Positions 1-64,000 of a stretch of DNA of 64,000 bases are shown piece after piece. Made by a program: the position numbers and the translations under genes. Position 1 is the first letter of the stretch. Each line of letters starts with the position of its first letter. A model generated the notes under the pieces. The model was not told the DNA's origin. It worked only from the letters and a program-made list of their open reading frames with translations, and did no database searches. The DNA comes from Candidatus Woesearchaeota archaeon (lineage in GTDB: Archaea > Nanobdellota > Nanobdellia > SCGC-AAA011-G17 > UBA489), in NCBI GenBank assembly GCA_018302985.1, contig JAGVZA010000005.1, positions 10,281-74,280 of the forward strand, in the 5' to 3' direction.

Positions 1-9
1 ATAGCGAAG

Positions 10-504
10 ATGATAAAAGATTTTCTTAATAATAAAAATAAAGATTTGACTAAATTTAAGTATTTTAATAATGAGCCTATAAATAAAAAAGTTAGTTTAT
101 TAGAAGGTTTTTCCAATGGGAATAAATTAAACCCAGAAGAATTAAAATTACATAATTTGCTTAATAAAATAAGAGCTAATCCACAAGGGCATTATACAAT
201 AAGGACCAAATACAATAACAAAATTATCTTTGACAATTTCGAAAAAATAAAAAACTGTTTGGTAGCTTATGAAGTAACAAGATCCTGTAATCAAAAAGGA
301 TTAATGGCCTTGGCTGGTAAGATTATCTATCTTAAGAAACTATATAAAAATTTAAAGATAATTGTAATATTAACAAGAAAGAAAAAACTACTAAACACAG
401 TAGCTGACAAAGCTCTTAAGGAATATACAGATGTTATTATAATCAAAAGTCAATATAATACAAAAGGTTTGATAAGTGCAAGAAATAAAATATTACAAAC
501 CTAA
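10..504 (+). CDS. hypothetical protein, 164 aa, Lys/Asn-rich
   Basis: Intact ORF with a 4-nt tail-to-tail overlap with ftsY. No domain recognised; the C-terminal KGLISARNKIL only faintly recalls a GT2 segment. Confidence 0.3.
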   Translation: MIKDFLNNKNKDLTKFKYFNNEPINKKVSLLEGFSNGNKLNPEELKLHNLLNKIRANPQGHYTIRTKYNNKIIFDNFEKIKNCLVAYEVTRSCNQKGLMALAGKIIYLKKLYKNLKIIVILTRKKKLLNTVADKALKEYTDVIIIKSQYNTKGLISARNKILQT

Positions 505-1829
505 AGTCCTAAGCTCTTTATGATTTCATCTTTATTAAACTCTTTAAGCCCAGAAACCAGTTGTCCTATCCCTAGATAAAGAATGGGTTTGCCAGTCACA
601 TAAGCAACAGAGATCATCGCTCCACCTTTGTCATCAACATCTGCTTTGGTTAAAATAATACCATCGATACCAATAGACTTGTTAAATTCATCTGCTTGAG
701 TTAGAACGTCATTTCCAGTGATGCTCTCGCCAATAAATATTTTTAAATCTGGCTTAACAACTCGAATAATCTTTTCCATTTCTCTCATAAGATTTGTATT
801 ACTGTGCTGTCTACCAGCCGTATCTAACAGTACAACATCAAGTTCATTTCTTTTCGCAAAATTGACAGTATCCCAACAAATAGCGGCACTATCAGAACCA
901 TATTGTTGTTTTATAACTTTAACACTTAAGCGTCTTCCCCATTCTTCAAGTTGTTCTATAGCCCCTTTTCTAAATGAATCTCCAGCTCCTAGAACAACAG
1001 ATAATTTATGTTCAAGACATAAGTTTGCAAATTTCGCGAGTGTTGTTGTTTTTCCTGCTCCATTCACGCCAACAAAAACAATCACATAAGGTTTGTCAGT
1101 TTTTTTCTTAATTGCTGCAAGAACATCAATGGTCGGAACACTCAACACTTTCTCTATGCTTTCTTTCAAACTTTTATGGATGATAACTTCAATCTGACCT
1201 CTTTGTAAAGGCTTGTCAACCAGTCTATATTTCAATTCAGTTTTAATTCTGTCAATAGCAGTAACAGCAACATTATTTTCCAGCATAACAACTTCTAATT
1301 CCCAGAAAAGTTCTTCAAATTTCTCTGGAGTAATTTTCTTAGTGACTATTTTCTCTTTGAGCTTGCCAAAAAATCCTTTTTTCTCTTCAACAGTTTCTTC
1401 TAAAACTTGTTCTTGAGGTTTGACTTCTTCTTTTTTCTCCTCTGGAACAGTAATCTCTTCTGCTACTTCCTCTTTCTTTTTGAATAAACGTGAGAAAAAT
1501 CCTTTTTTCTCTGCGGGTTGTTCTTCTGGTTTTATTTCTGGTGCTGCTGGTTCAACATGAGGTAGATCTTCTTCCTTAACTAGTTCTTCTTGAATTTCTT
1601 GGGCTTCTGCAACTGGTTCTTCTACGACAGAAATTTCCTTTTTACTTTTCTTTTCCTTTTTCGGTTTTTTTTCCTTTTTTGGCTTGCTCGGTTTCTCTAC
1701 CTTAGGCTTCTTAGTTACCTTTGGTTGCTCCACTACTTGTTCTACTACTTCTTCTGGAGCTTCCTCTTCAACCTTCTTGGTAATCTTGGCTAAGGCTGAT
1801 TTCAGTTTGTCCTTAAGGAACTTAAACAT
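501..1829 (-). CDS. ftsY: signal recognition particle receptor FtsY
   Basis: SRP GTPase motifs GVNGAGKTTT, DTAGRQH and TKADVDDKGG. N-terminal Lys/Glu/Pro-rich A-domain. Confidence 0.93.
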   Translation of the reverse strand: MFKFLKDKLKSALAKITKKVEEEAPEEVVEQVVEQPKVTKKPKVEKPSKPKKEKKPKKEKKSKKEISVVEEPVAEAQEIQEELVKEEDLPHVEPAAPEIKPEEQPAEKKGFFSRLFKKKEEVAEEITVPEEKKEEVKPQEQVLEETVEEKKGFFGKLKEKIVTKKITPEKFEELFWELEVVMLENNVAVTAIDRIKTELKYRLVDKPLQRGQIEVIIHKSLKESIEKVLSVPTIDVLAAIKKKTDKPYVIVFVGVNGAGKTTTLAKFANLCLEHKLSVVLGAGDSFRKGAIEQLEEWGRRLSVKVIKQQYGSDSAAICWDTVNFAKRNELDVVLLDTAGRQHSNTNLMREMEKIIRVVKPDLKIFIGESITGNDVLTQADEFNKSIGIDGIILTKADVDDKGGAMISVAYVTGKPILYLGIGQLVSGLKEFNKDEIIKSLGL

Positions 1830-1964
1830 GGTCTAGAAGGGCTGAAAATGGTATTTAAAGGTTTGGAGATGTTAGGAGCTTCAAATGAAATAGAGAATGT
1901 ATTCTAGAACTATGCAATCAGACTCTTGATATTTGTTTAATATATTCAATTGAAACCTTAAAAT

Positions 1965-2699
1965 CTATGTTTTAATGTCAAAATTTGAGACAATTTTCCT
2001 TGTCCTCTCACAATTACGTTTCATATCTTCTGATTCTTTTTCCTTCTCGAGAATCCATCGTATAAATTCAACAAAATTCCATCCGAAAAGTTTTTTATCT
2101 ATTTTTGGATATTTTTTATATAATTCAGCTCTTTTGCTTAAGGAATAGGAATGATACTGAAGTCCATCAAATTCATGAATAACAATTTCTTCACCAATAC
2201 CTGTTATTAAAGTCATCATCTGATGAGGTCTTATTCCGGTTAACACAATTAATGTTTGCTCTATAGACTGACAGATTTTCGCTATTTTTGAAGATTGTAG
2301 TGGAGAGAATTTATATCCTCTTTTATTATCAAGCACCCAGCGAAGTTGTGCTATTTTTTCCTTAGCATCTGACTTTTTCTGATCTATGAACCTGATGAGC
2401 ATAAAATAAGTATCTTTATTAACATTCAGGAATTGTAAAACATGACTATAAATTTCAGGCAGATCATTATATTGATATGATTGGGTCGTAACATTTTTAC
2501 CAATTTCGAAAAGCCCTAAAGAGGGGGTTAATACAAAACTTATTATCTTTTCGTTGAGTCCTTCAAGATATGCTAAGAACTCTGAATGATTTCTATCTAT
2601 TGGCTTTCGCATCGGCAATGCGAAATAATGCTCAATCCATTGCTCGTTTAAGATTTTATCTTCATAATTAGTTTTTTTAAAAAAGTTCATTTTAATCAC
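1965..2699 (-). CDS. hypothetical protein, 244 aa (last gene of the 4-gene cassette)
   Basis: Intact ORF with an 8-nt overlap with the upstream gene. No recognisable motif. Confidence 0.5.
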   Translation of the reverse strand: MIKMNFFKKTNYEDKILNEQWIEHYFALPMRKPIDRNHSEFLAYLEGLNEKIISFVLTPSLGLFEIGKNVTTQSYQYNDLPEIYSHVLQFLNVNKDTYFMLIRFIDQKKSDAKEKIAQLRWVLDNKRGYKFSPLQSSKIAKICQSIEQTLIVLTGIRPHQMMTLITGIGEEIVIHEFDGLQYHSYSLSKRAELYKKYPKIDKKLFGWNFVEFIRWILEKEKESEDMKRNCERTRKIVSNFDIKT

Positions 2700-3057
2700 T
2701 CGAAAAAGATTTTATTCTCCTCCTTATTTTTTTATTTTTCGTTAATTTGACGATATTACTTTTATAAAATGGTTCTCTACCAATACCTTTCTTTATAATC
2801 TTCACAACTGCATCCATAGTTTTTGGTTTTAATTCAACCAAATTAAAATAATGACTATCCCATTTAATCACATTTTTAATTACTCTTTCTTTAATTCTTC
2901 CTTTTAACACTCTATGGTATATAACAAAGCTGTCATATCCTAAATCGTCTTCATACTTTCCTTTTTCATAAGTAACACTTCTAGCAGAAATTATTTTCCT
3001 TCTTACACTTTGATTTTGTATTTTTTTATAGCCAAATAACCATTTAAAAAGGCTCAT
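2692..3057 (-). CDS. hypothetical basic protein, 121 aa (cassette gene 3)
   Basis: Intact ORF starting 3 nt after the stop of the 35-aa peptide ORF. Lys/Arg-rich. Confidence 0.45.
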   Translation of the reverse strand: MSLFKWLFGYKKIQNQSVRRKIISARSVTYEKGKYEDDLGYDSFVIYHRVLKGRIKERVIKNVIKWDSHYFNLVELKPKTMDAVVKIIKKGIGREPFYKSNIVKLTKNKKIRRRIKSFSSD

Positions 3058-3060
3058 CGT

Positions 3061-3168
3061 TCACCTAAGCTGTCCAAGAGCAGTCGTGCATGCTTGTATT
3101 GCAAAAATGATAACTATGATACCAACGATGACTATAACTGCAGTCCATGTTATTTCTTTAAGACTCAT
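3061..3168 (-). CDS. 35-aa single-pass membrane peptide (cassette gene 2, not in ORF track)
   Basis: Manual translation gives MSLKEITWTAVIVIVGIIVIIFAIQACTTALGQLR. Its ATG overlaps the upstream stop as ATGA (3165..3168). Confidence 0.3.
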   Translation of the reverse strand: MSLKEITWTAVIVIVGIIVIIFAIQACTTALGQLR

Positions 3169-3599
3169 TTGTCCATCCCCTCTATACTTAAACCAGATAT
3201 ACCAAACTTATTAAAGATGATTTTTGCGTTTTTTATTGCTTCTTCTTCAGTGGCTGCATAGTGGTAAGATCCTACGACTCTTTTATCTAATTGAAGCCAA
3301 AAATTGGGGGAGTTTGGTTCTCCATAAACTAAATGTGTATCTAAGTTATAAGGTGCATTTTGGGGTAAATCTTTAGAATCATATCTGATAAGTACAATGC
3401 CAACAACATTTGTCGCAGATCCAATAGTAAGGATTGCAATTTTTTGGTTATATTTTTCATCCAGTGTTATGAAATCGGGGACTTTGCTAAGAAAGGAGAA
3501 AATACTTCCTGATGGATGATTTGCGAGCAACATTTCTACAGTATTTGGTGGTAACTCTTCTATTTTGAAGAAGGGTTCTTTCATGGTAAACGGTGGCAT
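3165..3599 (-). CDS. hypothetical protein, 144 aa (cassette gene 1)
   Basis: Intact ORF. TATTTATAA box at 3620..3628 lies about 25 nt upstream of the ATG, suggesting a leaderless transcript. Confidence 0.5.
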   Translation of the reverse strand: MPPFTMKEPFFKIEELPPNTVEMLLANHPSGSIFSFLSKVPDFITLDEKYNQKIAILTIGSATNVVGIVLIRYDSKDLPQNAPYNLDTHLVYGEPNSPNFWLQLDKRVVGSYHYAATEEEAIKNAKIIFNKFGISGLSIEGMDK

Positions 3600-3738
3600 C
3601 TAAAAACAGGAGTAGCTATTATTTATAAAGAATACTAAGCAATCTGAGAAGTGTAAAAACAGGTATTTTTAGATAAATCATTGTATCTAGCTTGAAGAGA
3701 ATAAAAAACTATTTAAGTGTGAATGATTTAACAAAATC

Positions 3739-4086
3739 ATGCCTAGAGATTTTTCGGGAAAAATGATGAAGACGGATTTATTTGGTAGAAAAATTCCTAA
3801 GAAAGAGATTAAGAGAGAAGTTCTTGCTGAAAATAGGAGAAATGGTAAATATGCTGAAGAGAATTATAGAATGAGAGCTTCTATACAAGGATATGAAGTA
3901 GAAAGAACTGGAAAGGGTCATGATTATAGAGTTAGAAAAAGAGATCCATTCACAGGAAAAGTAACGTATAGTGGATTAAGAGAAATTAAATCAGGGAAAG
4001 CAAAACTATCAAGATTACAAGAGAAAACAAAAAAGAAAAAATCAAATTACAAAGTCGTAAGGGAAAATCCTTATTCTATTTGGTAA
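3739..4086 (+). CDS. small PD-(D/E)XK-fold nuclease-like protein (Hjc/restriction-endonuclease-like), 115 aa
   Basis: Order of acidic and Lys residues: AEENY ... GKGHDY ... REIKSGKAKLSRLQ, consistent with E..D..ExK. Divergent from the cassette promoter region. Confidence 0.4.
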   Translation: MPRDFSGKMMKTDLFGRKIPKKEIKREVLAENRRNGKYAEENYRMRASIQGYEVERTGKGHDYRVRKRDPFTGKVTYSGLREIKSGKAKLSRLQEKTKKKKSNYKVVRENPYSIW

Positions 4087-4993
4087 GATCAGAAAACAGC
4101 TGTTTCACGACCATAGTCGCATACGCTCCTTTCTGCAGCTCAAAGTGCAGTAAGCACTTAAAGTGCATCGGATGTAACTCATCCTCTGCATAAGTATAAG
4201 AGAAGTCCTTGACAGTAACATAGAGTGGACGTGCATCGCCTTCATACAAAAGTTCAGGCATCGACTTCAGCAAAAAATCCTCTTGATTTATTCCTTCTTT
4301 CTTCAGTAACGTTTTATACAGCGTCCCAACTTTTCCAGTAAGTTCTGTCAAAAAGCCAACTAAAGGAACAGTCTCCACATCTTCAACTTTATCAGCAACA
4401 GTATTCCAGAGATACGATTGATAACTCGAGACATACAACCGTAATAATCGTTTAGGAATATTTCTTAATGCTTTCAAATAGTCTTTGCCATCATAAGGTA
4501 ATTGCAGAAGATCACAAGCGTCTTTGAATCGTCCTTGAATTAATGCTTTCCCAACAGGAACATTATTTTTTTCTACACCAAACCTCTGATCATCAAAAAG
4601 ATTTTTGATTTTAGTAATCGAAAGTGCTTTCCTTTCAGGTAAATCTCTAACAATAATGTCAAATGTATTCGCTTCCAAATCTCCCAATCGTAAGCGTTTA
4701 TCTCCAGAGCCTTGATACGTCAACGTCACATCTGAAAGAGAAAATTGTTCAACTTTCTTCCTAGACACACCAAAAATAGAAATGAATTGAGTAGTCACAG
4801 CTTGTTTGTCCTTATTGCCAGCAAAGCCAATATCTTTCAGAGGAATCTGTAAGAAGTCTGCTAGTCGTTTGACAGCTCCTAGAGTAGTCCATCCCTTTTT
4901 CTGGAGCAAATAATAGTCATACTTCCCCTTGCCAAGAGGAAGCTGAGCTACTTCTCTAACTACAAAATCCTCAGGAAGAGTCTTAATTTGCAT
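4076..4993 (-). CDS. truD: tRNA pseudouridine synthase D (TruD/Pus7 family)
   Basis: N-terminal LPEDFVVREV and the catalytic-region motif GFAGNKDKQAVTTQ. Confidence 0.85.
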   Translation of the reverse strand: MQIKTLPEDFVVREVAQLPLGKGKYDYYLLQKKGWTTLGAVKRLADFLQIPLKDIGFAGNKDKQAVTTQFISIFGVSRKKVEQFSLSDVTLTYQGSGDKRLRLGDLEANTFDIIVRDLPERKALSITKIKNLFDDQRFGVEKNNVPVGKALIQGRFKDACDLLQLPYDGKDYLKALRNIPKRLLRLYVSSYQSYLWNTVADKVEDVETVPLVGFLTELTGKVGTLYKTLLKKEGINQEDFLLKSMPELLYEGDARPLYVTVKDFSYTYAEDELHPMHFKCLLHFELQKGAYATMVVKQLFSDLTK

Positions 4994-5024
4994 AAAAGAA
5001 ATAAGAAAATAAGTCTTTAATTAG

Positions 5025-5273
5025 TTACTGTTCATCTTTATGATAAATATCTAAAATATAGACTACATTCTTATCTCTGAAATATTCATAGGAAAGTCTA
5101 AAGGGTTTTATATATAATTCTCTAGTGCCTTTTCTAACATTCCTCATGGGCTTTCCAATCTCAGGATTTATTTTTATTTTTTCAACTTGTTTTATAATTT
5201 TTATTTTGATAGAGTTATCTTTTATTTTAGAAAACAATTCTTTAAACTTTTCATCAAAAATAACTTCTACCAT
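5025..5273 (-). CDS. RelE/ParE-family toxin
   Basis: 82 aa. C-terminal FRLSYEYFRDKNVVYILDIYHKDE is typical of the family. 7-nt overlap with the upstream AbrB-type gene. Confidence 0.65.
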   Translation of the reverse strand: MVEVIFDEKFKELFSKIKDNSIKIKIIKQVEKIKINPEIGKPMRNVRKGTRELYIKPFRLSYEYFRDKNVVYILDIYHKDEQ

Positions 5274-5536
5274 GTCTTCATTTCTTTGATAAACTCGTCA
5301 AAATCCAGTCTCTTTCCCTTGCCGGCTTCTATTCGCTTGTAAGCTTCTTCAGTTCTTCTTGCAAATTCGAGATCTTCTGCAAGTTGTTTATCAAACTTGT
5401 CTGCTTTTTTCAAGATGATTTGGTCATGGTTGCGAATAACAACTATTTTGTCCCCTTCAGCAAAGTCTTCTCTAAGTTCTTGAGGGATAACAATCTGTCC
5501 TTTAGAACTCATCTTAGTAATGTCGATTTTAGCCAT
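5267..5536 (-). CDS. AbrB/SpoVT-family antitoxin
   Basis: MAKIDITKMSSKGQIVIPQELRE swapped-hairpin motif. Start moved to the ATG at 5536; a TATA box (GAGTATATAAATC) lies about 30 nt upstream. Confidence 0.7.
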   Translation of the reverse strand: MAKIDITKMSSKGQIVIPQELREDFAEGDKIVVIRNHDQIILKKADKFDKQLAEDLEFARRTEEAYKRIEAGKGKRLDFDEFIKEMKTW

Positions 5537-5603
5537 AGTAAGAATAATCTTACTGAGTATATAAATCTTTTGTATTTCTCTCGATTGAATAGTTGAGTTA
5601 AGA

Positions 5604-5612
5604 GGTGACCAC
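5604..5612. repeat. GGTGACCAC site between the divergent antitoxin and Fic TATA boxes
   Basis: Inverted copy GTGGTCACC at 6585..6593 (11-bp perfect inverted repeat: 5602..5612 versus 6585..6595). Direct near-copy GGTGTCCAC at 6554..6562. Confidence 0.5.
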
Positions 5613-5654
5613 AAAAGAGATAGTTTTATATATGTGGGCACCCAATAATAAAGT

Positions 5655-6581
5655 ATGTATCTAGAGAAGAGAAAAATAGGTAAAAATATTAAATATTACT
5701 TAGTTCATTCTTATAGAGAGAAAAGTAAAGTTGAGAAGATTCGAAGATATTTAGGATCTAATCTTGGAGAAAAAGAGTTAGAAGAGCAGAGAAGAAAAGT
5801 TGAGAAGATAATAAAAGAAATAGTGGAAGAAAGGAGTACAAAAGTCTTCTTTTTTAGATTATCAAAAAAACAGGTAGAGTTGCTTAATAGAGAGGATAAA
5901 AAAATAGATATTACTCATCTGAATAAAAAAGAGTGGAAAAAGTTTACAGAAGAATTTGTATATAACACCAATGCAATTGAAGGTTCAACAGTACGAGAAG
6001 AAGAAGTTCCTGGAATTCTTGAGAAGCAAAAACCAGTTAATGCAGATGAGATGGAAACAAAAGGTGTTGCAAATGCAGTAGAATATATGAAAAAGACTAA
6101 GGAAAAGCTATCATTGCAAACAGTGTTAAAATTACATAAAGTATGTTTTGAAAGTTCTAAGTCCTTTGCTGGAAAATTCAGAGATGTTGATGTTGTAATA
6201 AGAGATTACCTTGGTAATGTTATTCATGCTGGTGTTCCAAAAGAAAAACTTTATGAGTATCTAAATGATTTAATGAGATGGTACCAAATAAATAAGAGGA
6301 AATTTAAGCCATTGACATTGGCAGCAATAATGCATAACCAGTTTGAGCATATCCATCCGTTTCAAGACGGCAATGGAAGAGTTGGGAGATTGTTGTTAAA
6401 TTTCATTCTTATAAAAAACAAGTATCCTCCTATAAACATAACCTTAGAAGATCGACAGGAATATTACCGAACCTTACAAGAATATTCAAAAAATGGAAAT
6501 CTTAAGCCTACAATAAAATTCTTGATAAAACAATATAAAAAAACTTTAAGAAGGGTGTCCACAAAGAAGGAAAAAAGCTAA
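5655..6581 (+). CDS. Fic/DOC family protein (probable AMPylase)
   Basis: Canonical Fic motif HPFQDGNGRVGR. TATA box TTTTATATAT lies about 25 nt upstream. Confidence 0.85.
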   Translation: MYLEKRKIGKNIKYYLVHSYREKSKVEKIRRYLGSNLGEKELEEQRRKVEKIIKEIVEERSTKVFFFRLSKKQVELLNREDKKIDITHLNKKEWKKFTEEFVYNTNAIEGSTVREEEVPGILEKQKPVNADEMETKGVANAVEYMKKTKEKLSLQTVLKLHKVCFESSKSFAGKFRDVDVVIRDYLGNVIHAGVPKEKLYEYLNDLMRWYQINKRKFKPLTLAAIMHNQFEHIHPFQDGNGRVGRLLLNFILIKNKYPPINITLEDRQEYYRTLQEYSKNGNLKPTIKFLIKQYKKTLRRVSTKKEKS

Positions 6582-6593
6582 AACGTGGTCACC
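6554..6593. repeat. imperfect hairpin GGTGTCCAC-N22-GTGGTCACC straddling the Fic stop codon
   Basis: 9-bp stem with one central mismatch. Same core sequence as the site at 5604..5612. Confidence 0.45.
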
Positions 6594-6752
6594 TCAAAGC
6601 TAAATCAAAAATGAAATCAATAAAGAAGTGGTTAATGGATAAAAAGATACTATTTCTATAGACGAAGCCATAGCTAAAGCGAAAAAGAGATATCAGAAAC
6701 ATAGAAAATAGAGTTCCACAATCTTTAAGTAATCCCAAAGAAGAAAAAAGCT

Positions 6753-7385
6753 ATGGATGAAGTTATTACTTATGAGAAATTGTATGATATTCTAAGAAAA
6801 GAGAAATATGCTCAAGAATTGCAGAAAATTGACAAGGATTTCTTTAGAAGCGTAGTAGAATATCTCAAGGAAAAGGAAGCTATCGCAGAATCCCAGAAAG
6901 GAAAAGAGTCTATATTCAGTGCAGAAGCAGAGAGCACTATTAAACAGGTCAGTAATATCAAAAAATTGATTAAAGAACTCTATGAAAAGAGAGAATACAA
7001 AATTATTCAGTTAGCTATGTTTGCATCTAGGATCGCTGACAAGGAAATTCCATCCGCACTGTTAACAGAAGAGCGCCCTTTATTTTTAGATGTAGTCAAC
7101 ATATTAAATGTCTATAGAGAGAGCATAGTCCAAAACGTCATTGAAAAACGTCTCCCTACACCAGGAGAGCAACCAAAAAGCATAAAAAGGGATTTCCTTG
7201 ACGACACAAAACAGAGTGACACTAAAGTAGTGCGCTTTATGCATGCCGTGCCAAAATTCGTGGCAAATGACATGAACACTTACGGTCCATTTGACGAGGA
7301 GGATACAGCAATCCTTCCCAACAAAGCAGCCGACGTCCTGATCGACAAAAAGAGAGCAGAGGAAATAAAACTTGAAAATCCCTAA
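6753..7385 (+). CDS. GINS-family DNA replication protein (Gins51/15-like)
   Basis: N-terminal ITYEKLYDILRKEK..ELQKIDKDFF and C-terminal VRFMHAVPKFVANDMNTYGPFDEEDTAILPNKAADVLI resemble archaeal GINS. Identified from memory only. Confidence 0.55.
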   Translation: MDEVITYEKLYDILRKEKYAQELQKIDKDFFRSVVEYLKEKEAIAESQKGKESIFSAEAESTIKQVSNIKKLIKELYEKREYKIIQLAMFASRIADKEIPSALLTEERPLFLDVVNILNVYRESIVQNVIEKRLPTPGEQPKSIKRDFLDDTKQSDTKVVRFMHAVPKFVANDMNTYGPFDEEDTAILPNKAADVLIDKKRAEEIKLENP

Positions 7386-7689
7386 GAAAGTCAACAGATT
7401 TTGCAGAAAGTGTAAGAAGCACACAGAGCATACTGTTAGTGTTGCAAAGAAGCGTGATCGTTCTGCATTGAAAAAAGGCTCTCTTCAGCGTCGTAGATTA
7501 CGCGGTCTAGAACGCGGTGCAGGAAACAAAGGTAAGTCTTCTCGTGGTGCTCTCTCTAGCTGGAAGATGTATGGTAAAAAAGGTTCTAAAAAAGGTGACT
7601 TCAGATATAAATGTGAAACATGTAATAAGATGTCAGTCCAACGTAAAGGCTTCAGAGCTAAGAAATTTGAAATCGTTGCTAAAGAATAA
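7372..7689 (+). CDS. rpl44e: 50S ribosomal protein L44e (eL42)
   Basis: KIPKKVNRFCRKCKKHTEHTV ... CETCNK zinc-ribbon pairs. Apparent TTG start overlaps the preceding gene by 14 nt. Confidence 0.9.
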   Translation: MKIPKKVNRFCRKCKKHTEHTVSVAKKRDRSALKKGSLQRRRLRGLERGAGNKGKSSRGALSSWKMYGKKGSKKGDFRYKCETCNKMSVQRKGFRAKKFEIVAKE

Positions 7690-7697
7690 TAATAAAA

Positions 7698-8288
7698 TTA
7701 ATTTTTTCTTGCGAGAATAAAAACTGCTAGTCCTACTAATAAGAAACCAAATAAGGAATAATAATCTGAGCTTGCGCTTACACTGCCAACAGCCATGCCT
7801 GTAACACGACTCTGATCTAAAGAGAAAACTCCCAAGGCAAACAAAAGAATAGCGGCTGCTTGTTTTGCTAGTTCTTTGGTAACAATATCAGTCAAGCGCA
7901 ATCTATGGAAAGGTTTCTTGGCTAATTCTTCAGGAGTAAATGCATGTAAGGCATCACTAAGTTGGTGTTGGGTGCGATAAAGAATATCATTAAAGTGTTT
8001 ATCTCTGATTTTGCCAGCTCTATAAGCGGTAATAGCTTTGTCTAAAGTAGTATAAGCTGCGCGAGTTGCGAAATCTTGACGTCGTTGATCAAATACAGCG
8101 CGTCGAGTGCGAAGCACGCCAAGTTCTTGAACAGTTTCCATCATATCTTCAGCGTCTGCTCTATGCCCTATAGCTTTCAATTCACGACTTAAGTGTTCGT
8201 AATTAGCTGTAGTATCACGTTTATACCATTTTTTAGTTGAGTCTTCTTTATATTTAGAATCAAATTGTGTTGTATAGCCTTTGGCCAT
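7698..8288 (-). CDS. hypothetical protein with a C-terminal TM - TGMAV - Ser-rich loop - TM - basic tail
   Basis: Intact 196-aa ORF. Soluble helical N-domain followed by LLFALGVFSLDQSRVTGMAVGS...FGFLLVGLAVFILARKN. Confidence 0.5.
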   Translation of the reverse strand: MAKGYTTQFDSKYKEDSTKKWYKRDTTANYEHLSRELKAIGHRADAEDMMETVQELGVLRTRRAVFDQRRQDFATRAAYTTLDKAITAYRAGKIRDKHFNDILYRTQHQLSDALHAFTPEELAKKPFHRLRLTDIVTKELAKQAAAILLFALGVFSLDQSRVTGMAVGSVSASSDYYSLFGFLLVGLAVFILARKN

Positions 8289-8293
8289 AAAGA

Positions 8294-8530
8294 TTACTTC
8301 CTAGTAACTCGTAAATATAAGAAAACAATGACTGCTAACAGTGCAATAATAATGAAAGGAGATGCAGAACCATAAGTAGTGCTAAAGACAGAATAACCTG
8401 TCAAACTAGGATTGTCATAAGAAACAAAGAGAATAAATCCTGTAAGCATTCCCAAAGCTATTGTTAAGTAAGTAGTTAATCGTGTAAATAAGTCTGTTTT
8501 TTCCCTAGTCTCTATTTTTACTTGCTGCAT
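8294..8530 (-). CDS. small membrane protein with a TM - TGYSV - TM hairpin
   Basis: 78 aa. GFILFVSYDNPSLTGYSVFSTTYGSASPFIIIALLAVIVFLYLRVTRK. TATA box about 25 nt upstream. Confidence 0.45.
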   Translation of the reverse strand: MQQVKIETREKTDLFTRLTTYLTIALGMLTGFILFVSYDNPSLTGYSVFSTTYGSASPFIIIALLAVIVFLYLRVTRK

Positions 8531-8628
8531 TAGATTTCTTGTCCTTAAAGAACTATATAAACCTTACGTCGCCATGGAGAAAGAGGTTCAGATAGCTTTA
8601 TAAATCAAAAATGGAAGCTCTAGATATC

Positions 8629-8817
8629 ATGAGTGAAATAATCCTCGAACCAAAAAGCCGATTCATTAAGGTACGTTGCCCTAAATGCAAGAATGAACAA
8701 ATTATATTTGGAAAGCCTGCTTGCCATGTAAAATGCTTGGTCTGTGAAAAAATAATCACTGAATCCACAGGCGGAAAGGGACGTATCAAGGCGAGAATTC
8801 TCGAGGTATTAAGCTAA
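8629..8817 (+). CDS. rps27e: 30S ribosomal protein S27e
   Basis: FIKVRCPKCKNEQIIFGKPACHVKCLVCEKIITESTGGK. Start placed at ATG 8629 because the TATA box (8597) is too close to the ATG at 8611. Confidence 0.9.
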   Translation: MSEIILEPKSRFIKVRCPKCKNEQIIFGKPACHVKCLVCEKIITESTGGKGRIKARILEVLS

Positions 8818-9609
8818 ATGCTCTATAAGAAAGAAAATTTCCCTGAAGAAGGAGAAATCGTTCTCTGTACAGTCAAAAAAATTCTTCCGAATTCTGTGTT
8901 TGTAGTTTTAGACGAGTATAAAGATCGTGAAGGAATTGTGCATATTTCTGAAATTGCTCCTGGAAGAATAAGGACCATTCGTGACTTCGTTGCTGAAGGA
9001 AAAAAGATTGTTTGTAAAATTCTCAGAGTCAATAGAGAAAGAAATCAATTAGATTTATCGTTGCGTCGAGTAACTGTTTCTATGCAGATAGCAAAAAGTA
9101 CAGAAATTAAGCTAGAACAAAAAGCAGAAAAATTATTAGAATATGTCGCTCAGCAAAATAAAACAACTCTAGAAGTACTGCATAAGCAAATTGGAGAAAA
9201 GCTCATCAAAACATTTGGTTCTCTCAATGCAGCGTTCAATGAGTCACTAATACAGGGAGAAAAAATATTGGTAAATGCTGGTGTTGATAGTAATCTTGCC
9301 AAAAAAATTACAGAGCTCATTCAAACAAGAATGAAGCCAGCAGAAGTGGAAGTAACTGCAACCGTTGAATTAAAAAGTAGAGCAGCAAACGGTATCGACG
9401 TGGTTAAACAAGTAATAAAAAAAACTAAAGAGTATGGAAAAACAAAAAAATATGATCCTTTGTTCAAATATTTAGGAGCTCCGAGATATAGTATGACTAT
9501 CAAAGCTGTAGACTATAAATCAGGAGATATTGCTTTGCGGGATATTGGAGAATTCCTAGTAAAAACCATGCAAAAAGAAGGTGGCGAAGGAAGTATATTC
9601 AAGAAATGA
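8818..9609 (+). CDS. eif2a: translation initiation factor aIF2 alpha subunit
   Basis: S1 domain: PEEGEIVLCTVKKI...GIVHISEIAPGRIRTIRDFV. Conserved position after rps27e. Confidence 0.9.
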   Translation: MLYKKENFPEEGEIVLCTVKKILPNSVFVVLDEYKDREGIVHISEIAPGRIRTIRDFVAEGKKIVCKILRVNRERNQLDLSLRRVTVSMQIAKSTEIKLEQKAEKLLEYVAQQNKTTLEVLHKQIGEKLIKTFGSLNAAFNESLIQGEKILVNAGVDSNLAKKITELIQTRMKPAEVEVTATVELKSRAANGIDVVKQVIKKTKEYGKTKKYDPLFKYLGAPRYSMTIKAVDYKSGDIALRDIGEFLVKTMQKEGGEGSIFKK

Positions 9610-9782
9610 AAACAGAAATTCTTTGCTGCACCAAATGTAAGAAGTACACCATCAAAACTACTTGTCCTCAATGTAAAACTCCTTGTCTTTCTTCAAAACC
9701 AGCTAAGTTCAGTATTGAAGATAAATGGGGAAAATATAGAAGAATGGCAAAACAATCTGCTGAACAAACCAAAGCTTTATAA
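9606..9782 (+). CDS. nop10: H/ACA RNP protein Nop10 (58 aa, not in ORF track)
   Basis: Manual translation gives MKTEILCCTKCKKYTIKTTCPQCKTPCLSSKPAKFSIEDKWGKYRRMAKQ.. . Contains the CxxC..CxxC and KFSxEDxWGKYRR signature. ATGA overlap with the aIF2a stop. Confidence 0.9.
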   Translation: MKTEILCCTKCKKYTIKTTCPQCKTPCLSSKPAKFSIEDKWGKYRRMAKQSAEQTKAL

Positions 9783-9805
9783 AAATACTTTACAGTAATT
9801 GAGAT

Positions 9806-10591
9806 ATGACTTGGGATATTAAAAAAGTAGCCAACACTGTGTTAAAAAACCCGATTCTTATTGAAGGTTTACCAGGTGTAGGCAATGTAGGAAAGATTGC
9901 TGTAGATTTTCTCATTGAAAAATTAAGTGCTCAGAAAATATTGGAATGCTCATCCTACGATTTGCCGCATTGTGTCTTCGTCAATGAAGAGAATACTATA
10001 GAGCTGCCAATGATAGAAGTATATCACACTAAAATAGGCAAGAGGAGTGTATTATTTTTAGCAGGAGATATTGAGCCAACATCAGAAAAATCATGTTATG
10101 AATTTTGTCATACGCTCTTAGATAAGTTCCACAATGTCAAGAATATGGAAATCGTTACCTTGGGAGGTATTGCTCTTCCAACAGTTCCTGAAAATCCTAA
10201 AGTCTATTGCACTGGAAACTCAAAAAAGAGTATGCAAAAATATGCAGCAACCACAGATACAAACATCCATGGCGTAGTAGGACCTATTATTGGCGTCTCG
10301 GGAGTCTTGCCGGCATTAGCGGGAAAAAGAAACATCCCTTCAGTAGCGCTATTGGCGGAAACCTTCGGTCATCCGCAGTATATGGGTATCAAAGGTGCTA
10401 AAGAACTTCTCAAAGTATTGCAAAAGGAATTAAAAACAAAAATAGATGTCAGTGAATTGCAAGAAGATGGTTCTATTCTAACAGAAAAGAAAAGATCTGC
10501 ACTCAAAATAGAGAAACTAAAGAAGGCTGTAACTTTAAAAGAAACAAATAAGGGAAATCATAACGGAAAAGAAATTACATATATTGGTTAA
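9806..10591 (+). CDS. PAC2-family (proteasome assembly chaperone-like) protein
   Basis: N-terminal ILIEGLPGVGNVGKIAVDFLIEKL. Conserved archaeal neighbourhood after nop10. Confidence 0.65.
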   Translation: MTWDIKKVANTVLKNPILIEGLPGVGNVGKIAVDFLIEKLSAQKILECSSYDLPHCVFVNEENTIELPMIEVYHTKIGKRSVLFLAGDIEPTSEKSCYEFCHTLLDKFHNVKNMEIVTLGGIALPTVPENPKVYCTGNSKKSMQKYAATTDTNIHGVVGPIIGVSGVLPALAGKRNIPSVALLAETFGHPQYMGIKGAKELLKVLQKELKTKIDVSELQEDGSILTEKKRSALKIEKLKKAVTLKETNKGNHNGKEITYIG

Positions 10592-11082
10592 GTAGAGACT
10601 GTTCTTTTGGGAAAAAAGAGATTATCAAATAATTGTCTATCTGTGGGTGAAATTTCATATGCGCTCATCAATTTATGGTAAGCAGTATGTCCAAGTCTAT
10701 ATCTATCTCCTTCAGCTTTAACAACAGTAGTTCTATCAAGACCAGTCAATTGAGAAAGTCTAATTTTACTATATCCTGCTTGCCTTCTCATATCAGCAAG
10801 AGCATCAGCAGGTAAGCTATAAGGTCCTCTAAATGTAACTCTTACAGGAACAACAGGATTCAAAAGATCTATTAAAGTATCCCTGGCAGGTAATTTCTTG
10901 AGAGCACTTTCTAAGAGACCAAGCCAATGAAATCTTGCCCGTGGATCTTCTAATGATTGTAATCTTGCTTCAAACTGCTCAATGAATGTATCTAGAGCAT
11001 CGTGTAATCGGGGTGCGTAGAGATCTCTAAAAACAGCTAAAGGTATATTTTCTGGAAGTTCTCTATTTTTTGCTTGAGACAT
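10588..11082 (-). CDS. hypothetical protein with a C-terminal XRE-like HTH
   Basis: IRLSQLTGLDRTTVVKAEG helix-turn-helix-like segment. 4-nt overlap at its 3' end with the PAC2 gene. Confidence 0.4.
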   Translation of the reverse strand: MSQAKNRELPENIPLAVFRDLYAPRLHDALDTFIEQFEARLQSLEDPRARFHWLGLLESALKKLPARDTLIDLLNPVVPVRVTFRGPYSLPADALADMRRQAGYSKIRLSQLTGLDRTTVVKAEGDRYRLGHTAYHKLMSAYEISPTDRQLFDNLFFPKRTVST

Positions 11083-11086
11083 GTTC

Positions 11087-11806
11087 TTAGTTAAACACTA
11101 AAGTATAACCTTGGCCAAGATGAGACTCTTGTAAGGAATAAGTGTTTCTCATTTGCTGAGTATCTTGAGTTACTCTATCAACATTTCTAGTTTGAACAGC
11201 TGTGTTAGCAAAAAGAGAATCTTGTAAAGTTCTACGGTTAGTGTCTGCGGTGTTAGTATATCCATTAGTATTGCCAAAGTTTCTATTCAAGTTGATTTGT
11301 TCTCCACCACAAACAGTTTCTGTAATAGTAAAATCATTTCTGCTGCCTTTATAATTGCCTTGTAAAGTACGTTGATAACTAGGGGTGCTACAGTCACCAA
11401 AGCGATAATCTGCTGAGCCAGTGTCAAAACCAGTTCCATATTGTCGAGAAGTTGTTTGATCTTGGTTGTCAATTAAGTTTCTGCCATAGGTAGTTTGGCT
11501 GCCAAAGAAATTGTCAACAAAGTTTTCATGCATGCTTCTATCAACATTTTGGTTGGTGAAAAGGTTTGCAGTAGTAGAATCTCTATTGTTAGTATAATAT
11601 AAGTCTCCTCTGCCTCGTGGGAAAGAAAAGCTTTCATCGTAAACATTGGTGTTACCAGATTGAGGGTAGTAGGCTCCACGTTCTAAAGTATAAGGTGAAC
11701 TATACCCAGTGCCATAAGACCCATAGACGTAGGCTGCTTCAGCGAAAGAGCCAAAGAGTGTAAAAAGTAGTATAAAAGATGTAATTACAAATGTTTTGTG
11801 GTTCAT
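11087..11806 (-). CDS. secreted Asn/Gln/Thr/Tyr/Gly-rich low-complexity protein
   Basis: Sec-type signal (FGSFAEA|AY). Mature part is rich in N, T, Q, Y and G and contains RGRGD. Confidence 0.5.
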   Translation of the reverse strand: MNHKTFVITSFILLFTLFGSFAEAAYVYGSYGTGYSSPYTLERGAYYPQSGNTNVYDESFSFPRGRGDLYYTNNRDSTTANLFTNQNVDRSMHENFVDNFFGSQTTYGRNLIDNQDQTTSRQYGTGFDTGSADYRFGDCSTPSYQRTLQGNYKGSRNDFTITETVCGGEQINLNRNFGNTNGYTNTADTNRRTLQDSLFANTAVQTRNVDRVTQDTQQMRNTYSLQESHLGQGYTLVFN

Positions 11807-11889
11807 TGTATAAAATCTCCTTAATTTGTTACTATTAGACAGTTATGACATATATATAAGCTTTTCGCCCTTCTAAAAATTAGCCAAAA

Positions 11890-12198
11890 TCACTCATAAA
11901 AGGCTATACATTTGTTTTGGACGCAATTATAATCTTTAAGAGCCATACAGCCATAATCACAGGTAGATTTATAATCTCTAATAAGACGTTCAATATTTGC
12001 AGCTTCATTTTTATGGACAAATACATAACAGCCAAAAGGACATTGAGACTCGACTTGTTGACAATCTAATTTAACAGTACAATGATTCGCTGTCTCTATC
12101 TCGGTTAAAATACTCTCTTGACCAGTAGAAATAGAGCTAATACAACCTCCTACAAAAAGAAGAAGAGTTACAAAAACAGATACAAAGACGCGATGCAT
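11890..12198 (-). CDS. small secreted Cys-rich protein (lipobox-like VGGC)
   Basis: 102 aa with signal peptide and 10 Cys in the mature region. Confidence 0.45.
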   Translation of the reverse strand: MHRVFVSVFVTLLLFVGGCISSISTGQESILTEIETANHCTVKLDCQQVESQCPFGCYVFVHKNEAANIERLIRDYKSTCDYGCMALKDYNCVQNKCIAFYE

Positions 12199-12247
12199 AA
12201 AGCCTAGTAAGAAAAAGAAGCTAATATACTTTTCGATAATTAAAAAG

Positions 12248-13480
12248 TTAGAAATCTGTTAATGCTTTTTGTTTTTTGAGTGCTTTGTCTGCTTGATCTA
12301 AAAGAATAGTCCCATATACACCGTCGTAGCCAGGCTGCAATTTAAGGTCTTTTGCTCGATTTTTGAGAATAACTTGGACTACAGCAGGATCAACCACTTG
12401 CGCTAGAGCTGGTTGAGGTGCTTCCAATAAGACATTATATTCAGTGCCAAATTTCCCAATCAATTGTTGATAAAGTGCTGTCAACTTTTTCGAAGTCATC
12501 AATTTAATATTATAGACTGATCCAAGAAGTTCATGCAAAGGAATCAACGAATGAAAAAAAGGAGCATTAGGTTTGACATAACCAACAGGTCGATCTGCTA
12601 ATTGTTCGACTCGATACTCAACACCGATAGTCATTTCTTGTTTGCATTTAGGACATTGTTTGTTTAATTTTCTAGATTCAGCAGGAGCCATCATCACGCC
12701 ACAAGCTCTATGACCATCAAAATGATATTTTCCATATTCCGGAGGAGTTTCAATCGTTCCTTTAATTCCTATGCCAGTGCGTATGGCTTGTAAAATATTT
12801 TTATAAGTTAATTCCTTAAGATCAAAAATAGTCGCTTCTCTCCCAAGTCTCCAAGGATGGGAAGAGTGAGGATCAGAAAAACTTACAATATTGTATTTAT
12901 CTAAACTAGAAATTCTCCAATTCATTGCTCCACTTTCAATTGCATGAATATATTTTGCGCGTTCTTGAAAACATTCTTCGACAGAATCAAAACCAGATTT
13001 GCTCCCAAGTATGCCAAAAAACGATGTCCACGCATGCCCAGGTATCACTTCTATATCTGTGCTAATGCTACGTAACATATCAAGAAATTCAATACTATTC
13101 ATGCCAAAAATAGGTCTGCCATCATAATCAATCCTGCCTTTTTTTAACAATGCATCAATAAATTGTTTGACAACTTCACCATTAGGGAATAAAACTACAT
13201 GATGTATTCTTCTTCCTCTTCCACCTTGGGAATACATTAGACTAATTTCTGTCTGCCAGATAAAAGGAAATTTAGTTTTAGACCAAAGAATACCATTTTC
13301 ATCTTCTGTTAATTTTGAAGTTATTTCCTTATGCCATAAAGGGTGTTGTGCGTCACCAGTACCAAGAATATGTAAACCTTTAATGCATGCATTCCGTTCG
13401 AGATCTTCTAAAGTAGTCTTTTTACTGCAAGCCTGAGCATATCGTCCATGAATATGGAAGTCACCTATTATTTTCATCAA
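12248..13480 (-). CDS. endonuclease Q (EndoQ, PHP-domain deaminated-base endonuclease)
   Basis: DFHIHGRYAQACS, GLHILGTGDAQHPLW, RRIHHVVLFP, SDPHSSHPWRLGREAT, GKYHFDGHRAC, CPKCKQE Zn finger and C-terminal GYDGVYG. Collinear with Pyrococcus EndoQ as I recall it. Confidence 0.88.
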   Translation of the reverse strand: MMKIIGDFHIHGRYAQACSKKTTLEDLERNACIKGLHILGTGDAQHPLWHKEITSKLTEDENGILWSKTKFPFIWQTEISLMYSQGGRGRRIHHVVLFPNGEVVKQFIDALLKKGRIDYDGRPIFGMNSIEFLDMLRSISTDIEVIPGHAWTSFFGILGSKSGFDSVEECFQERAKYIHAIESGAMNWRISSLDKYNIVSFSDPHSSHPWRLGREATIFDLKELTYKNILQAIRTGIGIKGTIETPPEYGKYHFDGHRACGVMMAPAESRKLNKQCPKCKQEMTIGVEYRVEQLADRPVGYVKPNAPFFHSLIPLHELLGSVYNIKLMTSKKLTALYQQLIGKFGTEYNVLLEAPQPALAQVVDPAVVQVILKNRAKDLKLQPGYDGVYGTILLDQADKALKKQKALTDF

Positions 13481-14651
13481 TAGTCACCACATACTGACCG
13501 TAGTCATGATAATCACCAGAGGTATAAGGTTTTATACACTTTATTAAATTACGCTTTCTATACTTAATAATTGTATTACGGCATGAACCTACATCTCGAC
13601 CAGTAATCTTTGCTAAGTCTATACTAGTAAAATATCCTTTCGATTGTTGTATTTTTTGCATAAAATTAAAATAAGTTTTGTCTATGTCTTTTCTACGAAA
13701 CACAGTAAGAATATAAGAATTAAGTATCTGCAGAAGATTATTGGATTTTATTTGAGAACGTAAGGAAAGATTAGCATAGAGTTGTTTGAGTTGTAATTGA
13801 CCTCCGAGCTGTAATCTCCAGTTTCTTCTAGGTTCACCACGTTTTGAAGGGTAAACATTTCTTGGATAAATAGAGCTTAGGAGATTTAATGAAATTAAAA
13901 GATGTTGAATGTCTTTAAGAAGATGGGATTCAGGATATTTTTCCAAACAAGCAGAAGAAATTGAAATATGATATGATGCAGTATTTACTGTACCTTCATC
14001 ATCAATAAATTGAGATAAAAGAGCGTATTTTTGTTCTTGTTGTAATGAAAATATAAAAAGAGGAATATGCGGATTAGTTTCAACTTTCTTACCTGGTTTA
14101 ATGCCTAAAAGAAGAAATATAGAAGAAAGAAATCTAGGAAACGTTACTATTGTTAATAGAGTATTTTTACGTGGACGTTTTTCAGAAAAATAAGGAATAT
14201 TACCTAGTACAGAAGATATATCTAACATAAAACCATTAAAAATATTACTATCAGAATTCATATAATAAGGATTTAGTTTAATGCTAATTCCACCATCTCC
14301 CAAAATTCCAGCTATAACTCTAACTCCGGCACAGGTAGTAAAATCCAAGGGAAATTTAGGATTATAGATACCTCCACCATCTCTGCCTCTAATAAATACT
14401 ATTTTATCTTGATAATCTAATTGAAAATGCTCACAAACTGTCTTCAAGACATCTAATCGAATCAATGAATTTTTACTTAACCAATGACACAATATTCTTT
14501 TACTAATCTGAAGAGTTCTAGCTAATTTATGAATACCGAAAGATCTAATTTGAGAGTCCAATAATTGGAAAAGATTATCTTGAAGTTCAATATATAATTT
14601 ATTCAAAGGCAAATCCTCTAAATATATAATGCCATTGTCTAAAGGAGTCAT
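13461..14651 (-). CDS. free-standing double-motif LAGLIDADG endonuclease-like protein with N- and C-terminal HTH regions
   Basis: Motifs VIAGILGDGGIS and LLSQFIDDEGTV. HTH-like LARTLQISKRILCHW and LAKITGRDVGSCRNTI. 20-nt overlap with endoQ. Confidence 0.7.
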   Translation of the reverse strand: MTPLDNGIIYLEDLPLNKLYIELQDNLFQLLDSQIRSFGIHKLARTLQISKRILCHWLSKNSLIRLDVLKTVCEHFQLDYQDKIVFIRGRDGGGIYNPKFPLDFTTCAGVRVIAGILGDGGISIKLNPYYMNSDSNIFNGFMLDISSVLGNIPYFSEKRPRKNTLLTIVTFPRFLSSIFLLLGIKPGKKVETNPHIPLFIFSLQQEQKYALLSQFIDDEGTVNTASYHISISSACLEKYPESHLLKDIQHLLISLNLLSSIYPRNVYPSKRGEPRRNWRLQLGGQLQLKQLYANLSLRSQIKSNNLLQILNSYILTVFRRKDIDKTYFNFMQKIQQSKGYFTSIDLAKITGRDVGSCRNTIIKYRKRNLIKCIKPYTSGDYHDYGQYVVTIDENNR

Positions 14652-14671
14652 TAGAACAAAAAGATTTAAAG

Positions 14672-14708
14672 TATTTATAAATAATCGGAGGCTCTTTGAG
14701 AAGTAAAC
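14672..14708. promoter_or_regulatory. conserved promoter-associated element, copy A (TATTTATAA-N12-TCTTTGAGAAGTAAAC) upstream of the LAGLIDADG-endoQ operon
   Basis: 31 of 37 positions identical to 32600..32636, including a 16/16 block at identical spacing. The TATA part is about 25 nt from the ATG at 14651. Confidence 0.55.
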
Positions 14709-14735
14709 TACTTTTCTAATCTCTATTTAGAAGTT

Positions 14736-14763
14736 TTCCGGAATTTTCGGAAAGTTTTCGAAA
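14736..14763. promoter_or_regulatory. three TTC-N(2,1,0)-GAA palindromes phased about 10 bp apart
   Basis: TTCCGGAA (14736..14743), TTCGGAA (14746..14752) and TTTCGAAA (14756..14763), in the intergenic region upstream of the LAGLIDADG-endoQ operon. Confidence 0.35.
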
Positions 14764-15063
14764 TCAAGCGCTGCGGCTTAAGCAATAAGTTGTTTGTTTT
14801 CCTTGTCCACTTCTAGATAAAGTATAGTGTGTTAGCCATGCGTCTAATTCTTGACCAAAATCATGCATAGTACGAGCTGGTTGTTCCCATTGACTAACTC
14901 TTGCCAATTGATCTAAGGTTACTGATTGTCCTAAACGTTGGAGTAGAAACTTAAGAACTTTCCCAGTGCCAGCATCTTTCATAACTTCAGGACCATGCTC
15001 TGTTAAACAATAATAAGATCCCTTATCTAGAATACCAGGATATGAAGGTTGTGTTTTTCTCAT
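14764..15063 (-). CDS. small winged-helix-like protein, 99 aa
   Basis: KVLKFLLQRLGQSVTLDQLARVSQ HTH-like segment. Last gene of the envelope operon. Confidence 0.35.
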   Translation of the reverse strand: MRKTQPSYPGILDKGSYYCLTEHGPEVMKDAGTGKVLKFLLQRLGQSVTLDQLARVSQWEQPARTMHDFGQELDAWLTHYTLSRSGQGKQTTYCLSRSA

Positions 15064-15065
15064 AG

Positions 15066-15581
15066 TTAAGTAGCAGAAGAGTTAGGTTTTAATTTAAAAA
15101 AGAGATAGTAAATTATGACTCCATTGACAAGTAGGCGAAGAGCAATAGAAAGATTCATTTCAGAAGGAATAGATGGGTAAAAAATAGTTATAATGCCTAA
15201 AATAGAAAGGATAATAGCTGCTGTTCTTGCCCATGGTTGTGATTTATAAAATCCTCTTCCAATAAAATACGACAAGATTGCTAAGGCTATAAAACCTATA
15301 CGAAATATAATAAATGGATTTAGATTTAATTCTAGAGCATTAATAGTTGTAGAAGATAAAAAGGTTGTAAAAAAAGTTATTAGTAGCTCCATCAAACTTT
15401 GTAGTACAGCATAACCAAATAAAGAACCTCCTATTATAGTGAAATGATAAAAAAGAAATGAACCTCCAATAGAACCGAAAATAATATTAGGAGAAAAAAA
15501 GAATGAGTAAATAAAACAAAAAGCTGCACCTATATAATAATAAAGAGATAAAAAACGTAATCCTTTTAATATTTGTTTCAT
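15066..15581 (-). CDS. polytopic membrane protein, 171 aa
   Basis: About 5 hydrophobic helices. 2-nt gaps to both neighbouring genes. Confidence 0.5.
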   Translation of the reverse strand: MKQILKGLRFLSLYYYIGAAFCFIYSFFFSPNIIFGSIGGSFLFYHFTIIGGSLFGYAVLQSLMELLITFFTTFLSSTTINALELNLNPFIIFRIGFIALAILSYFIGRGFYKSQPWARTAAIILSILGIITIFYPSIPSEMNLSIALRLLVNGVIIYYLFFKLKPNSSAT

Positions 15582-15583
15582 AA

Positions 15584-16528
15584 TTATGCTACTGCATTAT
15601 CTACAGTTAATTGTGTTACTACAGCAGTTCTATACATATAATCTAGCTGTACTAAGACTAAATTCTGGAAAGTAACATCTTGTAAGCTAGTAGTATCAAT
15701 AGTGCAAGTAATATCCTTCTCTTTATTGACTAATCTAATAACACCGCTGTTCTGGTTGTTGAGTTGAGAACATTCAACTGTGAAAGCTCGTTCTGGAGAA
15801 GTTAAAGTGACTTTAACCATGTCTTTCAAATTGTCTTGACCGGCACAAACATTCGTGAAAGCATTAGGCTCATACACTACACCTGTGCCCATGTTCTTGA
15901 CTTTGAAGCTTAGCTTGACTCTGCTAGCGCCAACAGAAGTCTGTCGTAAATCAGTAGCTTGTAAAGGTCCAGCAGAATTGTGAAGAGCGACACTAGGTGC
16001 ATTAACATCACAAACATCATTCACACTCTTACGAGCAACAACGTTTTTCTTTAAGCAAAGATTAGCAACTGCTTTAGTTTGATAAGTGTAACAAATATCT
16101 GCGCGTATTTGAGTAGTAAAGGAAGCTGGAATATCAATAGTATATTTTGCTTCACCAAATTCTAAGGATTCTTCTGAACCTGGTTGAACTAAATCTAATT
16201 CCTTGGAGGCACCCATAATTTCGCGTGCATTAACAACATTCAAAGAACGTAAATTAAATGAGGCTTGAGGTATACCGCTTAAAGAAGCAATCAAACTATT
16301 TTTAGGAACAGTAAATTCTCCGCTGTTTTTTAAGAGAAGAGTAATGAAGAAAGTTTCTTGACCATTGTCTAAGACATGAGTAGGAGGTTCATTTTCAAAA
16401 AAAGCTACATCAACTGCCTGTGTCCCTCCTATAAAAGGAGAATCATTTTTAGATTGTTGAGATCCGCCGCCCTGACATCCTGCAAGCACTAGTGCTACAA
16501 GAGCAAGGAAAATAAAGCCTCTTTTCAT
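15584..16528 (-). CDS. secreted lipobox-like protein, 314 aa (envelope paralog)
   Basis: MKRGFIFLALVALVLAGC signal. Shares the FxxNxPP segment and a C-terminal CT-x-D domain with 16593..17639 and 17626..19191. Confidence 0.55.
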   Translation of the reverse strand: MKRGFIFLALVALVLAGCQGGGSQQSKNDSPFIGGTQAVDVAFFENEPPTHVLDNGQETFFITLLLKNSGEFTVPKNSLIASLSGIPQASFNLRSLNVVNAREIMGASKELDLVQPGSEESLEFGEAKYTIDIPASFTTQIRADICYTYQTKAVANLCLKKNVVARKSVNDVCDVNAPSVALHNSAGPLQATDLRQTSVGASRVKLSFKVKNMGTGVVYEPNAFTNVCAGQDNLKDMVKVTLTSPERAFTVECSQLNNQNSGVIRLVNKEKDITCTIDTTSLQDVTFQNLVLVQLDYMYRTAVVTQLTVDNAVA

Positions 16529-16592
16529 TGAAAGAAACTGTGTTTCTTCTATTATTTAAACCTAACGTAAACAAAAAGCAAGAGAAAAAGAA

Positions 16593-17639
16593 CTAAGTAA
16601 AGGAATAAGGTTGCTGAGTAGAAGAGCGAAGAGGAATAGAAGGTGTAGAAAGTTCTTGCTCATAAGGATAATGCAAGGTAATTTTATATTGATAATCTTG
16701 TCTTTCTTCAAATAAAGAGTCATAGCCTGTGCAATGCACTTTTGCTTTGCCGTTGCGTAAAACTAAAGATAATGCAGATCCTTTGCCAGTTTTAAAACGC
16801 TCTTGGGAGCTAGTGCAGTCAAAAGAAATAGCTCCTCCGCTGGTAGATTCTAGTTCAAAGCTAAATTGCTGTTCATCATCTGTCGGGTGAATGCGACCGA
16901 ATTCATAACTTGATCCAGAAAAAACACCTTGTTGCTGCCATCTGTCTTCAATAGTAATATCTAAGGTAACGCCTACGCCATTGGTAATGCTGGACAAAGT
17001 ACGAACAATGTTGGTAACAGTAACAGGATCATAAGCATAACCAAATCCTAATTGTGATCCACTAAGGCTTAAAGTGGTAGGACAAGAAAAAGGCATGGTA
17101 GCTTCAAGATCGAAAGTGCAGAATTGAAAATAAGAAACAGAAGGATAATCATTAATGAGCATTTTCACAAAAAAAGAAGTGCTTGCCCCTGCATCTACAT
17201 TGCTAAATTGAAAAGTGCCATATTGCAATCCATTATCTCTTCTTCTACTGGCAGATCCAACATAAGAGTACTCAGTGCCTGGTGCTAAAAACTCTGGTCC
17301 TCGAGCAGTTTCCCGAACAAGTGCTCCTTCAAGAGTAAGAGTTTCTTGCTCAAAATTAGTAAACCCCTCATAATGAGTAGAACTTCCAACAGTAAAAGAA
17401 TCCACAGTAATAGATTCTTGATTAAAATTAAAAAATTTAAGAGCAATGCTAAACGGACCATCTAGAGCATTAAAAGGTGGATTATTAGGAAGAAATCCTA
17501 CTTGTACTCCTTTGCCACCAATCAAGCCAGTAAAAGCTGTGCCTTCACCTTGTGGTTCCTTATCAGAGGTAGAAGGAAAACTAATGCATCCAGTCAAAAA
17601 CAGAAGTAAAAAAAGAAACAGGAGATTACGCAAGAGCAT
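16593..17639 (-). CDS. secreted lipobox-like protein, 348 aa (envelope paralog)
   Basis: LLLFLTGC signal and VGFLPNNPPFNAL. 14-nt overlap with the upstream gene. Confidence 0.55.
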   Translation of the reverse strand: MLLRNLLFLFLLLFLTGCISFPSTSDKEPQGEGTAFTGLIGGKGVQVGFLPNNPPFNALDGPFSIALKFFNFNQESITVDSFTVGSSTHYEGFTNFEQETLTLEGALVRETARGPEFLAPGTEYSYVGSASRRRDNGLQYGTFQFSNVDAGASTSFFVKMLINDYPSVSYFQFCTFDLEATMPFSCPTTLSLSGSQLGFGYAYDPVTVTNIVRTLSSITNGVGVTLDITIEDRWQQQGVFSGSSYEFGRIHPTDDEQQFSFELESTSGGAISFDCTSSQERFKTGKGSALSLVLRNGKAKVHCTGYDSLFEERQDYQYKITLHYPYEQELSTPSIPLRSSTQQPYSFT

Positions 17640-19191
17640 TCACTCCAGGCAATTCTTTTTCACGGTAAATATCAACCAATCCAGATTTGCGTATAACAAC
17701 ATCATAGTCTGCTCTGGCAGTAAGTTCATAGGCTCCTAATTGTTCAGGAGGTTGTGTAACTCTATATTCACATTTGAAAGATAAAGGTATAGTAATTTGA
17801 TTTTGAGTTGTTGTATTAAGATTGAAGAGTTGTAATAAATAAGTGTTCACAGTTTTCAAGCTATCATCGCGTAAAGTCATTGCTTGTTCACCAGTAAAGT
17901 CGCATGTTGATCGTTCTTGAAGCGTATCAAAAGTTATGCCTAAAGATTCTGGATAAATAAGTTGTAAACTGTTCAGTCTTGCAATAGTGCCAAAGCGAAG
18001 TTCATTTTTGACAAATCCTACGCGAAGATTAGGATAATTGGATTCCGTAAGGGGCATTTTGCCAGTCCCCATGGTCAATAAATAAGGTCCACCACATCCT
18101 CTTCTACATTGGGGAATACTAGTCTCATCAGAGGTGCTAAAAGTAAGATCGTTTTTCACGCTGGGAATTTGCAGAAGATCATCAGGTGCTTCTGCTTCCT
18201 GCACAGTCCATAACTTAAGTCCTGCTACTTGTAACATTCTCGTTCGTGCCTCTAAGACAATACGTTTTTTCATGTATAGTCTATTGCCAACTTCTGTGCC
18301 TTCTCCTCGATCTAAGATGCCTTGCCAATTGAAAGCTGTTTGAAGAGTATGGAAAGTTAGTCCTTTAGGAAATCTGCAGCTGACAAAATGAGTGCTAGTT
18401 GCTTTTTTTGGTACATTCAGGCTTTGAAGTTTATCATTAATATAGACTTCTCCTTCTTGTACTCGCTTGCCGTCTCTATCTTCTTCATAGCAAGAAAATA
18501 AGACTATTTGATCATCATATAGCTGGGTATCTGTATTATAGAAGCCATCAATTTGTACTTTTGCATCTAGTCGTACTGGTTTCCCTTCTTGAAATGCATC
18601 TGACGCTTCAAAGCTTAAAAATTGGATGCCTTTTTGTGGTTCAGTCTCTGCAATATTAGGATTATCCCATGTAGGATAAAGAAGTTCTTTAAAACTAGAC
18701 AAAGGATTTTTGATATCGAAATTTTCTCGTGCACTCTCAAACTTCGTTTGTAACATAAGACGAATATCTTCTGTCGTTGCTGTATAAAGAAGAGAGAATA
18801 CAAGTGCAGTAACAATAAAATGTCCAAGTTTCCAGGAAAGAATAAAATAAACTGCAAGTGATCCAAAAATAAAAATAACCCAGTCAAAAGACAATAATTT
18901 AAAAACTATGGTAGAAAAAAAATAAAGAATCATCAATAATAAAGTAAATCCGCGTGGATTTCTAACAAGAGGTTTAGGTTCGGTGCTAGATCCTCCACCA
19001 CCCCCATTTTGAACAACAACTTTGGTCGTTTTTGATTTAGAACTTTTTCCTTTACCATAAATAAATCTCTCTCTTAAAATGGCAGGCAATACTGAAAGAA
19101 GTCCTGTTTGTTTCTTGGATTCTTTAACTTCTTCTCTTAATTCCTCAGTCACTTCTCTATTGTGAGGTGCTAGAATATCTTGGATTCCCAT
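17626..19191 (-). CDS. membrane-anchored extracellular protein, 521 aa (envelope paralog)
   Basis: Charged N-terminus, GGGGG linker, 3 TM helices, then a large Cys-containing ectodomain. Confidence 0.55.
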   Translation of the reverse strand: MGIQDILAPHNREVTEELREEVKESKKQTGLLSVLPAILRERFIYGKGKSSKSKTTKVVVQNGGGGGSSTEPKPLVRNPRGFTLLLMILYFFSTIVFKLLSFDWVIFIFGSLAVYFILSWKLGHFIVTALVFSLLYTATTEDIRLMLQTKFESARENFDIKNPLSSFKELLYPTWDNPNIAETEPQKGIQFLSFEASDAFQEGKPVRLDAKVQIDGFYNTDTQLYDDQIVLFSCYEEDRDGKRVQEGEVYINDKLQSLNVPKKATSTHFVSCRFPKGLTFHTLQTAFNWQGILDRGEGTEVGNRLYMKKRIVLEARTRMLQVAGLKLWTVQEAEAPDDLLQIPSVKNDLTFSTSDETSIPQCRRGCGGPYLLTMGTGKMPLTESNYPNLRVGFVKNELRFGTIARLNSLQLIYPESLGITFDTLQERSTCDFTGEQAMTLRDDSLKTVNTYLLQLFNLNTTTQNQITIPLSFKCEYRVTQPPEQLGAYELTARADYDVVIRKSGLVDIYREKELPGVNALA

Positions 19192-19215
19192 TAGTACACT
19201 CCATACAAAGAAAAG

Positions 19216-20403
19216 TTACGCAAGGAAGACATCCAAGGAAGCAACATCGAAAGCAGTCTCCGCAATAATACGTAAATTATTCTGTCCAGGAACAACATAA
19301 GAGCTAATATCAAAACTAAAATGATCTCCATAAGTATCAAGATAAAGAGGATAACCGTTCACTAAAACAGTTGCAACTTTTCTGCGATTATCAGCACCTA
19401 ATTGCAGTTCCATGAACACTGAGCCACTACCAGTAGGTACACTAAAAGAATAACCAGGAGCTTTGCCAGCATCTATATCGCCTTCAAGCAGCATGCGTTC
19501 TAAAATATACTTGCCACCATCAATGCTGAGTTCCAAAACATTTCTTCCTTCATGAAGATCGTTTCTATTGAAATCATGGCTTACTTCACCAGCATCACAC
19601 ACAATTTGTTGTTGGCTGATAACTTTGCTGTTAAGTCTAATCCAAAGAGTTCCTTTTTCGTTAGCAGTTTGGCAGTTAATAATATAAAATAAACTTAAAT
19701 GTCCGAAGCGTTGGAGATCATCTGCACTTAAAACAAAAGTTCTTTGTTCAGTAGTATGCGCTAGGGTATAAGTTTTAAACAGGGTCACGTCTCGTAAGAC
19801 ATAGCTGCTTCTGCTAAAGCCTCCAGAAACTGAAAAGGTAATATGATTAACACTACGTATAGAAGAAGCAGGAAGTTGTAAAGGCAATTGTGAACTAGTA
19901 AGAGGACCACTAAAAATTTCTCTGTCATTCAAGGAAATAGTAATGCTGCCTTCAGCTTTCTCTAGAAAAAATAAGAGGCGAACATTGTCAAGAGGAGCAT
20001 CTTGTGAAACTTTAAAAATGAGTTCTTTTTCAGTGCCTGAGAAAAATCCTCCGCTAACATCAAGAGATTTTGCAAGGAGTTCTTCATCTTTATCTTGATC
20101 TGTATATAAAGAAACTGAAGCTAAGGGTTTTGCATAAATTTTTTGACCAAAGGGTTGAAGCTCGCCTATGCTTTGACTAAAAAGTATTTCTTGCTGTGTT
20201 GGACCATAACTGCCGCCATAATTTGGCTTTCCAGAGGAAGGATAATAACCAGAACTTGGCTGACCCACTAATTCTTCTTTTTGTCCTTCAGGAAGAAGAA
20301 CGATATATATCAATAAAAATAAACCAATAAATAAAATCAGATAATAAGCATTAAGAGATTCAGGTAAATCTACTCCTCCTTTTCTGCTAAAGCCCCTTTT
20401 CAC
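19216..20403 (-). CDS. N-terminally anchored extracellular protein, 395 aa
   Basis: MKRGFSRKGG..YYLILFIGLFLLIYIVLL anchor, Gly/Tyr/Ser/Pro linker, then a beta-rich domain. TATA box about 25 nt upstream. Confidence 0.55.
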   Translation of the reverse strand: MKRGFSRKGGVDLPESLNAYYLILFIGLFLLIYIVLLPEGQKEELVGQPSSGYYPSSGKPNYGGSYGPTQQEILFSQSIGELQPFGQKIYAKPLASVSLYTDQDKDEELLAKSLDVSGGFFSGTEKELIFKVSQDAPLDNVRLLFFLEKAEGSITISLNDREIFSGPLTSSQLPLQLPASSIRSVNHITFSVSGGFSRSSYVLRDVTLFKTYTLAHTTEQRTFVLSADDLQRFGHLSLFYIINCQTANEKGTLWIRLNSKVISQQQIVCDAGEVSHDFNRNDLHEGRNVLELSIDGGKYILERMLLEGDIDAGKAPGYSFSVPTGSGSVFMELQLGADNRRKVATVLVNGYPLYLDTYGDHFSFDISSYVVPGQNNLRIIAETAFDVASLDVFLA

Positions 20404-20509
20404 TAGTCAGAGTGAACTGAGAGATTATTTAAACCTTACGACAGGAATTCTGCTCTAAAAATCAACTAAAACAAAGTATTAATATAGCTTAAAGAGGTTG
20501 TCCAAAAAT

Positions 20510-21583
20510 ATGAGAATCTTAAAAGACAATCAAAAGCGTGGAGAAGTCTTAGTCAAAGTGACAACGCTCGATGATTTATGGTATCTCAGTCAAGTTTTGG
20601 ATAAGCATGATTTCGTAACTGGGGATACTGTCAGAAAGATAAAATTAGGAAATGGTGAAGAGGGAAAAACACAAATTATCAAAAAACATGCTCGCATCAC
20701 TGTGGAAGTAGAAAAAGTAGAGTTCCATAAATATACTAACGCATTAAGAATCAATGGAAAAATAAAGGAAGGTCCAGAAGACGTGCAAAGAGGAGCTTTC
20801 CATACTATTAATGTAGAAGAAAATGATACTTTGCTTATAGTCAAAGAGCACTGGCACAAATATCAAAGAGATAAACTGAAAGAAGCTTGTAAAGAAAAGC
20901 TCCCTAAGATTCTTATCTGTGTATTGGAAAGAAAAGAAGTATCCTTCGCTTTGCTCAAAAGATATGGTTATGAATATATTAGTGACTTCGAAGGAGAAGT
21001 GCAAGAAAAAGCTTTTCCAAATATAAAAAAAGATGCTACTTTCTATGCTGACATTGTAAAGCGATTGCAAGAATATGATCAGCGCTATAAGTTAGACAAG
21101 CTCATAGTTGCTTCCCCAGCATTCTGGAAAGAAGAATTCAATAAAGAAGTAGTAAAGCGTGCGCCAGATCTAAAAAAGAAAATACTCTACACAGTATGTC
21201 ATACTACAGGAAAAAGTGCTATGCATGAAGTGCTCAAAAGTGATGAAATTAAAAAAGCATTAAAGGATGAAAGAATTATTGAAGAAATACAATTAGTGCA
21301 GGAAGTATTCAAAGAGATTGCTAAAAATGGCAATGCTGTCTATGGCATGCGGGAAGTCCAAGAAGCTGCAGATATAGGTGCTATAAAAATATTATTAGTA
21401 ACTGATGAACTCATTCAGCAGCTAAGACAGTCAGAAAGTTATGAACCTCTAGATAACATCATGAAAACAGTGGAAGCTGCAGGCGGAGAAATTCATATTA
21501 TCACTGCAGAGCATCAGGCAGGACAAGAATTACAAGGAATTACAGGCATAGCTGCTATTACTCGTTATAAAATAAAAGAATAA
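20510..21583 (+). CDS. pelA: mRNA surveillance protein Pelota (Dom34)
   Basis: MRILKDNQKRGEVLVKVTTLDDLWYLSQVL N-domain and eRF1-like C-domains. Start moved to the ATG at 20510 (the track uses an upstream TTG). Confidence 0.9.
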   Translation: MRILKDNQKRGEVLVKVTTLDDLWYLSQVLDKHDFVTGDTVRKIKLGNGEEGKTQIIKKHARITVEVEKVEFHKYTNALRINGKIKEGPEDVQRGAFHTINVEENDTLLIVKEHWHKYQRDKLKEACKEKLPKILICVLERKEVSFALLKRYGYEYISDFEGEVQEKAFPNIKKDATFYADIVKRLQEYDQRYKLDKLIVASPAFWKEEFNKEVVKRAPDLKKKILYTVCHTTGKSAMHEVLKSDEIKKALKDERIIEEIQLVQEVFKEIAKNGNAVYGMREVQEAADIGAIKILLVTDELIQQLRQSESYEPLDNIMKTVEAAGGEIHIITAEHQAGQELQGITGIAAITRYKIKE

Positions 21584-21606
21584 AAAGAAAAAATAAAAAA
21601 GAAGAA

Positions 21607-22107
21607 TTAAGGATGACCAGGGACTGTGCCTGCTGGTGTTGGACCAGGAGGAGTTGCTGCTGGAGTAGCTGGTGTTGGAGGTTGTCCTGCTGCTGGTGCT
21701 GGCTGTTGTCTTCCAATACCTAGCATATATTTAGCGGCAATACCACAAACAGCTGCGAATGCTAAAGGAATAGCTTCAGCTGTACACTCTGCTACAAGTT
21801 TTGCTAATCCATAAGTAGGATTGCTATCAGCACCAAAAGTTCTCATAAAATTATTACCATAAACTGCCAAAAGACCTAAACCACGACCTAATTGCTTAGG
21901 AATAATGCCTGACTCTCCTAAATAGACACAAGTCATACCTAGAGCATCATCGATTGCGTCTTTAGGCATAGAAAGTCCTTGAAGATAATTCTCTACAGTT
22001 CTTGCTGTATTTTGAGGAATGCCAGATCTATTATAAAAAGTTGCCAGAGAAGTCATTACAGCGCCAGCTGTAACCACATGTATTGCTATTGATGTTGATT
22101 TTTTCAT
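21607..22107 (-). CDS. hypothetical membrane-associated protein with a Pro/Ala/Thr-rich C-terminal tail
   Basis: 166 aa. The tail QQPAPAAGQPPTPATPAATPPGPTPAGTVPGHP is encoded by a locally GC-rich stretch. Confidence 0.45.
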   Translation of the reverse strand: MKKSTSIAIHVVTAGAVMTSLATFYNRSGIPQNTARTVENYLQGLSMPKDAIDDALGMTCVYLGESGIIPKQLGRGLGLLAVYGNNFMRTFGADSNPTYGLAKLVAECTAEAIPLAFAAVCGIAAKYMLGIGRQQPAPAAGQPPTPATPAATPPGPTPAGTVPGHP

Positions 22108-22198
22108 GATTGTATTTATCCTCCCAATGAATAAAAAATTGAAGTATACTGGAGTATATAAATCTTTCTAATTGTAGTAACTAGGGAGTAGTATCCAT

Positions 22199-23275
22199 TT
22201 ACCAAAGAAACCTGGTGAACTGTAAAAAACGAGGCTCCAAAAGTGCCATTTTTGCCAGTAAAAGGCTAGGAAACTCCCGATCATGAGTAGTAATTAGCTT
22301 GGTTATTCTGGGTTGTTGCACCAGCCGAATCAGTTTGTTATAATCCTCTTTATGAAATCGTTGTAACATCATTTTATGAATCAAGAGATGAACCCATAAT
22401 TCAAAGCCAATGCGTTTTTTCCAAAGGTGTTCATAGCTCTTGCCAGTGACCAATGCTTTAGTGAGTTCTTCAGCAGCCATCATGCCAGGAATAATGCCTC
22501 CTAAAGTAGAAGCCTTAACTTGTGTTGCTGCATCACCAACTAAATAAACATGATCTTTTTCTGTAACAGTCTTAGGATCATACAAAGGAATAATGCCGCT
22601 CTGCCACTCCAAAATCTTTCCAGGTCGTAAATGATGAAGCTTATCAAAATAATGTTTAGGTTTGTCTAAAGAGCAAATACCCAGTCTTGCTATCTTGTTG
22701 CTCTCAGGAACCAGCCAGCCAAAATAGCCTTCATCAATAAAAAACTCAACTAGATCTTCTGCGCAATGAGTTTTAATTCTCGCTTGATGACCAATAATGA
22801 ATTTTCTTTGTCCATACATACCATTGCTCTTGGCAACTGCACTCAAAGGTCCATCTGCGCCAACTAAAAGATCAGTCTTTGAAGTTTTTCCGTTAACAAA
22901 ATGTAAAGTATGTTGTTGTCCTTGTCTTTCAGAACTGAGAAATTTATGATTGCTATGGTATTTTGCTCCATGACTTTGTGCGACTGTAGCTAAATGTGCA
23001 TCAAATTTTGTTCGATCAACAATGTAATTTTTAGGAAGAGCAATTTCCACAGATTTCCCATCAGGGCCAAAGACTTGTGTGCGGCTAATTCTATTAACGA
23101 CGAAAGAGTCATCAGGTTTCATGAGTTTGTTCAGGAAAAAAGTAGTTAGCCCAGTGCATTGGACTGGTTTCCCAATAACTTTATGTTCTTCGTAGACGTC
23201 TACGGAAAATCCTCGCTTGCAAAGTTCTGCTGCTAAATGATTCCCTACAGGTCCTGCTCCTATAATTGCTACCAT
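22199..23275 (-). CDS. geranylgeranyl reductase family FAD-dependent oxidoreductase (archaeal lipid saturation)
   Basis: MVAIIGAGPVGNHLAAELCKRGFSVDVYEE dinucleotide fold and LVGDAATQVKASTLGGI. Start moved to the ATG at 23275. Confidence 0.8.
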   Translation of the reverse strand: MVAIIGAGPVGNHLAAELCKRGFSVDVYEEHKVIGKPVQCTGLTTFFLNKLMKPDDSFVVNRISRTQVFGPDGKSVEIALPKNYIVDRTKFDAHLATVAQSHGAKYHSNHKFLSSERQGQQHTLHFVNGKTSKTDLLVGADGPLSAVAKSNGMYGQRKFIIGHQARIKTHCAEDLVEFFIDEGYFGWLVPESNKIARLGICSLDKPKHYFDKLHHLRPGKILEWQSGIIPLYDPKTVTEKDHVYLVGDAATQVKASTLGGIIPGMMAAEELTKALVTGKSYEHLWKKRIGFELWVHLLIHKMMLQRFHKEDYNKLIRLVQQPRITKLITTHDREFPSLLLAKMALLEPRFLQFTRFLW

Positions 23276-23330
23276 AAAACAAAAATGAGTAAGAACATTT
23301 ATAAGTATATCTTTGCGCAGAAAAAGGAAA

Positions 23331-24197
23331 ATGGTGATGATAGATATTTTACTTGCAAGCATAGCACTTCTTGGTTTAGGTGCTGCAAGTTGGCATGATC
23401 TGAAAACACGAGAAGTCCCTGATTGGATTACTTATGGATTAATATTTTCTGGCTTAGGTATTAGATTTATAGCTGCTCTTGGTCCAGAATCTTGGGTATA
23501 TTTCTTCAGTGCAGTAATTGCTTTAGGAATTACCTATCTCTTGGGAAGTCTCATGTATTACACAAAGCAATGGGGTGGTGGGGATGCTAAAATGATTATG
23601 GCTCTGGGAGTTATATTCTCTACGCGTCCTGCATTTGTTGCTCCTGCCATTATACCTTTTCTTGCTATACTCTGTATCAATATTGTTATTGTTGGAGCTC
23701 TCTATGGTTTAATTTGGGGGATACTTTTATCATGGAAGCATCGAAAGAAATTCACAGATAGAGCTAGAGAATTACTGCAAGAAAAAAGAATGTTAAAAAT
23801 GCGCATTATAGCGATTAGTTGTGCAATAGTAATCATAGCTGCAGCTTTCTTAGTGCAAGATCCTTTCTTAAGAATAGGTGTATTGACAGCTGGTCTTATG
23901 GTATTATTATACCCTTATTTATGGGTCTATATCAAAGCTGTTGAAAAATCTGCGATGTATAAGCATGTTAAACCACAACAACTCACTGAGGGTGATTGGG
24001 TGGAAAAGGATATTCTAGTGAATAAAAGAGTGATCTACAAAGTAAAAAATACAGGAATTGAAAAAGAAGATATTCAAAAATTGATCAAGGCTAAAATAAA
24101 AGAAGTATTAGTCAAGGAAGGTATTCCTTTCATCCCTCCATTTTTCATAGGAACGATACTAACAGTATTGCAGTGGAATATTTTAAATTTTATCTAA
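23331..24197 (+). CDS. A24-family prepilin/preflagellin peptidase (PibD/FlaK-like)
   Basis: Two catalytic Asp motifs: SWHDLKTREVPDW and WGGGDAKM. Polytopic. Start moved to the ATG at 23331. Confidence 0.8.
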   Translation: MVMIDILLASIALLGLGAASWHDLKTREVPDWITYGLIFSGLGIRFIAALGPESWVYFFSAVIALGITYLLGSLMYYTKQWGGGDAKMIMALGVIFSTRPAFVAPAIIPFLAILCINIVIVGALYGLIWGILLSWKHRKKFTDRARELLQEKRMLKMRIIAISCAIVIIAAAFLVQDPFLRIGVLTAGLMVLLYPYLWVYIKAVEKSAMYKHVKPQQLTEGDWVEKDILVNKRVIYKVKNTGIEKEDIQKLIKAKIKEVLVKEGIPFIPPFFIGTILTVLQWNILNFI

Positions 24198-24877
24198 AAA
24201 TCAGCAAAGGGTTCATCAGTGTTTTCTTCAAGCAGGTCTGAAGAGGAAGTCTTGGTATTAGGAGGAGTTGATGGTTGTGGTTCTGAAGCTTTTTGTTCTA
24301 AGGAAGAAAGCTGCGGTGCAATTTGTTGTTGAAGTTGTTGTAAACTTTCCTGTGAAGCGGGCTTTCCTTGCCAAGTAAGAGAAACTCCATCATCTTTGTA
24401 GCGAGGAATCACATGTAACAAGACATGATCTACTGTTTGCCCAGCAAGAGTGCCATTAGCAACAAATAAATTAGTTCCTTCACAACCTTCTAAATTTTCA
24501 AGAACTCCTGTTACTGTATGTGCTAAAGAGAAAAGCTTATTGGATTGTTCTCCTTGTAAAGAAGAAAAGTCAGCTATATGTTGTTTGGGAAATAGTACTG
24601 TGTGCCCTTTCGTTGCTGGCCTGATATCTAACACTGCCATGACCATATAATCTTCATATAAGACAACAGCATCTAATTTTTTTTGAACTATTAAGCAAAA
24701 AGGACAACTAGAGCCTTGCTTTGCTGTTTGACCTTGCTGTTCTTGCAAATATTTTATTTGTTCTGGAGAAAGTGTTTTCAAAAAATCTGGTAAAATTTTC
24801 TTTTGTTCTTCTGGTGGTAATTTAGAGATTTCAGTGAGTCGTTGAAGTTGTTCTGGAGAGAAAGGTGTTTCAGCCAT
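24194..24877 (-). CDS. HIT-family nucleotide hydrolase/transferase with N- and C-terminal extensions
   Basis: Histidine triad region VDHVLLHVIPRY and GHTVLFPKQH. Confidence 0.75.
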   Translation of the reverse strand: MAETPFSPEQLQRLTEISKLPPEEQKKILPDFLKTLSPEQIKYLQEQQGQTAKQGSSCPFCLIVQKKLDAVVLYEDYMVMAVLDIRPATKGHTVLFPKQHIADFSSLQGEQSNKLFSLAHTVTGVLENLEGCEGTNLFVANGTLAGQTVDHVLLHVIPRYKDDGVSLTWQGKPASQESLQQLQQQIAPQLSSLEQKASEPQPSTPPNTKTSSSDLLEENTDEPFADF

Positions 24878-25152
24878 CAGCCCAAAGCCCTGCCAACATT
24901 GACAACTTCCACATTCATGATGCCAGCTATAGCTTTAATCTGATCTTCAAGGACATCAGTAGATCCTTTGTTCTCGTCCATAGAAAAAGTCATTTTTAAC
25001 GCAACAAGTCCAAAACCAATAGGTTCTTTCTCAACACGCATCATTCTGCCGCCATATTTTTCAATAGCTTCCTTAGATGATTGTTCTATTTGAGTTAAAG
25101 AAACATCCACGCCTTCAGGCATGATTTTCAAAGTGACGATGACATAAGCCAT
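24877..25152 (-). CDS. ef1b: elongation factor 1-beta (aEF-1beta)
   Basis: 91 aa. VIVTLKIMPEGVDVSL...EPIGFGLVALKMTFSMDE is typical of aEF-1beta. Confidence 0.85.
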   Translation of the reverse strand: MAYVIVTLKIMPEGVDVSLTQIEQSSKEAIEKYGGRMMRVEKEPIGFGLVALKMTFSMDENKGSTDVLEDQIKAIAGIMNVEVVNVGRALG

Positions 25153-25154
25153 AG

Positions 25155-25328
25155 TTAGTTAGGACCTGAAAATTGGCAATTAGGACAGGTATAGCGTGCT
25201 GCAATCCTTCGACAGTAGAAGCAACGAACAATAAGGTGTTTTTCACACTGTGGACAGTTAAAAGAAGCATTGCCTTTAACATTTTCAAGGGGACGATGGC
25301 ACGTCATGCATTGTAATTGTTTTTCCAT
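25155..25328 (-). CDS. Zn-ribbon protein conserved next to aEF-1beta (COG2888-like; 57 aa, not in ORF track)
   Basis: Manual translation gives MEKQLQCMTCHRPLENVKGNASFNCPQCEKHLIVRCFYCRRIAARYTCPNCQFSGPN, with four CxxC pairs. TATA box about 25 nt upstream. Confidence 0.8.
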   Translation of the reverse strand: MEKQLQCMTCHRPLENVKGNASFNCPQCEKHLIVRCFYCRRIAARYTCPNCQFSGPN

Positions 25329-25434
25329 AAAGTGATGCCCAAATATACATTTATAAACCTTACCTTAGTTAGAGCATACCCTATAGTTAAGGATGAATAG
25401 TTAAAAATATAAATAGATATATGAATAAAAAAAG

Positions 25435-26556
25435 ATGAGAATTCTTTTAAGTAAAAAAAGTAGAGAATTATTATTTAATAAGTTAAAAGAAGAATATAAT
25501 GTCAAAAATTTAAAAGAACTAAGTAAAAATATAAAAGTTCCATTTAAAACGTTACAAAAATGGAGATATGGAGAATTATATTTGCCTGATAAATTGATAG
25601 GAACTAAAGAGAGTTCTCTAGAAATTATTGATAAAAAAGAAGATAATTGGGGAGCTAAAAAAGGTGGAATAATAGGGGGTAAAAAGAGTTCTCTAAATCT
25701 AATAAAAAAGCTTGGAAAAGAAAAATATAGTCAAGTAATGAAAAATAGAGGGAAGAAGATAAAAAACACTATTTGGAAGAGATATAAAAAAGAAGAAGTG
25801 CTTAGTTTAATTAAATTAGGTAAACTAAGAAAAAGAGAGGAGATGTGTAAGAGTTTAGAATTAAGTCATGAAAGCTTCTTCACAAATAATAAAATTGCAT
25901 TAGATACAAGCAAAGTTAATTGGAGTAGAGTAGATAAAAAGAAAGAACTGATATTACCAGAAAAGATGTCTAAAGAGTTAGCTGAAGAAATAGGCATTCA
26001 TTTAGGGGACGGTTGCTTATCATTAGGAAAAAATTATTTTTCAGCAAAAGGTACAAACCTAGAAGTTGAGTATTATCAAAACTATATTAAAAGTTTATAT
26101 AAAAAATTATATAATTTAAATCTTAATGTTAAACAGTTCGATAGTGTAAGTGGATTTGAGATATATTCTAAGGGTTTATTTGAGTTCAAAAACAAAGTGC
26201 TAGGAATACCATATGGAGAAAAAGTTGAAAGAATTGAGATTCCTAAAGAGATATTAGATTCAAAAAATAAAGAGATTTATAGAGCATGCATTAGAGGAAT
26301 TTTTGATACTGATGGTTGTATTTATTTATCAAAAGAAGATACTTATCCCGTACTTTCGATTACTATAAAATCAAAAAAGTTAATTGACCAATTAGAAGAT
26401 ATGTTAAAAAAGTTGGGGTTTTTACCAACAAAATATAAGTGGAGTTTATATTTAAATGGGGTAATATTGCTCAAAAAATGGGTAAATGAGATAAATTCTA
26501 ACAATCCTATAAAGAAAGAACAATTAGAAGAGGCAATAAAGGTAGTAGATTTATAA
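25435..26556 (+). CDS. free-standing double-motif LAGLIDADG endonuclease-like protein with an N-terminal HTH region
   Basis: Motifs LAEEIGIHLGDGCLS and CIRGIFDTDGCIYL. Very AT-rich. Its 3' end overlaps the tRNA promoter. Confidence 0.7.
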   Translation: MRILLSKKSRELLFNKLKEEYNVKNLKELSKNIKVPFKTLQKWRYGELYLPDKLIGTKESSLEIIDKKEDNWGAKKGGIIGGKKSSLNLIKKLGKEKYSQVMKNRGKKIKNTIWKRYKKEEVLSLIKLGKLRKREEMCKSLELSHESFFTNNKIALDTSKVNWSRVDKKKELILPEKMSKELAEEIGIHLGDGCLSLGKNYFSAKGTNLEVEYYQNYIKSLYKKLYNLNLNVKQFDSVSGFEIYSKGLFEFKNKVLGIPYGEKVERIEIPKEILDSKNKEIYRACIRGIFDTDGCIYLSKEDTYPVLSITIKSKKLIDQLEDMLKKLGFLPTKYKWSLYLNGVILLKKWVNEINSNNPIKKEQLEEAIKVVDL

Positions 26557-26580
26557 ACCCTTTTTTAGTTATTTAATAGC

Positions 26581-26675
26581 GCCCTCGTAGTTTAGCTTGG
26601 ATAGCTGAGAAAGCAGCCCAAAAAGAATACGAGCTTGCGGAGCTTGTGACACAGGTTCAAATCCTGTCGAGGGCG
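26581..26675 (+). tRNA. tRNA, probably tRNA-Arg(GCG), 95 nt with a ~23-nt insertion (candidate non-canonical intron, 26607..26629)
   Basis: Acceptor GCCCTCG/CGAGGGC plus G73. D-arm GTTT-AGCTTGGA-TAGC. Anticodon hairpin CGAGC-TTGCGGA-GCTTG (26630..26646). T-arm ACAGG-TTCAAAT-CCTGT. TATA box about 30 nt upstream and a T-run downstream. Confidence 0.8.
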
Positions 26676-26730
26676 TATATTTTATTTGTGAAAAAAAGCT
26701 TTATAAAGAAATCAAAAGCAGTCTAAATCA

Positions 26731-27222
26731 ATGATAGCAAATCAAGGAATTTTAAGGATTAATGAAGTAATCATGAGTATCTGGAGAGATGTTGAAAGGC
26801 ACACATTGTTTGGTGCAAGGCAGATGCTGGAGATGCCAAGCGGACTGTATGATGTCATATTACATGCTCGAAAGGGTTGGCCTGCACAAAGTATAGTGGA
26901 TCAAGCATTTGCAATTCCAGTGCTTAAGGGAGAATTTCAAGTTCATGATCTAGGAGAATATGCAGAAGAAAGAAGATTCGTGGGAGCTTTCTTTTTAAAG
27001 AATGAAACAGTAAATAGATATTGCGTTCGTTCAAGAGATAACAAGGACGGAGGGATTATATTCTTTGATTTAAAGAGAGAAGGAAAGGATGTTCTATCTA
27101 CATCCATTACATTAGAGAAAAGTATAGGATTAGTAGACCTAGAAAGAAGTCATACTGGAATAAGAGAGCACATAGGGGAAGCAAAAAAGTATTTTGAAAG
27201 TATAGTTATGAGCCCTGAATAA
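26731..27222 (+). CDS. hypothetical protein, 163 aa
   Basis: Intact ORF. No recognisable motif. Confidence 0.4.
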   Translation: MIANQGILRINEVIMSIWRDVERHTLFGARQMLEMPSGLYDVILHARKGWPAQSIVDQAFAIPVLKGEFQVHDLGEYAEERRFVGAFFLKNETVNRYCVRSRDNKDGGIIFFDLKREGKDVLSTSITLEKSIGLVDLERSHTGIREHIGEAKKYFESIVMSPE

Positions 27223-27226
27223 ATAA

Positions 27227-27406
27227 CTAAGAAGCTGGTTCTGATAGTTTATTAAGAAATACCATGAAGAGGAAAGTCAGTAATAAGACTGATAAAACTA
27301 AGAGAGGATAATGAATAACTGGTTGTAGATTAAGTTTTAAGAGAGCAGCAACACAGAGACCTAAAATTATAGCTATCAATAGCATGGTATAATCTCTGTA
27401 GTCCAT
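27227..27406 (-). CDS. possible 59-aa two-helix membrane peptide (not in ORF track)
   Basis: Manual translation gives MDYRDYTMLLIAIILGLCVAALLKLNLQPVIHYPLLVLSVLLLTFLFMVFLNKLSEPAS. No other support. Confidence 0.25.
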   Translation of the reverse strand: MDYRDYTMLLIAIILGLCVAALLKLNLQPVIHYPLLVLSVLLLTFLFMVFLNKLSEPAS

Positions 27407-27461
27407 GGAATAAGAAAGAAAAAAGAAGTTTATAAAAGTAATGAATGAAGGAAAAAAATCG

Positions 27462-30050
27462 TTATTGAGGTATTGAATCTGTAGTTTTGGATTTTTGTAT
27501 TTGTTCTTCTATATATTTTTTGTCTTTTAGAGATTCTAGATATGCTTGGCTTTTCTCATATTCTTCTGGAATCATGTCATGGGGAATTGAACTAGAAGGC
27601 ATATCTGGTCCTGTTGGGTCTCCTCCTCCTGGATTTTCAGGCGGTAATGTGCCGAAATAAGGTGGCCAATAAAATCCTTCTGGGCAGTCAAATGGTGGTT
27701 GATAGTATCCTCCAAATGGAATTGGTTCATTTATGAAATCACCATTGCCACATTGTTGGTTGTAAACTGGCGAAAGATAGTTTTCGCAGCTATTAGTAGT
27801 GCATTGTTGGTTATTGGTACAGGATGCTGGTGCTAAAGGAGGTGTTGAGCTCGGTGGAATTACAAAAGGTTTTGGAATTAAACCGAAGTTACCTCTCGGT
27901 ACATAAGGAAATGGATAGTTATAATAGAATTGATAAACCCATGGCAAAGAATTTGGATTTGCATAACAGTCAGCATTGCCTGTTGAAGGATTACAGCTGA
28001 GACCAGATCCTGGAGGTGGCTGGCAAATATTATTGACGCATGTCCCTTGATAATATCCGCAATCCCAGTCAGACATACAAGTTCCTCCGCAGTTTTTACA
28101 TACTACATCATCATGTCCTAATTCATATTGTTGTTCATCCCACATATTTTCTATCAATAATGATCCGCTGTCGCGTGCTGCGCCTAAGTTGTTGTTGACA
28201 AAGTTATTAGCAAAAAAGCCATAATAGTAGAATCCATCCGCGTTTATTCCATATCCTGAAATGGGATAGAGTGGATTTGGGGTGAAGCCATTTCCTTCAA
28301 TATGATTATTATAGGTTCTATAGGGAAAAATATAGGATGAAATTAGGTAGTTGGGATCTATGTAATATCTTATGCCATCTGCTCCATTATTGAGTACGCG
28401 ATTATGGCTTAGACGTTCCACTCCTGAATAGGCATTAAATCCCGTTCCCATGCCAGCTGTCAATTTTGCGTCAAAGTTAAAACCTTCTAAAGTGTTATAG
28501 CTCAAATCATTGCAAATAACATTATATGCCCATTGATTAGAAGCTCCATAGGGTGATTCTGGTACGTAAACTCCGCGATTATTGTTATTAATTTCATTGA
28601 GAATTACATAGTATAATTGCCCATAGTAGCTATAAATTCCATCTTTGATGTTGTTGCTAATGGTATTTCGATAAATAAATCTTGGATAACTATAATCAGG
28701 ATAGACTCCTTGAAATTGAGTGCTTTGATGTGCTGAACCTACGCTTATGCCGTTGCGGTTATTGCCATTAATAGTGTTGCTTCTAACGTCTGTCATACCA
28801 TTACCTTTTAGCAAGACTATTCCGTCATTAATGTTGTTGTTAATTTGGTTGTTGTTGATGTCTGTGTATTCTCCCCATTCTTTAAAGTCCATATCATAAA
28901 TATAAGGGTTTGTTGTAGTATCTTTTCTGCCTGCGACGATTCCATCTTGACCATTGTTGTTCATGGTGTTTCCTGCGATCGTAGTTGTTCTATGATAGGG
29001 TGTTGAACTTTGGTAAAAATAAGTGCTTCTGCCGTTGAGTTGTATTCCTGTCAAACTATTTTGTGTTAAAGTATTGCTTTCTATCTTGTGGCCTGCGCTG
29101 AAATATTCTTGTATATTATTTAATGGAAATTGAGGACTTGTCCAAGTATAGGGATTTATTTCAAAACCAACATAGATCGCGTTAACTTCTATGCCGTCTT
29201 GATTGGACTGAAGAGTATTTTGTTTAATGGTATTGTTAGTGCTATAAGTTGTGATTCCTTTGTTGTTGTTAAGTATATTATTATTTATTATTCTATAGTT
29301 TTGTCCACTTTGAGGTATTGCGCAGTAAACTGGAAGTGGCTGAGCTGGAAACATATTTATCGTTGTTCCTAAACTGCATAATGCATTAGGTATTGTCGCT
29401 GTTAAGCTTGCTGGATTTGTGCCTGTTATGATCCCATAAGTGTTTTGTGTAATCGTTGAGCTGCTTACAGATCCTTGGCTTCCTTCTAATTGCATTCCTA
29501 TCGCGGTTCTTTTTATAGTATTTCCAGAATAAGAATTTGATTGAGCGTTGAATGCTTCTTTGATGCCTGTTGTAGCTTGATCAATGTTGTTGTTAGTTAT
29601 TTGGCTATTGGTTACTCCTGGACCCACAGAAATCGCGTTGGTGAATCTTCCTTGAAAAGTACATCTCATAATTTGAACATTAGTCAATCCTGGAGCTATC
29701 TGCAATCCGTCAAATCTTGTGTTTCCTCGAGCTTTTACTAATATGGTATTTGGATCGCATACGACTACTACATTGCTTGCTGTAATGACTGTTGGAGCAT
29801 TCATCATTATTCTCCCACAAAGTGTCATGGAAGTTGAGATAGTTGCAGGTATAGTATTAGGAGTTACACAAGGAGGTGCTAAAGGTGTTGTTGGTGCTGG
29901 AGGAAGAGGTGTAGGAGCAGCAGCAATAGTTCCTCTGCGTATAACATTTCCTGTAGTAGGTTCGTTAATATAAGAAAGAATAACAGTAGCGAATAAAAGC
30001 AAAGCTAAAGTTAAAATAAACCCCTTTTGGAGTAGTCCTCTTTTCTGCAT
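27462..30050 (-). CDS. large secreted right-handed beta-helix (PbH1-repeat) protein with a Cys-rich C-terminal region, 862 aa
   Basis: N-terminal anchor followed by EPTTGNVI. At least 14 repeats of about 22 aa of the form N-x-I-x-x-N-x-x-x-G-I (for example NTINGNNRNGISV, NTISNNIKDGIYS). C-terminal Cys/Pro/Asn-rich modules. Confidence 0.65.
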   Translation of the reverse strand: MQKRGLLQKGFILTLALLLFATVILSYINEPTTGNVIRRGTIAAAPTPLPPAPTTPLAPPCVTPNTIPATISTSMTLCGRIMMNAPTVITASNVVVVCDPNTILVKARGNTRFDGLQIAPGLTNVQIMRCTFQGRFTNAISVGPGVTNSQITNNNIDQATTGIKEAFNAQSNSYSGNTIKRTAIGMQLEGSQGSVSSSTITQNTYGIITGTNPASLTATIPNALCSLGTTINMFPAQPLPVYCAIPQSGQNYRIINNNILNNNKGITTYSTNNTIKQNTLQSNQDGIEVNAIYVGFEINPYTWTSPQFPLNNIQEYFSAGHKIESNTLTQNSLTGIQLNGRSTYFYQSSTPYHRTTTIAGNTMNNNGQDGIVAGRKDTTTNPYIYDMDFKEWGEYTDINNNQINNNINDGIVLLKGNGMTDVRSNTINGNNRNGISVGSAHQSTQFQGVYPDYSYPRFIYRNTISNNIKDGIYSYYGQLYYVILNEINNNNRGVYVPESPYGASNQWAYNVICNDLSYNTLEGFNFDAKLTAGMGTGFNAYSGVERLSHNRVLNNGADGIRYYIDPNYLISSYIFPYRTYNNHIEGNGFTPNPLYPISGYGINADGFYYYGFFANNFVNNNLGAARDSGSLLIENMWDEQQYELGHDDVVCKNCGGTCMSDWDCGYYQGTCVNNICQPPPGSGLSCNPSTGNADCYANPNSLPWVYQFYYNYPFPYVPRGNFGLIPKPFVIPPSSTPPLAPASCTNNQQCTTNSCENYLSPVYNQQCGNGDFINEPIPFGGYYQPPFDCPEGFYWPPYFGTLPPENPGGGDPTGPDMPSSSIPHDMIPEEYEKSQAYLESLKDKKYIEEQIQKSKTTDSIPQ

Positions 30051-30113
30051 ACTAAAAAGAAATCGAAATGGTATATTAAACTATCTAAAAAAAGAAAAAG
30101 GAGTTACATTCAA

Positions 30114-31115
30114 TTAGATGCCTAAGTACGAGTTTGTCATATTCCCATAAGTTGGTTCTACTCCCAAAGCTCTATCAACTGCATCATAACATGCCTTACG
30201 TATTACAAAGGGATCAGTTGGAAATAGAGCAGCTAGAGGACCTAAATTATTTAGAGATGGTATATCTACAGGTTCAATATTATCGCAGATCTTTTTATTT
30301 CTCTTCCAAACTGCCTGATCATAAAAACAAGAATCACGAAGAGTATACCCACCACTAGCAGGAGCTTCTTTCGAAATCTTTGCGCAGTGTGATTCTTCTT
30401 GAAACAGATTTGCCATGTCTCTATAACAATAATCTTTAAATTCACCAGTTAAACTGCATAGTGCAGGATCTTTTGTCCGTAGAGCATAAGAATGTAAACA
30501 ACGAGATATCTTTTGTGGTTTCTCATTATCTTCAATTTGTTGTTTTAATTTTTTAATTTGTTGTTCAGAATAATCTGGATAAACAGTTCGTAAGTTCTCT
30601 TCTTTAACTCCTTTGACATAATTGTTTATAGTATTGCATAAATCTATATTTTTTTGCCTTATAGCAATCTCAGTTACACAAGCATCATCTGAATCCTCAT
30701 CTCCTCCAGGTTCTTCATCAAATCCTCCTGATCCTTCAGCTTTTTCGCATAGTGATGGTGTTTCAGACTCAACAACTGTAATTAAGTAGCAAGTTGCTTT
30801 TGAGCCATGATTCGAAAATTCTTCACATTGTTTTGTATCCGTACTATTTGAGACATCGATAACTGATAATTTGCAATCATCAGATAATTTAAAAAAGGTC
30901 TCTTGAGCAAATGCCGGTTCTTTTATTTCTTTAATCTTATCACACACATTCATATTTAGTGTCTTTGCCGCTAATTCTTGATAACAGCCCATTTTGCCTT
31001 CAACATTTGCAAGTGGTAGATCATCGCATTGTGAAGTATCAACTTGTGAACAACCAGTTAGTAAGAGAAGAGTTGTTAAAAATAAAGTAATGAGAAATGT
31101 CTTTGACAAATGCAT
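30114..31115 (-). CDS. lipobox-like secreted protein with repeated Cys-pair modules, 333 aa
   Basis: LLLLTGC signal. Repeats of C-[YF]-x3-A-x6-10-C-[DENS]-x-I (CYQELAAKTLNMNVCDKI, CVTEIAIRQKNIDLCNTI, CFYDQAVWKRNKKICDNI). Confidence 0.55.
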   Translation of the reverse strand: MHLSKTFLITLFLTTLLLLTGCSQVDTSQCDDLPLANVEGKMGCYQELAAKTLNMNVCDKIKEIKEPAFAQETFFKLSDDCKLSVIDVSNSTDTKQCEEFSNHGSKATCYLITVVESETPSLCEKAEGSGGFDEEPGGDEDSDDACVTEIAIRQKNIDLCNTINNYVKGVKEENLRTVYPDYSEQQIKKLKQQIEDNEKPQKISRCLHSYALRTKDPALCSLTGEFKDYCYRDMANLFQEESHCAKISKEAPASGGYTLRDSCFYDQAVWKRNKKICDNIEPVDIPSLNNLGPLAALFPTDPFVIRKACYDAVDRALGVEPTYGNMTNSYLGI

Positions 31116-31208
31116 GATTTCTAGTTAGAATAACCCTATTTATAGATTGCTATACAACAAATAAATAAGAAGTTAATGAAATGTAAAAAGAAAATGAAAA
31201 GGAGAGTT

Positions 31209-32267
31209 CTACTCCTCCACGTCTTCAAGTCCAGCATCAGTAATTCTAAAGATGCATTCAGCGTCAGCCAAGTACGGACTGTCCACAAGTTTTCCAACAC
31301 GTGTTCCTTTCTTGCCTTTGCGGAGATAAATTCTAGTCTGGGAATTATGCCCAACTATATGACCTCCAATAGCTGCAGTAGGATCACCGAAAAAAGTATC
31401 TGGCTTTGCCATGACTTGATTGGTGACATAGACACATAAATTATATTGGCTTGCTAGTTTCATCAGCGTGTGCATATGCTTGTTTAATTTCTGTTGTCTG
31501 TCTGCTAATTGTCCTCGACCAACAAAATCTGCTCTAAAGTGAGACGTTAGTGAGTCAACAACGATCAAGCGAACAGGTCTATCACTTGCCATTTTCTGTT
31601 TGATCAAATCTTCAGTTTTTTCTGCAATCAACATTTGATGATCGCTGTTAAAAGCTCGTGCTACAGCAATATTTTTGAGAGTTTCTATAGGATCTATTTT
31701 CAAGGATTCGGCAATTTGCTTAATTCTTTCAGGTCTGAACGTGCTTTCTCCATCGATAAAGATTACAGATCCATTGGATCCTCCTTGTTCTACAGGTAAT
31801 TGAGTTCGTACTGCTAAGACATGAGCTATCTGTGACTTGCTTGATCCAAATTCTCCGTAAGCCTCGCTAATCGCTCCAGTTTCAAAGCCACCACCAATCA
31901 TAGCGTCAAAAGCTTTGCTGCCTGTGCTTAAGCGTATAACTTCTTGTCTTCGTTTCAACAAGTCTATACCAGTTTCAAAACCCATGTCAAGTTTGCTTCT
32001 TGCTACATTAATGATACGTTTGGCGACAGATTCTCCAATAGCACAAACTTCAACTAACTCAGCAGGACTAGCAACTGCTAGACTCATTAAAGTATCAAAT
32101 CCAGCTTCTCTGAGCTTTTCAGCTGTAGCTGCTCCAACACCTGGTAGAGTATCAATACTTTGTGGCTCTGATTTAGTGGAGGTTTCCTGTTTAGTTTCCT
32201 TAGGTTTTTCTACCATGACAACTTCTTGCTGCATTCCTAGTACTTTAAGTTTACTCATTTGCATCAT
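31209..32267 (-). CDS. radA: DNA repair and recombination protein RadA
   Basis: HhH LPGVGAATAEKLREAGF, Walker A GEFGSSKSQ, Walker B LIVVDS and TNQV. Confidence 0.95.
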   Translation of the reverse strand: MMQMSKLKVLGMQQEVVMVEKPKETKQETSTKSEPQSIDTLPGVGAATAEKLREAGFDTLMSLAVASPAELVEVCAIGESVAKRIINVARSKLDMGFETGIDLLKRRQEVIRLSTGSKAFDAMIGGGFETGAISEAYGEFGSSKSQIAHVLAVRTQLPVEQGGSNGSVIFIDGESTFRPERIKQIAESLKIDPIETLKNIAVARAFNSDHQMLIAEKTEDLIKQKMASDRPVRLIVVDSLTSHFRADFVGRGQLADRQQKLNKHMHTLMKLASQYNLCVYVTNQVMAKPDTFFGDPTAAIGGHIVGHNSQTRIYLRKGKKGTRVGKLVDSPYLADAECIFRITDAGLEDVEE

Positions 32268-32526
32268 CTCCTTTGCTCTGCATATTTAGAAAAAGGTCTT
32301 CCTGTAGTTTTTGAACAATAAGGTGTATTTTAGGAAGATCACTGCGTCTAAGATTTAATTTCTCTTCTCTCCAGACATCTTGTCCCTTGTCTTTCCAAGC
32401 ACGACGTAAAGTAACAGTTTTGAACTCTATTTCTGTGCCATCCTCTTGTTTTCGCTTATTAGCCCATATGACGCCTTCTATAGCGCCAGATCTAAATTTT
32501 TTCACTGGTAGATGATTGCTAACCAT
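32251..32526 (-). CDS. small protein, possibly a PC4/YdbC-like ssDNA-binding fold, 91 aa
   Basis: FRSGAIEGVIWANKRKQEDGTEIEFKTVTLRRAWKDKGQDVWREEKLNLRRSDLPKI resembles the PC4-like beta-sheet pattern. AAGGAGTGA Shine-Dalgarno-like sequence upstream. 17-nt overlap with radA. Confidence 0.35.
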   Translation of the reverse strand: MVSNHLPVKKFRSGAIEGVIWANKRKQEDGTEIEFKTVTLRRAWKDKGQDVWREEKLNLRRSDLPKIHLIVQKLQEDLFLNMQSKGDDANE

Positions 32527-32599
32527 GTGACATCACTCCTTTGTTGCTTTCGCATTTTGTTTCAGTGTCCATGAAGGACAAAGCTAAGAAAGAGAAATC

Positions 32600-32636
32600 T
32601 ATTTATAAGCAAAAGGGGGGTCTTTGAGAAGTAAAC
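32600..32636. promoter_or_regulatory. conserved promoter-associated element, copy B, upstream of the PC4-like-radA operon
   Basis: Same element as 14672..14708. It lies in the intergenic region 74-110 nt upstream of the ATG at 32526. Confidence 0.55.
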
Positions 32637-32660
32637 AGATACTAGAGAATATAGGTCGGG

Positions 32661-33074
32661 TTATTTTCTAATGAAAGTTCGAACGGTGCGTGAAGAAGGA
32701 GTGCACAAGGTAAGAACTTGTTGTTCACAGAATTTGACAAAGTTATTTTTATCAATAGCAGAAGTACAAGAAACACGAACATTAGTATTCTTAGGTAATG
32801 ATAAGCCTGCTACTGCTTGTTTGCAATAGATTTGTGTCTGTCCTTTTTGGCAGCCATAGGCTCTATGTAAACTGCGTCCTAGATCTTGACCTGCTGCTTG
32901 GACACTAGGTTTGTTGCAAGATAAAGACCAAGTTTCTGGAAACGCTGCAGATGGTTGTATTCTAGTATACTCCCCAGAAATTGCTCCTCCTCGTTCAAAG
33001 CCAATAGCTACAAATAAAATTGCTAAGAAAAAGAGAATAGCATAAGTATTCCTCTTTTTTTGATCATCTGCCAT
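32661..33074 (-). CDS. N-terminally anchored Cys-containing extracellular protein, 137 aa
   Basis: TM helix YAILFFLAILFVAIGF followed by GGAISGEY. 6 Cys. Confidence 0.45.
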   Translation of the reverse strand: MADDQKKRNTYAILFFLAILFVAIGFERGGAISGEYTRIQPSAAFPETWSLSCNKPSVQAAGQDLGRSLHRAYGCQKGQTQIYCKQAVAGLSLPKNTNVRVSCTSAIDKNNFVKFCEQQVLTLCTPSSRTVRTFIRK

Positions 33075-33111
33075 GAAGAATCAAAGAGTGACGTCCTTTT
33101 TATAGCTTTCG

Positions 33112-34131
33112 TTATAATTGTGGAGCTTCTTTTACTAAGTCTTCAGCTAAATGCTCTGGATTTGGTTCTTCTACGCGTTGCACAAAAAATTCCATGCGTT
33201 GGAACATCTCGTTCTTAGTAACTCTGCCTGTCAAAAGCAATTGCTTACCTAGCAGCTGTTGTTTATAAGGTTCAAATAAAGAAATATTTTCTCTAAAGGG
33301 TAAAAGTGTAGCTTCATCAATGCCTGTTAATTGAAGTACTTGATCTCTAAATGCTACTGCGCGAATATTGCTCGTGCCATCATCGAAATAAAAGTTCAGC
33401 AAAGGTACAGGTTTTGGAATGACTGCTCCATGTTCTTGGCATTGTCCTTGCACAATTTTCTTGTTGCATTGGGTGCAGGCATCGTAAAATTTAGGCTCAA
33501 AAAGTTGTACAATCGTGCCAAAGAGTTGAACATTAGTATCTCCTTCTTGCAATTCATGAATTTTCTTTTTTTGTAGGCTTGGTCCGCTAGGTACTGGTCT
33601 TTCTATAACTGTTACTGTTTCACCCGGTGGATTCAAGATAAGTTGGCTCATAGTGCCTAGATGTAATTCCATGTATTGGGGATTTTGTTGATTCTGTCTT
33701 GCCATACTGTTAATAATCTTAACAATAGTGCCTTCTTGGAGTTGTCCTTGTTCCATATATTGTAAATGCTGAGTATCCCATAAAACTATTCTGATGGTGC
33801 CAGTCTCATCGCCTATTAAAAAACTGCCAACTTTGCCTTCGCGTCCTTGTTTGGAAAAAGAATGAACTTCATAAATACGTAACACTTTGCCTAAAAGATT
33901 AACATTTTTCATGCCAGCCATAACTCTATTGATCTTGACTCCTCGTCTGCGTAATTCATCTGCTAAGTTAATGCCGCATTCATTGGCAATAATATGTACA
34001 GCACCTTCTTTGCTGATTAGTCCAGAAAGCTTGTCAATTTTCTCTTTGACTTTAAGTTCTAATTCTTGATCAGTAAATCCTTTGGTTTCTTTGATTTTTG
34101 CGCAGATATCTTCGTAAGTAAGACCTAACAT
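33112..34131 (-). CDS. replication protein A (RPA, OB-fold ssDNA-binding protein with a Zn finger)
   Basis: N-terminal LTYEDICAKIKE...GLISKEGAVHIIANECGI, OB-fold segments, and a CTQCNKKIVQGQCQEHG zinc motif. Confidence 0.75.
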   Translation of the reverse strand: MLGLTYEDICAKIKETKGFTDQELELKVKEKIDKLSGLISKEGAVHIIANECGINLADELRRRGVKINRVMAGMKNVNLLGKVLRIYEVHSFSKQGREGKVGSFLIGDETGTIRIVLWDTQHLQYMEQGQLQEGTIVKIINSMARQNQQNPQYMELHLGTMSQLILNPPGETVTVIERPVPSGPSLQKKKIHELQEGDTNVQLFGTIVQLFEPKFYDACTQCNKKIVQGQCQEHGAVIPKPVPLLNFYFDDGTSNIRAVAFRDQVLQLTGIDEATLLPFRENISLFEPYKQQLLGKQLLLTGRVTKNEMFQRMEFFVQRVEEPNPEHLAEDLVKEAPQL

Positions 34132-34137
34132 GTGATT

Positions 34138-34938
34138 TTAACCCCCAAATAAAGGACTGTAATTTTTTGGAGTCTCTACATTATTTAAGGATATCGCAAA
34201 TGAAAAAGATAGATAGTCTGAAAGGAAAAAAGGTTTCTGTGTCTTAGCTGTAATGAGTAAAAGTTGATTTTCTTCCTTGATAGTCCAAATAAAATCTTGA
34301 GATAAAGAGCATTTAGTAGCACTTTCTGCACGATATTCTAAAAGACAGGGAATGTTGTTGGTAAGAGTAGTAAAAAATAAACCATACTCATGTAAGTCAT
34401 AAGAAAAACTTTCAGCATAAGTAACTGGGAAAGTATAAGTAACATGTTTTCCTTGATAAGAAAGAGGAGAGGCAAAAGATCCAGAAAAGTCCATGTGTCT
34501 AGAAGTAATTGCTAAACTCAAAGTAGAGGAAGGAAGTTTTTTGAGACTAGGATAAGAAGTTGCTTGTAGCGTAGCTTCCCAATGAGATTTAACCAAGGAT
34601 AAAAACTGTGCTTCAAATTGTGCTTGAGAAAAAGTGCAAGTAGGAGAAGAAAGTAAAAGAGGTTTGCCTTGGTAAAGAGAACAATCCTCACTGGAGAAAA
34701 AAGGTGCTAGTCCATCTTGGGTAAGTTGTTGCAAAGAAGTATGCACAGCATCACGTAATGCCTGACTCACATAAAAATTAATCCTTCGTTCATCCATAAC
34801 TTCATCTAAAACAGAAGCAGAAGTTTGTCCAACTGCAGTATAAGTAACAGAATGTTGCAGTAAAGTTAAAAAAATAAGAAGTACTCCAAATCCTAGGACA
34901 ATAAGGATAAGTGCACCAGTTCCTTGTTTAGAGATCAT
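34138..34938 (-). CDS. pilin-like protein (class III signal-like N-terminus), 266 aa
   Basis: MISKQG|TGALILIVLGFGVLLIFLTLL. 4-nt overlap with the upstream gene. Confidence 0.5.
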   Translation of the reverse strand: MISKQGTGALILIVLGFGVLLIFLTLLQHSVTYTAVGQTSASVLDEVMDERRINFYVSQALRDAVHTSLQQLTQDGLAPFFSSEDCSLYQGKPLLLSSPTCTFSQAQFEAQFLSLVKSHWEATLQATSYPSLKKLPSSTLSLAITSRHMDFSGSFASPLSYQGKHVTYTFPVTYAESFSYDLHEYGLFFTTLTNNIPCLLEYRAESATKCSLSQDFIWTIKEENQLLLITAKTQKPFFLSDYLSFSFAISLNNVETPKNYSPLFGG

Positions 34939-35486
34939 GCGTTAATCACACTCTGAGCTGCTTTCCACCAACGAAGTTCTACAATGATAGGGGTGTTTTT
35001 ATGAGGGAAGAGCAGTGATTGATGATGATAAGTTTTTCCAGAAACAGGAACAGGAGAAGAAACCCAGCTTTGAGTTTGTTGCTGTACAGTAAAGTTGGAA
35101 AGAGGAGTAACAAAAGTGAGTATCCAATCAATGTGGTTCGGCGTAACATAACTAATTTCTTTCTGTGCCGCTTGAATAAATAATTGGCGATAAGATTCTT
35201 GTTCTGTAGATGATAAAAAGGAAAATGTAAGTAAGTCTCCATAAGTATAGCCCTTATCTAAAAGTTCAGGAGGTGTAGTATAAAAAGGAGGATTTGTAGC
35301 AAGAGGAGACGCTAAAAAAGTCAGTAAGGCTCTGTCAAAAGCATCTTGAAAAGGTAAATCTGCAGCAGTAAGAGATTCTTCCACAGTCTGTTGCTGGAGA
35401 GTGCAAGAAGAAAAAATAAGTATTGCTAGGAGTAAAGGAATTGCAATAATGGCTTCTAACCAATAGTTGATAAGTCCCTTACGCAC
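34935..35486 (-). CDS. pilin-like protein, 183 aa
   Basis: MRKG|LINYWLEAIIAIPLLLAILIF. 8-nt overlap with the upstream gene. Confidence 0.5.
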   Translation of the reverse strand: MRKGLINYWLEAIIAIPLLLAILIFSSCTLQQQTVEESLTAADLPFQDAFDRALLTFLASPLATNPPFYTTPPELLDKGYTYGDLLTFSFLSSTEQESYRQLFIQAAQKEISYVTPNHIDWILTFVTPLSNFTVQQQTQSWVSSPVPVSGKTYHHQSLLFPHKNTPIIVELRWWKAAQSVINA

Positions 35487-35913
35487 GAGGCACCTCTACT
35501 CTAAAAAGAGCTCGCTTGCCTTCAACTAAAACATATTCTTGATAAAAAAGCTGTGAAAGCGGTTTTTCTCGTAAAGAATCTTGTGTAGTTGTTATGCGAA
35601 CTCCAGATTCATCAATCGTATCCAAGGTAATACGTAAGGGTCTAGTAGTGCAAGTTCGTAAATGAATATCAGTAAAAGAAGAAAGATTAAAATGACCATG
35701 TAACATTCTACTTCGATCATCATAAGTAGAAAAACAAACATCAACAAGCGAGCGTCCAAAATAATAATCATTGAGAGTTTCTTGTTGTTGGGCAATTTCA
35801 AAAAAAGATTTCCCTTGTCTAGCTTGAAGAGACATAAGAATTAATCCACAAACCAAAACTAAGATGATGGAATAAATAGTAACATGGGGAAGACTAAAAG
35901 AGCCTCGCTTCAT
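35479..35913 (-). CDS. pilin-like protein, 144 aa
   Basis: MKRG|SFSLPHVTIYSIILVLVCGLIL. 4-nt overlap with the upstream gene. Confidence 0.5.
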   Translation of the reverse strand: MKRGSFSLPHVTIYSIILVLVCGLILMSLQARQGKSFFEIAQQQETLNDYYFGRSLVDVCFSTYDDRSRMLHGHFNLSSFTDIHLRTCTTRPLRITLDTIDESGVRITTTQDSLREKPLSQLFYQEYVLVEGKRALFRVEVPRA

Positions 35914-36140
35914 TTTCCAACATCCTTTCCAGAAACAAATTTAAGGTTTTGCACTGAAGGAGAAATACGTAAAGCAGAGTCAGTTAATGCTTGGTCTATG
36001 GTCGGATAACTTACTGTAGCTTTAATCACTGCTTCCTTTTCTTGACTATAATCTTGTACATAAAGGCCAAACATAAAAAGAACTAAAATAAGAAGAATGA
36101 CAAAAAACAATTGTTCTACTACAATCTGACCTCTTTTCAT
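35910..36140 (-). CDS. small pilin-like protein, 76 aa
   Basis: MKRG|QIVVEQLFFVILLILVLF, with Glu at +5 after the predicted cleavage site. Confidence 0.55.
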   Translation of the reverse strand: MKRGQIVVEQLFFVILLILVLFMFGLYVQDYSQEKEAVIKATVSYPTIDQALTDSALRISPSVQNLKFVSGKDVGK

Positions 36141-36172
36141 AAATAGGAAAGGATAGAGCTAATTTATATGAG

Positions 36173-37528
36173 TTATGATTTCGGAAAAAGATCTACTGGT
36201 TGGTCATTAGGTGGTGAAGATTTAGGGAGTTGTTGTAAATACCTTTGAAATCCTAAGGCCAAAGCTTCTGCAAAGGCAGGTAAATGGTTGTCCAAAAGAG
36301 TAAATGTATTGGTGTTGTCTGTAAAGTCTATAAACACTGCTGGAATTTGTAAACGTTCTTTGTAAAAAAGAGGATGTGATTGTTCTAGAGTAGGTTGCGC
36401 TAAAAAGAGTCCTTGTTGTGCAGCTTGTTCTAAATTCAAAGGCTTTAAGTTTAGAGTAAAATCAAGCTTGTAGACTGCATGCTCAGGTGTATCTTGGAGT
36501 TGCTGGTTATGTAAATAAACTTTGCCTGATAAAGAGCGAAGTGACTGTTCTAGTGCTTCTGCAAAGAGTTTGCTTTGAGAAGAATCTTGTAAATAATAAA
36601 GAGTTACTATGTCTTGTGTAGTCGCTGTTGAATAAGAAACTAAAGGAGAAAGAATAAGGAGTTTGTCTGCTAGAGGTGGATTAAGATTCTTGGAAAAAGT
36701 AGTTAATTTTGCTGGAAGTGTATCTGTGAGTCGAGTATAATCAGCAGAAGGAAGAGTAAAGGGAAGAGCAATAGGAAGACCGCGCATAAAAGGACTAACT
36801 CGACTAGTAGAAACCAGACTAGAAGAGGAGAAAGATTGTTGCAAGGAAGATATTAAATCTTTACCTATAGTTAAAACACGTTCTGGATCTCCAGTATTAG
36901 GAGTATAACGATGATTAAAGAAAATGCTCATGAGTTGGTTTGGATAATCTCTTTTTTGTGCGCAAGTTGGCAAGCGTGAAGAATATGCCTCTGATAAAAT
37001 GGGAGTTTGATCTGCGGTAAAATCTAAAAAAGTAGTAGCTTGGCAAAGACGTCCATCAGGAGCGATATAAGCCATAAAATAATGGGTATCAAGAGGTAAT
37101 CTATAATAAGGAGAGGTAAATAAATCATACTCACTTAGTGGAGAAACTTTCCATTGTGTAGGTTTGGTATCATCAGAATAACCATAAGAGCATAAAGGTT
37201 TGTCATTTATTTTTTTGCTCAGTAAACGCTTGTTAGTTTCCTTTTTAGTTAAATCTAAATAAACACCATCTGCTGCAGTAATCAATTGAATGACATCTTC
37301 TTTAGGAAAAGAAGGAAGAGTAACATAAGGACAGTAGCAGTCTACTTGTTGAAAACTCATACATTCTTGCAAATAATTTTGTAATTGATCATAAACCATT
37401 CTTGAACGCACATCAATTTTATTCTCAAAAAAAACTTGATTAGTACAAGAAATGGTAACAATAATAAGGATAAGAGAAAGAATAAGACCTGTAAAAAAAG
37501 GAGAAAAAGATTCTTCTGCTCGTTTCAT
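36173..37528 (-). CDS. large pilin-like / pilus-associated protein, 451 aa
   Basis: MKRA|EESFSPFFTGLILSLILIIVTI, then a large ectodomain. Confidence 0.5.
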   Translation of the reverse strand: MKRAEESFSPFFTGLILSLILIIVTISCTNQVFFENKIDVRSRMVYDQLQNYLQECMSFQQVDCYCPYVTLPSFPKEDVIQLITAADGVYLDLTKKETNKRLLSKKINDKPLCSYGYSDDTKPTQWKVSPLSEYDLFTSPYYRLPLDTHYFMAYIAPDGRLCQATTFLDFTADQTPILSEAYSSRLPTCAQKRDYPNQLMSIFFNHRYTPNTGDPERVLTIGKDLISSLQQSFSSSSLVSTSRVSPFMRGLPIALPFTLPSADYTRLTDTLPAKLTTFSKNLNPPLADKLLILSPLVSYSTATTQDIVTLYYLQDSSQSKLFAEALEQSLRSLSGKVYLHNQQLQDTPEHAVYKLDFTLNLKPLNLEQAAQQGLFLAQPTLEQSHPLFYKERLQIPAVFIDFTDNTNTFTLLDNHLPAFAEALALGFQRYLQQLPKSSPPNDQPVDLFPKS

Positions 37529-37530
37529 AG

Positions 37531-37716
37531 TTATGGACCTATAATATCTTTAATAGGCGGTCTAGATTGATTAATCTCCTTGGAAATGGAAAAAATGGTG
37601 TTGAAAAAGTTGCTCACTTGTTCTCGAAACATGACAGACAAAACAAGTAAGACTAAAATAGCAAGAATAAAGAGAATAACATACTGTAGTTCTAATGCCC
37701 CTTTTTTAAATAGCAT
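37531..37716 (-). CDS. small pilin-like protein, 61 aa
   Basis: MLFKKG|ALELQYVILFILAILVLLVL. Own TATA box (TTTAAATAAC) about 25 nt upstream. Confidence 0.55.
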   Translation of the reverse strand: MLFKKGALELQYVILFILAILVLLVLSVMFREQVSNFFNTIFSISKEINQSRPPIKDIIGP

Positions 37717-37826
37717 ATAAGAAGTTAGAGGAATGTGTTATTTAAAGGTTATGGAGTTCGTCAAAAACATTATTTATCTGAATCAGTAATAGAAAAGTGT
37801 GACAAGTTATGTGCAAAACTAGGTTT

Positions 37827-38999
37827 TTATTTCTTGTTAGGGACTATTAATTTTTGTATTCCTGTAAATAATACTTTACCTTCTCCCGTAGAAACTTGCA
37901 CAATCAGCTCTGGATATCCAATATCTAGTATGTTTTCTGTTGTCCAACTCACTTTTATTTTATCTCCATCGCGTACTATCGCTTGTTCTGTAAATGTAGC
38001 AACTTCGTCAGGTTTACCAACATCACTATCTAAAATTTTAATGACTAAATCTTCTACAATGCAATCAATAACTTTAAGATTAATAGTGACTTTTTCTCCT
38101 AAATCTTTTCTTTCTTGAAGTTCTTCTTCCCACCATTTTTTTGGAGTTTCCAAAGTTTTTCCAAATTCATCTCCCCAATAAGTATAACCTGCAAAAGCTG
38201 CTTGCACTTTACAAGCATTAGGTTTTAGTTGCTGAGCTGGAGTGGATTCATCACATAAGGGTCTATTGATATAAGTTCCAGAAAATTGTGGATTAATAAA
38301 ACACATCTGATCTGGTGTAGGCTTATAAAAATAAATTAAGAAAGGAATAGTATGGCTATCAGTAAGAAGATTTTCATTATTGGTATAAGTAAGGCTAAAC
38401 ATTGCATCCTTGCTATCTTCAATAGGTCCACTCGTCGATTGAGTCGCAAAAAAAGATTCCAAAGGATAAAGTTGTTGAGTTAAGGGTAAGGGTATAGTAA
38501 GAGATGCTGGAAAAGTATTTGCTGTAATATAACAAAGACGTTTTCTCTTTGATGCTGTATCTAAACCAAGAGGAATGCGTTTTTGTAAAACAAACTGTTT
38601 TCCTTCCTCGATGCGATAGGGGAAAAGATAGTAGCCTAAATTAGGATCTCGTTTAAGTGTAAAGGTATATTTCTCATCACCCGAGCTGGAAAGTGGTATT
38701 CTGCAAAAACAGTCACTTTTCGGTGAATTAAAACAGCTTTGAAAACTTGTAACGAAAGAGGTATATTTAGCTAGGAAATCTCCATCTGCTTGTGTTTTTC
38801 TTACCTCTTCTTCTTTGCCTGTAAGCTTGTCAAATCCAGCTTTGATGTCCTTGCTAATCTCTCGCAAAGTGCCATATTGCTCTGAAGATCCTTTTTGAAA
38901 AAAGGGAACAAGAACAAAAATAACTATAAGTGCGAGAACAGTTATAATAAGAAGATTAGGAATTTCTGTTGTTGCCTTTTTTGAAGAAAGAAGAGTCAT
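37827..38999 (-). CDS. large pilin-like / pilus-associated protein, 390 aa
   Basis: MTLLSSKKA|TTEIPNLLIITVLALIVIFVLV. ATGA overlap with the upstream small ORF. Confidence 0.5.
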   Translation of the reverse strand: MTLLSSKKATTEIPNLLIITVLALIVIFVLVPFFQKGSSEQYGTLREISKDIKAGFDKLTGKEEEVRKTQADGDFLAKYTSFVTSFQSCFNSPKSDCFCRIPLSSSGDEKYTFTLKRDPNLGYYLFPYRIEEGKQFVLQKRIPLGLDTASKRKRLCYITANTFPASLTIPLPLTQQLYPLESFFATQSTSGPIEDSKDAMFSLTYTNNENLLTDSHTIPFLIYFYKPTPDQMCFINPQFSGTYINRPLCDESTPAQQLKPNACKVQAAFAGYTYWGDEFGKTLETPKKWWEEELQERKDLGEKVTINLKVIDCIVEDLVIKILDSDVGKPDEVATFTEQAIVRDGDKIKVSWTTENILDIGYPELIVQVSTGEGKVLFTGIQKLIVPNKK

Positions 39000-39166
39000 T
39001 TTCTAGTAAGTAACCCCAAAATTCTATCAAAAATACTAGAAGATTCTCCTCGCAAAATACCAGAATAGATTAAGAGAATAACAAGAACAACTAAAGCTAT
39101 AACTAAAATAACTACTTGTTCAATAGTTATATTTCCTTTAGTTTTAGCCTGAGACAACAGTATCAC
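38996..39166 (-). CDS. small pilin-like protein, 56 aa (not in ORF track; GTG start assumed)
   Basis: Manual translation gives (M)ILLSQAKTKG|NITIEQVVILVIALVVLVILLIYSGILRGESSSIFDRILGLLTRK. Overlaps both neighbouring genes. Confidence 0.45.
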   Translation of the reverse strand: MILLSQAKTKGNITIEQVVILVIALVVLVILLIYSGILRGESSSIFDRILGLLTRK

Positions 39167-40043
39167 ATCTTTGTTTTTCTAAAGTTTTGTAATCAGTCAA
39201 AAAAATTGCTCCAGTATCTGTTCCTAATTCAAAATAATCAAAAAGGAAATAGCCTGTAGCATGAACATTCAAGCTAACATAACAAATACCTGAAGCTGCT
39301 GATACTCCAATAATGGGGCCGACTACAGGAACAATCCATCCTACTACAAAACCAATTCCAACACCTGCTGCGCAAGTACCGGCAAAACTTTCTGCCGTAT
39401 CTAGCAATTTAGAAAATGAACCACGAGAGACAGTAACATAAGTTATACCATAATTTTTGCCAGTGTCTAATGTACCTGAAGATGATTTTGAATTAATACC
39501 AATACCTCCTTGAAGATCAGCAACTATAGTGTTTCCATCTTTTTTAAATTCAGTATTGTAATCTAGTCCTGAAGCTGTTTCCATGCGTAAAGCGGCTGAG
39601 TGTAAATCTGCTTCTGTAATAAAGGGTGTTGTTTTATCTGTTTCCAGTGAATAGCAAATATAACAATATTGATGAGAAATAAATCCAGCGGCTTTTGGTC
39701 CTCCAACCATCTCCTTGCAAGTCAGCATTTTATCTAAGATAATGTGCATGGCTGCATCTTTCTGAGTTTCTCCTTTGTCCCGTTGTTTGTCAATAAATTT
39801 ATCATTAAATTTGATAATGGAAGTTGAGCACCAAGGTTTAACATGTGTAGAAAACACAGGTAATTGATTCAGCATAAGACTAAAACTGCAGCGCCATTCT
39901 TGTAAGCTCAGACGAGTAGATGTAGAGCCTACTTTAGTGATCATAGGAATAGTAACAATAAGAAAAACAACTGTGAGAATAAGAACAATGATAAGATTAG
40001 TACTTAATTCAAAACCTCTTTTATTAAAAAAAGTTTTACCCAT
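39144..40043 (-). CDS. pilin-like protein, 299 aa
   Basis: MGKTFFNKRG|FELSTNLIIVLILTVVFLIVTI. Cys-containing ectodomain and a C-terminal hydrophobic Gly-rich segment. Confidence 0.55.
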   Translation of the reverse strand: MGKTFFNKRGFELSTNLIIVLILTVVFLIVTIPMITKVGSTSTRLSLQEWRCSFSLMLNQLPVFSTHVKPWCSTSIIKFNDKFIDKQRDKGETQKDAAMHIILDKMLTCKEMVGGPKAAGFISHQYCYICYSLETDKTTPFITEADLHSAALRMETASGLDYNTEFKKDGNTIVADLQGGIGINSKSSSGTLDTGKNYGITYVTVSRGSFSKLLDTAESFAGTCAAGVGIGFVVGWIVPVVGPIIGVSAASGICYVSLNVHATGYFLFDYFELGTDTGAIFLTDYKTLEKQRCDTVVSG

Positions 40044-40176
40044 GGATGAATCTCCCGATTGCTAGAAAAATAAGAACACCTATAAGTATGGTCAATAAGA
40101 TATATACCAGCTCTTTTTCCATAAGAACAAAAGAAGTTAGCTTATTTATAAAGATTGAGGAAATAAACTTAAATCA

Positions 40177-40662
40177 TCATTTATTGGAATCGAGAACTGT
40201 TTGTATCTTTTGAAGACAATACTCTGATGGGGATTGCACTTTTTCTGTAGTTGTACCGTCTGCGTTAGGAATAGTAACAGTTTGAGGACAAGGAACATCT
40301 AAAGATTCATCGCCTGATCTAGGATAACAATAATACTTATCATATTGTTTTACATCGCCAGTCATATCAAATTCTGCTTCACCATCATTGTTTTCATCAA
40401 TAGAGAAACTTTCCTTGCAATAAGCTGAGCTGGTCCAAGAAGATTGAGGCAAGATTTCTAGAGAATCACAGCGTGCTTTGCAAATACCTACTGCAGTTAC
40501 TCTGTCTTGTCCTGCAATAGTGTCATAAAAGAAGCCACGAATGAATTTAGAAACGCCACTAGTACCGCCTAAGAAGAAAGCACCGACAACAAATAAGACT
40601 AATACGACGAGAATTGCAATAATCACCGTATTCATTGGTAATGCTTGAGCTTTACGAGACAT
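40177..40662 (-). CDS. candidate major pilin, 161 aa
   Basis: MSRKAQA|LPMNTVIIAILVVLVLFVVGAFFLGG, then a Cys-containing globular domain. Own TATA box plus a GAGGT Shine-Dalgarno. Start moved to the ATG at 40662. Confidence 0.6.
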   Translation of the reverse strand: MSRKAQALPMNTVIIAILVVLVLFVVGAFFLGGTSGVSKFIRGFFYDTIAGQDRVTAVGICKARCDSLEILPQSSWTSSAYCKESFSIDENNDGEAEFDMTGDVKQYDKYYCYPRSGDESLDVPCPQTVTIPNADGTTTEKVQSPSEYCLQKIQTVLDSNK

Positions 40663-40668
40663 AACTTG

Positions 40669-40716
40669 AACCTCTTTTCTAAAAACGTTCAACGATCCTT
40701 CCTATATAAATATTGT
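40669..40716 (-). promoter_or_regulatory. promoter (TATA ATATTTATATAGG) and GAGGT Shine-Dalgarno of the candidate major pilin
   Basis: On the minus strand the TATA-like box lies at 40701..40716 and GAGGTT at 40669..40674, with GAGGT ending 7 nt before the ATG (40662). Confidence 0.4.
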
Positions 40717-40755
40717 GGTCATTTTTTTGAATCATAGAATGTCTCCTAACTAGGA

Positions 40756-40965
40756 TTAGTCTTTCTTTTTGAAGCCTATAAACAAAGCAAGAGCTCCAAC
40801 AACAGTAATAATAATGGAATAAATACTGCCACTAGAAGGAATAAAGTTCAAGAAAGAAAGAAAACTAATGCCTTGAAGAAAGGGAAGTAACCCTAAAAAT
40901 AAAGTAAGTAATCCGAATAAAATGAAAAGTGTTTTCATATGATGCCTCCTTAGGTAAGTATACAA
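40756..40965 (-). CDS. small two-helix membrane protein, 69 aa
   Basis: Two hydrophobic helices. 16-nt overlap with the upstream gene. Confidence 0.4.
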   Translation of the reverse strand: MYTYLRRHHMKTLFILFGLLTLFLGLLPFLQGISFLSFLNFIPSSGSIYSIIITVVGALALFIGFKKKD

Positions 40966-41369
40966 GAATAGTCTGTTAGTGTTTTTAAAAGTTGTTCTTG
41001 TTGTACTTTAGTTTGAATTTGCCTTTTGCAAAGATGGTAAAGATTATCTAGCTCCTCGCGAAGAAACACGCTTTCATTGGCAATTTCCTCGCCCTTGCGA
41101 ATTTGTTCACAAAAATGATGAACTATAAAGCGCATAATTTTGATAACTAATTGGCGGCGTTTAAGGAAAAATGAGCCTTGATGTTTGCTTGCATCCGCTA
41201 AGAGGAATTGCTCAATAGTGCGAACTGATTGTAAGGCGTTGGAAATATTGTCTAGCACTTGCTGTTCTTTCTTGTTTAATTCTTGAACGTTCGTTAGTCT
41301 TCTCTTCAAAAGAAACTTTAAACTAATCAAATCTGTTTCCAAAAGTTGAGTTACAAGTTGTTGTGTCAT
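40950..41369 (-). CDS. soluble helical protein of the pilus operon, 139 aa
   Basis: No TM segment. Heptad-like Leu/Gln-rich sequence. 1-nt gap to the upstream gene. Confidence 0.4.
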   Translation of the reverse strand: MTQQLVTQLLETDLISLKFLLKRRLTNVQELNKKEQQVLDNISNALQSVRTIEQFLLADASKHQGSFFLKRRQLVIKIMRFIVHHFCEQIRKGEEIANESVFLREELDNLYHLCKRQIQTKVQQEQLLKTLTDYSCILT

Positions 41370-41370
41370 A

Positions 41371-42048
41371 CTAACGATCTTTCCAGCCTTTCCAGATCAA
41401 ACTGCCTATAATTAAAAATCCGCCAATAGCAGCCATCTGAGCGAAGGTTAAATCCATACTAAAAGAGAATTGATTACAGTCAAACAGCCAATAAAAATTT
41501 GTACAGAGCCATGTCTGTAAATCATTGAAAAGACTCGTCAATAAAACAATAGCAAGTAAAGTACCTACAACTGCAGCCCAATGTTTTTCAGTTGCTTTAA
41601 AAATACCATAATAAATACCTGCTAAAAGTGCAGCAAGAAGAACAATGATGCCGACAGGACCTAACTCATAAATAATGTAGATACCTTGTCGTTCTTCCCA
41701 GATCATAAGTCCTAAAGTAAGAGCTAATCCTACTGCCACATACAAAGATTTACCGCCCGTGTTAAAGTGTTTCAAAAAGACAGCTTTACCTATACTTAAA
41801 AAGATTATAAGAAAAATTATAGAGTCGATATAAACATGAAATTCTTCATAAAAATTAGTAATACTAAGTTGACCACCGCCATAAAATCCACCATAGCCAC
41901 CACCATATCCTCCGCCGTAACTATAATCACGATAAACTAATGCACCAGTAGGATCAAAACTAGGTTGCATGAAAATTCCCACAGTAACAATAGCTATGAA
42001 AACAAGTGCTATAGAAATCCACGGGATACGAGAAACCTCTTTTTGCAT
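41371..42048 (-). CDS. polytopic membrane protein with an extracellular GGY-repeat loop
   Basis: TM helix, then QPSFDPTGALVY, then YSYGGGYGGGYGGFYGGG, then about 5 TM helices. Confidence 0.5.
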   Translation of the reverse strand: MQKEVSRIPWISIALVFIAIVTVGIFMQPSFDPTGALVYRDYSYGGGYGGGYGGFYGGGQLSITNFYEEFHVYIDSIIFLIIFLSIGKAVFLKHFNTGGKSLYVAVGLALTLGLMIWEERQGIYIIYELGPVGIIVLLAALLAGIYYGIFKATEKHWAAVVGTLLAIVLLTSLFNDLQTWLCTNFYWLFDCNQFSFSMDLTFAQMAAIGGFLIIGSLIWKGWKDR

Positions 42049-42083
42049 AAAAGAAATTCATCCTTAGAACTATATAAAGATTG

Positions 42084-44195
42084 CTAACTAACGCCTACAA
42101 AGCTAACTGTATTGGCTAAAAGAGTAAAGACAACAATGCCTATAAAACTTACTAGAAAATAAAGAATGCCTGCAGTCAAAAGATTTTTGCTAAGACGCTG
42201 GTGTGTAGTAGTCTGATCATATCCTCGTTCAATGCGTGTAGATAATAAAGTAAGAATAATAGTGATCTGTACAACATAAATGCCAACAACTAACTGAAAA
42301 TAATAGCTGGGAATAACATCTTTAATATCCAAAACACTGACTAAAGCGCTAATGCCTCCAGTCAATCCTTGTTCTGGATTCTCTAGACTTGCAAATTGTT
42401 CTCCTAATTTGTTAATGATTGTAACCACCATGCTGCCCACACCAACAACTATGCCTGCAATTAAGGGAGTCAAAAAAGTAATTTGGCTAGTCATGCTGCT
42501 TAAGACATCTGCTAGTAAATCTTTCAATCGTTCATTAATGCGATAAATTCTAGTGATATAATCGCTGATAGTTAACAAGCTTCTGCTGACAATTTGTGAA
42601 CCTTTTTTTGCGCTTTCAACTAGAACTTTCATCGTGCTTTCAATTAAAGAACTTGGGAAAAATAATAAAGCTCCACGTTGGGGATGAAATATAGCTTCTT
42701 TAATGCTCATGCCTGCATTGCGAATATTCATGTTGACAATTCTAAAGAAATCACCAGTAGGTGTTCCTTGCATTTGTTGACTGACATCACCGAAAGCAAT
42801 CTCTGCTGGAATGCCATCGCCAATTCTATTGCCTAATTGAAATAATGCACCGCTAAACTCAACTTCCAAGGCATCTGTCTTTTCTTTGAAGGCAATCAGT
42901 TTTCTGCTTTTGACCCAATAGAAAAAAGCTAATCCTAAGGAAAGTCCAAGAGGAATCAAGAGACTCAAAAAGAGTGCACCTACTCCGTAAGGCCCATTGC
43001 CTCCTTTAAAGTCAAAGAATTCTCCGCCGAAAAAAGGAAAATCAAAGTCAGGACTAAAAAAATAAATATAAATAGGAATAAATCCTACAATGCAAAATAA
43101 CGAAATAATGGATAAAGTAATAGACAAAGGAGACACTCCATTTGCTAAGCTTTGATAGCGCTTCAAATCTGGATGTTGTAAAAGAATGTCATTTTCTCCA
43201 TAGCCCGTAGGTCTGGTGTTAAGCATAGAATTACCCAGATACATGACTAAAAAAGGTAAAATTAAATTATAAAGAAATGCAATATGATACCATTTAACCA
43301 GTCCTGATAAAAAACTGCCAATCATAGGAAACATGACTAAACCCAGAATAGGTAAGATAATACCTAACATGTGTAAGACAGTAATGGGGCTTTTCAAATT
43401 GTGTGCATAATGCAGCATCTTGTCATAAGTTCCATCCAGCATGACTTGTAAAGATTTTTCCAATAATTCCAAGCGTTTGCCTTCGCTCTGCTCATACAAA
43501 CTTCCTTCAATCAAATGAAAAGATTCTAAAAATTCTAAGTTGTATTTTCTCCATTGTTCTAAATAAGCATCCAAACTTTCTTTGATTGTAAAATATTCTT
43601 CAGTTTCTATTTGCCAAAAGACACGTTTTAAATCTAAGCTTAAAGGTCCTCCTAAGTGTTCTGCGGCAAATTTGACTGCATGTTCTAAATTAGAAGTATG
43701 ACGCATGTACATGACAATATACAGAATACACAAAACCATTTGATTGCTCACTTGTAATCTCCATCGAGTTGCAAAATAATGAGGTAATCTTGACAAAGGT
43801 TTAATTAAAACTACACCTGCTAAAATAAAAAATAAGCTAGCAGATAACAAAAGACTGCCAGCAACATAGCTGATTACTCCAATAAAGACGCCAAAAAATA
43901 CTAGGGCTAAAGAAGCTAAAGCAGCGAAGCTAGCGGTGCTGTTAGGTGTAATATCTAGATGAGAAATACGCAGAGATTCTTGAATTGCTGGAAGTTCTTT
44001 GTCTTGAACTTTAACTGGAAGAAGATGTTCTGCAAATTTGCACCATTGCTCATAATAAGTAAATCGTTTCTCCAAAGCTTCTTTGCGAAATAAGAGATAT
44101 TCGCGAGATTGCACTGGAGAATATAAAGAATCTCCTGTTGATGCTTCAAGACGCTGTTGATATTTGCGGACAACGTCGTCTACTGTCGAATTCAT
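42084..44195 (-). CDS. polytopic membrane platform protein (TadC/FlaJ/PilC-like by position and topology), 703 aa
   Basis: 4-nt overlap with the ATPase gene. Many TM helices alternate with cytoplasmic helical domains. Family membership not verified by motif. Confidence 0.55.
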   Translation of the reverse strand: MNSTVDDVVRKYQQRLEASTGDSLYSPVQSREYLLFRKEALEKRFTYYEQWCKFAEHLLPVKVQDKELPAIQESLRISHLDITPNSTASFAALASLALVFFGVFIGVISYVAGSLLLSASLFFILAGVVLIKPLSRLPHYFATRWRLQVSNQMVLCILYIVMYMRHTSNLEHAVKFAAEHLGGPLSLDLKRVFWQIETEEYFTIKESLDAYLEQWRKYNLEFLESFHLIEGSLYEQSEGKRLELLEKSLQVMLDGTYDKMLHYAHNLKSPITVLHMLGIILPILGLVMFPMIGSFLSGLVKWYHIAFLYNLILPFLVMYLGNSMLNTRPTGYGENDILLQHPDLKRYQSLANGVSPLSITLSIISLFCIVGFIPIYIYFFSPDFDFPFFGGEFFDFKGGNGPYGVGALFLSLLIPLGLSLGLAFFYWVKSRKLIAFKEKTDALEVEFSGALFQLGNRIGDGIPAEIAFGDVSQQMQGTPTGDFFRIVNMNIRNAGMSIKEAIFHPQRGALLFFPSSLIESTMKVLVESAKKGSQIVSRSLLTISDYITRIYRINERLKDLLADVLSSMTSQITFLTPLIAGIVVGVGSMVVTIINKLGEQFASLENPEQGLTGGISALVSVLDIKDVIPSYYFQLVVGIYVVQITIILTLLSTRIERGYDQTTTHQRLSKNLLTAGILYFLVSFIGIVVFTLLANTVSFVGVS

Positions 44196-47100
44196 GATGA
44201 TGGAAACTTCCTGCGTTTAACTTCTTGGCGCAACCAAGCTTCCCAATCTGCAAAAATGCGTTTATTGTCATAAACATGATGTTGTTCATTGATTTTGTCT
44301 GCGCTTTGATGAAAATAATCATTGCTTTGCACAACAAAAGGTGCTTCAAGAAGTTCTGGAAGTGCATAAGCCTGTGCTGCCTTAAGTAAAGTTTCTTTCA
44401 CTTGTGCGCGCACTAAGACTCCATCCCAGACCGCATCCCAATTGCCTGCCCATTCACGAACATTTGCAGCAATGCTTTTCAAGACTTCGCTATTGCCTTG
44501 TAATAAATCATCTGTAGGTAAAAGTGCATCTTGTTTGCTGTCATATCTGAACAAATCTACAAAGCCGCCTTGCTTTTGTGGATCATCATCCCAATGTTTG
44601 CGTACTTCTGTAATTTGTAAAACTCTTCTCTTGCTGTGTAAGCCATCTGCGCTGCGAACTGGATTGCTAACGATAATAAGATCAACTGCTTTGAAGCTAG
44701 TTTTGGGTACTCCCAAATCATTAACTATTCTATCATAAACAGCATAAGGATGTGCACCATGAATAGTTCCTGCAACAACATTTGCTAAAGCGCCAATTCT
44801 CATCGCTTCAAACAAAGCTTTAGCTTCAAGACTTCTGATTTCTCCAACAATTAAGGAACTATCACCCATACGAAGAGAAGTTCTAATGCCTTCATCAGCA
44901 GCAAGTTCATTGCCTCCGCTCATTAATGCGGCTCGTACTTTCATCGGTTGAATATTATAACCCATATTGCGTAAAGCGTCAATCGGAAGTTCAAGCGTAT
45001 TATGAAGTAAAATATTATTACAAACAAAGTTTTCATAATCTGGAACAGATAAGTCATAGACATATAATTCTGTAGAGGATAGTGGTTCAATCTCTGCAAC
45101 TTCATCCCAAAAAATGTCGGCATGAACTAATTTTTGCAAATTTTGAGTAATGTTAGTTGTTATCTGAACTTGAGTCATTAAAGTTAGGAATTTTCTTCTA
45201 CCGACATTATTATTTCTAGAGATATAATCTTGAGTATTAAAAATTTTATTATCTTTAGTAAGATTAGAAATTTCTTTTTTCAGCTGGAGAGATAGAGGGA
45301 TAATATCAGTAGTGTCATGTGTTGAACGTTTTAAGCAAAGTTTATCTAAACAATTGAGTTTGTAAGATTGTAAAACACCAATATTTTTCTTAAATTCTAT
45401 AAAATCTCTTAATGTGCTAATCCCAGCATTAAAAGTACCGTCTTTCCTTTTTTTTCCTATTCGAAGGGTAATGTCATAACCCAAGAGCAAAGTTTGAAGA
45501 TCTCTTAATAATTGATAAGAGGCTAGAGGAATAACTATTTCATTATCAGAAACACAGCCGTCTCCACTGAAAACTCCCTGAAGAACAAAAGCTATTTGTT
45601 GTTTGGAAAGACTATAAATCCATGAAGGAACTTTCTTAGTATAAGCATCTCCGCGAAGTTCAAGGATGTCTCGAAAAATAAATCTAAGAGTTGTTGAATT
45701 AATCATTAAAGATCCACCATCAGAATGAATCTTAGGGGTCAATTTGAATTGTTTTGCGGCTAAACAAACTATATTACTATCTTCTTCGTCAAAGCTAGAC
45801 ACGATTATAGATCTTTCATCATAACAGCCATCTGCTAGCCATAAGCCAACAAGCATTAAAAATTCAGAATCAAGTCTAATGTCTGTTGGTATTGGTTGGG
45901 AATTTCCAGAGTATTTATAGGATAATTTTTCTTTAAAGGGAGTAAAGTCTATATTTAAGTTCTTAAGGATAACAATAGGCAATTGTCCTAATCTAAGCCA
46001 ACGAGGAGGTATCGAACGTGTATAACCTTGTTCTTTTGCTAATTGTTTAATCTCAGAGTAGTATTTTTTTATAAATTTTTTCAAAGATTCTCCTTGTAAA
46101 ATACCTCTAGGAATTCTATCTAAATAATCTAATAAGTTAATAGTATTCTGAGCATAGTCGTTGAAAGGTATTTTTCGTATGGTAGCTATATGAGATCCTA
46201 TAGATAAATTAACGGGTTTTATTTCTTGAAGTGTGCCTTCGTCACCTAAAGTAAAAAGAGAATGATCTGCAGTAGTTTTAATAATTCGTCCAGTTCGTGT
46301 TTTAATCTGATAAATTTGCTTTTGCACTTTGTGACGAATAAGTTTTGATGGATGTGACCAAGTAAGTTTATTGTCTTTATTGAGAGAAAGAACTTGAATG
46401 GATTCACGATTCCCTAAGACTTCATGGCCTGAAAGATTATACCATGATCCATATTTTTGAATTGAAGAATCTATAAGTTTACCTATAGTGGTTTTTTGTA
46501 TGCAATTTGCTTTTTTGATAAGAATTTCTGAATCACCTGTAACACTGTCTTCAATGGAAATAATTCTATGGGTGCGCATAATTTCTACAAGTGATGCTCC
46601 CAACAAACTAGTCTTACCGCTTCCTCTTGTACCTGCAAATAATAAAGTTCTTCCGCCATCAATAGCAAAACTCAAAACTGCGGCAGCTAAAGGTGTCAGC
46701 ATTTTCTGTTGAATAAATAAAGGCAATGTCCAAGGTTTATCTCTATGTCTACGGAATGCAAAAGACAATCCGACAGGGCTTAAGGGAGTTGTAATAACAG
46801 ATACTCTGCTTCTTGCTCCGGGTATAGACAAGTCCGTATCTAGAACAGGATTTGCTTCATCTAAAGGTCTTCCGCTTAACAAACGCAATTTAGTTGCCCA
46901 ACTATCACTGTCTTCTCTGCTTGGAATAATATTAGTAACACATTCTCCATAATCTTGATGCACTAAGAAGATAGGAGTTTGACCTATAGGTCCATTCACC
47001 ATGATGTCTTGTACCTTTTCGTCTTGTAATAAAATTTCTAAAATGCCAAAACCAACAGTATAGCGCACTAAAATATCTGCTAATAGTGCAATTTGTTTGT

Positions 47101-48040
47101 AGTCAAGGGAAATTTGTTTGTGTTCTACTAGTTCTTGCAATAAATCTCTCCCAATGTTAAAAAACGTTTTTCTCATGCGTTGAGGATCTAAAAATTCTTC
47201 TTGCCGTGGCTTGTGTTCTGCTAAAACATTTCTTGCTAATTCTAAAAGAGTATATTCGTCTTCAGTTAATTTGAATTCTGGAGGATAAAGATGATAAAGT
47301 AATTTAATGTCTCCTGGTATGCGAAAAACAGTAATCTCGCTTTTGCCATTAGAATAGACATCAACTTGTTCTCCATTCAAAGGAGGTTGTGCCATCACCT
47401 GAGTATACATGAAATCGGGAGTCATCAAAGGTCGGAAGAGTTGACGGTAGAAGCTTCTGTCACCTATCTTATAGCCAGCTAATTGGCTGCGAACCACAGC
47501 AACCATCTGTGTAGAATCAAGTAAGGTGAAGAAATATTCTAATAATCCAGCATAACGTTTGCGTAAATGAAGTAAAGGCTGAACAGTTTCTCGTTCTATA
47601 ACTATTTTTTCTTCGCGTAGTAATCTCTGAACTTCAATATAGCAGCCCAAGGGATCATGACGCAATAAATCAAAGACTAAATATTCAAAGAGTGAGTTTT
47701 TTTCTTGAATAAATCCAACATAAGATTCATCAAAACCTAATGCTCCTAAAGTAAAGAGTTTTTTTCCTCGAACTAGATGATCATAGATTTTGGCAATTTC
47801 AACTAGATATTGAGTCTGTTCAGAATTATAAGAGTAGTAACGTCTCTGATGAAAAAACAAACGACTTACTGTAGGGACTTCAACTAATTTGTCAATCGTG
47901 CTTGCCATCACTAGGGGATGGTCTTCTACAGAGGGACTATGGCTCCATTTATTCGCGTCAATGCGTAAAACTTCCTCACTCCCTTCCAAAATAATTTCAT
48001 ATTCACCAGTTTTTTGTGCCTCAGGCATAAAATCTTTCAA
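44192..48040 (-). CDS. type IV pilus/archaellum-family assembly ATPase (GspE/FlaI/VirB11 superfamily), intein-containing precursor (1282 aa; 766-aa extein)
   Basis: Walker A GTRGSGKTS. IED|TLEL is restored after intein removal. Also LIVGEIRSLEA and GTIHGA boxes. Confidence 0.9.
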   Translation of the reverse strand: MKDFMPEAQKTGEYEIILEGSEEVLRIDANKWSHSPSVEDHPLVMASTIDKLVEVPTVSRLFFHQRRYYSYNSEQTQYLVEIAKIYDHLVRGKKLFTLGALGFDESYVGFIQEKNSLFEYLVFDLLRHDPLGCYIEVQRLLREEKIVIERETVQPLLHLRKRYAGLLEYFFTLLDSTQMVAVVRSQLAGYKIGDRSFYRQLFRPLMTPDFMYTQVMAQPPLNGEQVDVYSNGKSEITVFRIPGDIKLLYHLYPPEFKLTEDEYTLLELARNVLAEHKPRQEEFLDPQRMRKTFFNIGRDLLQELVEHKQISLDYKQIALLADILVRYTVGFGILEILLQDEKVQDIMVNGPIGQTPIFLVHQDYGECVTNIIPSREDSDSWATKLRLLSGRPLDEANPVLDTDLSIPGARSRVSVITTPLSPVGLSFAFRRHRDKPWTLPLFIQQKMLTPLAAAVLSFAIDGGRTLLFAGTRGSGKTSLLGASLVEIMRTHRIISIEDSVTGDSEILIKKANCIQKTTIGKLIDSSIQKYGSWYNLSGHEVLGNRESIQVLSLNKDNKLTWSHPSKLIRHKVQKQIYQIKTRTGRIIKTTADHSLFTLGDEGTLQEIKPVNLSIGSHIATIRKIPFNDYAQNTINLLDYLDRIPRGILQGESLKKFIKKYYSEIKQLAKEQGYTRSIPPRWLRLGQLPIVILKNLNIDFTPFKEKLSYKYSGNSQPIPTDIRLDSEFLMLVGLWLADGCYDERSIIVSSFDEEDSNIVCLAAKQFKLTPKIHSDGGSLMINSTTLRFIFRDILELRGDAYTKKVPSWIYSLSKQQIAFVLQGVFSGDGCVSDNEIVIPLASYQLLRDLQTLLLGYDITLRIGKKRKDGTFNAGISTLRDFIEFKKNIGVLQSYKLNCLDKLCLKRSTHDTTDIIPLSLQLKKEISNLTKDNKIFNTQDYISRNNNVGRRKFLTLMTQVQITTNITQNLQKLVHADIFWDEVAEIEPLSSTELYVYDLSVPDYENFVCNNILLHNTLELPIDALRNMGYNIQPMKVRAALMSGGNELAADEGIRTSLRMGDSSLIVGEIRSLEAKALFEAMRIGALANVVAGTIHGAHPYAVYDRIVNDLGVPKTSFKAVDLIIVSNPVRSADGLHSKRRVLQITEVRKHWDDDPQKQGGFVDLFRYDSKQDALLPTDDLLQGNSEVLKSIAANVREWAGNWDAVWDGVLVRAQVKETLLKAAQAYALPELLEAPFVVQSNDYFHQSADKINEQHHVYDNKRIFADWEAWLRQEVKRRKFPSS
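44999..46546 (-). mobile_element. 516-aa intein with a LAGLIDADG homing endonuclease domain (Ser1 ... His-Asn | Thr+1)
   Basis: Block A SVTGDSEILI, block B TTADHSLF, LAGLIDADG motifs LVGLWLADGCY and LQGVFSGDGCV, block F VYDLSVPDYENFV, block G NNILLHN|T. In frame with the host gene. Confidence 0.85.
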
Positions 48041-48151
48041 AAGAACGAAATTTATATACTTTCCTCATGCACGAGAGAAAGGCAGAAAGCTATTTAAAGG
48101 ACGATACCTCCTCACAAAAGAAAGAGGTGAACGAGAGTTCTCCAAACAAGT

Positions 48152-48523
48152 ATGCAAGAAGGGCAAGAAATAACACAGGTCATCGTTGATTTAAACAATC
48201 GTATCAGAACTTTAGAAAACAAATACAATTTGCTCGGTGAAAGATTATTAGTAGTCAATCAAAACATGATCGAAGAGTATAAACGATTGCTTAGAGAGAT
48301 GAAAATAATTAATGAAGATCTAAGAGAAATGCGGCAAGAAACTATGCTCACACAAGACGCAATGAGAAACATGGTCAAAGAAATGGAGTTATTTGCAAAA
48401 AAAGAGCAAGTAAGAGTCCTGGAAAAATATATTGACTTAATTAATCCTATGCGTTTCGTAACGACAGAAGAAGTAGAAAGTCTCATTATACAAAAATCTG
48501 CAGGTGTAAAACGTGGCAAATGA
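48152..48523 (+). CDS. coiled-coil protein, 123 aa
   Basis: Heptad-rich sequence. Divergent from the pilus ATPase promoter. 11-nt overlap with the next gene. Confidence 0.4.
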   Translation: MQEGQEITQVIVDLNNRIRTLENKYNLLGERLLVVNQNMIEEYKRLLREMKIINEDLREMRQETMLTQDAMRNMVKEMELFAKKEQVRVLEKYIDLINPMRFVTTEEVESLIIQKSAGVKRGK

Positions 48524-49148
48524 ACCTCCAACAGAACTAGTCATGAATATGGTAAAGCGTGGAGCTTCGAACAAGCAAATTATAGAGGAATTAGAAAGTC
48601 AGGGTTTCAGCTATGAACAAATTGCAGATGCTTTAACGCAGGCAGAAACAAAGGCAAATATTGAAACGCCCCCAGCACCTACGCCAGCAGGCATGCAACC
48701 ATCTGCTATGTCTATGACTAGACCAATGCCTCCTTCCAATCCTAGTCCTCAAGTAATGCAAGTAAGTTCTCAAATGATGCGTCCTGCAATGACAGCAAGT
48801 AATCCAGGAAATAGGGATACAGAAGATATGATTGAACAAGTTGCAGAGTCTATCATCAATGAGAAATGGCAGAAATTGATGGAGAATATGGGAGACTTAA
48901 ATATGTGGAAGGAAAAAGTAAGAACTGATGTGCTTTCCATCAAGCAAGAATTAGTGCGCTTAGATGCTAAAGTAGAAAGTCTGCAAAAGATAATTATTGG
49001 AAAAGTGCATGATTATGATCAGCACATTACAGAAGTAGGAACAGATATTAAAGCATTGGAAAAAGTATTGCAGAATGTAATCACACCCTTGTCTTCCAAT
49101 GTAAAAGAATTGTCAAGAATTACAGAAAAATTCAAAGCTAAAAAATAA
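48513..49148 (+). CDS. protein with a small N-domain, a Pro/Met-rich linker and a C-terminal coiled coil, 211 aa
   Basis: Linker is PPAPTPAGMQPSAMSMTRPMPPSNPSPQVMQ. C-terminal region is heptad-rich. Confidence 0.4.
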   Translation: MANEPPTELVMNMVKRGASNKQIIEELESQGFSYEQIADALTQAETKANIETPPAPTPAGMQPSAMSMTRPMPPSNPSPQVMQVSSQMMRPAMTASNPGNRDTEDMIEQVAESIINEKWQKLMENMGDLNMWKEKVRTDVLSIKQELVRLDAKVESLQKIIIGKVHDYDQHITEVGTDIKALEKVLQNVITPLSSNVKELSRITEKFKAKK

Positions 49149-49150
49149 AA

Positions 49151-49669
49151 TTATTTTGTTGAGCCTAAGTAACGTACTGTAAAGGCTGCAATCATCAAAA
49201 GGAAAAGACCGCCAAGAACTCTTGGGGAAAAGACAACTCGTTTAGTAGATTCCCAAAATCCTGCTTGCCCGCTCACTTGGAATATAGGTCCGAATGCTTT
49301 TGTTAGGGATATTAAAAAGATAATAAGAAAGATAACAATCATAGTATTATAAAAACCAGGGCTTTTAACAACATGTTTCACTAAATCATCATCTTTTGCT
49401 CCTAAGAACATAAAGAATAGGAAAATCAAGAAGACAAACAAAAACATAATGACTATCATAGGAGTCATAGTTTGCACAACATCTCTTGCTGGTGTAGACA
49501 AGACTATAAGTATCGATAAGGAAAAAGCTGCTATTGCTGCAAGATTCTCAGATTTGTCACCAAAGATCTTGAATTTTTTAATTAAAGCAAAAAAGATAGC
49601 AAACAATAAGATGAATATAAAGATAGGTGTTAAAAACGAGACAATGCTGGTATCGAGAATGGTTGCCAT
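49151..49669 (-). CDS. membrane protein, tandem paralog 3 of 3
   Basis: Shares an N-terminal helix plus a K-x-K-IFG motif (FFALIKKFKIFGD) with the two upstream genes. Confidence 0.5.
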   Translation of the reverse strand: MATILDTSIVSFLTPIFIFILLFAIFFALIKKFKIFGDKSENLAAIAAFSLSILIVLSTPARDVVQTMTPMIVIMFLFVFLIFLFFMFLGAKDDDLVKHVVKSPGFYNTMIVIFLIIFLISLTKAFGPIFQVSGQAGFWESTKRVVFSPRVLGGLFLLMIAAFTVRYLGSTK

Positions 49670-49672
49670 GAA

Positions 49673-50206
49673 TTATTCCTCTTCTTGTTTCTTTGGTTTT
49701 TTACCGGAAGAACTGCTTCCAGGTTCTTTAGTAAGGAAGTAAAGAATAGTTCCTACAATAGCTATTACAACAATCCATTGAGGTATAGTTTCAAAGAAAT
49801 AATAGACAGGATCCCAGCCAAAGCCTTCACTTTCTAGAGGACTTAAAGACCAAATGAGGAAAATAGCAGCTGCTAAAAAAGCTAACCAGCTCCATCCATT
49901 GCTTGCTTCATGAGTTTTTCCTGAAAGGACGCCTGCCAATAATAAAAATAAGACAAAGATGAGTAAGGAAAATGCAACTTTAGGCAAAATAAACTGAATG
50001 CGTTCAATCAAATAAACGTTTTGTAAAAACAGAAGTCCTAGAATTGCAGAAACTAGAACATTAATTTGTTTCTTGCCTTCTCCGAAGATTTTGATCTTTT
50101 CTAAAATAGCAAAACTAATTGCAAAAATAAGTAAGAAGGGAAGTAAAACTCCATAAACACCAATTTCCTGCCATTGCGTTATCACGCTGTAAAGATCGTA
50201 AGCCAT
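49673..50206 (-). CDS. membrane protein, tandem paralog 2 of 3
   Basis: LLPFLLIFAISFAILEKIKIFGEG. Charged C-terminal tail. Confidence 0.5.
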   Translation of the reverse strand: MAYDLYSVITQWQEIGVYGVLLPFLLIFAISFAILEKIKIFGEGKKQINVLVSAILGLLFLQNVYLIERIQFILPKVAFSLLIFVLFLLLAGVLSGKTHEASNGWSWLAFLAAAIFLIWSLSPLESEGFGWDPVYYFFETIPQWIVVIAIVGTILYFLTKEPGSSSSGKKPKKQEEE

Positions 50207-50217
50207 AGTTAAATCAC

Positions 50218-50790
50218 CTAAGTTTTAGATTTGCCTCCACTACCTTCTGCTGATGGGTTGCCTTTGCCTATAACAAACCACATAGCAGCAACTAATAGAA
50301 GTAAAAAGATAACTGAAGTAAAAATAGTGCTACTTTGTGCATCACCTGTAAAGAAGTTTAAAATAGTTCCTAACTGACCAAATGCTGCAAGGAAGATAAT
50401 TAAAACAACTACAATAAGAATAACCATAAAAGTTGCGGTAGGTTTCTTGAATGTTTTGAAAAAGTCAAGTTGACCTTCACCAAAAAAGATGCCTACTAAT
50501 AACATGAAGCTCACAATAATAACTAAGACTAAAGCTACCCAAGGTAAAGCAATTTGGAATGCGCTAACTATGCTCACAGAAGCAGTTACAAAAAAAGCAA
50601 CTGAAAAAGCTACCATAGCGTTCAAATTCTTTCGTGTTTGTTCTTTGTCTTTAGACCCTTCCGTACCGAAGATTTTGGTTTTTTCTAAAACTGCGAATAC
50701 TAAAGTGAAAACTAGTAAAAAAGGTAGAATAACATCGAAAAGTCCAAAGTCTTGCAAGAACTGTATCGCATTCCCTAACGTACTAGCCAT
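50218..50790 (-). CDS. membrane protein, tandem paralog 1 of 3
   Basis: ILPFLLVFTLVFAVLEKTKIFGTEG. Charged C-terminal tail. Confidence 0.5.
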   Translation of the reverse strand: MASTLGNAIQFLQDFGLFDVILPFLLVFTLVFAVLEKTKIFGTEGSKDKEQTRKNLNAMVAFSVAFFVTASVSIVSAFQIALPWVALVLVIIVSFMLLVGIFFGEGQLDFFKTFKKPTATFMVILIVVVLIIFLAAFGQLGTILNFFTGDAQSSTIFTSVIFLLLLVAAMWFVIGKGNPSAEGSGGKSKT

Positions 50791-50888
50791 GAAGAAAACA
50801 AACTGAACCTACTATAAAAACCTTATGATTCTCATAGCTCTGTCCTAAACCTTGATTCTGAAGATTTAAATAATAAATTAAAAGAAAG

Positions 50889-51176
50889 TTATTCTATCCT
50901 TAATCTTTTGAAATGATGGAACATCTTTCCTTTAATGTGGTGGATTTTCCAAACTCCTAAGAATACTGGAACAAAAATAAGAACAATGCCAAGCCAAAGT
51001 GCATTCCAGGGATTTTCTGGTTCAATTAATTTAATGATTGCGCTAATAAACAAAGCAAATCCGAGTGAAAAGCTAAGAACTGCTAAAGTTACATAAAGTT
51101 CAAGAAAGGATTTTTTAGCTTTAACAATGTGTTTATGGATTTTAATAGTCTTAATGAGTCTTTGTTTGGCTTTCAT
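50889..51176 (-). CDS. small membrane protein, 95 aa
   Basis: Two hydrophobic helices with basic termini. Confidence 0.35.
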   Translation of the reverse strand: MKAKQRLIKTIKIHKHIVKAKKSFLELYVTLAVLSFSLGFALFISAIIKLIEPENPWNALWLGIVLIFVPVFLGVWKIHHIKGKMFHHFKRLRIE

Positions 51177-51185
51177 AAAAGAAAA

Positions 51186-51503
51186 TTATGCTTCAGCCAT
51201 ATTCATACCAGAATCACTTTCTGATCTGTTGACTGCAGCATCTTCGCCTTCGGCGCCAGCTGGTATTGCACTCTTGCTGATAATCATTATATCGCCAATT
51301 GCACGAACTAAGCGATGAGGAACTATAACTCCTTTCGCTCCCCCTAATAATTTGTGCAAGGAAGAATTACGAGTTGCTCTAACTCTCCACCCAAAAATTT
51401 TATTCATAGTAAGAATGCATTCTTCAACATCCCCAAAGTACTCACCAGCGTCAGTAAACACCTTCATTTCATAGACATGGGTAATCTTTTTGACTTTGAG
51501 CAT
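51186..51503 (-). CDS. PRC-barrel domain protein
   Basis: VFTDAGEYFGDVEECIL...KGVIVPHRLVRAIGDIMII pattern, typical of archaeal PRC-barrel proteins. Confidence 0.6.
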   Translation of the reverse strand: MLKVKKITHVYEMKVFTDAGEYFGDVEECILTMNKIFGWRVRATRNSSLHKLLGGAKGVIVPHRLVRAIGDIMIISKSAIPAGAEGEDAAVNRSESDSGMNMAEA

Positions 51504-51595
51504 GTATCACCCTCCAGGAGTGTTGTTTTGAATAAAGCGAATCAGCAAGTCAAAGTATATAAAGATTTTCCTTTCTTTAAAGTAGATTTTAAGCC

Positions 51596-52291
51596 ATGAA
51601 AACCTACAAAAATCTTTACTTGATAGGGACGTCCCACATAGCAAAGCAAAGTGTGGAAGAAGTAGAAAAAGTTATTTTAGAAATAAAACCAAAAATTGTA
51701 GCGCTAGAATTAGATAAAAGAAGATTTTTTGCATTGATGCATCCAACAAAAAGAAAAATAAGTCTCGCAGATATAAGAAAGGTGGGCGTTAAAGGATTTG
51801 TATTCCAATTGATAGGGTTCTGGGCAGAAAAAAAGCTAGGAAAGATAGTCGGAGTCCCCCCCGGATCAGAAATGAAGAAAGCAGCAGAGATTGCAGGCAA
51901 AGTAAAGGCAAATCTTGCATTAATAGATGAAGACATAGAAATAGTATTGAAAAGATTTTCAAAGAGAGTCACCTGGAGAGAGAAAGGAAGATTCATTAAA
52001 GAAATACTTTTCAGCTTTGTTTCCAGTAAACAAAAAATAAAAATAGATCTCACAAAAGTGCCTGAAGAAAGAGTAATTAGGCAATTAACAGCGCAAGTTA
52101 GGAAAAGATACCCCTCATTTTACAAAACTATCGTCGAAGAGCGAAATGAGTACATGGCAAAAAACTTATATAAACTAATGAGTATGGAAAAAGAAGAACC
52201 TATTGTCGCTGTTGTGGGTGCAGGTCATGAAAAAGAGTTAATTGATTTGATCAAACATGAAAATAAGCTTCACGAAAAAAGAGATAATTAA
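51596..52291 (+). CDS. TraB/PrgY family protein
   Basis: LIGTSHIAKQSVEEVEKVILEIKPKIVALELDKRR and VVGAGHEKEL. Confidence 0.75.
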   Translation: MKTYKNLYLIGTSHIAKQSVEEVEKVILEIKPKIVALELDKRRFFALMHPTKRKISLADIRKVGVKGFVFQLIGFWAEKKLGKIVGVPPGSEMKKAAEIAGKVKANLALIDEDIEIVLKRFSKRVTWREKGRFIKEILFSFVSSKQKIKIDLTKVPEERVIRQLTAQVRKRYPSFYKTIVEERNEYMAKNLYKLMSMEKEEPIVAVVGAGHEKELIDLIKHENKLHEKRDN

Positions 52292-53021
52292 CTTAATAGT
52301 ATCAGCTCTAGTGCTGGGATTCGTATTTGGTTTCGATGATGGCCATGAATTTTTTGATCTGCAAGTATGGTTTTCAAATTATATGTTTATGGTTGCTTTA
52401 AGCTTAATTTCATTAACAGTCATGGTTTTAGGGCATAAATGGGCTGCAGGACGTTATAGCATACAGACAGAATATAATATCTGGGGAATAAGTCGCTTCG
52501 GATTCAAAGATTATCAGTATATTCACAAAAATAAGCTAATGAATCGTTTTCCTTTAGGAATTATTCTGCCAATATTCATCGCAGTTTTTAGTGAAGGACA
52601 AATATGGTTGGCAAGTGTGGCTATGGTTTTGACATCAGTCAATACTGTGCATCGTATTGGGAAAAAATGGGTGCATGACACTGATTATGAAGAAGCTCGC
52701 ATTATGTTTGCAGGCATTATGGCAACTACTTTGGTGATTATACTTTTTGCTTTTGCTTTTGAAAAAACAGGTGCAGAACTTTGGAAACAATTAATATTTA
52801 TGAATATTGCTTTATTATTAAGTCATATGCTTCCCTTTCCACAGTTAGCTGGAGGAAGAATGTTATTTACATCACTATATCTCTTCACTTTTGCTTTAGC
52901 CATTACAGCAATAACTAGTATATTAGTGCTCTTGATTCCAGCAGTCTCAACCATAATGATTGCTTTCATATTGGCAGTCATGACAGTTATTGGAGTCTAT
53001 TTCAAAAGAGAAGTTAACTAA
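52257..53021 (+). CDS. polytopic membrane protein, 254 aa
   Basis: About 6 TM helices. VLGHKWAAGRY vaguely recalls an M50 HExxH helix but lacks the Glu. Confidence 0.4.
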   Translation: MKISFTKKEIINLIVSALVLGFVFGFDDGHEFFDLQVWFSNYMFMVALSLISLTVMVLGHKWAAGRYSIQTEYNIWGISRFGFKDYQYIHKNKLMNRFPLGIILPIFIAVFSEGQIWLASVAMVLTSVNTVHRIGKKWVHDTDYEEARIMFAGIMATTLVIILFAFAFEKTGAELWKQLIFMNIALLLSHMLPFPQLAGGRMLFTSLYLFTFALAITAITSILVLLIPAVSTIMIAFILAVMTVIGVYFKREVN

Positions 53022-53280
53022 GTAAGCTAATGAGTGATTTTTGGAATAACCAAAGAATAACAATCCAATAAAATAAAGAATAAATGCCTTGTGCTGCCAA
53101 AATTAATAAAACTCCTCCGGCAAGATCAAAAAAAGTGTTAATGCCTCCAAAAAAGAGTAAACCCTTCAAAATCAAGTATCCTGCGAAAAAATAAGCGAAA
53201 GTTTCTCCAATACCATACTTCAGTAAAATAAGTAAAAATGCAGAAAGCAGATCCAGGAAACCAAAAAGCTTAATTATCAT
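53014..53280 (-). CDS. small membrane protein, 88 aa
   Basis: Three hydrophobic helices. Confidence 0.4.
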   Translation of the reverse strand: MIIKLFGFLDLLSAFLLILLKYGIGETFAYFFAGYLILKGLLFFGGINTFFDLAGGVLLILAAQGIYSLFYWIVILWLFQKSLISLLS

Positions 53281-53320
53281 AATTTCCAGCTAGAAGTAAA
53301 CCTATTTAAAACTTAGCACC

Positions 53321-54835
53321 ATGATAGAAATTAGAAACTTCTCCCCGCGAGAATATCAAAAAAATATCCTCGAAACCTGTAAAAAGAAGAATACTTTAGT
53401 ATGCCTGCCAACAGGAACTGGAAAGACAAAAGCAGCCATTTTGCTCGCTGTAGATCGTTTAAACAAACATGCTTTTTCTAAGGTAGTAATCTGCTCTCCG
53501 ACAAAACCCTTAGCCAGTCAAATTTGTAAGGAGTTTAAAGAGTGTACTAATATCAACCCAGAAGAAATTAATCTATTGACTGGGCAGGTAAATCCAGAAC
53601 TCAGAGCCAAGATATGGAATGACTCACAAATCATCGTTGCTACTCCACAAACTATAGAAAGTGATCTGGAAAAGAAAAGAATATCTTTAGAAAATGTTTC
53701 TTTATTATGTATTGATGAGTGCCATCGTTCCAAAGAAAACTTCGCAAACACCACTGTAGCAAAAATCTATAATGAAACAGCGAAAAACGCAAGAATTTTA
53801 GGTTTAACTGCTTCACCAGGATCATCTAGAGAAATCATTGATCTAGTCTGTCAAAATTTATTTATTGAATCAGTTGAAGTAAGAACACAAGAAGATGAGG
53901 ATATTAAAGAATATATTCAGGAAAAAGATATGCAGTATATCAAAGTGGATTTGCCAGAAGAAATAAATGAGATTCGTAATCTCTTAACTCCAGTCTATCT
54001 CTCAAAAGTAGGAGAACTCAAAAAATTTGGAATGACTAAGCCCACAGGAATAATTAACAAAAAAGATTTGCTCATGATGCAGAGACAGTTGCTGCAAGAC
54101 ATTCGTCACGGCAATCCAGCAGCTTACAGTGGCATTTCTATGGTTACTCAAGCTATCAAGCTAAGTTATCTTATTGAATTAGTAGAAACACAAAGTCTGG
54201 CAGCAGCAAAAGAATACTTAGTTAAGTTAGAAGAAGAAACAAGTAAAGCAGCCACATTCTTAAGAAATCAAAAACAAGTCATAGAAGCTAAGAAAAAAAT
54301 TCTTGAAGCAGTTGAGAAACAAGTCAAGCATCCAAAATTACTGAAATTAATGGAAATCTTGCAGGAAGAAGTAAAAAATCCTGATGCAAGAGTCATCGTC
54401 TTTGCAAATTTAAGAACTATTGTAGATGAAATAGTTGCAGAGCTTACTAAAATAAACATCAAGGCAAAAAAATTCGTAGGACAGTCAGATAAAAAGAATA
54501 AAGGATTAAAACAAAAAGAACAAATAGAAACCATCGAGCAGTTCAAAGACAAAGAATTCAAAGTCTTGGTTGCCTCTTCAGTCGGTGAAGAAGGTCTAGA
54601 CATCCCAGAAGTCAATGCTGTAATATTTTATGAGCCTGTCGCAAGTGAGTTAAGACGTGTCCAGCGTTCAGGTCGTACTGGAAGAACAATGCCAGGGAGA
54701 ATTATTTATTTAATTACAAAAAAAACAAGAGATGAAGCTTATCATTGGGTAGCGCAGAAAAAAGAAATCAAGATGCAGAATATTTTGCAGAGCATGAAAA
54801 GGAAACAAGAGCAGCAAACAACACTAGACAAATGA
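53321..54835 (+). CDS. hef: Hef/FANCM-type SF2 helicase (helicase half only)
   Basis: CLPTGTGKT (motif I), IDECHR (motif II), LTASPG (motif III), VGEEGLDIPEVN (motif V) and QRSGRTGR (motif VI). Confidence 0.85.
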   Translation: MIEIRNFSPREYQKNILETCKKKNTLVCLPTGTGKTKAAILLAVDRLNKHAFSKVVICSPTKPLASQICKEFKECTNINPEEINLLTGQVNPELRAKIWNDSQIIVATPQTIESDLEKKRISLENVSLLCIDECHRSKENFANTTVAKIYNETAKNARILGLTASPGSSREIIDLVCQNLFIESVEVRTQEDEDIKEYIQEKDMQYIKVDLPEEINEIRNLLTPVYLSKVGELKKFGMTKPTGIINKKDLLMMQRQLLQDIRHGNPAAYSGISMVTQAIKLSYLIELVETQSLAAAKEYLVKLEEETSKAATFLRNQKQVIEAKKKILEAVEKQVKHPKLLKLMEILQEEVKNPDARVIVFANLRTIVDEIVAELTKINIKAKKFVGQSDKKNKGLKQKEQIETIEQFKDKEFKVLVASSVGEEGLDIPEVNAVIFYEPVASELRRVQRSGRTGRTMPGRIIYLITKKTRDEAYHWVAQKKEIKMQNILQSMKRKQEQQTTLDK

Positions 54836-55494
54836 GTAAAATTATTGTAGACCATCGTGAACGATCTTCAGGCATCATTCCAGAATTAGCAAAACATGAT
54901 TTAGAAGTAGAAGTACAACAATTAGTTACTGCAGACTTCATAGTACAGACCATCGACAGTAATGGTGTAATTCATAATGTAGGTGTTGAAAAGAAAACAC
55001 AAACAGATTTTCTAAATTCAATCATAGACAAAAGAATTATCACTCAATTAGTAATGTTGAAAGAGAACTTCTCTGTTCCATTGTTAATCATTGAAGGCGA
55101 AGATAATATCTATCAGCTAAGAAATTTTCACCCTAATGCAATCAGAGGAATGTTAGCTGCCATTGCGATTGACTTCCAAATCCCAATTCTCCACACAAAA
55201 AACTTTAGAGACACTGCATCGCTCTTAGCAATCATCGCAAAAAGATTGGAAAAGCCTTCGCGTGTTATGAGTTTGTTTGCAAAGAGAAAGTCATTAACTA
55301 AAAAACAGCAGCAGGAATATTTTATGGAAGCTCTGCCTAGTGTAGGTCCAACCCTGGCAAAGAATTTGTTAAATAAATTTAAGTCTATCAAGAACATTAT
55401 GAATGCTACTGAAGAAGAGCTGCAAGAAGTTGATAAAATTGGAAAGAAAAAAGCCAAAGAAATTAAGGAATTAATAGAACACATTTATGATTAA
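54832..55494 (+). CDS. XPF/ERCC4-type nuclease with C-terminal (HhH)2 (Hef nuclease half as a separate ORF)
   Basis: IIVDHRERSSGI, ADFIV, VGVEKKTQTDFLNSI (ERK motif) and LPSVGPTLAKNLL...VDKIGKKKAKEI. ATGA overlap with the helicase stop. Confidence 0.85.
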   Translation: MSKIIVDHRERSSGIIPELAKHDLEVEVQQLVTADFIVQTIDSNGVIHNVGVEKKTQTDFLNSIIDKRIITQLVMLKENFSVPLLIIEGEDNIYQLRNFHPNAIRGMLAAIAIDFQIPILHTKNFRDTASLLAIIAKRLEKPSRVMSLFAKRKSLTKKQQQEYFMEALPSVGPTLAKNLLNKFKSIKNIMNATEEELQEVDKIGKKKAKEIKELIEHIYD

Positions 55495-55665
55495 AATAGC
55501 TAAAATCAAGCAAAATTCTTCCGTAAATAGAATGGAATAAATGATAATTTTTGCTATAATTCGAAAAGAATAGAGTCAACACCGCAAAAGTTACGAAGAA
55601 TCTAAGTGTATTTCCGGAGACGTCTACGACAGTGTTAAAGATTTCATTGCTTTACAGTAGAGTCT

Positions 55666-56013
55666 ATGGATGAACAAAGACTATCAAAAATAGCGTTGCT
55701 ATGCTCTTTAGTAGGCATATTACTGTTATTGCTCATAGTAGAGGAGCGGCAAGTAAGCGCTTCATCCATACAAAATATAACAAATCAATCCGTCGATAAA
55801 GAAGTAAAAATTAAAGGAAAAATCAATACACTAACAGAAAATCCCAGTGTAACCATCATGCAAGTCAAAGATGCAAGTGGTGAAATCACAGTAATTCTAT
55901 TTCAGAAAAAAGAGATAACCATCAAGAAAGGAGATCAAGTAGAAGTCCAAGGAATTGTCAAGGAATTTGAAGGTAAACTAGAGATAGAAGCGAAAACTAT
56001 ACAGGTTTTCTAA
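55666..56013 (+). CDS. membrane-anchored OB-fold (tRNA_anti-like) protein, 115 aa
   Basis: N-terminal TM helix, then VKIKGKINTL...GEITVILFQKK...GDQVEVQGIVKEFEGKLEIEA. Confidence 0.5.
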   Translation: MDEQRLSKIALLCSLVGILLLLLIVEERQVSASSIQNITNQSVDKEVKIKGKINTLTENPSVTIMQVKDASGEITVILFQKKEITIKKGDQVEVQGIVKEFEGKLEIEAKTIQVF

Positions 56014-56014
56014 G

Positions 56015-57217
56015 ATGCTCATTATTGAATTACTTTTGGGATTGTGCATCGGTTGCTTAATAGGTATTTTCACAGGCATCACTCCAGGAGTGCATATCAA
56101 TTTAGTCTCAGTTATTATTCTCTCCTTAAGTCCCTGGCTTTTGCAGCACGTCTCTCCTTTAACATTAGCTCTAGTAATTGTAGGCATGACTATAGTGCAC
56201 ACTTTTCTAGATAGTATTCCAGCAACGTTTCTAGGTGCTCCTGATAGTGATGAAATCTTATCAGTCTTGCCAGGACATAAATTATTATTAGATGGCAAAG
56301 GCTATGAAGCAGTCACGAGAACAGTCATAGGAACTCTAGCTGCAGCAATAGTTATGATTGCTTTAACACCTGTATTAATTTTCGGAGTAAATGTGCTCTA
56401 TCCCTTAGTCAAAGAAAAAATGAGCATTATTTTGTTAGTATTATGCTGTTTTTTTATTTGGAAAGAGCCAAGATCAAAACTCTGGGCATTATTAGTTTTT
56501 TCTTTAGCAGGAGTTTTAGGAATAGTCACTTTAACCTTTGGATTAAAAGATCCTTTATTTCCTTTATTCTCAGGATTATTTGGGACAGCTGGATTGTTAT
56601 TAAGTATCAATGATAAAGTAAATGTTCCTGAACAAAAAATATCATTCCCAACAATAGAAAAAAATCAAGGATTTAATGCTATTACTTCTGCAGTCATCTC
56701 AGGATCAGTATGTTCTATGTTGCCGGGTCTTGGTCCATCACAAGCTGCCATGATTGGAGCTCAATTCACCAAAGCTATGACTAGTGAAACATTTCTCATC
56801 CTCAACAGCGCGTTAAACATGGTCAACATGATGATGTCTTTCATAACTTTATACGCCATTGACAAGGGAAGAAACGGAGCAATAGTAGTTGTAGGACAAA
56901 TCATAGGAGATTTAGGAAAAAGAGAATTACTTATCTTGCTTGCTGCAGTATTAATTGCATTGGGCATTGGCACTTGGCTTACGTTAAACTTAACCAAAAT
57001 CTTTGCAAAGCTCATGACAAAAATAAATTATAAAAAGCTCTGCATAGGGATTATAGTCTTTGTTACTAGTTTAGTAATCTTTATGACAAGTTGGCAAGGA
57101 TTACTTATTTATCTCACAGCAACTAGTCTAGGGTTGTTGCCGCCATTAAAAAATGTTGGTCGTTCACATATGATGGGATGTTTATTAGTTCCCATTATTT
57201 TATTTTTAATGTTATAA
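56015..57217 (+). CDS. TctA-family (DUF112/COG1784-like) integral membrane protein
   Basis: ITPGVHINL and MLPGLGPSQAAMIGA resemble the duplicated G-x-x-PG-x-G TctA motif. About 10 TM helices. Confidence 0.5.
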   Translation: MLIIELLLGLCIGCLIGIFTGITPGVHINLVSVIILSLSPWLLQHVSPLTLALVIVGMTIVHTFLDSIPATFLGAPDSDEILSVLPGHKLLLDGKGYEAVTRTVIGTLAAAIVMIALTPVLIFGVNVLYPLVKEKMSIILLVLCCFFIWKEPRSKLWALLVFSLAGVLGIVTLTFGLKDPLFPLFSGLFGTAGLLLSINDKVNVPEQKISFPTIEKNQGFNAITSAVISGSVCSMLPGLGPSQAAMIGAQFTKAMTSETFLILNSALNMVNMMMSFITLYAIDKGRNGAIVVVGQIIGDLGKRELLILLAAVLIALGIGTWLTLNLTKIFAKLMTKINYKKLCIGIIVFVTSLVIFMTSWQGLLIYLTATSLGLLPPLKNVGRSHMMGCLLVPIILFLML

Positions 57218-57396
57218 TTCTGCAAGAACAACATTGCATCCTTTGCACATCAAAAAGCGAAATCTTCCTATGTTAGCCTCGAAAGCAACAATAGAATTAC
57301 ACTTAGAACATTTGTTTGCTGGTGTCGTCACTGAAAATCATCTCTTTGTAACAACTCGAGTCAAAAATTTATTTATAAAGATTGCGAAAGAAGAAG

Positions 57397-57999
57397 TTAG
57401 GCAGGCTTTTGTAAAGTAAGTTCAATCCAGTTTTGATCTTGAAAATGTTCTATTTCTTTTGTAAGAACCTTAAATCCTTTTGCTAAAGCAAGAATCTCCT
57501 TATCAGAATAATAATAGTAAGTTCTAGTCCCAAATTCATCTTGTCTGGTGAACTCCTTGTATTTTTTATCATATTTCAGAGAAAGACGAAGAATACCTGA
57601 AGGATTCAAAGCAATAAATAATTTCTTGAAAAGAGCTCCCAATTGTTCTTTGTTTAAATGAATAAGAGAGGCAAAAGCAAAAAGAATATCAATATTATTG
57701 GGAAATACAAAAGAAATTGCATCAGCTACAAAAAACGTAGCATTAGGACATTTAACTCTAGCTATATTTAACAGCCCTTGAGACACATCAAAGCCAAAGT
57801 AATTATCAGTATGTTGTAAGATAAGTTGTGCATCTTTGCCAGTGCCGCAGCCAATTTCTACGACTAAAGGATTTGATTTGTTTAGAAGTCGAAAAGTTTC
57901 TTCGATATGTTTGGTGCGTGTAGGAAGTGCATCAAATTTAGCTGCTAAAGCCTCTGCCTTATCTTGATAAACTTTAATGGTTTGAGTATGAGTATCCAT
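57397..57999 (-). CDS. class I SAM-dependent methyltransferase
   Basis: Motif I VVEIGCGTGKDAQ and post-I FGFDVS. Confidence 0.75.
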   Translation of the reverse strand: MDTHTQTIKVYQDKAEALAAKFDALPTRTKHIEETFRLLNKSNPLVVEIGCGTGKDAQLILQHTDNYFGFDVSQGLLNIARVKCPNATFFVADAISFVFPNNIDILFAFASLIHLNKEQLGALFKKLFIALNPSGILRLSLKYDKKYKEFTRQDEFGTRTYYYYSDKEILALAKGFKVLTKEIEHFQDQNWIELTLQKPA

Positions 58000-58011
58000 G
58001 GTAAATGCTCC

Positions 58012-58458
58012 TTAGTCAGACATAACTTTTGATTTGGTATTATCTCTTTTTAAGAGTCCTAGTTCTGTATCTAATTCTTTAGCCATACTCTGCAAGTCTT
58101 CAAATACTCTATGTAAATCTCTTTGAAGTTCAGTTACTAAGGTCTCTAGATTTTCTACACGCAGCATATATTTGCCTTCATGCTGTGCAACCAAGCCAGA
58201 TTCCACTAAATGATTGATATGATGGATGACAGTTCCCCGAGTAAGATTGGTTTTCAACGCTAATTCATCTGAACTCAAGAGTTGTCTACGTCGTGCTGAC
58301 TTCACTAATTCAACAAAGATTCTAAAGCAAGATCTTTCTTTGTCTCGTTGAGAAAAGAGTCCTAGGGATTCTGAAAACCATTGTAAATCTGTATTCAAGT
58401 CTTTCTTCTGGGGCTTTCTCGTCTTGATGACAGTTACTCGTCTGAATTCATAGATCAT
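58012..58458 (-). CDS. winged-helix transcriptional regulator (ArsR/TrmB-like)
   Basis: LSSDELALKTNLTRGTVIHHINHLVESGLV. Start moved to the ATG at 58458, about 25-30 nt below the TATA box GTATATAAAAG. Confidence 0.55.
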   Translation of the reverse strand: MIYEFRRVTVIKTRKPQKKDLNTDLQWFSESLGLFSQRDKERSCFRIFVELVKSARRRQLLSSDELALKTNLTRGTVIHHINHLVESGLVAQHEGKYMLRVENLETLVTELQRDLHRVFEDLQSMAKELDTELGLLKRDNTKSKVMSD

Positions 58459-58525
58459 GGTCTGTTGAGCTAAGGTGAACAAGTATATAAAAGTAGCTTA
58501 AAATTAATCAGAATAAATTAGAGAT

Positions 58526-59344
58526 TTAAGCACGTAAAGTTTCTATATTAAAAGCATGAAGAGTTGCATCACAGGGTTTACTAAATAAAGCTATTTTTAA
58601 ACCTACAGAAGGTAAATTAAAGAAACCACTATCTCTTAATAAAGAATCACCGTGGAATGCTAAAAGACCCTTAACAGAAGCTTTGTAAAAACGAATTAAA
58701 TCTTCACCAGAAACAAATCTTCCATCTCTGGCATCATCAAAAGGATATGAATTCCTAATTAATTGTGCAGTAGATCGATATTCTTCCGTACCTAATTTTT
58801 GTTCAGCATCTTCAATACCAACATTATTTCTAGTCATTTCTAAAGTACTTAATAATTGAATTGCGAGTTGTTGAGGTTTTAAGGATTCTAAAGCTTCTTT
58901 ATTGCCTTGAAGTTGTCTTTGAGTGTAGGGATGGCTTGCTAGAAGAGTAAACTGAAGGTTTGGAAGAAGATATTTATCTATTTGTCCTAAAACGAATAGA
59001 TTTTTTCGCGAAGGTTGTATAATCAAACAGGGTGAATAACCTCTTGAAGTTTGCTGACGAGTAGGACTAACTCGAGGTAAAGAAAGGTAAACTCTAAGAG
59101 GTGTTTTTTGACCGTCTAATTGATCCAGATAAAAAGAACCGAATTGAATAACACATCCTTCTAGCTCACCAAATTTTTGAAAGAGCATATCATGAGTTTT
59201 ATGGTCTCCAGTTATTCGTTGAACTGCAAGTTCAAGTTCTGCAAGTCTAGCTCCTTGTGCCATCATATCTTCAGCTGAGACTTTTTGCTGTCCTAATTTT
59301 ATCAAGCGTTCTAATTCTCCTTCATCAAATAAGCTGTCACTCAT
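58526..59344 (-). CDS. hypothetical protein, 272 aa
   Basis: Intact ORF. No recognisable motif. Confidence 0.45.
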   Translation of the reverse strand: MSDSLFDEGELERLIKLGQQKVSAEDMMAQGARLAELELAVQRITGDHKTHDMLFQKFGELEGCVIQFGSFYLDQLDGQKTPLRVYLSLPRVSPTRQQTSRGYSPCLIIQPSRKNLFVLGQIDKYLLPNLQFTLLASHPYTQRQLQGNKEALESLKPQQLAIQLLSTLEMTRNNVGIEDAEQKLGTEEYRSTAQLIRNSYPFDDARDGRFVSGEDLIRFYKASVKGLLAFHGDSLLRDSGFFNLPSVGLKIALFSKPCDATLHAFNIETLRA

Positions 59345-59485
59345 GAAGATTTTTAAAGAATTGAACTATTTAAATCTTCCTATTTTAATCACTAGAAAGT
59401 AGATACAAAAGAACAAAACCTTTATATACTAGTTCATCACATAGCATTCTTGTTGATTTAAGATGAACATAGACAACACCAAACA

Positions 59486-59998
59486 ATGACTAAAAAAGAC
59501 CAAAAGCAACCAGAAAAGCTCGAACCTCAGCCTGTTAAAGATATAGAAGACAAGTCCAAAATCATAGCTGACTACGAAAACACACTCAAACGTCTGCAAG
59601 CAGACTTTGAAAACTACGTCAAAAGAGTAGACAAAGAAAAACAAGATGCCACAAAATATGCAGTAGCAAAAATCCTCACAAAAATAGTCAATCTCGTTGA
59701 TGATCTCGATCGTTCCATGCAAGTCTTGGAAAAAACACAAGACAAGGAAATTAAAACAGGAATCCAAATGATCCATAAACAATTTCATAAAATATTGCAG
59801 GAAGAAGGCATCAAACCTTTCGACAGTAAAGGAAAGAAACTCGATCCTTACCAACATGAAGTCATAGAAATGGTAGCGCATGACTCTCCAGAAGGAACAG
59901 TCATTGAAGAATTACAAAAAGGCTATCATTTACACGATAAAATACTCAGAACTGCAAAAGTTAGAGTATCCAAAGGAAAATCACAGGAGAAGAAATGA
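59486..59998 (+). CDS. grpE: nucleotide exchange factor GrpE
   Basis: LQADFENYVKRVDKEK...VNLVDDLDRS...FDPYQHEV. Confidence 0.85.
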   Translation: MTKKDQKQPEKLEPQPVKDIEDKSKIIADYENTLKRLQADFENYVKRVDKEKQDATKYAVAKILTKIVNLVDDLDRSMQVLEKTQDKEIKTGIQMIHKQFHKILQEEGIKPFDSKGKKLDPYQHEVIEMVAHDSPEGTVIEELQKGYHLHDKILRTAKVRVSKGKSQEKK

Positions 59999-60064
59999 AC
60001 AAAGATCCAAGAAGACCACAACGAGAACAAAATACTATAATCACAAACTTAACTAACCAATAAC

Positions 60065-61000
60065 ATGAAAACAATATCTATTCAACAAACACTGGAAGAA
60101 ATTAAAGATATGAAGAGAAATGGAAATAATTTTCAAACTATTAAGCATCAAATAGGAGAAAAGAGGTTGAAAAGTTTCCTGAAGACAATCTACCCAAATT
60201 TTTCTTTACCTGAAATAGAAAAAATAACAGGAGTTCCAGACTCTAGTTTAGGCTATTGGTTTGAAAAGTTAAAAATTCCACGTAGTAGATGGCATATGAA
60301 AACAATAGCATATGCAGGGGATAATGAAAAAGAACAAATAGTTACTGTAGAAAAGAAAGTTTACAAATTAAAAACTATAAAAATTAGTCCAGAACTAGCA
60401 TATCTTATTGGATTTAATATAGGTGATGGTAATACTGAGCCATATAGTGTAGCTGTCTTTAATCAAGATAGAGGAATGAAGGCTTATTTATCCAGGATTA
60501 TGAAGAAGTATGGGAACATTACTCATAATAAACGAGAAGATGGATTATGGAGATTAAGATTATCAAAAGGAATAATTGCTAATTTAATAAAAGATCATGA
60601 AGGATTAAGATATGATACATTAGATTATATTTTTAATAATGATAAACTAGCAAGAACATTTATTGCGGGATTTTGGGATGCTGAAGGTACAGTAAGAAAA
60701 CAGAATAAGTACAATTATTATAATATTTATGTATACAATAGTAAAGAACATCTTTTAAAGAGAATTGAAGAGTTTTTTACTAAGAAAGGAATAAAATGTT
60801 CTAAATTAAGTAAAGAGCCTCCAAAAGGAATAAGATACATAAAAGGAAAAAGAATCTATTCTAAAAAAATAGTGTATAGATTATCAATTCCAAAAGATTC
60901 TGCTAAAAATTGGATTAAAGAAATAGGTGTTAATATGTTACATTCAAAAAAGAGTGAGACAGTAAAACAAATGACTCAAACTAACTATGGAGGAAATTAA
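60065..61000 (+). CDS. free-standing double-motif LAGLIDADG endonuclease-like protein with an N-terminal HTH region, inserted between grpE and dnaK
   Basis: Motifs [14 protein letters not shown] and [12 protein letters not shown]. Own TATA box about 25 nt upstream. Its stop lies 1 nt before the dnaK ATG. Confidence 0.7.
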
Positions 61001-61001
61001 A

Positions 61002-62840
61002 ATGGCAACAAAAGAAAAAATCATAGGCGTCGATCTCGGGACACAAAACTCAGCAGCAGCAGTATTGCAAGCAGGTCGTCCAACTTTAATTTCAAGCGCA
61101 GAAGGAGCATCCTTATACGGTAAAGCTTTCCCAAGTTTCGTAGCATTCACTAAAGACGGTCAAGTTTTAGTCGGTGAGCCAGCACGTCGTCAAGCAGTCT
61201 CTAACCCAGAAGGAACTGTCTACGGTGCTAAAAGAAAAATGGGAACACACCATAAATATAAAATCTATGGAAAAGAATACACACCTCAACAAATCTCTGC
61301 ATTCATTCTCCAGAAGATCAAGAAAGACACAGAAGAATTCTTAGGAGAAAAAATTAACAAGGCAGTTATCACAGTTCCAGCTTATTTCGACGACAATCAA
61401 CGTCAAGCAACTAAAGATGCTGGTCAGATTGCTGGCTTAGAAGTAGTTCGTATTATCAATGAACCAACAGCAGCAGCATTAGCCTATGGTCTAGACAAGC
61501 AAGACAAAGAAGCAAAAATCTTAGTCTTTGATTTAGGTGCAGGTACTTTAGATGTAACTATTATGGAATTAGGAGACGGAATCTTCCAAGTCAAATCTAC
61601 ATCAGGAGACACGCAATTAGGTGGTCACGACATGGATAACGCGATCATGGATTATATTACTAAAGAATTCGATAAAGATCACGACTTTGATTTAAATGAT
61701 GACAAAACTGCAGTCCAAAGAGTTCGTGAAGCTGCGGAAAAAGCAAAAATAGAATTGTCAACAGTCACTGAAACAGAAATCAATCTGCCATTCATTCATG
61801 GACAGCAAAATCTCAAGTTAACATTATCACGAGCGAAGCTGGAAGAGTTAATTGATCCTATTGTCCAGCGCTGTAAAAAACCTTTGCTCCAAGCAATCAA
61901 GGACAGTAAGTTAGAAACTAATAAAATTGACAAAATTATCTTAGTAGGCGGACCAACTCGTATGCCTGTCATTAAGAAGTTCGTTGAAGATCTCTTGGGC
62001 AAAAAAGCAGAACGCGGTGTTGATCCTATGGAATGTGTAGCTCATGGTGCAGCTATTCAAGGAGGAGTCTTAGGTGGAGAAGTCAAAGACATTCTCTTAT
62101 TAGATGTCACACCCTTAACTTTAGGTATTGAAACTCTAGGCGGAATTAGAACTCCATTAATCCAGAGAAACACAACCATTCCAACAAAGAAATCACAAAC
62201 GTTCTCTACTGCAGACGATAATCAAGGAGCAGTAACTATTCATGTCTTGCAAGGAGAAAGAGAAATGGCTGCAGACAATAAAAGTATGGGTCGTTTTGAT
62301 TTAGTAGGTATTCCTCCAGCTCCAAGAGGAGTCCCACAGATTGAAGTCTCTTTCGATATTGACGCCAATGGAATCATTCATGTCACAGCAAAAGATCTAG
62401 GCACTGGTAAAGAGCAGAATATTAAAATTACTGCGTCCAACAAGCTCTCAGAAGCTGAAGTGGAAAAAATGAAAAAATCAGCAGAAGAATTTGCCGAGGA
62501 AGACAAGAAGAAAAAGGAAAAAGCAGAAGTCAGAAACGAAGCTGATGCCTTAGTCTACACTTTAGAAAAAAGTCTCAAAGAGTTCAAAGGAAAAATAGAA
62601 GAAAAAGAAATCAAAGCAATAGAGAAAGATAAAGAAGAACTCAAGAAACTGCTCAAGGAAGACAACACAGACGCTCTCAAGCAGCACATGGAAGAACTGA
62701 ACAAGAGACTTCATGAAGCCTCAACAAAGCTCTATCAAAAAGCCCAAGAAGCAGAGCAGCAAGCCAAAGATCACGAAATAGGCAAAGACCAAAAGAAAAA
62801 GGACAAAGTAGTTGATGCTGAAGTCGTAGACAAAAAGTAG
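61002..62840 (+). CDS. dnaK: molecular chaperone DnaK (Hsp70)
   Basis: [32 protein letters not shown] and the full substrate-binding domain. Start placed at MATKEK, preceded by GGAGGA. Confidence 0.97.
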
Positions 62841-62850
62841 GTGAAAAAAG

Positions 62851-63237
62851 ATGGAAAATAAACCAGAACCAACTAATGTAAATTTAAACATTGACGAAGG
62901 TAGCGCAAGCTTCTTCGCCCATGAATTTTCAGTAGAAATCAATCCTACACAGGCGACATTAGATTTTAAGAATGTATCCTCTCGTACTGACCAAAGATCA
63001 CTTTCAGGAAAAAAGCATTTTAAAATGGTGCATAATGTTATTAGTGTAGAGCCTTTACTGTTAAAAGAAATGAGCAGGATTTTAAATGAAATAATTAAAA
63101 AGTATGAAGAAAAATTAGGAGAAATAAAGAAAAGCGAAGCAATGCTCAAAGCAGAAAAAGAATTGCAAAAAGATGTTGAGAGCATACACAAATCCCAGCA
63201 AAAATCAAGTAATAAAAAAGCAGATTATTTAGGATAG
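62851..63237 (+). CDS. DUF3467-like small protein between dnaK and dnaJ
   Basis: [22 protein letters not shown] resembles the DUF3467 core. Identified from memory only. Confidence 0.4.
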
Positions 63238-63239
63238 AG

Positions 63240-64000
63240 ATGAGTGACGACTATTATAAAAGTTTAGGAGTTAGTAAAACTGCTACTGAAGAAGAGATTA
63301 AGAAAGCGTATAAAACATTAGCAAAAAAACATCATCCTGACATCAATAAAGAAGCTGGTGCAGAAGCAAAGTTCAAAGAAATCTCAGAAGCATACGCAGT
63401 ACTCTCAGACAAGCAAAAACGTACTCAATATGATCAATTTGGTAAAGAAGGATTCCAGCAGAGATATTCTTCAGAAGATATTTTCCGTGGATTTGATACT
63501 TCTCAGTTTGAAGATTTATTCGGCGGCTCTATCTTTGATGCTTTATTCGGCGGCGGTGGAAGACGTCAGCGAAAGCAAAAAGGCAGAGACTTAAAAGTTT
63601 CATTAGACATCACTTTTGAAGAAGCTGCATTTGGTACAAAAAAAGAAATCAAAATCAGAAAACCAGAACACTGTGAAGCTTGTGAAGGCACTGGCGCGGA
63701 AGACGGAGAGTTAGAATCTTGTGACACTTGTAAGGGTGCAGGCCAAGTAAGAAAAGCTACTCGTACTCCTTTTGGAAGTTTCATGCAAGTAGGTGTCTGT
63801 CCAGAGTGTCAAGGACAAGGAAAAATTCCAGAAAAAATATGTAAACAATGTCACGGTGAAGGTCGTGTAGAAATACTGAAAGAAATTAAAGCAAATATTC
63901 CAGCAGGTGTAGATACAGGATCAACGTTACGCGTTCCTGGAGAAGGAGAAGCAGGTCCTCATGGAAGTCAATCAGGAGATTTATACATCACAGTCCAAGT
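63240..64000 (+). CDS. dnaJ: molecular chaperone DnaJ (partial, runs off the window; not in ORF track)
   Basis: Manual translation gives [38 protein letters not shown] (J-domain with HPD). G/F-rich linker. Four CxxCxGxG Zn motifs ([32 protein letters not shown]). Confidence 0.93.

Follow-up and report, generated by a model that had tools for sequence, protein, structure and literature searches.

A class 1 LAGLIDADG intein, predicted to splice and home, in the Asp box of a type IV filament-class ATPase gene of Candidatus Woesearchaeota

In a groundwater Candidatus Woesearchaeota genome segment, a gene for a T2SSE/FlaI-class motor ATPase is interrupted within its nucleotide-binding core by 516 in-frame codons. 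This insert is very probably a canonical class 1 intein that carries a LAGLIDADG homing endonuclease within it, placed at IED/TLEL and predicted to be capable of both splicing and homing; on the same well-supported reading its host is the segment's only ATPase gene of the type IV filament (FlaI/PilB/TadA) class. We regard the locus as a clean new example of inteins already known in this ATPase family, not as a new kind of element. The gene and its parts are listed below from N- to C-terminus; positions are those of the window, the whole stretch of 64,000 nucleotides that was analysed, and A1 denotes an alignment of 22 inteins at 24-54% identity.

44192..48028, minus strand: precursor gene, T2SSE/FlaI-class ATPase plus one intein (ORF list; Pfam T2SSE, Intein_splicing and LAGLIDADG_3)
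48051..48058, minus strand: TATA-like box TATATAAA, 22 nt upstream of the ATG (direct sequence reading)
46547..48028, minus strand: N-extein, 494 aa (family-specific N-terminal region, N-terminal ATPase domain, Walker A, first half of the Asp box)
46607..46633, minus strand: Walker A, GTRGSGKTS, in the N-extein
46547..46564, minus strand: first half of the Asp box, IISIED, at the end of the N-extein
44999..46546, minus strand: class 1 intein, 516 aa, Ser1 to His-Asn/Thr+1 (translation, Pfam and NCBIfam, AF2, Foldseek)
46511..46546, minus strand: block A, SVTGDSEILIKK (SVTGDSEI), with Ser1, the N-terminal nucleophile, invariant in A1
46253..46279, minus strand: block B, KTTADHSLF, with the TxxH residues T92 and H95, both invariant in A1
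45821..45859, minus strand: first LAGLIDADG motif, LMLVGLWLADGCY (LWLADGC), acidic residue D239 (conservation in A1)
45551..45643, minus strand: block D lysine region YTKKVPSWIY (K304) and second LAGLIDADG motif, FVLQGVFSGDGCV (VFSGDGC, D329) (A1; Pfam LAGLIDADG_3)
44999..45067, minus strand: blocks F, LYVYDLSVPDYENFV, and G, CNNILLHN, ending in His515-Asn516 (conservation in A1)
44192..44998, minus strand: C-extein, 268 aa and stop codon (Thr+1 first; family-specific C-terminal extension)
44978..44998, minus strand: TLELPID, start of the C-extein, beginning with Thr+1
44831..44857, minus strand: Walker B, SLIVGEIRS, in the C-extein
44747..44773, minus strand: His box, AGTIHGAHP, in the C-extein

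The original prediction of a LAGLIDADG intein at 44999-46546 was borne out in its coordinates and in its identity. The interval is a stop-free insert on the minus strand that opens with block A and closes with CNNILLHN, its junctions reading ...HRIISIED/SVTGDS and ...NILLHN/TLELPID. The quoted blocks A, B, F and G, both LAGLIDADG motifs and the downstream VGEIR (Walker B) and GTIHGA (His box) sequences are all present, including block F in the form originally given, VYDLSVPDYENFV, which is found in the translation. A HINT splicing domain is split by the LAGLIDADG homing-endonuclease domain, and the motif and domain matches lie far beyond chance: Pfam Intein_splicing is matched at 6.4e-24 (85-88 bits, cut-off 35.8) and LAGLIDADG_3 at 3.9e-13 to 4.9e-12 (46-50 bits, cut-off 22.5), and the NCBIfam models intein_Nterm and intein_Cterm both exceed their cut-offs. 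The best curated match is the NCBIfam model of the RNA polymerase subunit A'' intein (NF011491; 4e-51 with the whole protein, and 1.2e-50 with the intein alone over residues 1-516), an intein with another host and another insertion site.

Structure prediction points the same way. The AlphaFold (AF2) model of the intein has a pLDDT of 93 and a pTM of 0.92, with the endonuclease domain above 90 in pLDDT. Foldseek aligns it with PI-PkoII (2cw7; TM 0.76, E 4e-30), TliVMA (7qss) and PI-PfuI (1dq3), with query- and target-normalised TM-scores of 0.76/0.73, 0.67/0.79 and 0.61/0.68, respectively. All three share the arrangement of a HINT domain split by a LAGLIDADG endonuclease that has two motifs and additional DNA-binding parts, but their hosts (DNA polymerase, V-ATPase and ribonucleotide reductase, respectively) differ and their identity to the window intein is just 16-20%; 2cw7 is also found by PDB sequence search (3e-15). 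Further Foldseek matches to the mini-inteins 5o9i, 4e2t and 6rpp identify the HINT fold, and matches to I-DmoI and I-Tsp061I, with the two LAGLIDADG helices GLWLADG (D239) and GVFSGDG (D329), identify the endonuclease, a family defined by its alpha-beta-beta-alpha-beta-beta-alpha pseudo-dimer fold.

Residue conservation assigns the intein to class 1, with S1, T92-x-x-H95, H515-N516 and T+1 all in place. S1, T92, H95, K304 and D329 are invariant in A1, as are G234, W236 and G240 around the first LAGLIDADG motif and P307, G324, S327 and G330 around block D and the second motif; D239, V496, Y497, D498 and N516 are each shared by at least 90% of the aligned inteins. Among inteins at the same site Ser1 is found in 65/65 and the C-terminal junction HN/T in 79/80, which supports the proposed nucleophiles Ser1 and Thr+1.

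The insertion point lies between Asp494 and the Thr of the Asp box; the precursor junctions read ...IISIEDSVTGDSEILIK and ...ILLHNTLELPIDALR, and the ligated junction would read ...IISIEDTLELPIDALR. That excision recreates IEDTLEL, as had been proposed, is confirmed at three levels. An alignment of the extein with its homologues showed that those without the intein join exactly at IED-T: the insert is missing from 115 of the 120 closest family members, nearly all of which read EDT[LQ]E[LI]P at the junction. In DNA, two syntenic intein-free alleles join exactly at GAAGA(C/T)/AC, namely L015 (93% amino acid and 85% nucleotide identity to the exteins) and L014 (89% and 80%). The spliced extein also aligns without gaps across IED/TLEL with the solved structures of GspE2 (2oap), CpaF (8rkd) and FlaI (4ii7). 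The insert is thus in frame, absent from orthologues and removable with exact restoration of the motif, and its placement in the Asp box (IED/TxEL) of a GspE/FlaI/VirB11-superfamily ATPase is upheld. A co-conversion tract was sought at the junction, where the local nucleotide match to L015 and L014 does not fall clearly below that of the gene as a whole; because the region after TLELP is variable across the whole family, we see no co-conversion signal there.

The host carries Walker A, Asp box, Walker B and His box in the order that defines the T2SSE (GspE/FlaI/VirB11) superfamily. Its spliced extein scores 56.4 bits against Pfam T2SSE (cut-off 24.9; 1.5e-11 on the whole precursor) and matches 2oap (2e-29), CpaF (6e-25) and FlaI (2e-21) in the PDB. 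Within the superfamily the protein falls in a DPANN-specific clade of about 760 aa, and two more specific labels were rejected. An archaellum FlaI/ArlI assignment fails on score (NF058587, 122.6 bits against a cut-off of 550), and searches of the genes around the ATPase turned up no FlaH, FlaJ or archaellin family. The bacterial TadA/CpaF Flp-pilus label, which is the NCBI annotation, likewise fails (TIGR03819, 111.8 bits against 373), and is further opposed by the lack of a T2SSF match in the adjacent 703-aa protein. Searches across the window found neither a second intein nor a second T2SSE gene, and no tRNA or Rfam family.

The genes that follow the ATPase are these:

42084..44195, minus strand: 703-aa polytopic membrane protein, its start overlapping the ATPase stop by 4 nt (ATGA) (ORF list)
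40177..40692, minus strand: gene with a seemingly pilin-like N-terminus (read by eye from the translation)
39144..40043, minus strand: the same
37827..38999, minus strand: the same

The 703-aa gene keeps its synteny with the ATPase in L014, L016 and L017. Its product has no match in Pfam or NCBIfam, even at E up to 5, and profile-profile comparison (hhalign) with four T2SSF (TadB/C) proteins gave a probability of just 12.7%; we consider it a candidate platform (FlaJ/TadC-like) subunit. The three genes beyond it have no library match, and their N-termini look like class III signal peptides of the type IV pilin kind, for example RKAQ ALPMNTVIIAILVVLVL and KRG FELSTNLIIVLILTVVFL. They may therefore encode pilin-like proteins, and it is these neighbours that suggest a role for the ATPase in pilus assembly.

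The lengths originally given, 1282 aa for the precursor and 766 aa for the spliced protein, hold for the mechanical open reading frame 44192..48040 (minus strand), which begins with a TTG at 48040. They do not hold for the ATG at 48028, which opens the MPEAQK start common to all orthologues and to the database gene calls, and gives a precursor of 1278 aa and a spliced product of 762 aa, the length of the orthologues. The position of the TATA-like box 22 nt upstream of the ATG also favours this start over the TTG, and the spliced product is thus likely to have 762 rather than 766 residues. The precursor protein is identical to NCBI MBS3144472.1 (Ca. Woesearchaeota), which is annotated as TadA and has no intein feature; this annotation of the 1278-aa protein should be corrected.

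From these features a canonical course of events can be proposed. The gene would be translated as the 1278-aa precursor, which is presumably inactive because 516 residues split its nucleotide-binding core. The HINT domain would fold first, and Ser1 would then undergo an N-O acyl shift; attack on the resulting ester by Thr+1 would yield a branched intermediate, from which cyclisation of Asn516, assisted by His515, would release the intein. A final O-N shift would leave Asp and Thr joined by a normal peptide bond, so that IEDTLEL is whole again in an ATPase of 762 aa. Once free, the intein would serve as a site-specific endonuclease, cutting intein-less alleles around ATTGAAGA(C/T)/AC(N)CTTGAA, and repair of the cut allele would copy the intein gene into it. 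Because this target encodes an invariant catalytic motif, one allele could come to occupy the same codon in many archaeal ATPases while being patchy among close relatives. It is a reasonable inference that assembly of the apparatus depends on splicing, as the original prediction had it; any intein that interrupts an active-site motif would impose such dependence.

The distribution of the allele is broad. Homologous inteins at the identical Asp-box site were recovered in 85 protein clusters, in the DPANN 760-aa family as well as in FlaI/PilB-like ATPases, and they include mini-inteins of 183-209 aa that have no endonuclease. Insertions into the motor ATPase occur at five or more sites, each within a nucleotide-binding motif, and proteins carrying two inteins, or three, the maximum seen, were recovered. 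Inteins in general target conserved ATP-binding motifs, and this heavy colonisation fits that rule. Metagenome-scale searches returned ATPase Asp-box inteins as the closest relatives of the window intein, followed by inteins of myo-inositol-1-phosphate synthase at about 30% identity. Each family member with the intein has nearest relatives that lack it, at 84-93% extein identity. This patchiness, together with the recurrence at one site in 85 clusters, lends indirect support to the predicted cleavage of intein-less alleles. Same-site inteins are only 48-54% identical to one another, as against 61-63% for their exteins; because the inteins are less alike than the exteins, there is no sign of very recent transfer between the sampled lineages, and the donor of the intein lies outside them. 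Long residence with several precise losses might also account for the pattern. Base composition counts among the signs of mobility, the intein having a GC content of 31% (GC3 19%) against 37-41% (GC3 26%) in the exteins, but the deficit is inside the spread of the window's open reading frames (0.26-0.41). Between the window and copies L016-L018 there are 0-1 nt differences, with no substitutions within the intein, and the next relatives beyond such near-identical copies are at most 60% identical, so that dN/dS is saturated.

The greater divergence of the inteins than of their exteins, the mini-inteins at the same site and the search for a recent donor, which found none, would all suit an intein that still splices but whose endonuclease is dead or dying. 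Such an intein would be a vertically inherited passenger late in its homing cycle, retained only because any imprecise deletion would ruin the active site of the ATPase. We think this unlikely, though it deserves to be taken seriously: conservation among the 22 relatives at 24-54% identity extends to the aspartates of both LAGLIDADG motifs and to the lysine of block D, the endonuclease domain is modelled with high confidence, and patchy presence among such close relatives fits ongoing gain and loss. A more drastic degeneration, in which the insert is a non-splicing remnant and the ATPase gene a pseudogene, is hardly credible. Nothing specific speaks for it. The 3837-nt reading frame is unbroken and does not vary among 14 contigs from several samples; each splicing residue is the canonical one; the exteins, with all their ATPase motifs intact, remain 93% identical to intein-free orthologues; and the gene still overlaps its conserved downstream neighbour by 4 nt.

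An active intein with a living endonuclease, the reading we prefer, could in principle also serve its host. Splicing that responds to temperature, redox state, ions or substrate would make the intein a post-translational switch on a pilus-type ATPase, for example in host attachment by a DPANN archaeon. An unspliced precursor interrupted in a catalytic motif should be inactive, the window has just one ATPase of this type, and other archaeal inteins have been proposed to splice conditionally (PMC11409957). We nevertheless judge this improbable. The sequence gives no regulatory pointer, the junction nucleophiles are Ser and Thr and not Cys as in known redox traps, and the distribution resembles that of a selfish element; moreover, the intein is dispensable for regulation, since close relatives do without it.

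The original prediction had also held a pilus or secretion ATPase to be an unusual intein host, and this did not stand up against the 85 same-site clusters, the KlbA inteins and a published survey. In Table 3 of that survey (Novikova et al., 2016, PMC4760082), 21 archaeal VirB11 (COG0630) and five CpaF (COG4962) inteins are counted across Crenarchaeota, Euryarchaeota and other Archaea; the table gives the host class without the insertion sites, and this class, the archaeal type II/IV secretion or archaellum-type P-loop ATPases, is the one to which the window gene belongs. Literature searches for this Asp-box allele in the context of inteins, ATPases or DPANN archaea found nothing specific. It would be a long shot to claim more, namely that the Asp-box intein is an uncatalogued and very widespread allele, that this site, added to those at Walker A, at Walker B, ahead of the His box and in KlbA, makes the ATPase one of the main non-replicative hot spots for inteins in Archaea, and that in this DPANN organism, with one such ATPase in the region, splicing could be conditional and gate assembly of a surface filament for host contact. 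The single locus is ordinary and opens no long-standing question. As a full-length Ser1/Thr+1 intein that is free of cysteine at both junctions and has mini-intein relatives, it could nonetheless interest intein engineers.

The KlbA inteins (M. jannaschii MJ0781, PDB 2jmz/2jnq) are among the closest known comparisons, being archaeal, inserted in a conserved nucleotide-binding motif and housed in the same Pfam T2SSE superfamily. The KlbA host has Walker A, IEDTPEL, VGEVRG and TLHAN motifs, and its orthologue in Methanocaldococcus indicus matches T2SSE at 4e-37. These inteins are of class 2, starting with Ala1, and Cys+1 attacks the amide directly (PMC2807308); they sit at NTGHDG/A...SN/CSGTLHAN, just before the His box, whereas the window intein lies in the Asp box. 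A KlbA-type label was rejected for the window intein on its Ser1, its Thr+1 and its site. The M. jannaschii copy is moreover a mini-intein of 168 aa, as against 516 aa with an endonuclease here, and sequence similarity is weak, 2jmz being absent among the PDB matches of the window intein. Queried with the KlbA intein of M. jannaschii, a word-indexed protein search gave only one weak match, and a scan of genome contigs recovered the KlbA loci.

Window 44999..46546 contains stop codons in the plus-strand frame as shown, and its minus strand gives an uninterrupted reading of 516 aa, SVTGDSEILIKK...VCNNILLHN, wholly contained in a single ORF (44192..48040, minus strand). The junctions are HRIISIED|SVTGDS on the N-terminal side and NILLHN|TLELPID on the C-terminal side, and removal of the 1548 nt from the ATPase gene leaves IISIEDTLELPID. 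Within the insert lie block A, block B (TTADHSLF), the motifs LWLADGC and VFSGDGC, block F (VYDLSVPDYENFV) and HN|T; it is flanked by the host's Walker A (GTRGSGKTS), Walker B (SLIVGEIRS) and His box (AGTIHGA). Pfam matches on the precursor comprise Intein_splicing (6.4e-24), LAGLIDADG_3 (4.9e-12) and T2SSE (1.5e-11), and the NCBIfam models intein_Nterm and intein_Cterm both exceed their cut-offs, RNA polymerase A'' being the top intein-bearing NCBIfam model (4e-51). The open frame, the motifs and the profile matches therefore establish a real intein and not a chance pattern, as had been read originally from the sequence of this interval.

The insertion point is equally precise. Pfam T2SSE matches the spliced extein as a single unbroken domain (residues 404-615, 56.4 bits), with a better score than on the interrupted precursor, and the extein aligns without gaps across IED|TLEL with Archaeoglobus GspE2 (2oap, ...kvvsiedtreikl...), CpaF (8rkd) and FlaI (4ii7). 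A protein search with the extein retrieved a large family of ∼760 aa from Nanoarchaeota, Woesearchaeota and Pacearchaeota, labelled "type II/IV secretion system ATPase subunit" in the database; among the best 120 matches, 115 are without any insert, nearly all of them reading EDT[LQ]E[LI]P at the junction. The nearest relatives are intein-free proteins of 762 aa (P0002, 93%; P0003, 89%; P0004, 86%; P0005, 84%). For two of these relatives, the loci L015 and L014 from groundwater metagenomes, both syntenic with the window, DNA was compared as well; the intein-free alleles join exactly at ...ATTGAAGA(C/T)|AC(T)..., the position at which 1548 nt are inserted in the window. Intein-free alleles thus join at IED-T in protein and DNA alike, and the original placement of the insert stands. 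The predicted lengths do not: a 766-aa product had been proposed, corresponding to a 1282-aa precursor, and MPEAQK at ATG 48028 is the start in all orthologues and database gene calls. A TATA-like box (48051..48058) also precedes the TTG at 48040 by only ∼10 nt, so the precursor is most likely 1278 aa and the spliced product 762 aa.

When the window intein is aligned with 21 related inteins (24-54% identity) from several different host proteins, the invariant residues are S1, T92 and H95 (block B), G234, W236 and G240 (first LAGLIDADG motif), K304 and P307 (block D), and G324, S327, D329 and G330 (second LAGLIDADG motif); D239, N516 and the block F residues V496, Y497 and D498 are conserved in 90% or more of the sequences. 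An AlphaFold2 model built from these 22 sequences (pLDDT 93, pTM 0.92) is similar in fold to the archaeal intein endonucleases PI-PkoII (2cw7, E 4e-30, TM 0.76), TliVMA (7qss) and PI-PfuI (1dq3) by Foldseek, and its two halves also have matches of their own, to mini-inteins and to free-standing LAGLIDADG enzymes, I-DmoI among them. The insert is a textbook class-1 intein (Ser1, TxxH, His-Asn, Thr+1), and its homing endonuclease is apparently intact. By established intein chemistry, splicing would proceed through an N-O shift at Ser1, trans-esterification by Thr+1, cyclisation of Asn516 and an O-N shift restoring the Asp-Thr bond of the Asp box. Because the insert separates Walker A from Walker B and so divides the nucleotide-binding core, it is plausible that the precursor would be inactive until spliced, as holds for most inteins.

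Relatives of the intein were sought with a word-based protein search and an exhaustive HMMER search of 1.84 billion representatives (4172 matches at E ≤ 1e-3, 90 at E ≤ 1e-30). Both place inteins in T2SSE ATPases closest, followed by those in myo-inositol-1-phosphate synthase (∼30% identity), DHH/RecJ-like proteins, a glycosyltransferase and RpoA''; ATPase exteins occur in 60 of the best 150 HMMER representatives. Among all proteins retrieved, at least 85 clusters carry a homologous intein exactly at [IV]ED|S...HN|T.E[LI], with Ser1 in 65/65 and HN|T in 79/80. Fifty of the 54 measured are 368-526 aa long, one span reaches 746 aa, and three are endonuclease-less mini-inteins (183-209 aa). The hosts include members of the DPANN family (TLELP) as well as FlaI/PilB-like ATPases of shorter length (TRELQLP, TPELNLPH) from other archaea (e.g. 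P0138, P0139, P0201).

Carriage is patchy. Three of the best 120 family matches have the Asp-box intein (P0001, P0019, P0032), and two (P0034, P0105) have one at a second site, Walker B (GE(I/V)RS|S...HN|TEAKAL), unrelated to the window intein at 24-26% identity. Every carrier's nearest relatives are intein-free at 84-93% extein identity, the distribution that would be expected of a homing element. Same-site inteins are mutually 48-54% identical and the corresponding exteins 61-63%; this comparison thus gives no trace of very recent transfer between the sampled lineages. The intein is more AT-rich than its exteins (GC 31% against 37-41%; GC3 19% against 26%), although still inside the GC range of the window ORFs.

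The original suggestion that a secretion or pilus ATPase is an unusual host holds in that the class is a minority one, and fails in that it was already known, which weakens the case for novelty. About 5% of archaeal inteins lie in mobilome or secretion-system proteins, and 21 have been tabulated in archaeal VirB11/COG0630 and five in CpaF/COG4962 (Novikova et al., 2016, Table 3, PMC4760082). KlbA inteins define class 2 (PMC2807308). The Methanocaldococcus jannaschii KlbA intein sequence is identical to PDB 2jmz "MJ0781" over 167 aligned residues, and a genome scan found loci of the KlbA type in Micrarchaeota as well as in Methanocaldococcus and Methanothermococcus. The inteins are hosted there by Pfam T2SSE proteins (4e-37, 1e-39) with GGTGSGKTT, IITIEDTPEL and FVGEVRG, interrupted at NTGHDG|A...SN|CSGTLHAN, whereas the window intein sits in the Asp box. 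A literature search for the Asp-box allele specifically, with Novikova et al. (2016) compared through its Table 3, found no paper describing it. The window intein is a real, canonical homing intein in a host class that is not new.

On a Candidatus Micrarchaeota contig (JACRGC010000014.1; L009:2867-5749, plus strand), a KlbA-type intein (Ala1 ... SN|C) occupies the same pre-His-box site as in KlbA, and TadB/TadC-like T2SSF genes follow the ATPase. With a full LAGLIDADG domain and an HTH-like segment it totals ∼430 aa, against 168 aa for the M. jannaschii mini-intein on which structural work has been done.

Some ATPases carry more than one intein: P0207, P0209 and P0211 (∼1780 aa), which belong to the DPANN family, have two each, at the Asp box and Walker B, and P0217 (2140 aa, Nitrososphaerota) has three, at Walker A (GK|S...HN|TT), the Asp box and the pre-His-box (...HN|TGHGGLGTIHA). 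With the KlbA site included, the T2SSE-type superfamily has at least five insertion sites (five or six). That a single family of motor ATPases has taken up inteins at five or more sites centred on motifs may interest intein specialists without being a surprise. The FlaI/TadA-like ATPases with two or three inteins are P0217 and P0356 (Nitrososphaerota, 2140-2186 aa), P0216, P0220 and P0223, and further sites in multi-intein ATPases read GGTASGK|S...HN|TTTLNAL (Walker A), ...HN|[TS]GH[GP]..GT[IM]HA (pre-His-box) and ...HN|SRVNAT (N-domain).

The window ATPase is identical to NCBI MBS3144472.1, annotated as TadA; precomputed Pfam matches in the protein collection already flag its intein domains. 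Its sequence occurs on 14 contigs, including JGI metagenome 3300002502 and scaffold ANAN16-1 (ENA ERZ28563625), with 0-1 nt differences. We take ANAN16-1 to be a Rifle aquifer groundwater assembly. The protein falls in a DPANN clade characterised by long extensions at both termini; the labels archaellum FlaI (122.6 against an equivalog cut-off of 550 bits) and TadA (111.8 against 373 bits) were rejected. Its stop codon and the start codon of the next gene overlap (ATGA); that gene encodes a polytopic membrane protein of 703 aa, which is conserved, and downstream of it lie three to four genes with pilin-like N-termini. Features of the window are as follows.

501..1829: FtsY/SRP54-type GTPase, housekeeping gene
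36173..40692, minus strand: four consecutive pilin-like genes; a short charged stretch, then ∼20 hydrophobic residues, e.g. KRG|FELSTNLIIVLIL
41371..42048, minus strand: multi-pass membrane protein of 225 aa, next after the 703-aa protein on its downstream side, kept in syntenic L014
49151..50790, minus strand: three tandem paralogous genes, each for a multi-pass membrane protein of 172-190 aa, located upstream of the ATPase operon and divergent from it
53321..55494, plus strand: Hef/XPF-like repair enzyme in two ORFs overlapping by ∼90 nt
56015..57217: TctA, housekeeping gene
60987..62840: DnaK, housekeeping gene

The pilin-like N-termini resemble class III signal peptides of the type IV pilin kind, and the mature parts are Cys-rich. 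Profile libraries gave no family match for the 703-aa protein or these neighbours, and profile-profile comparison of the former with TadB/C proteins gave a weak match (probability 12.7%). We infer, as the best reading, that the window protein would be a type IV filament assembly ATPase. The three housekeeping genes point to a stretch of chromosome rather than a mobile element; overall GC is 35%, and no tRNA genes or Rfam families were found in the whole 64 kb.

In the 225-aa protein, for which no family was matched, the first hydrophobic segment is followed by a Gly/Tyr repeat (YSYGGGYGGGYGGFYGGG). The tandem paralogues occupy the same place in L014, L015 and L016, a near-identical copy of the window locus. 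The Hef/XPF-like ORFs encode a DEAD/Helicase_C helicase (504 aa) and an ERCC4 + HhH2 nuclease (249 aa), which are separate genes in L014 too. The 90% cluster of the ATPase (P0001) also holds the 703-aa membrane protein (P0349, P0351) via a 1914-aa fusion call, P0353, from one read-archive assembly; an artefact of assembly or a frameshift where the two genes overlap by 4 nt is the probable cause, and not a real fusion.
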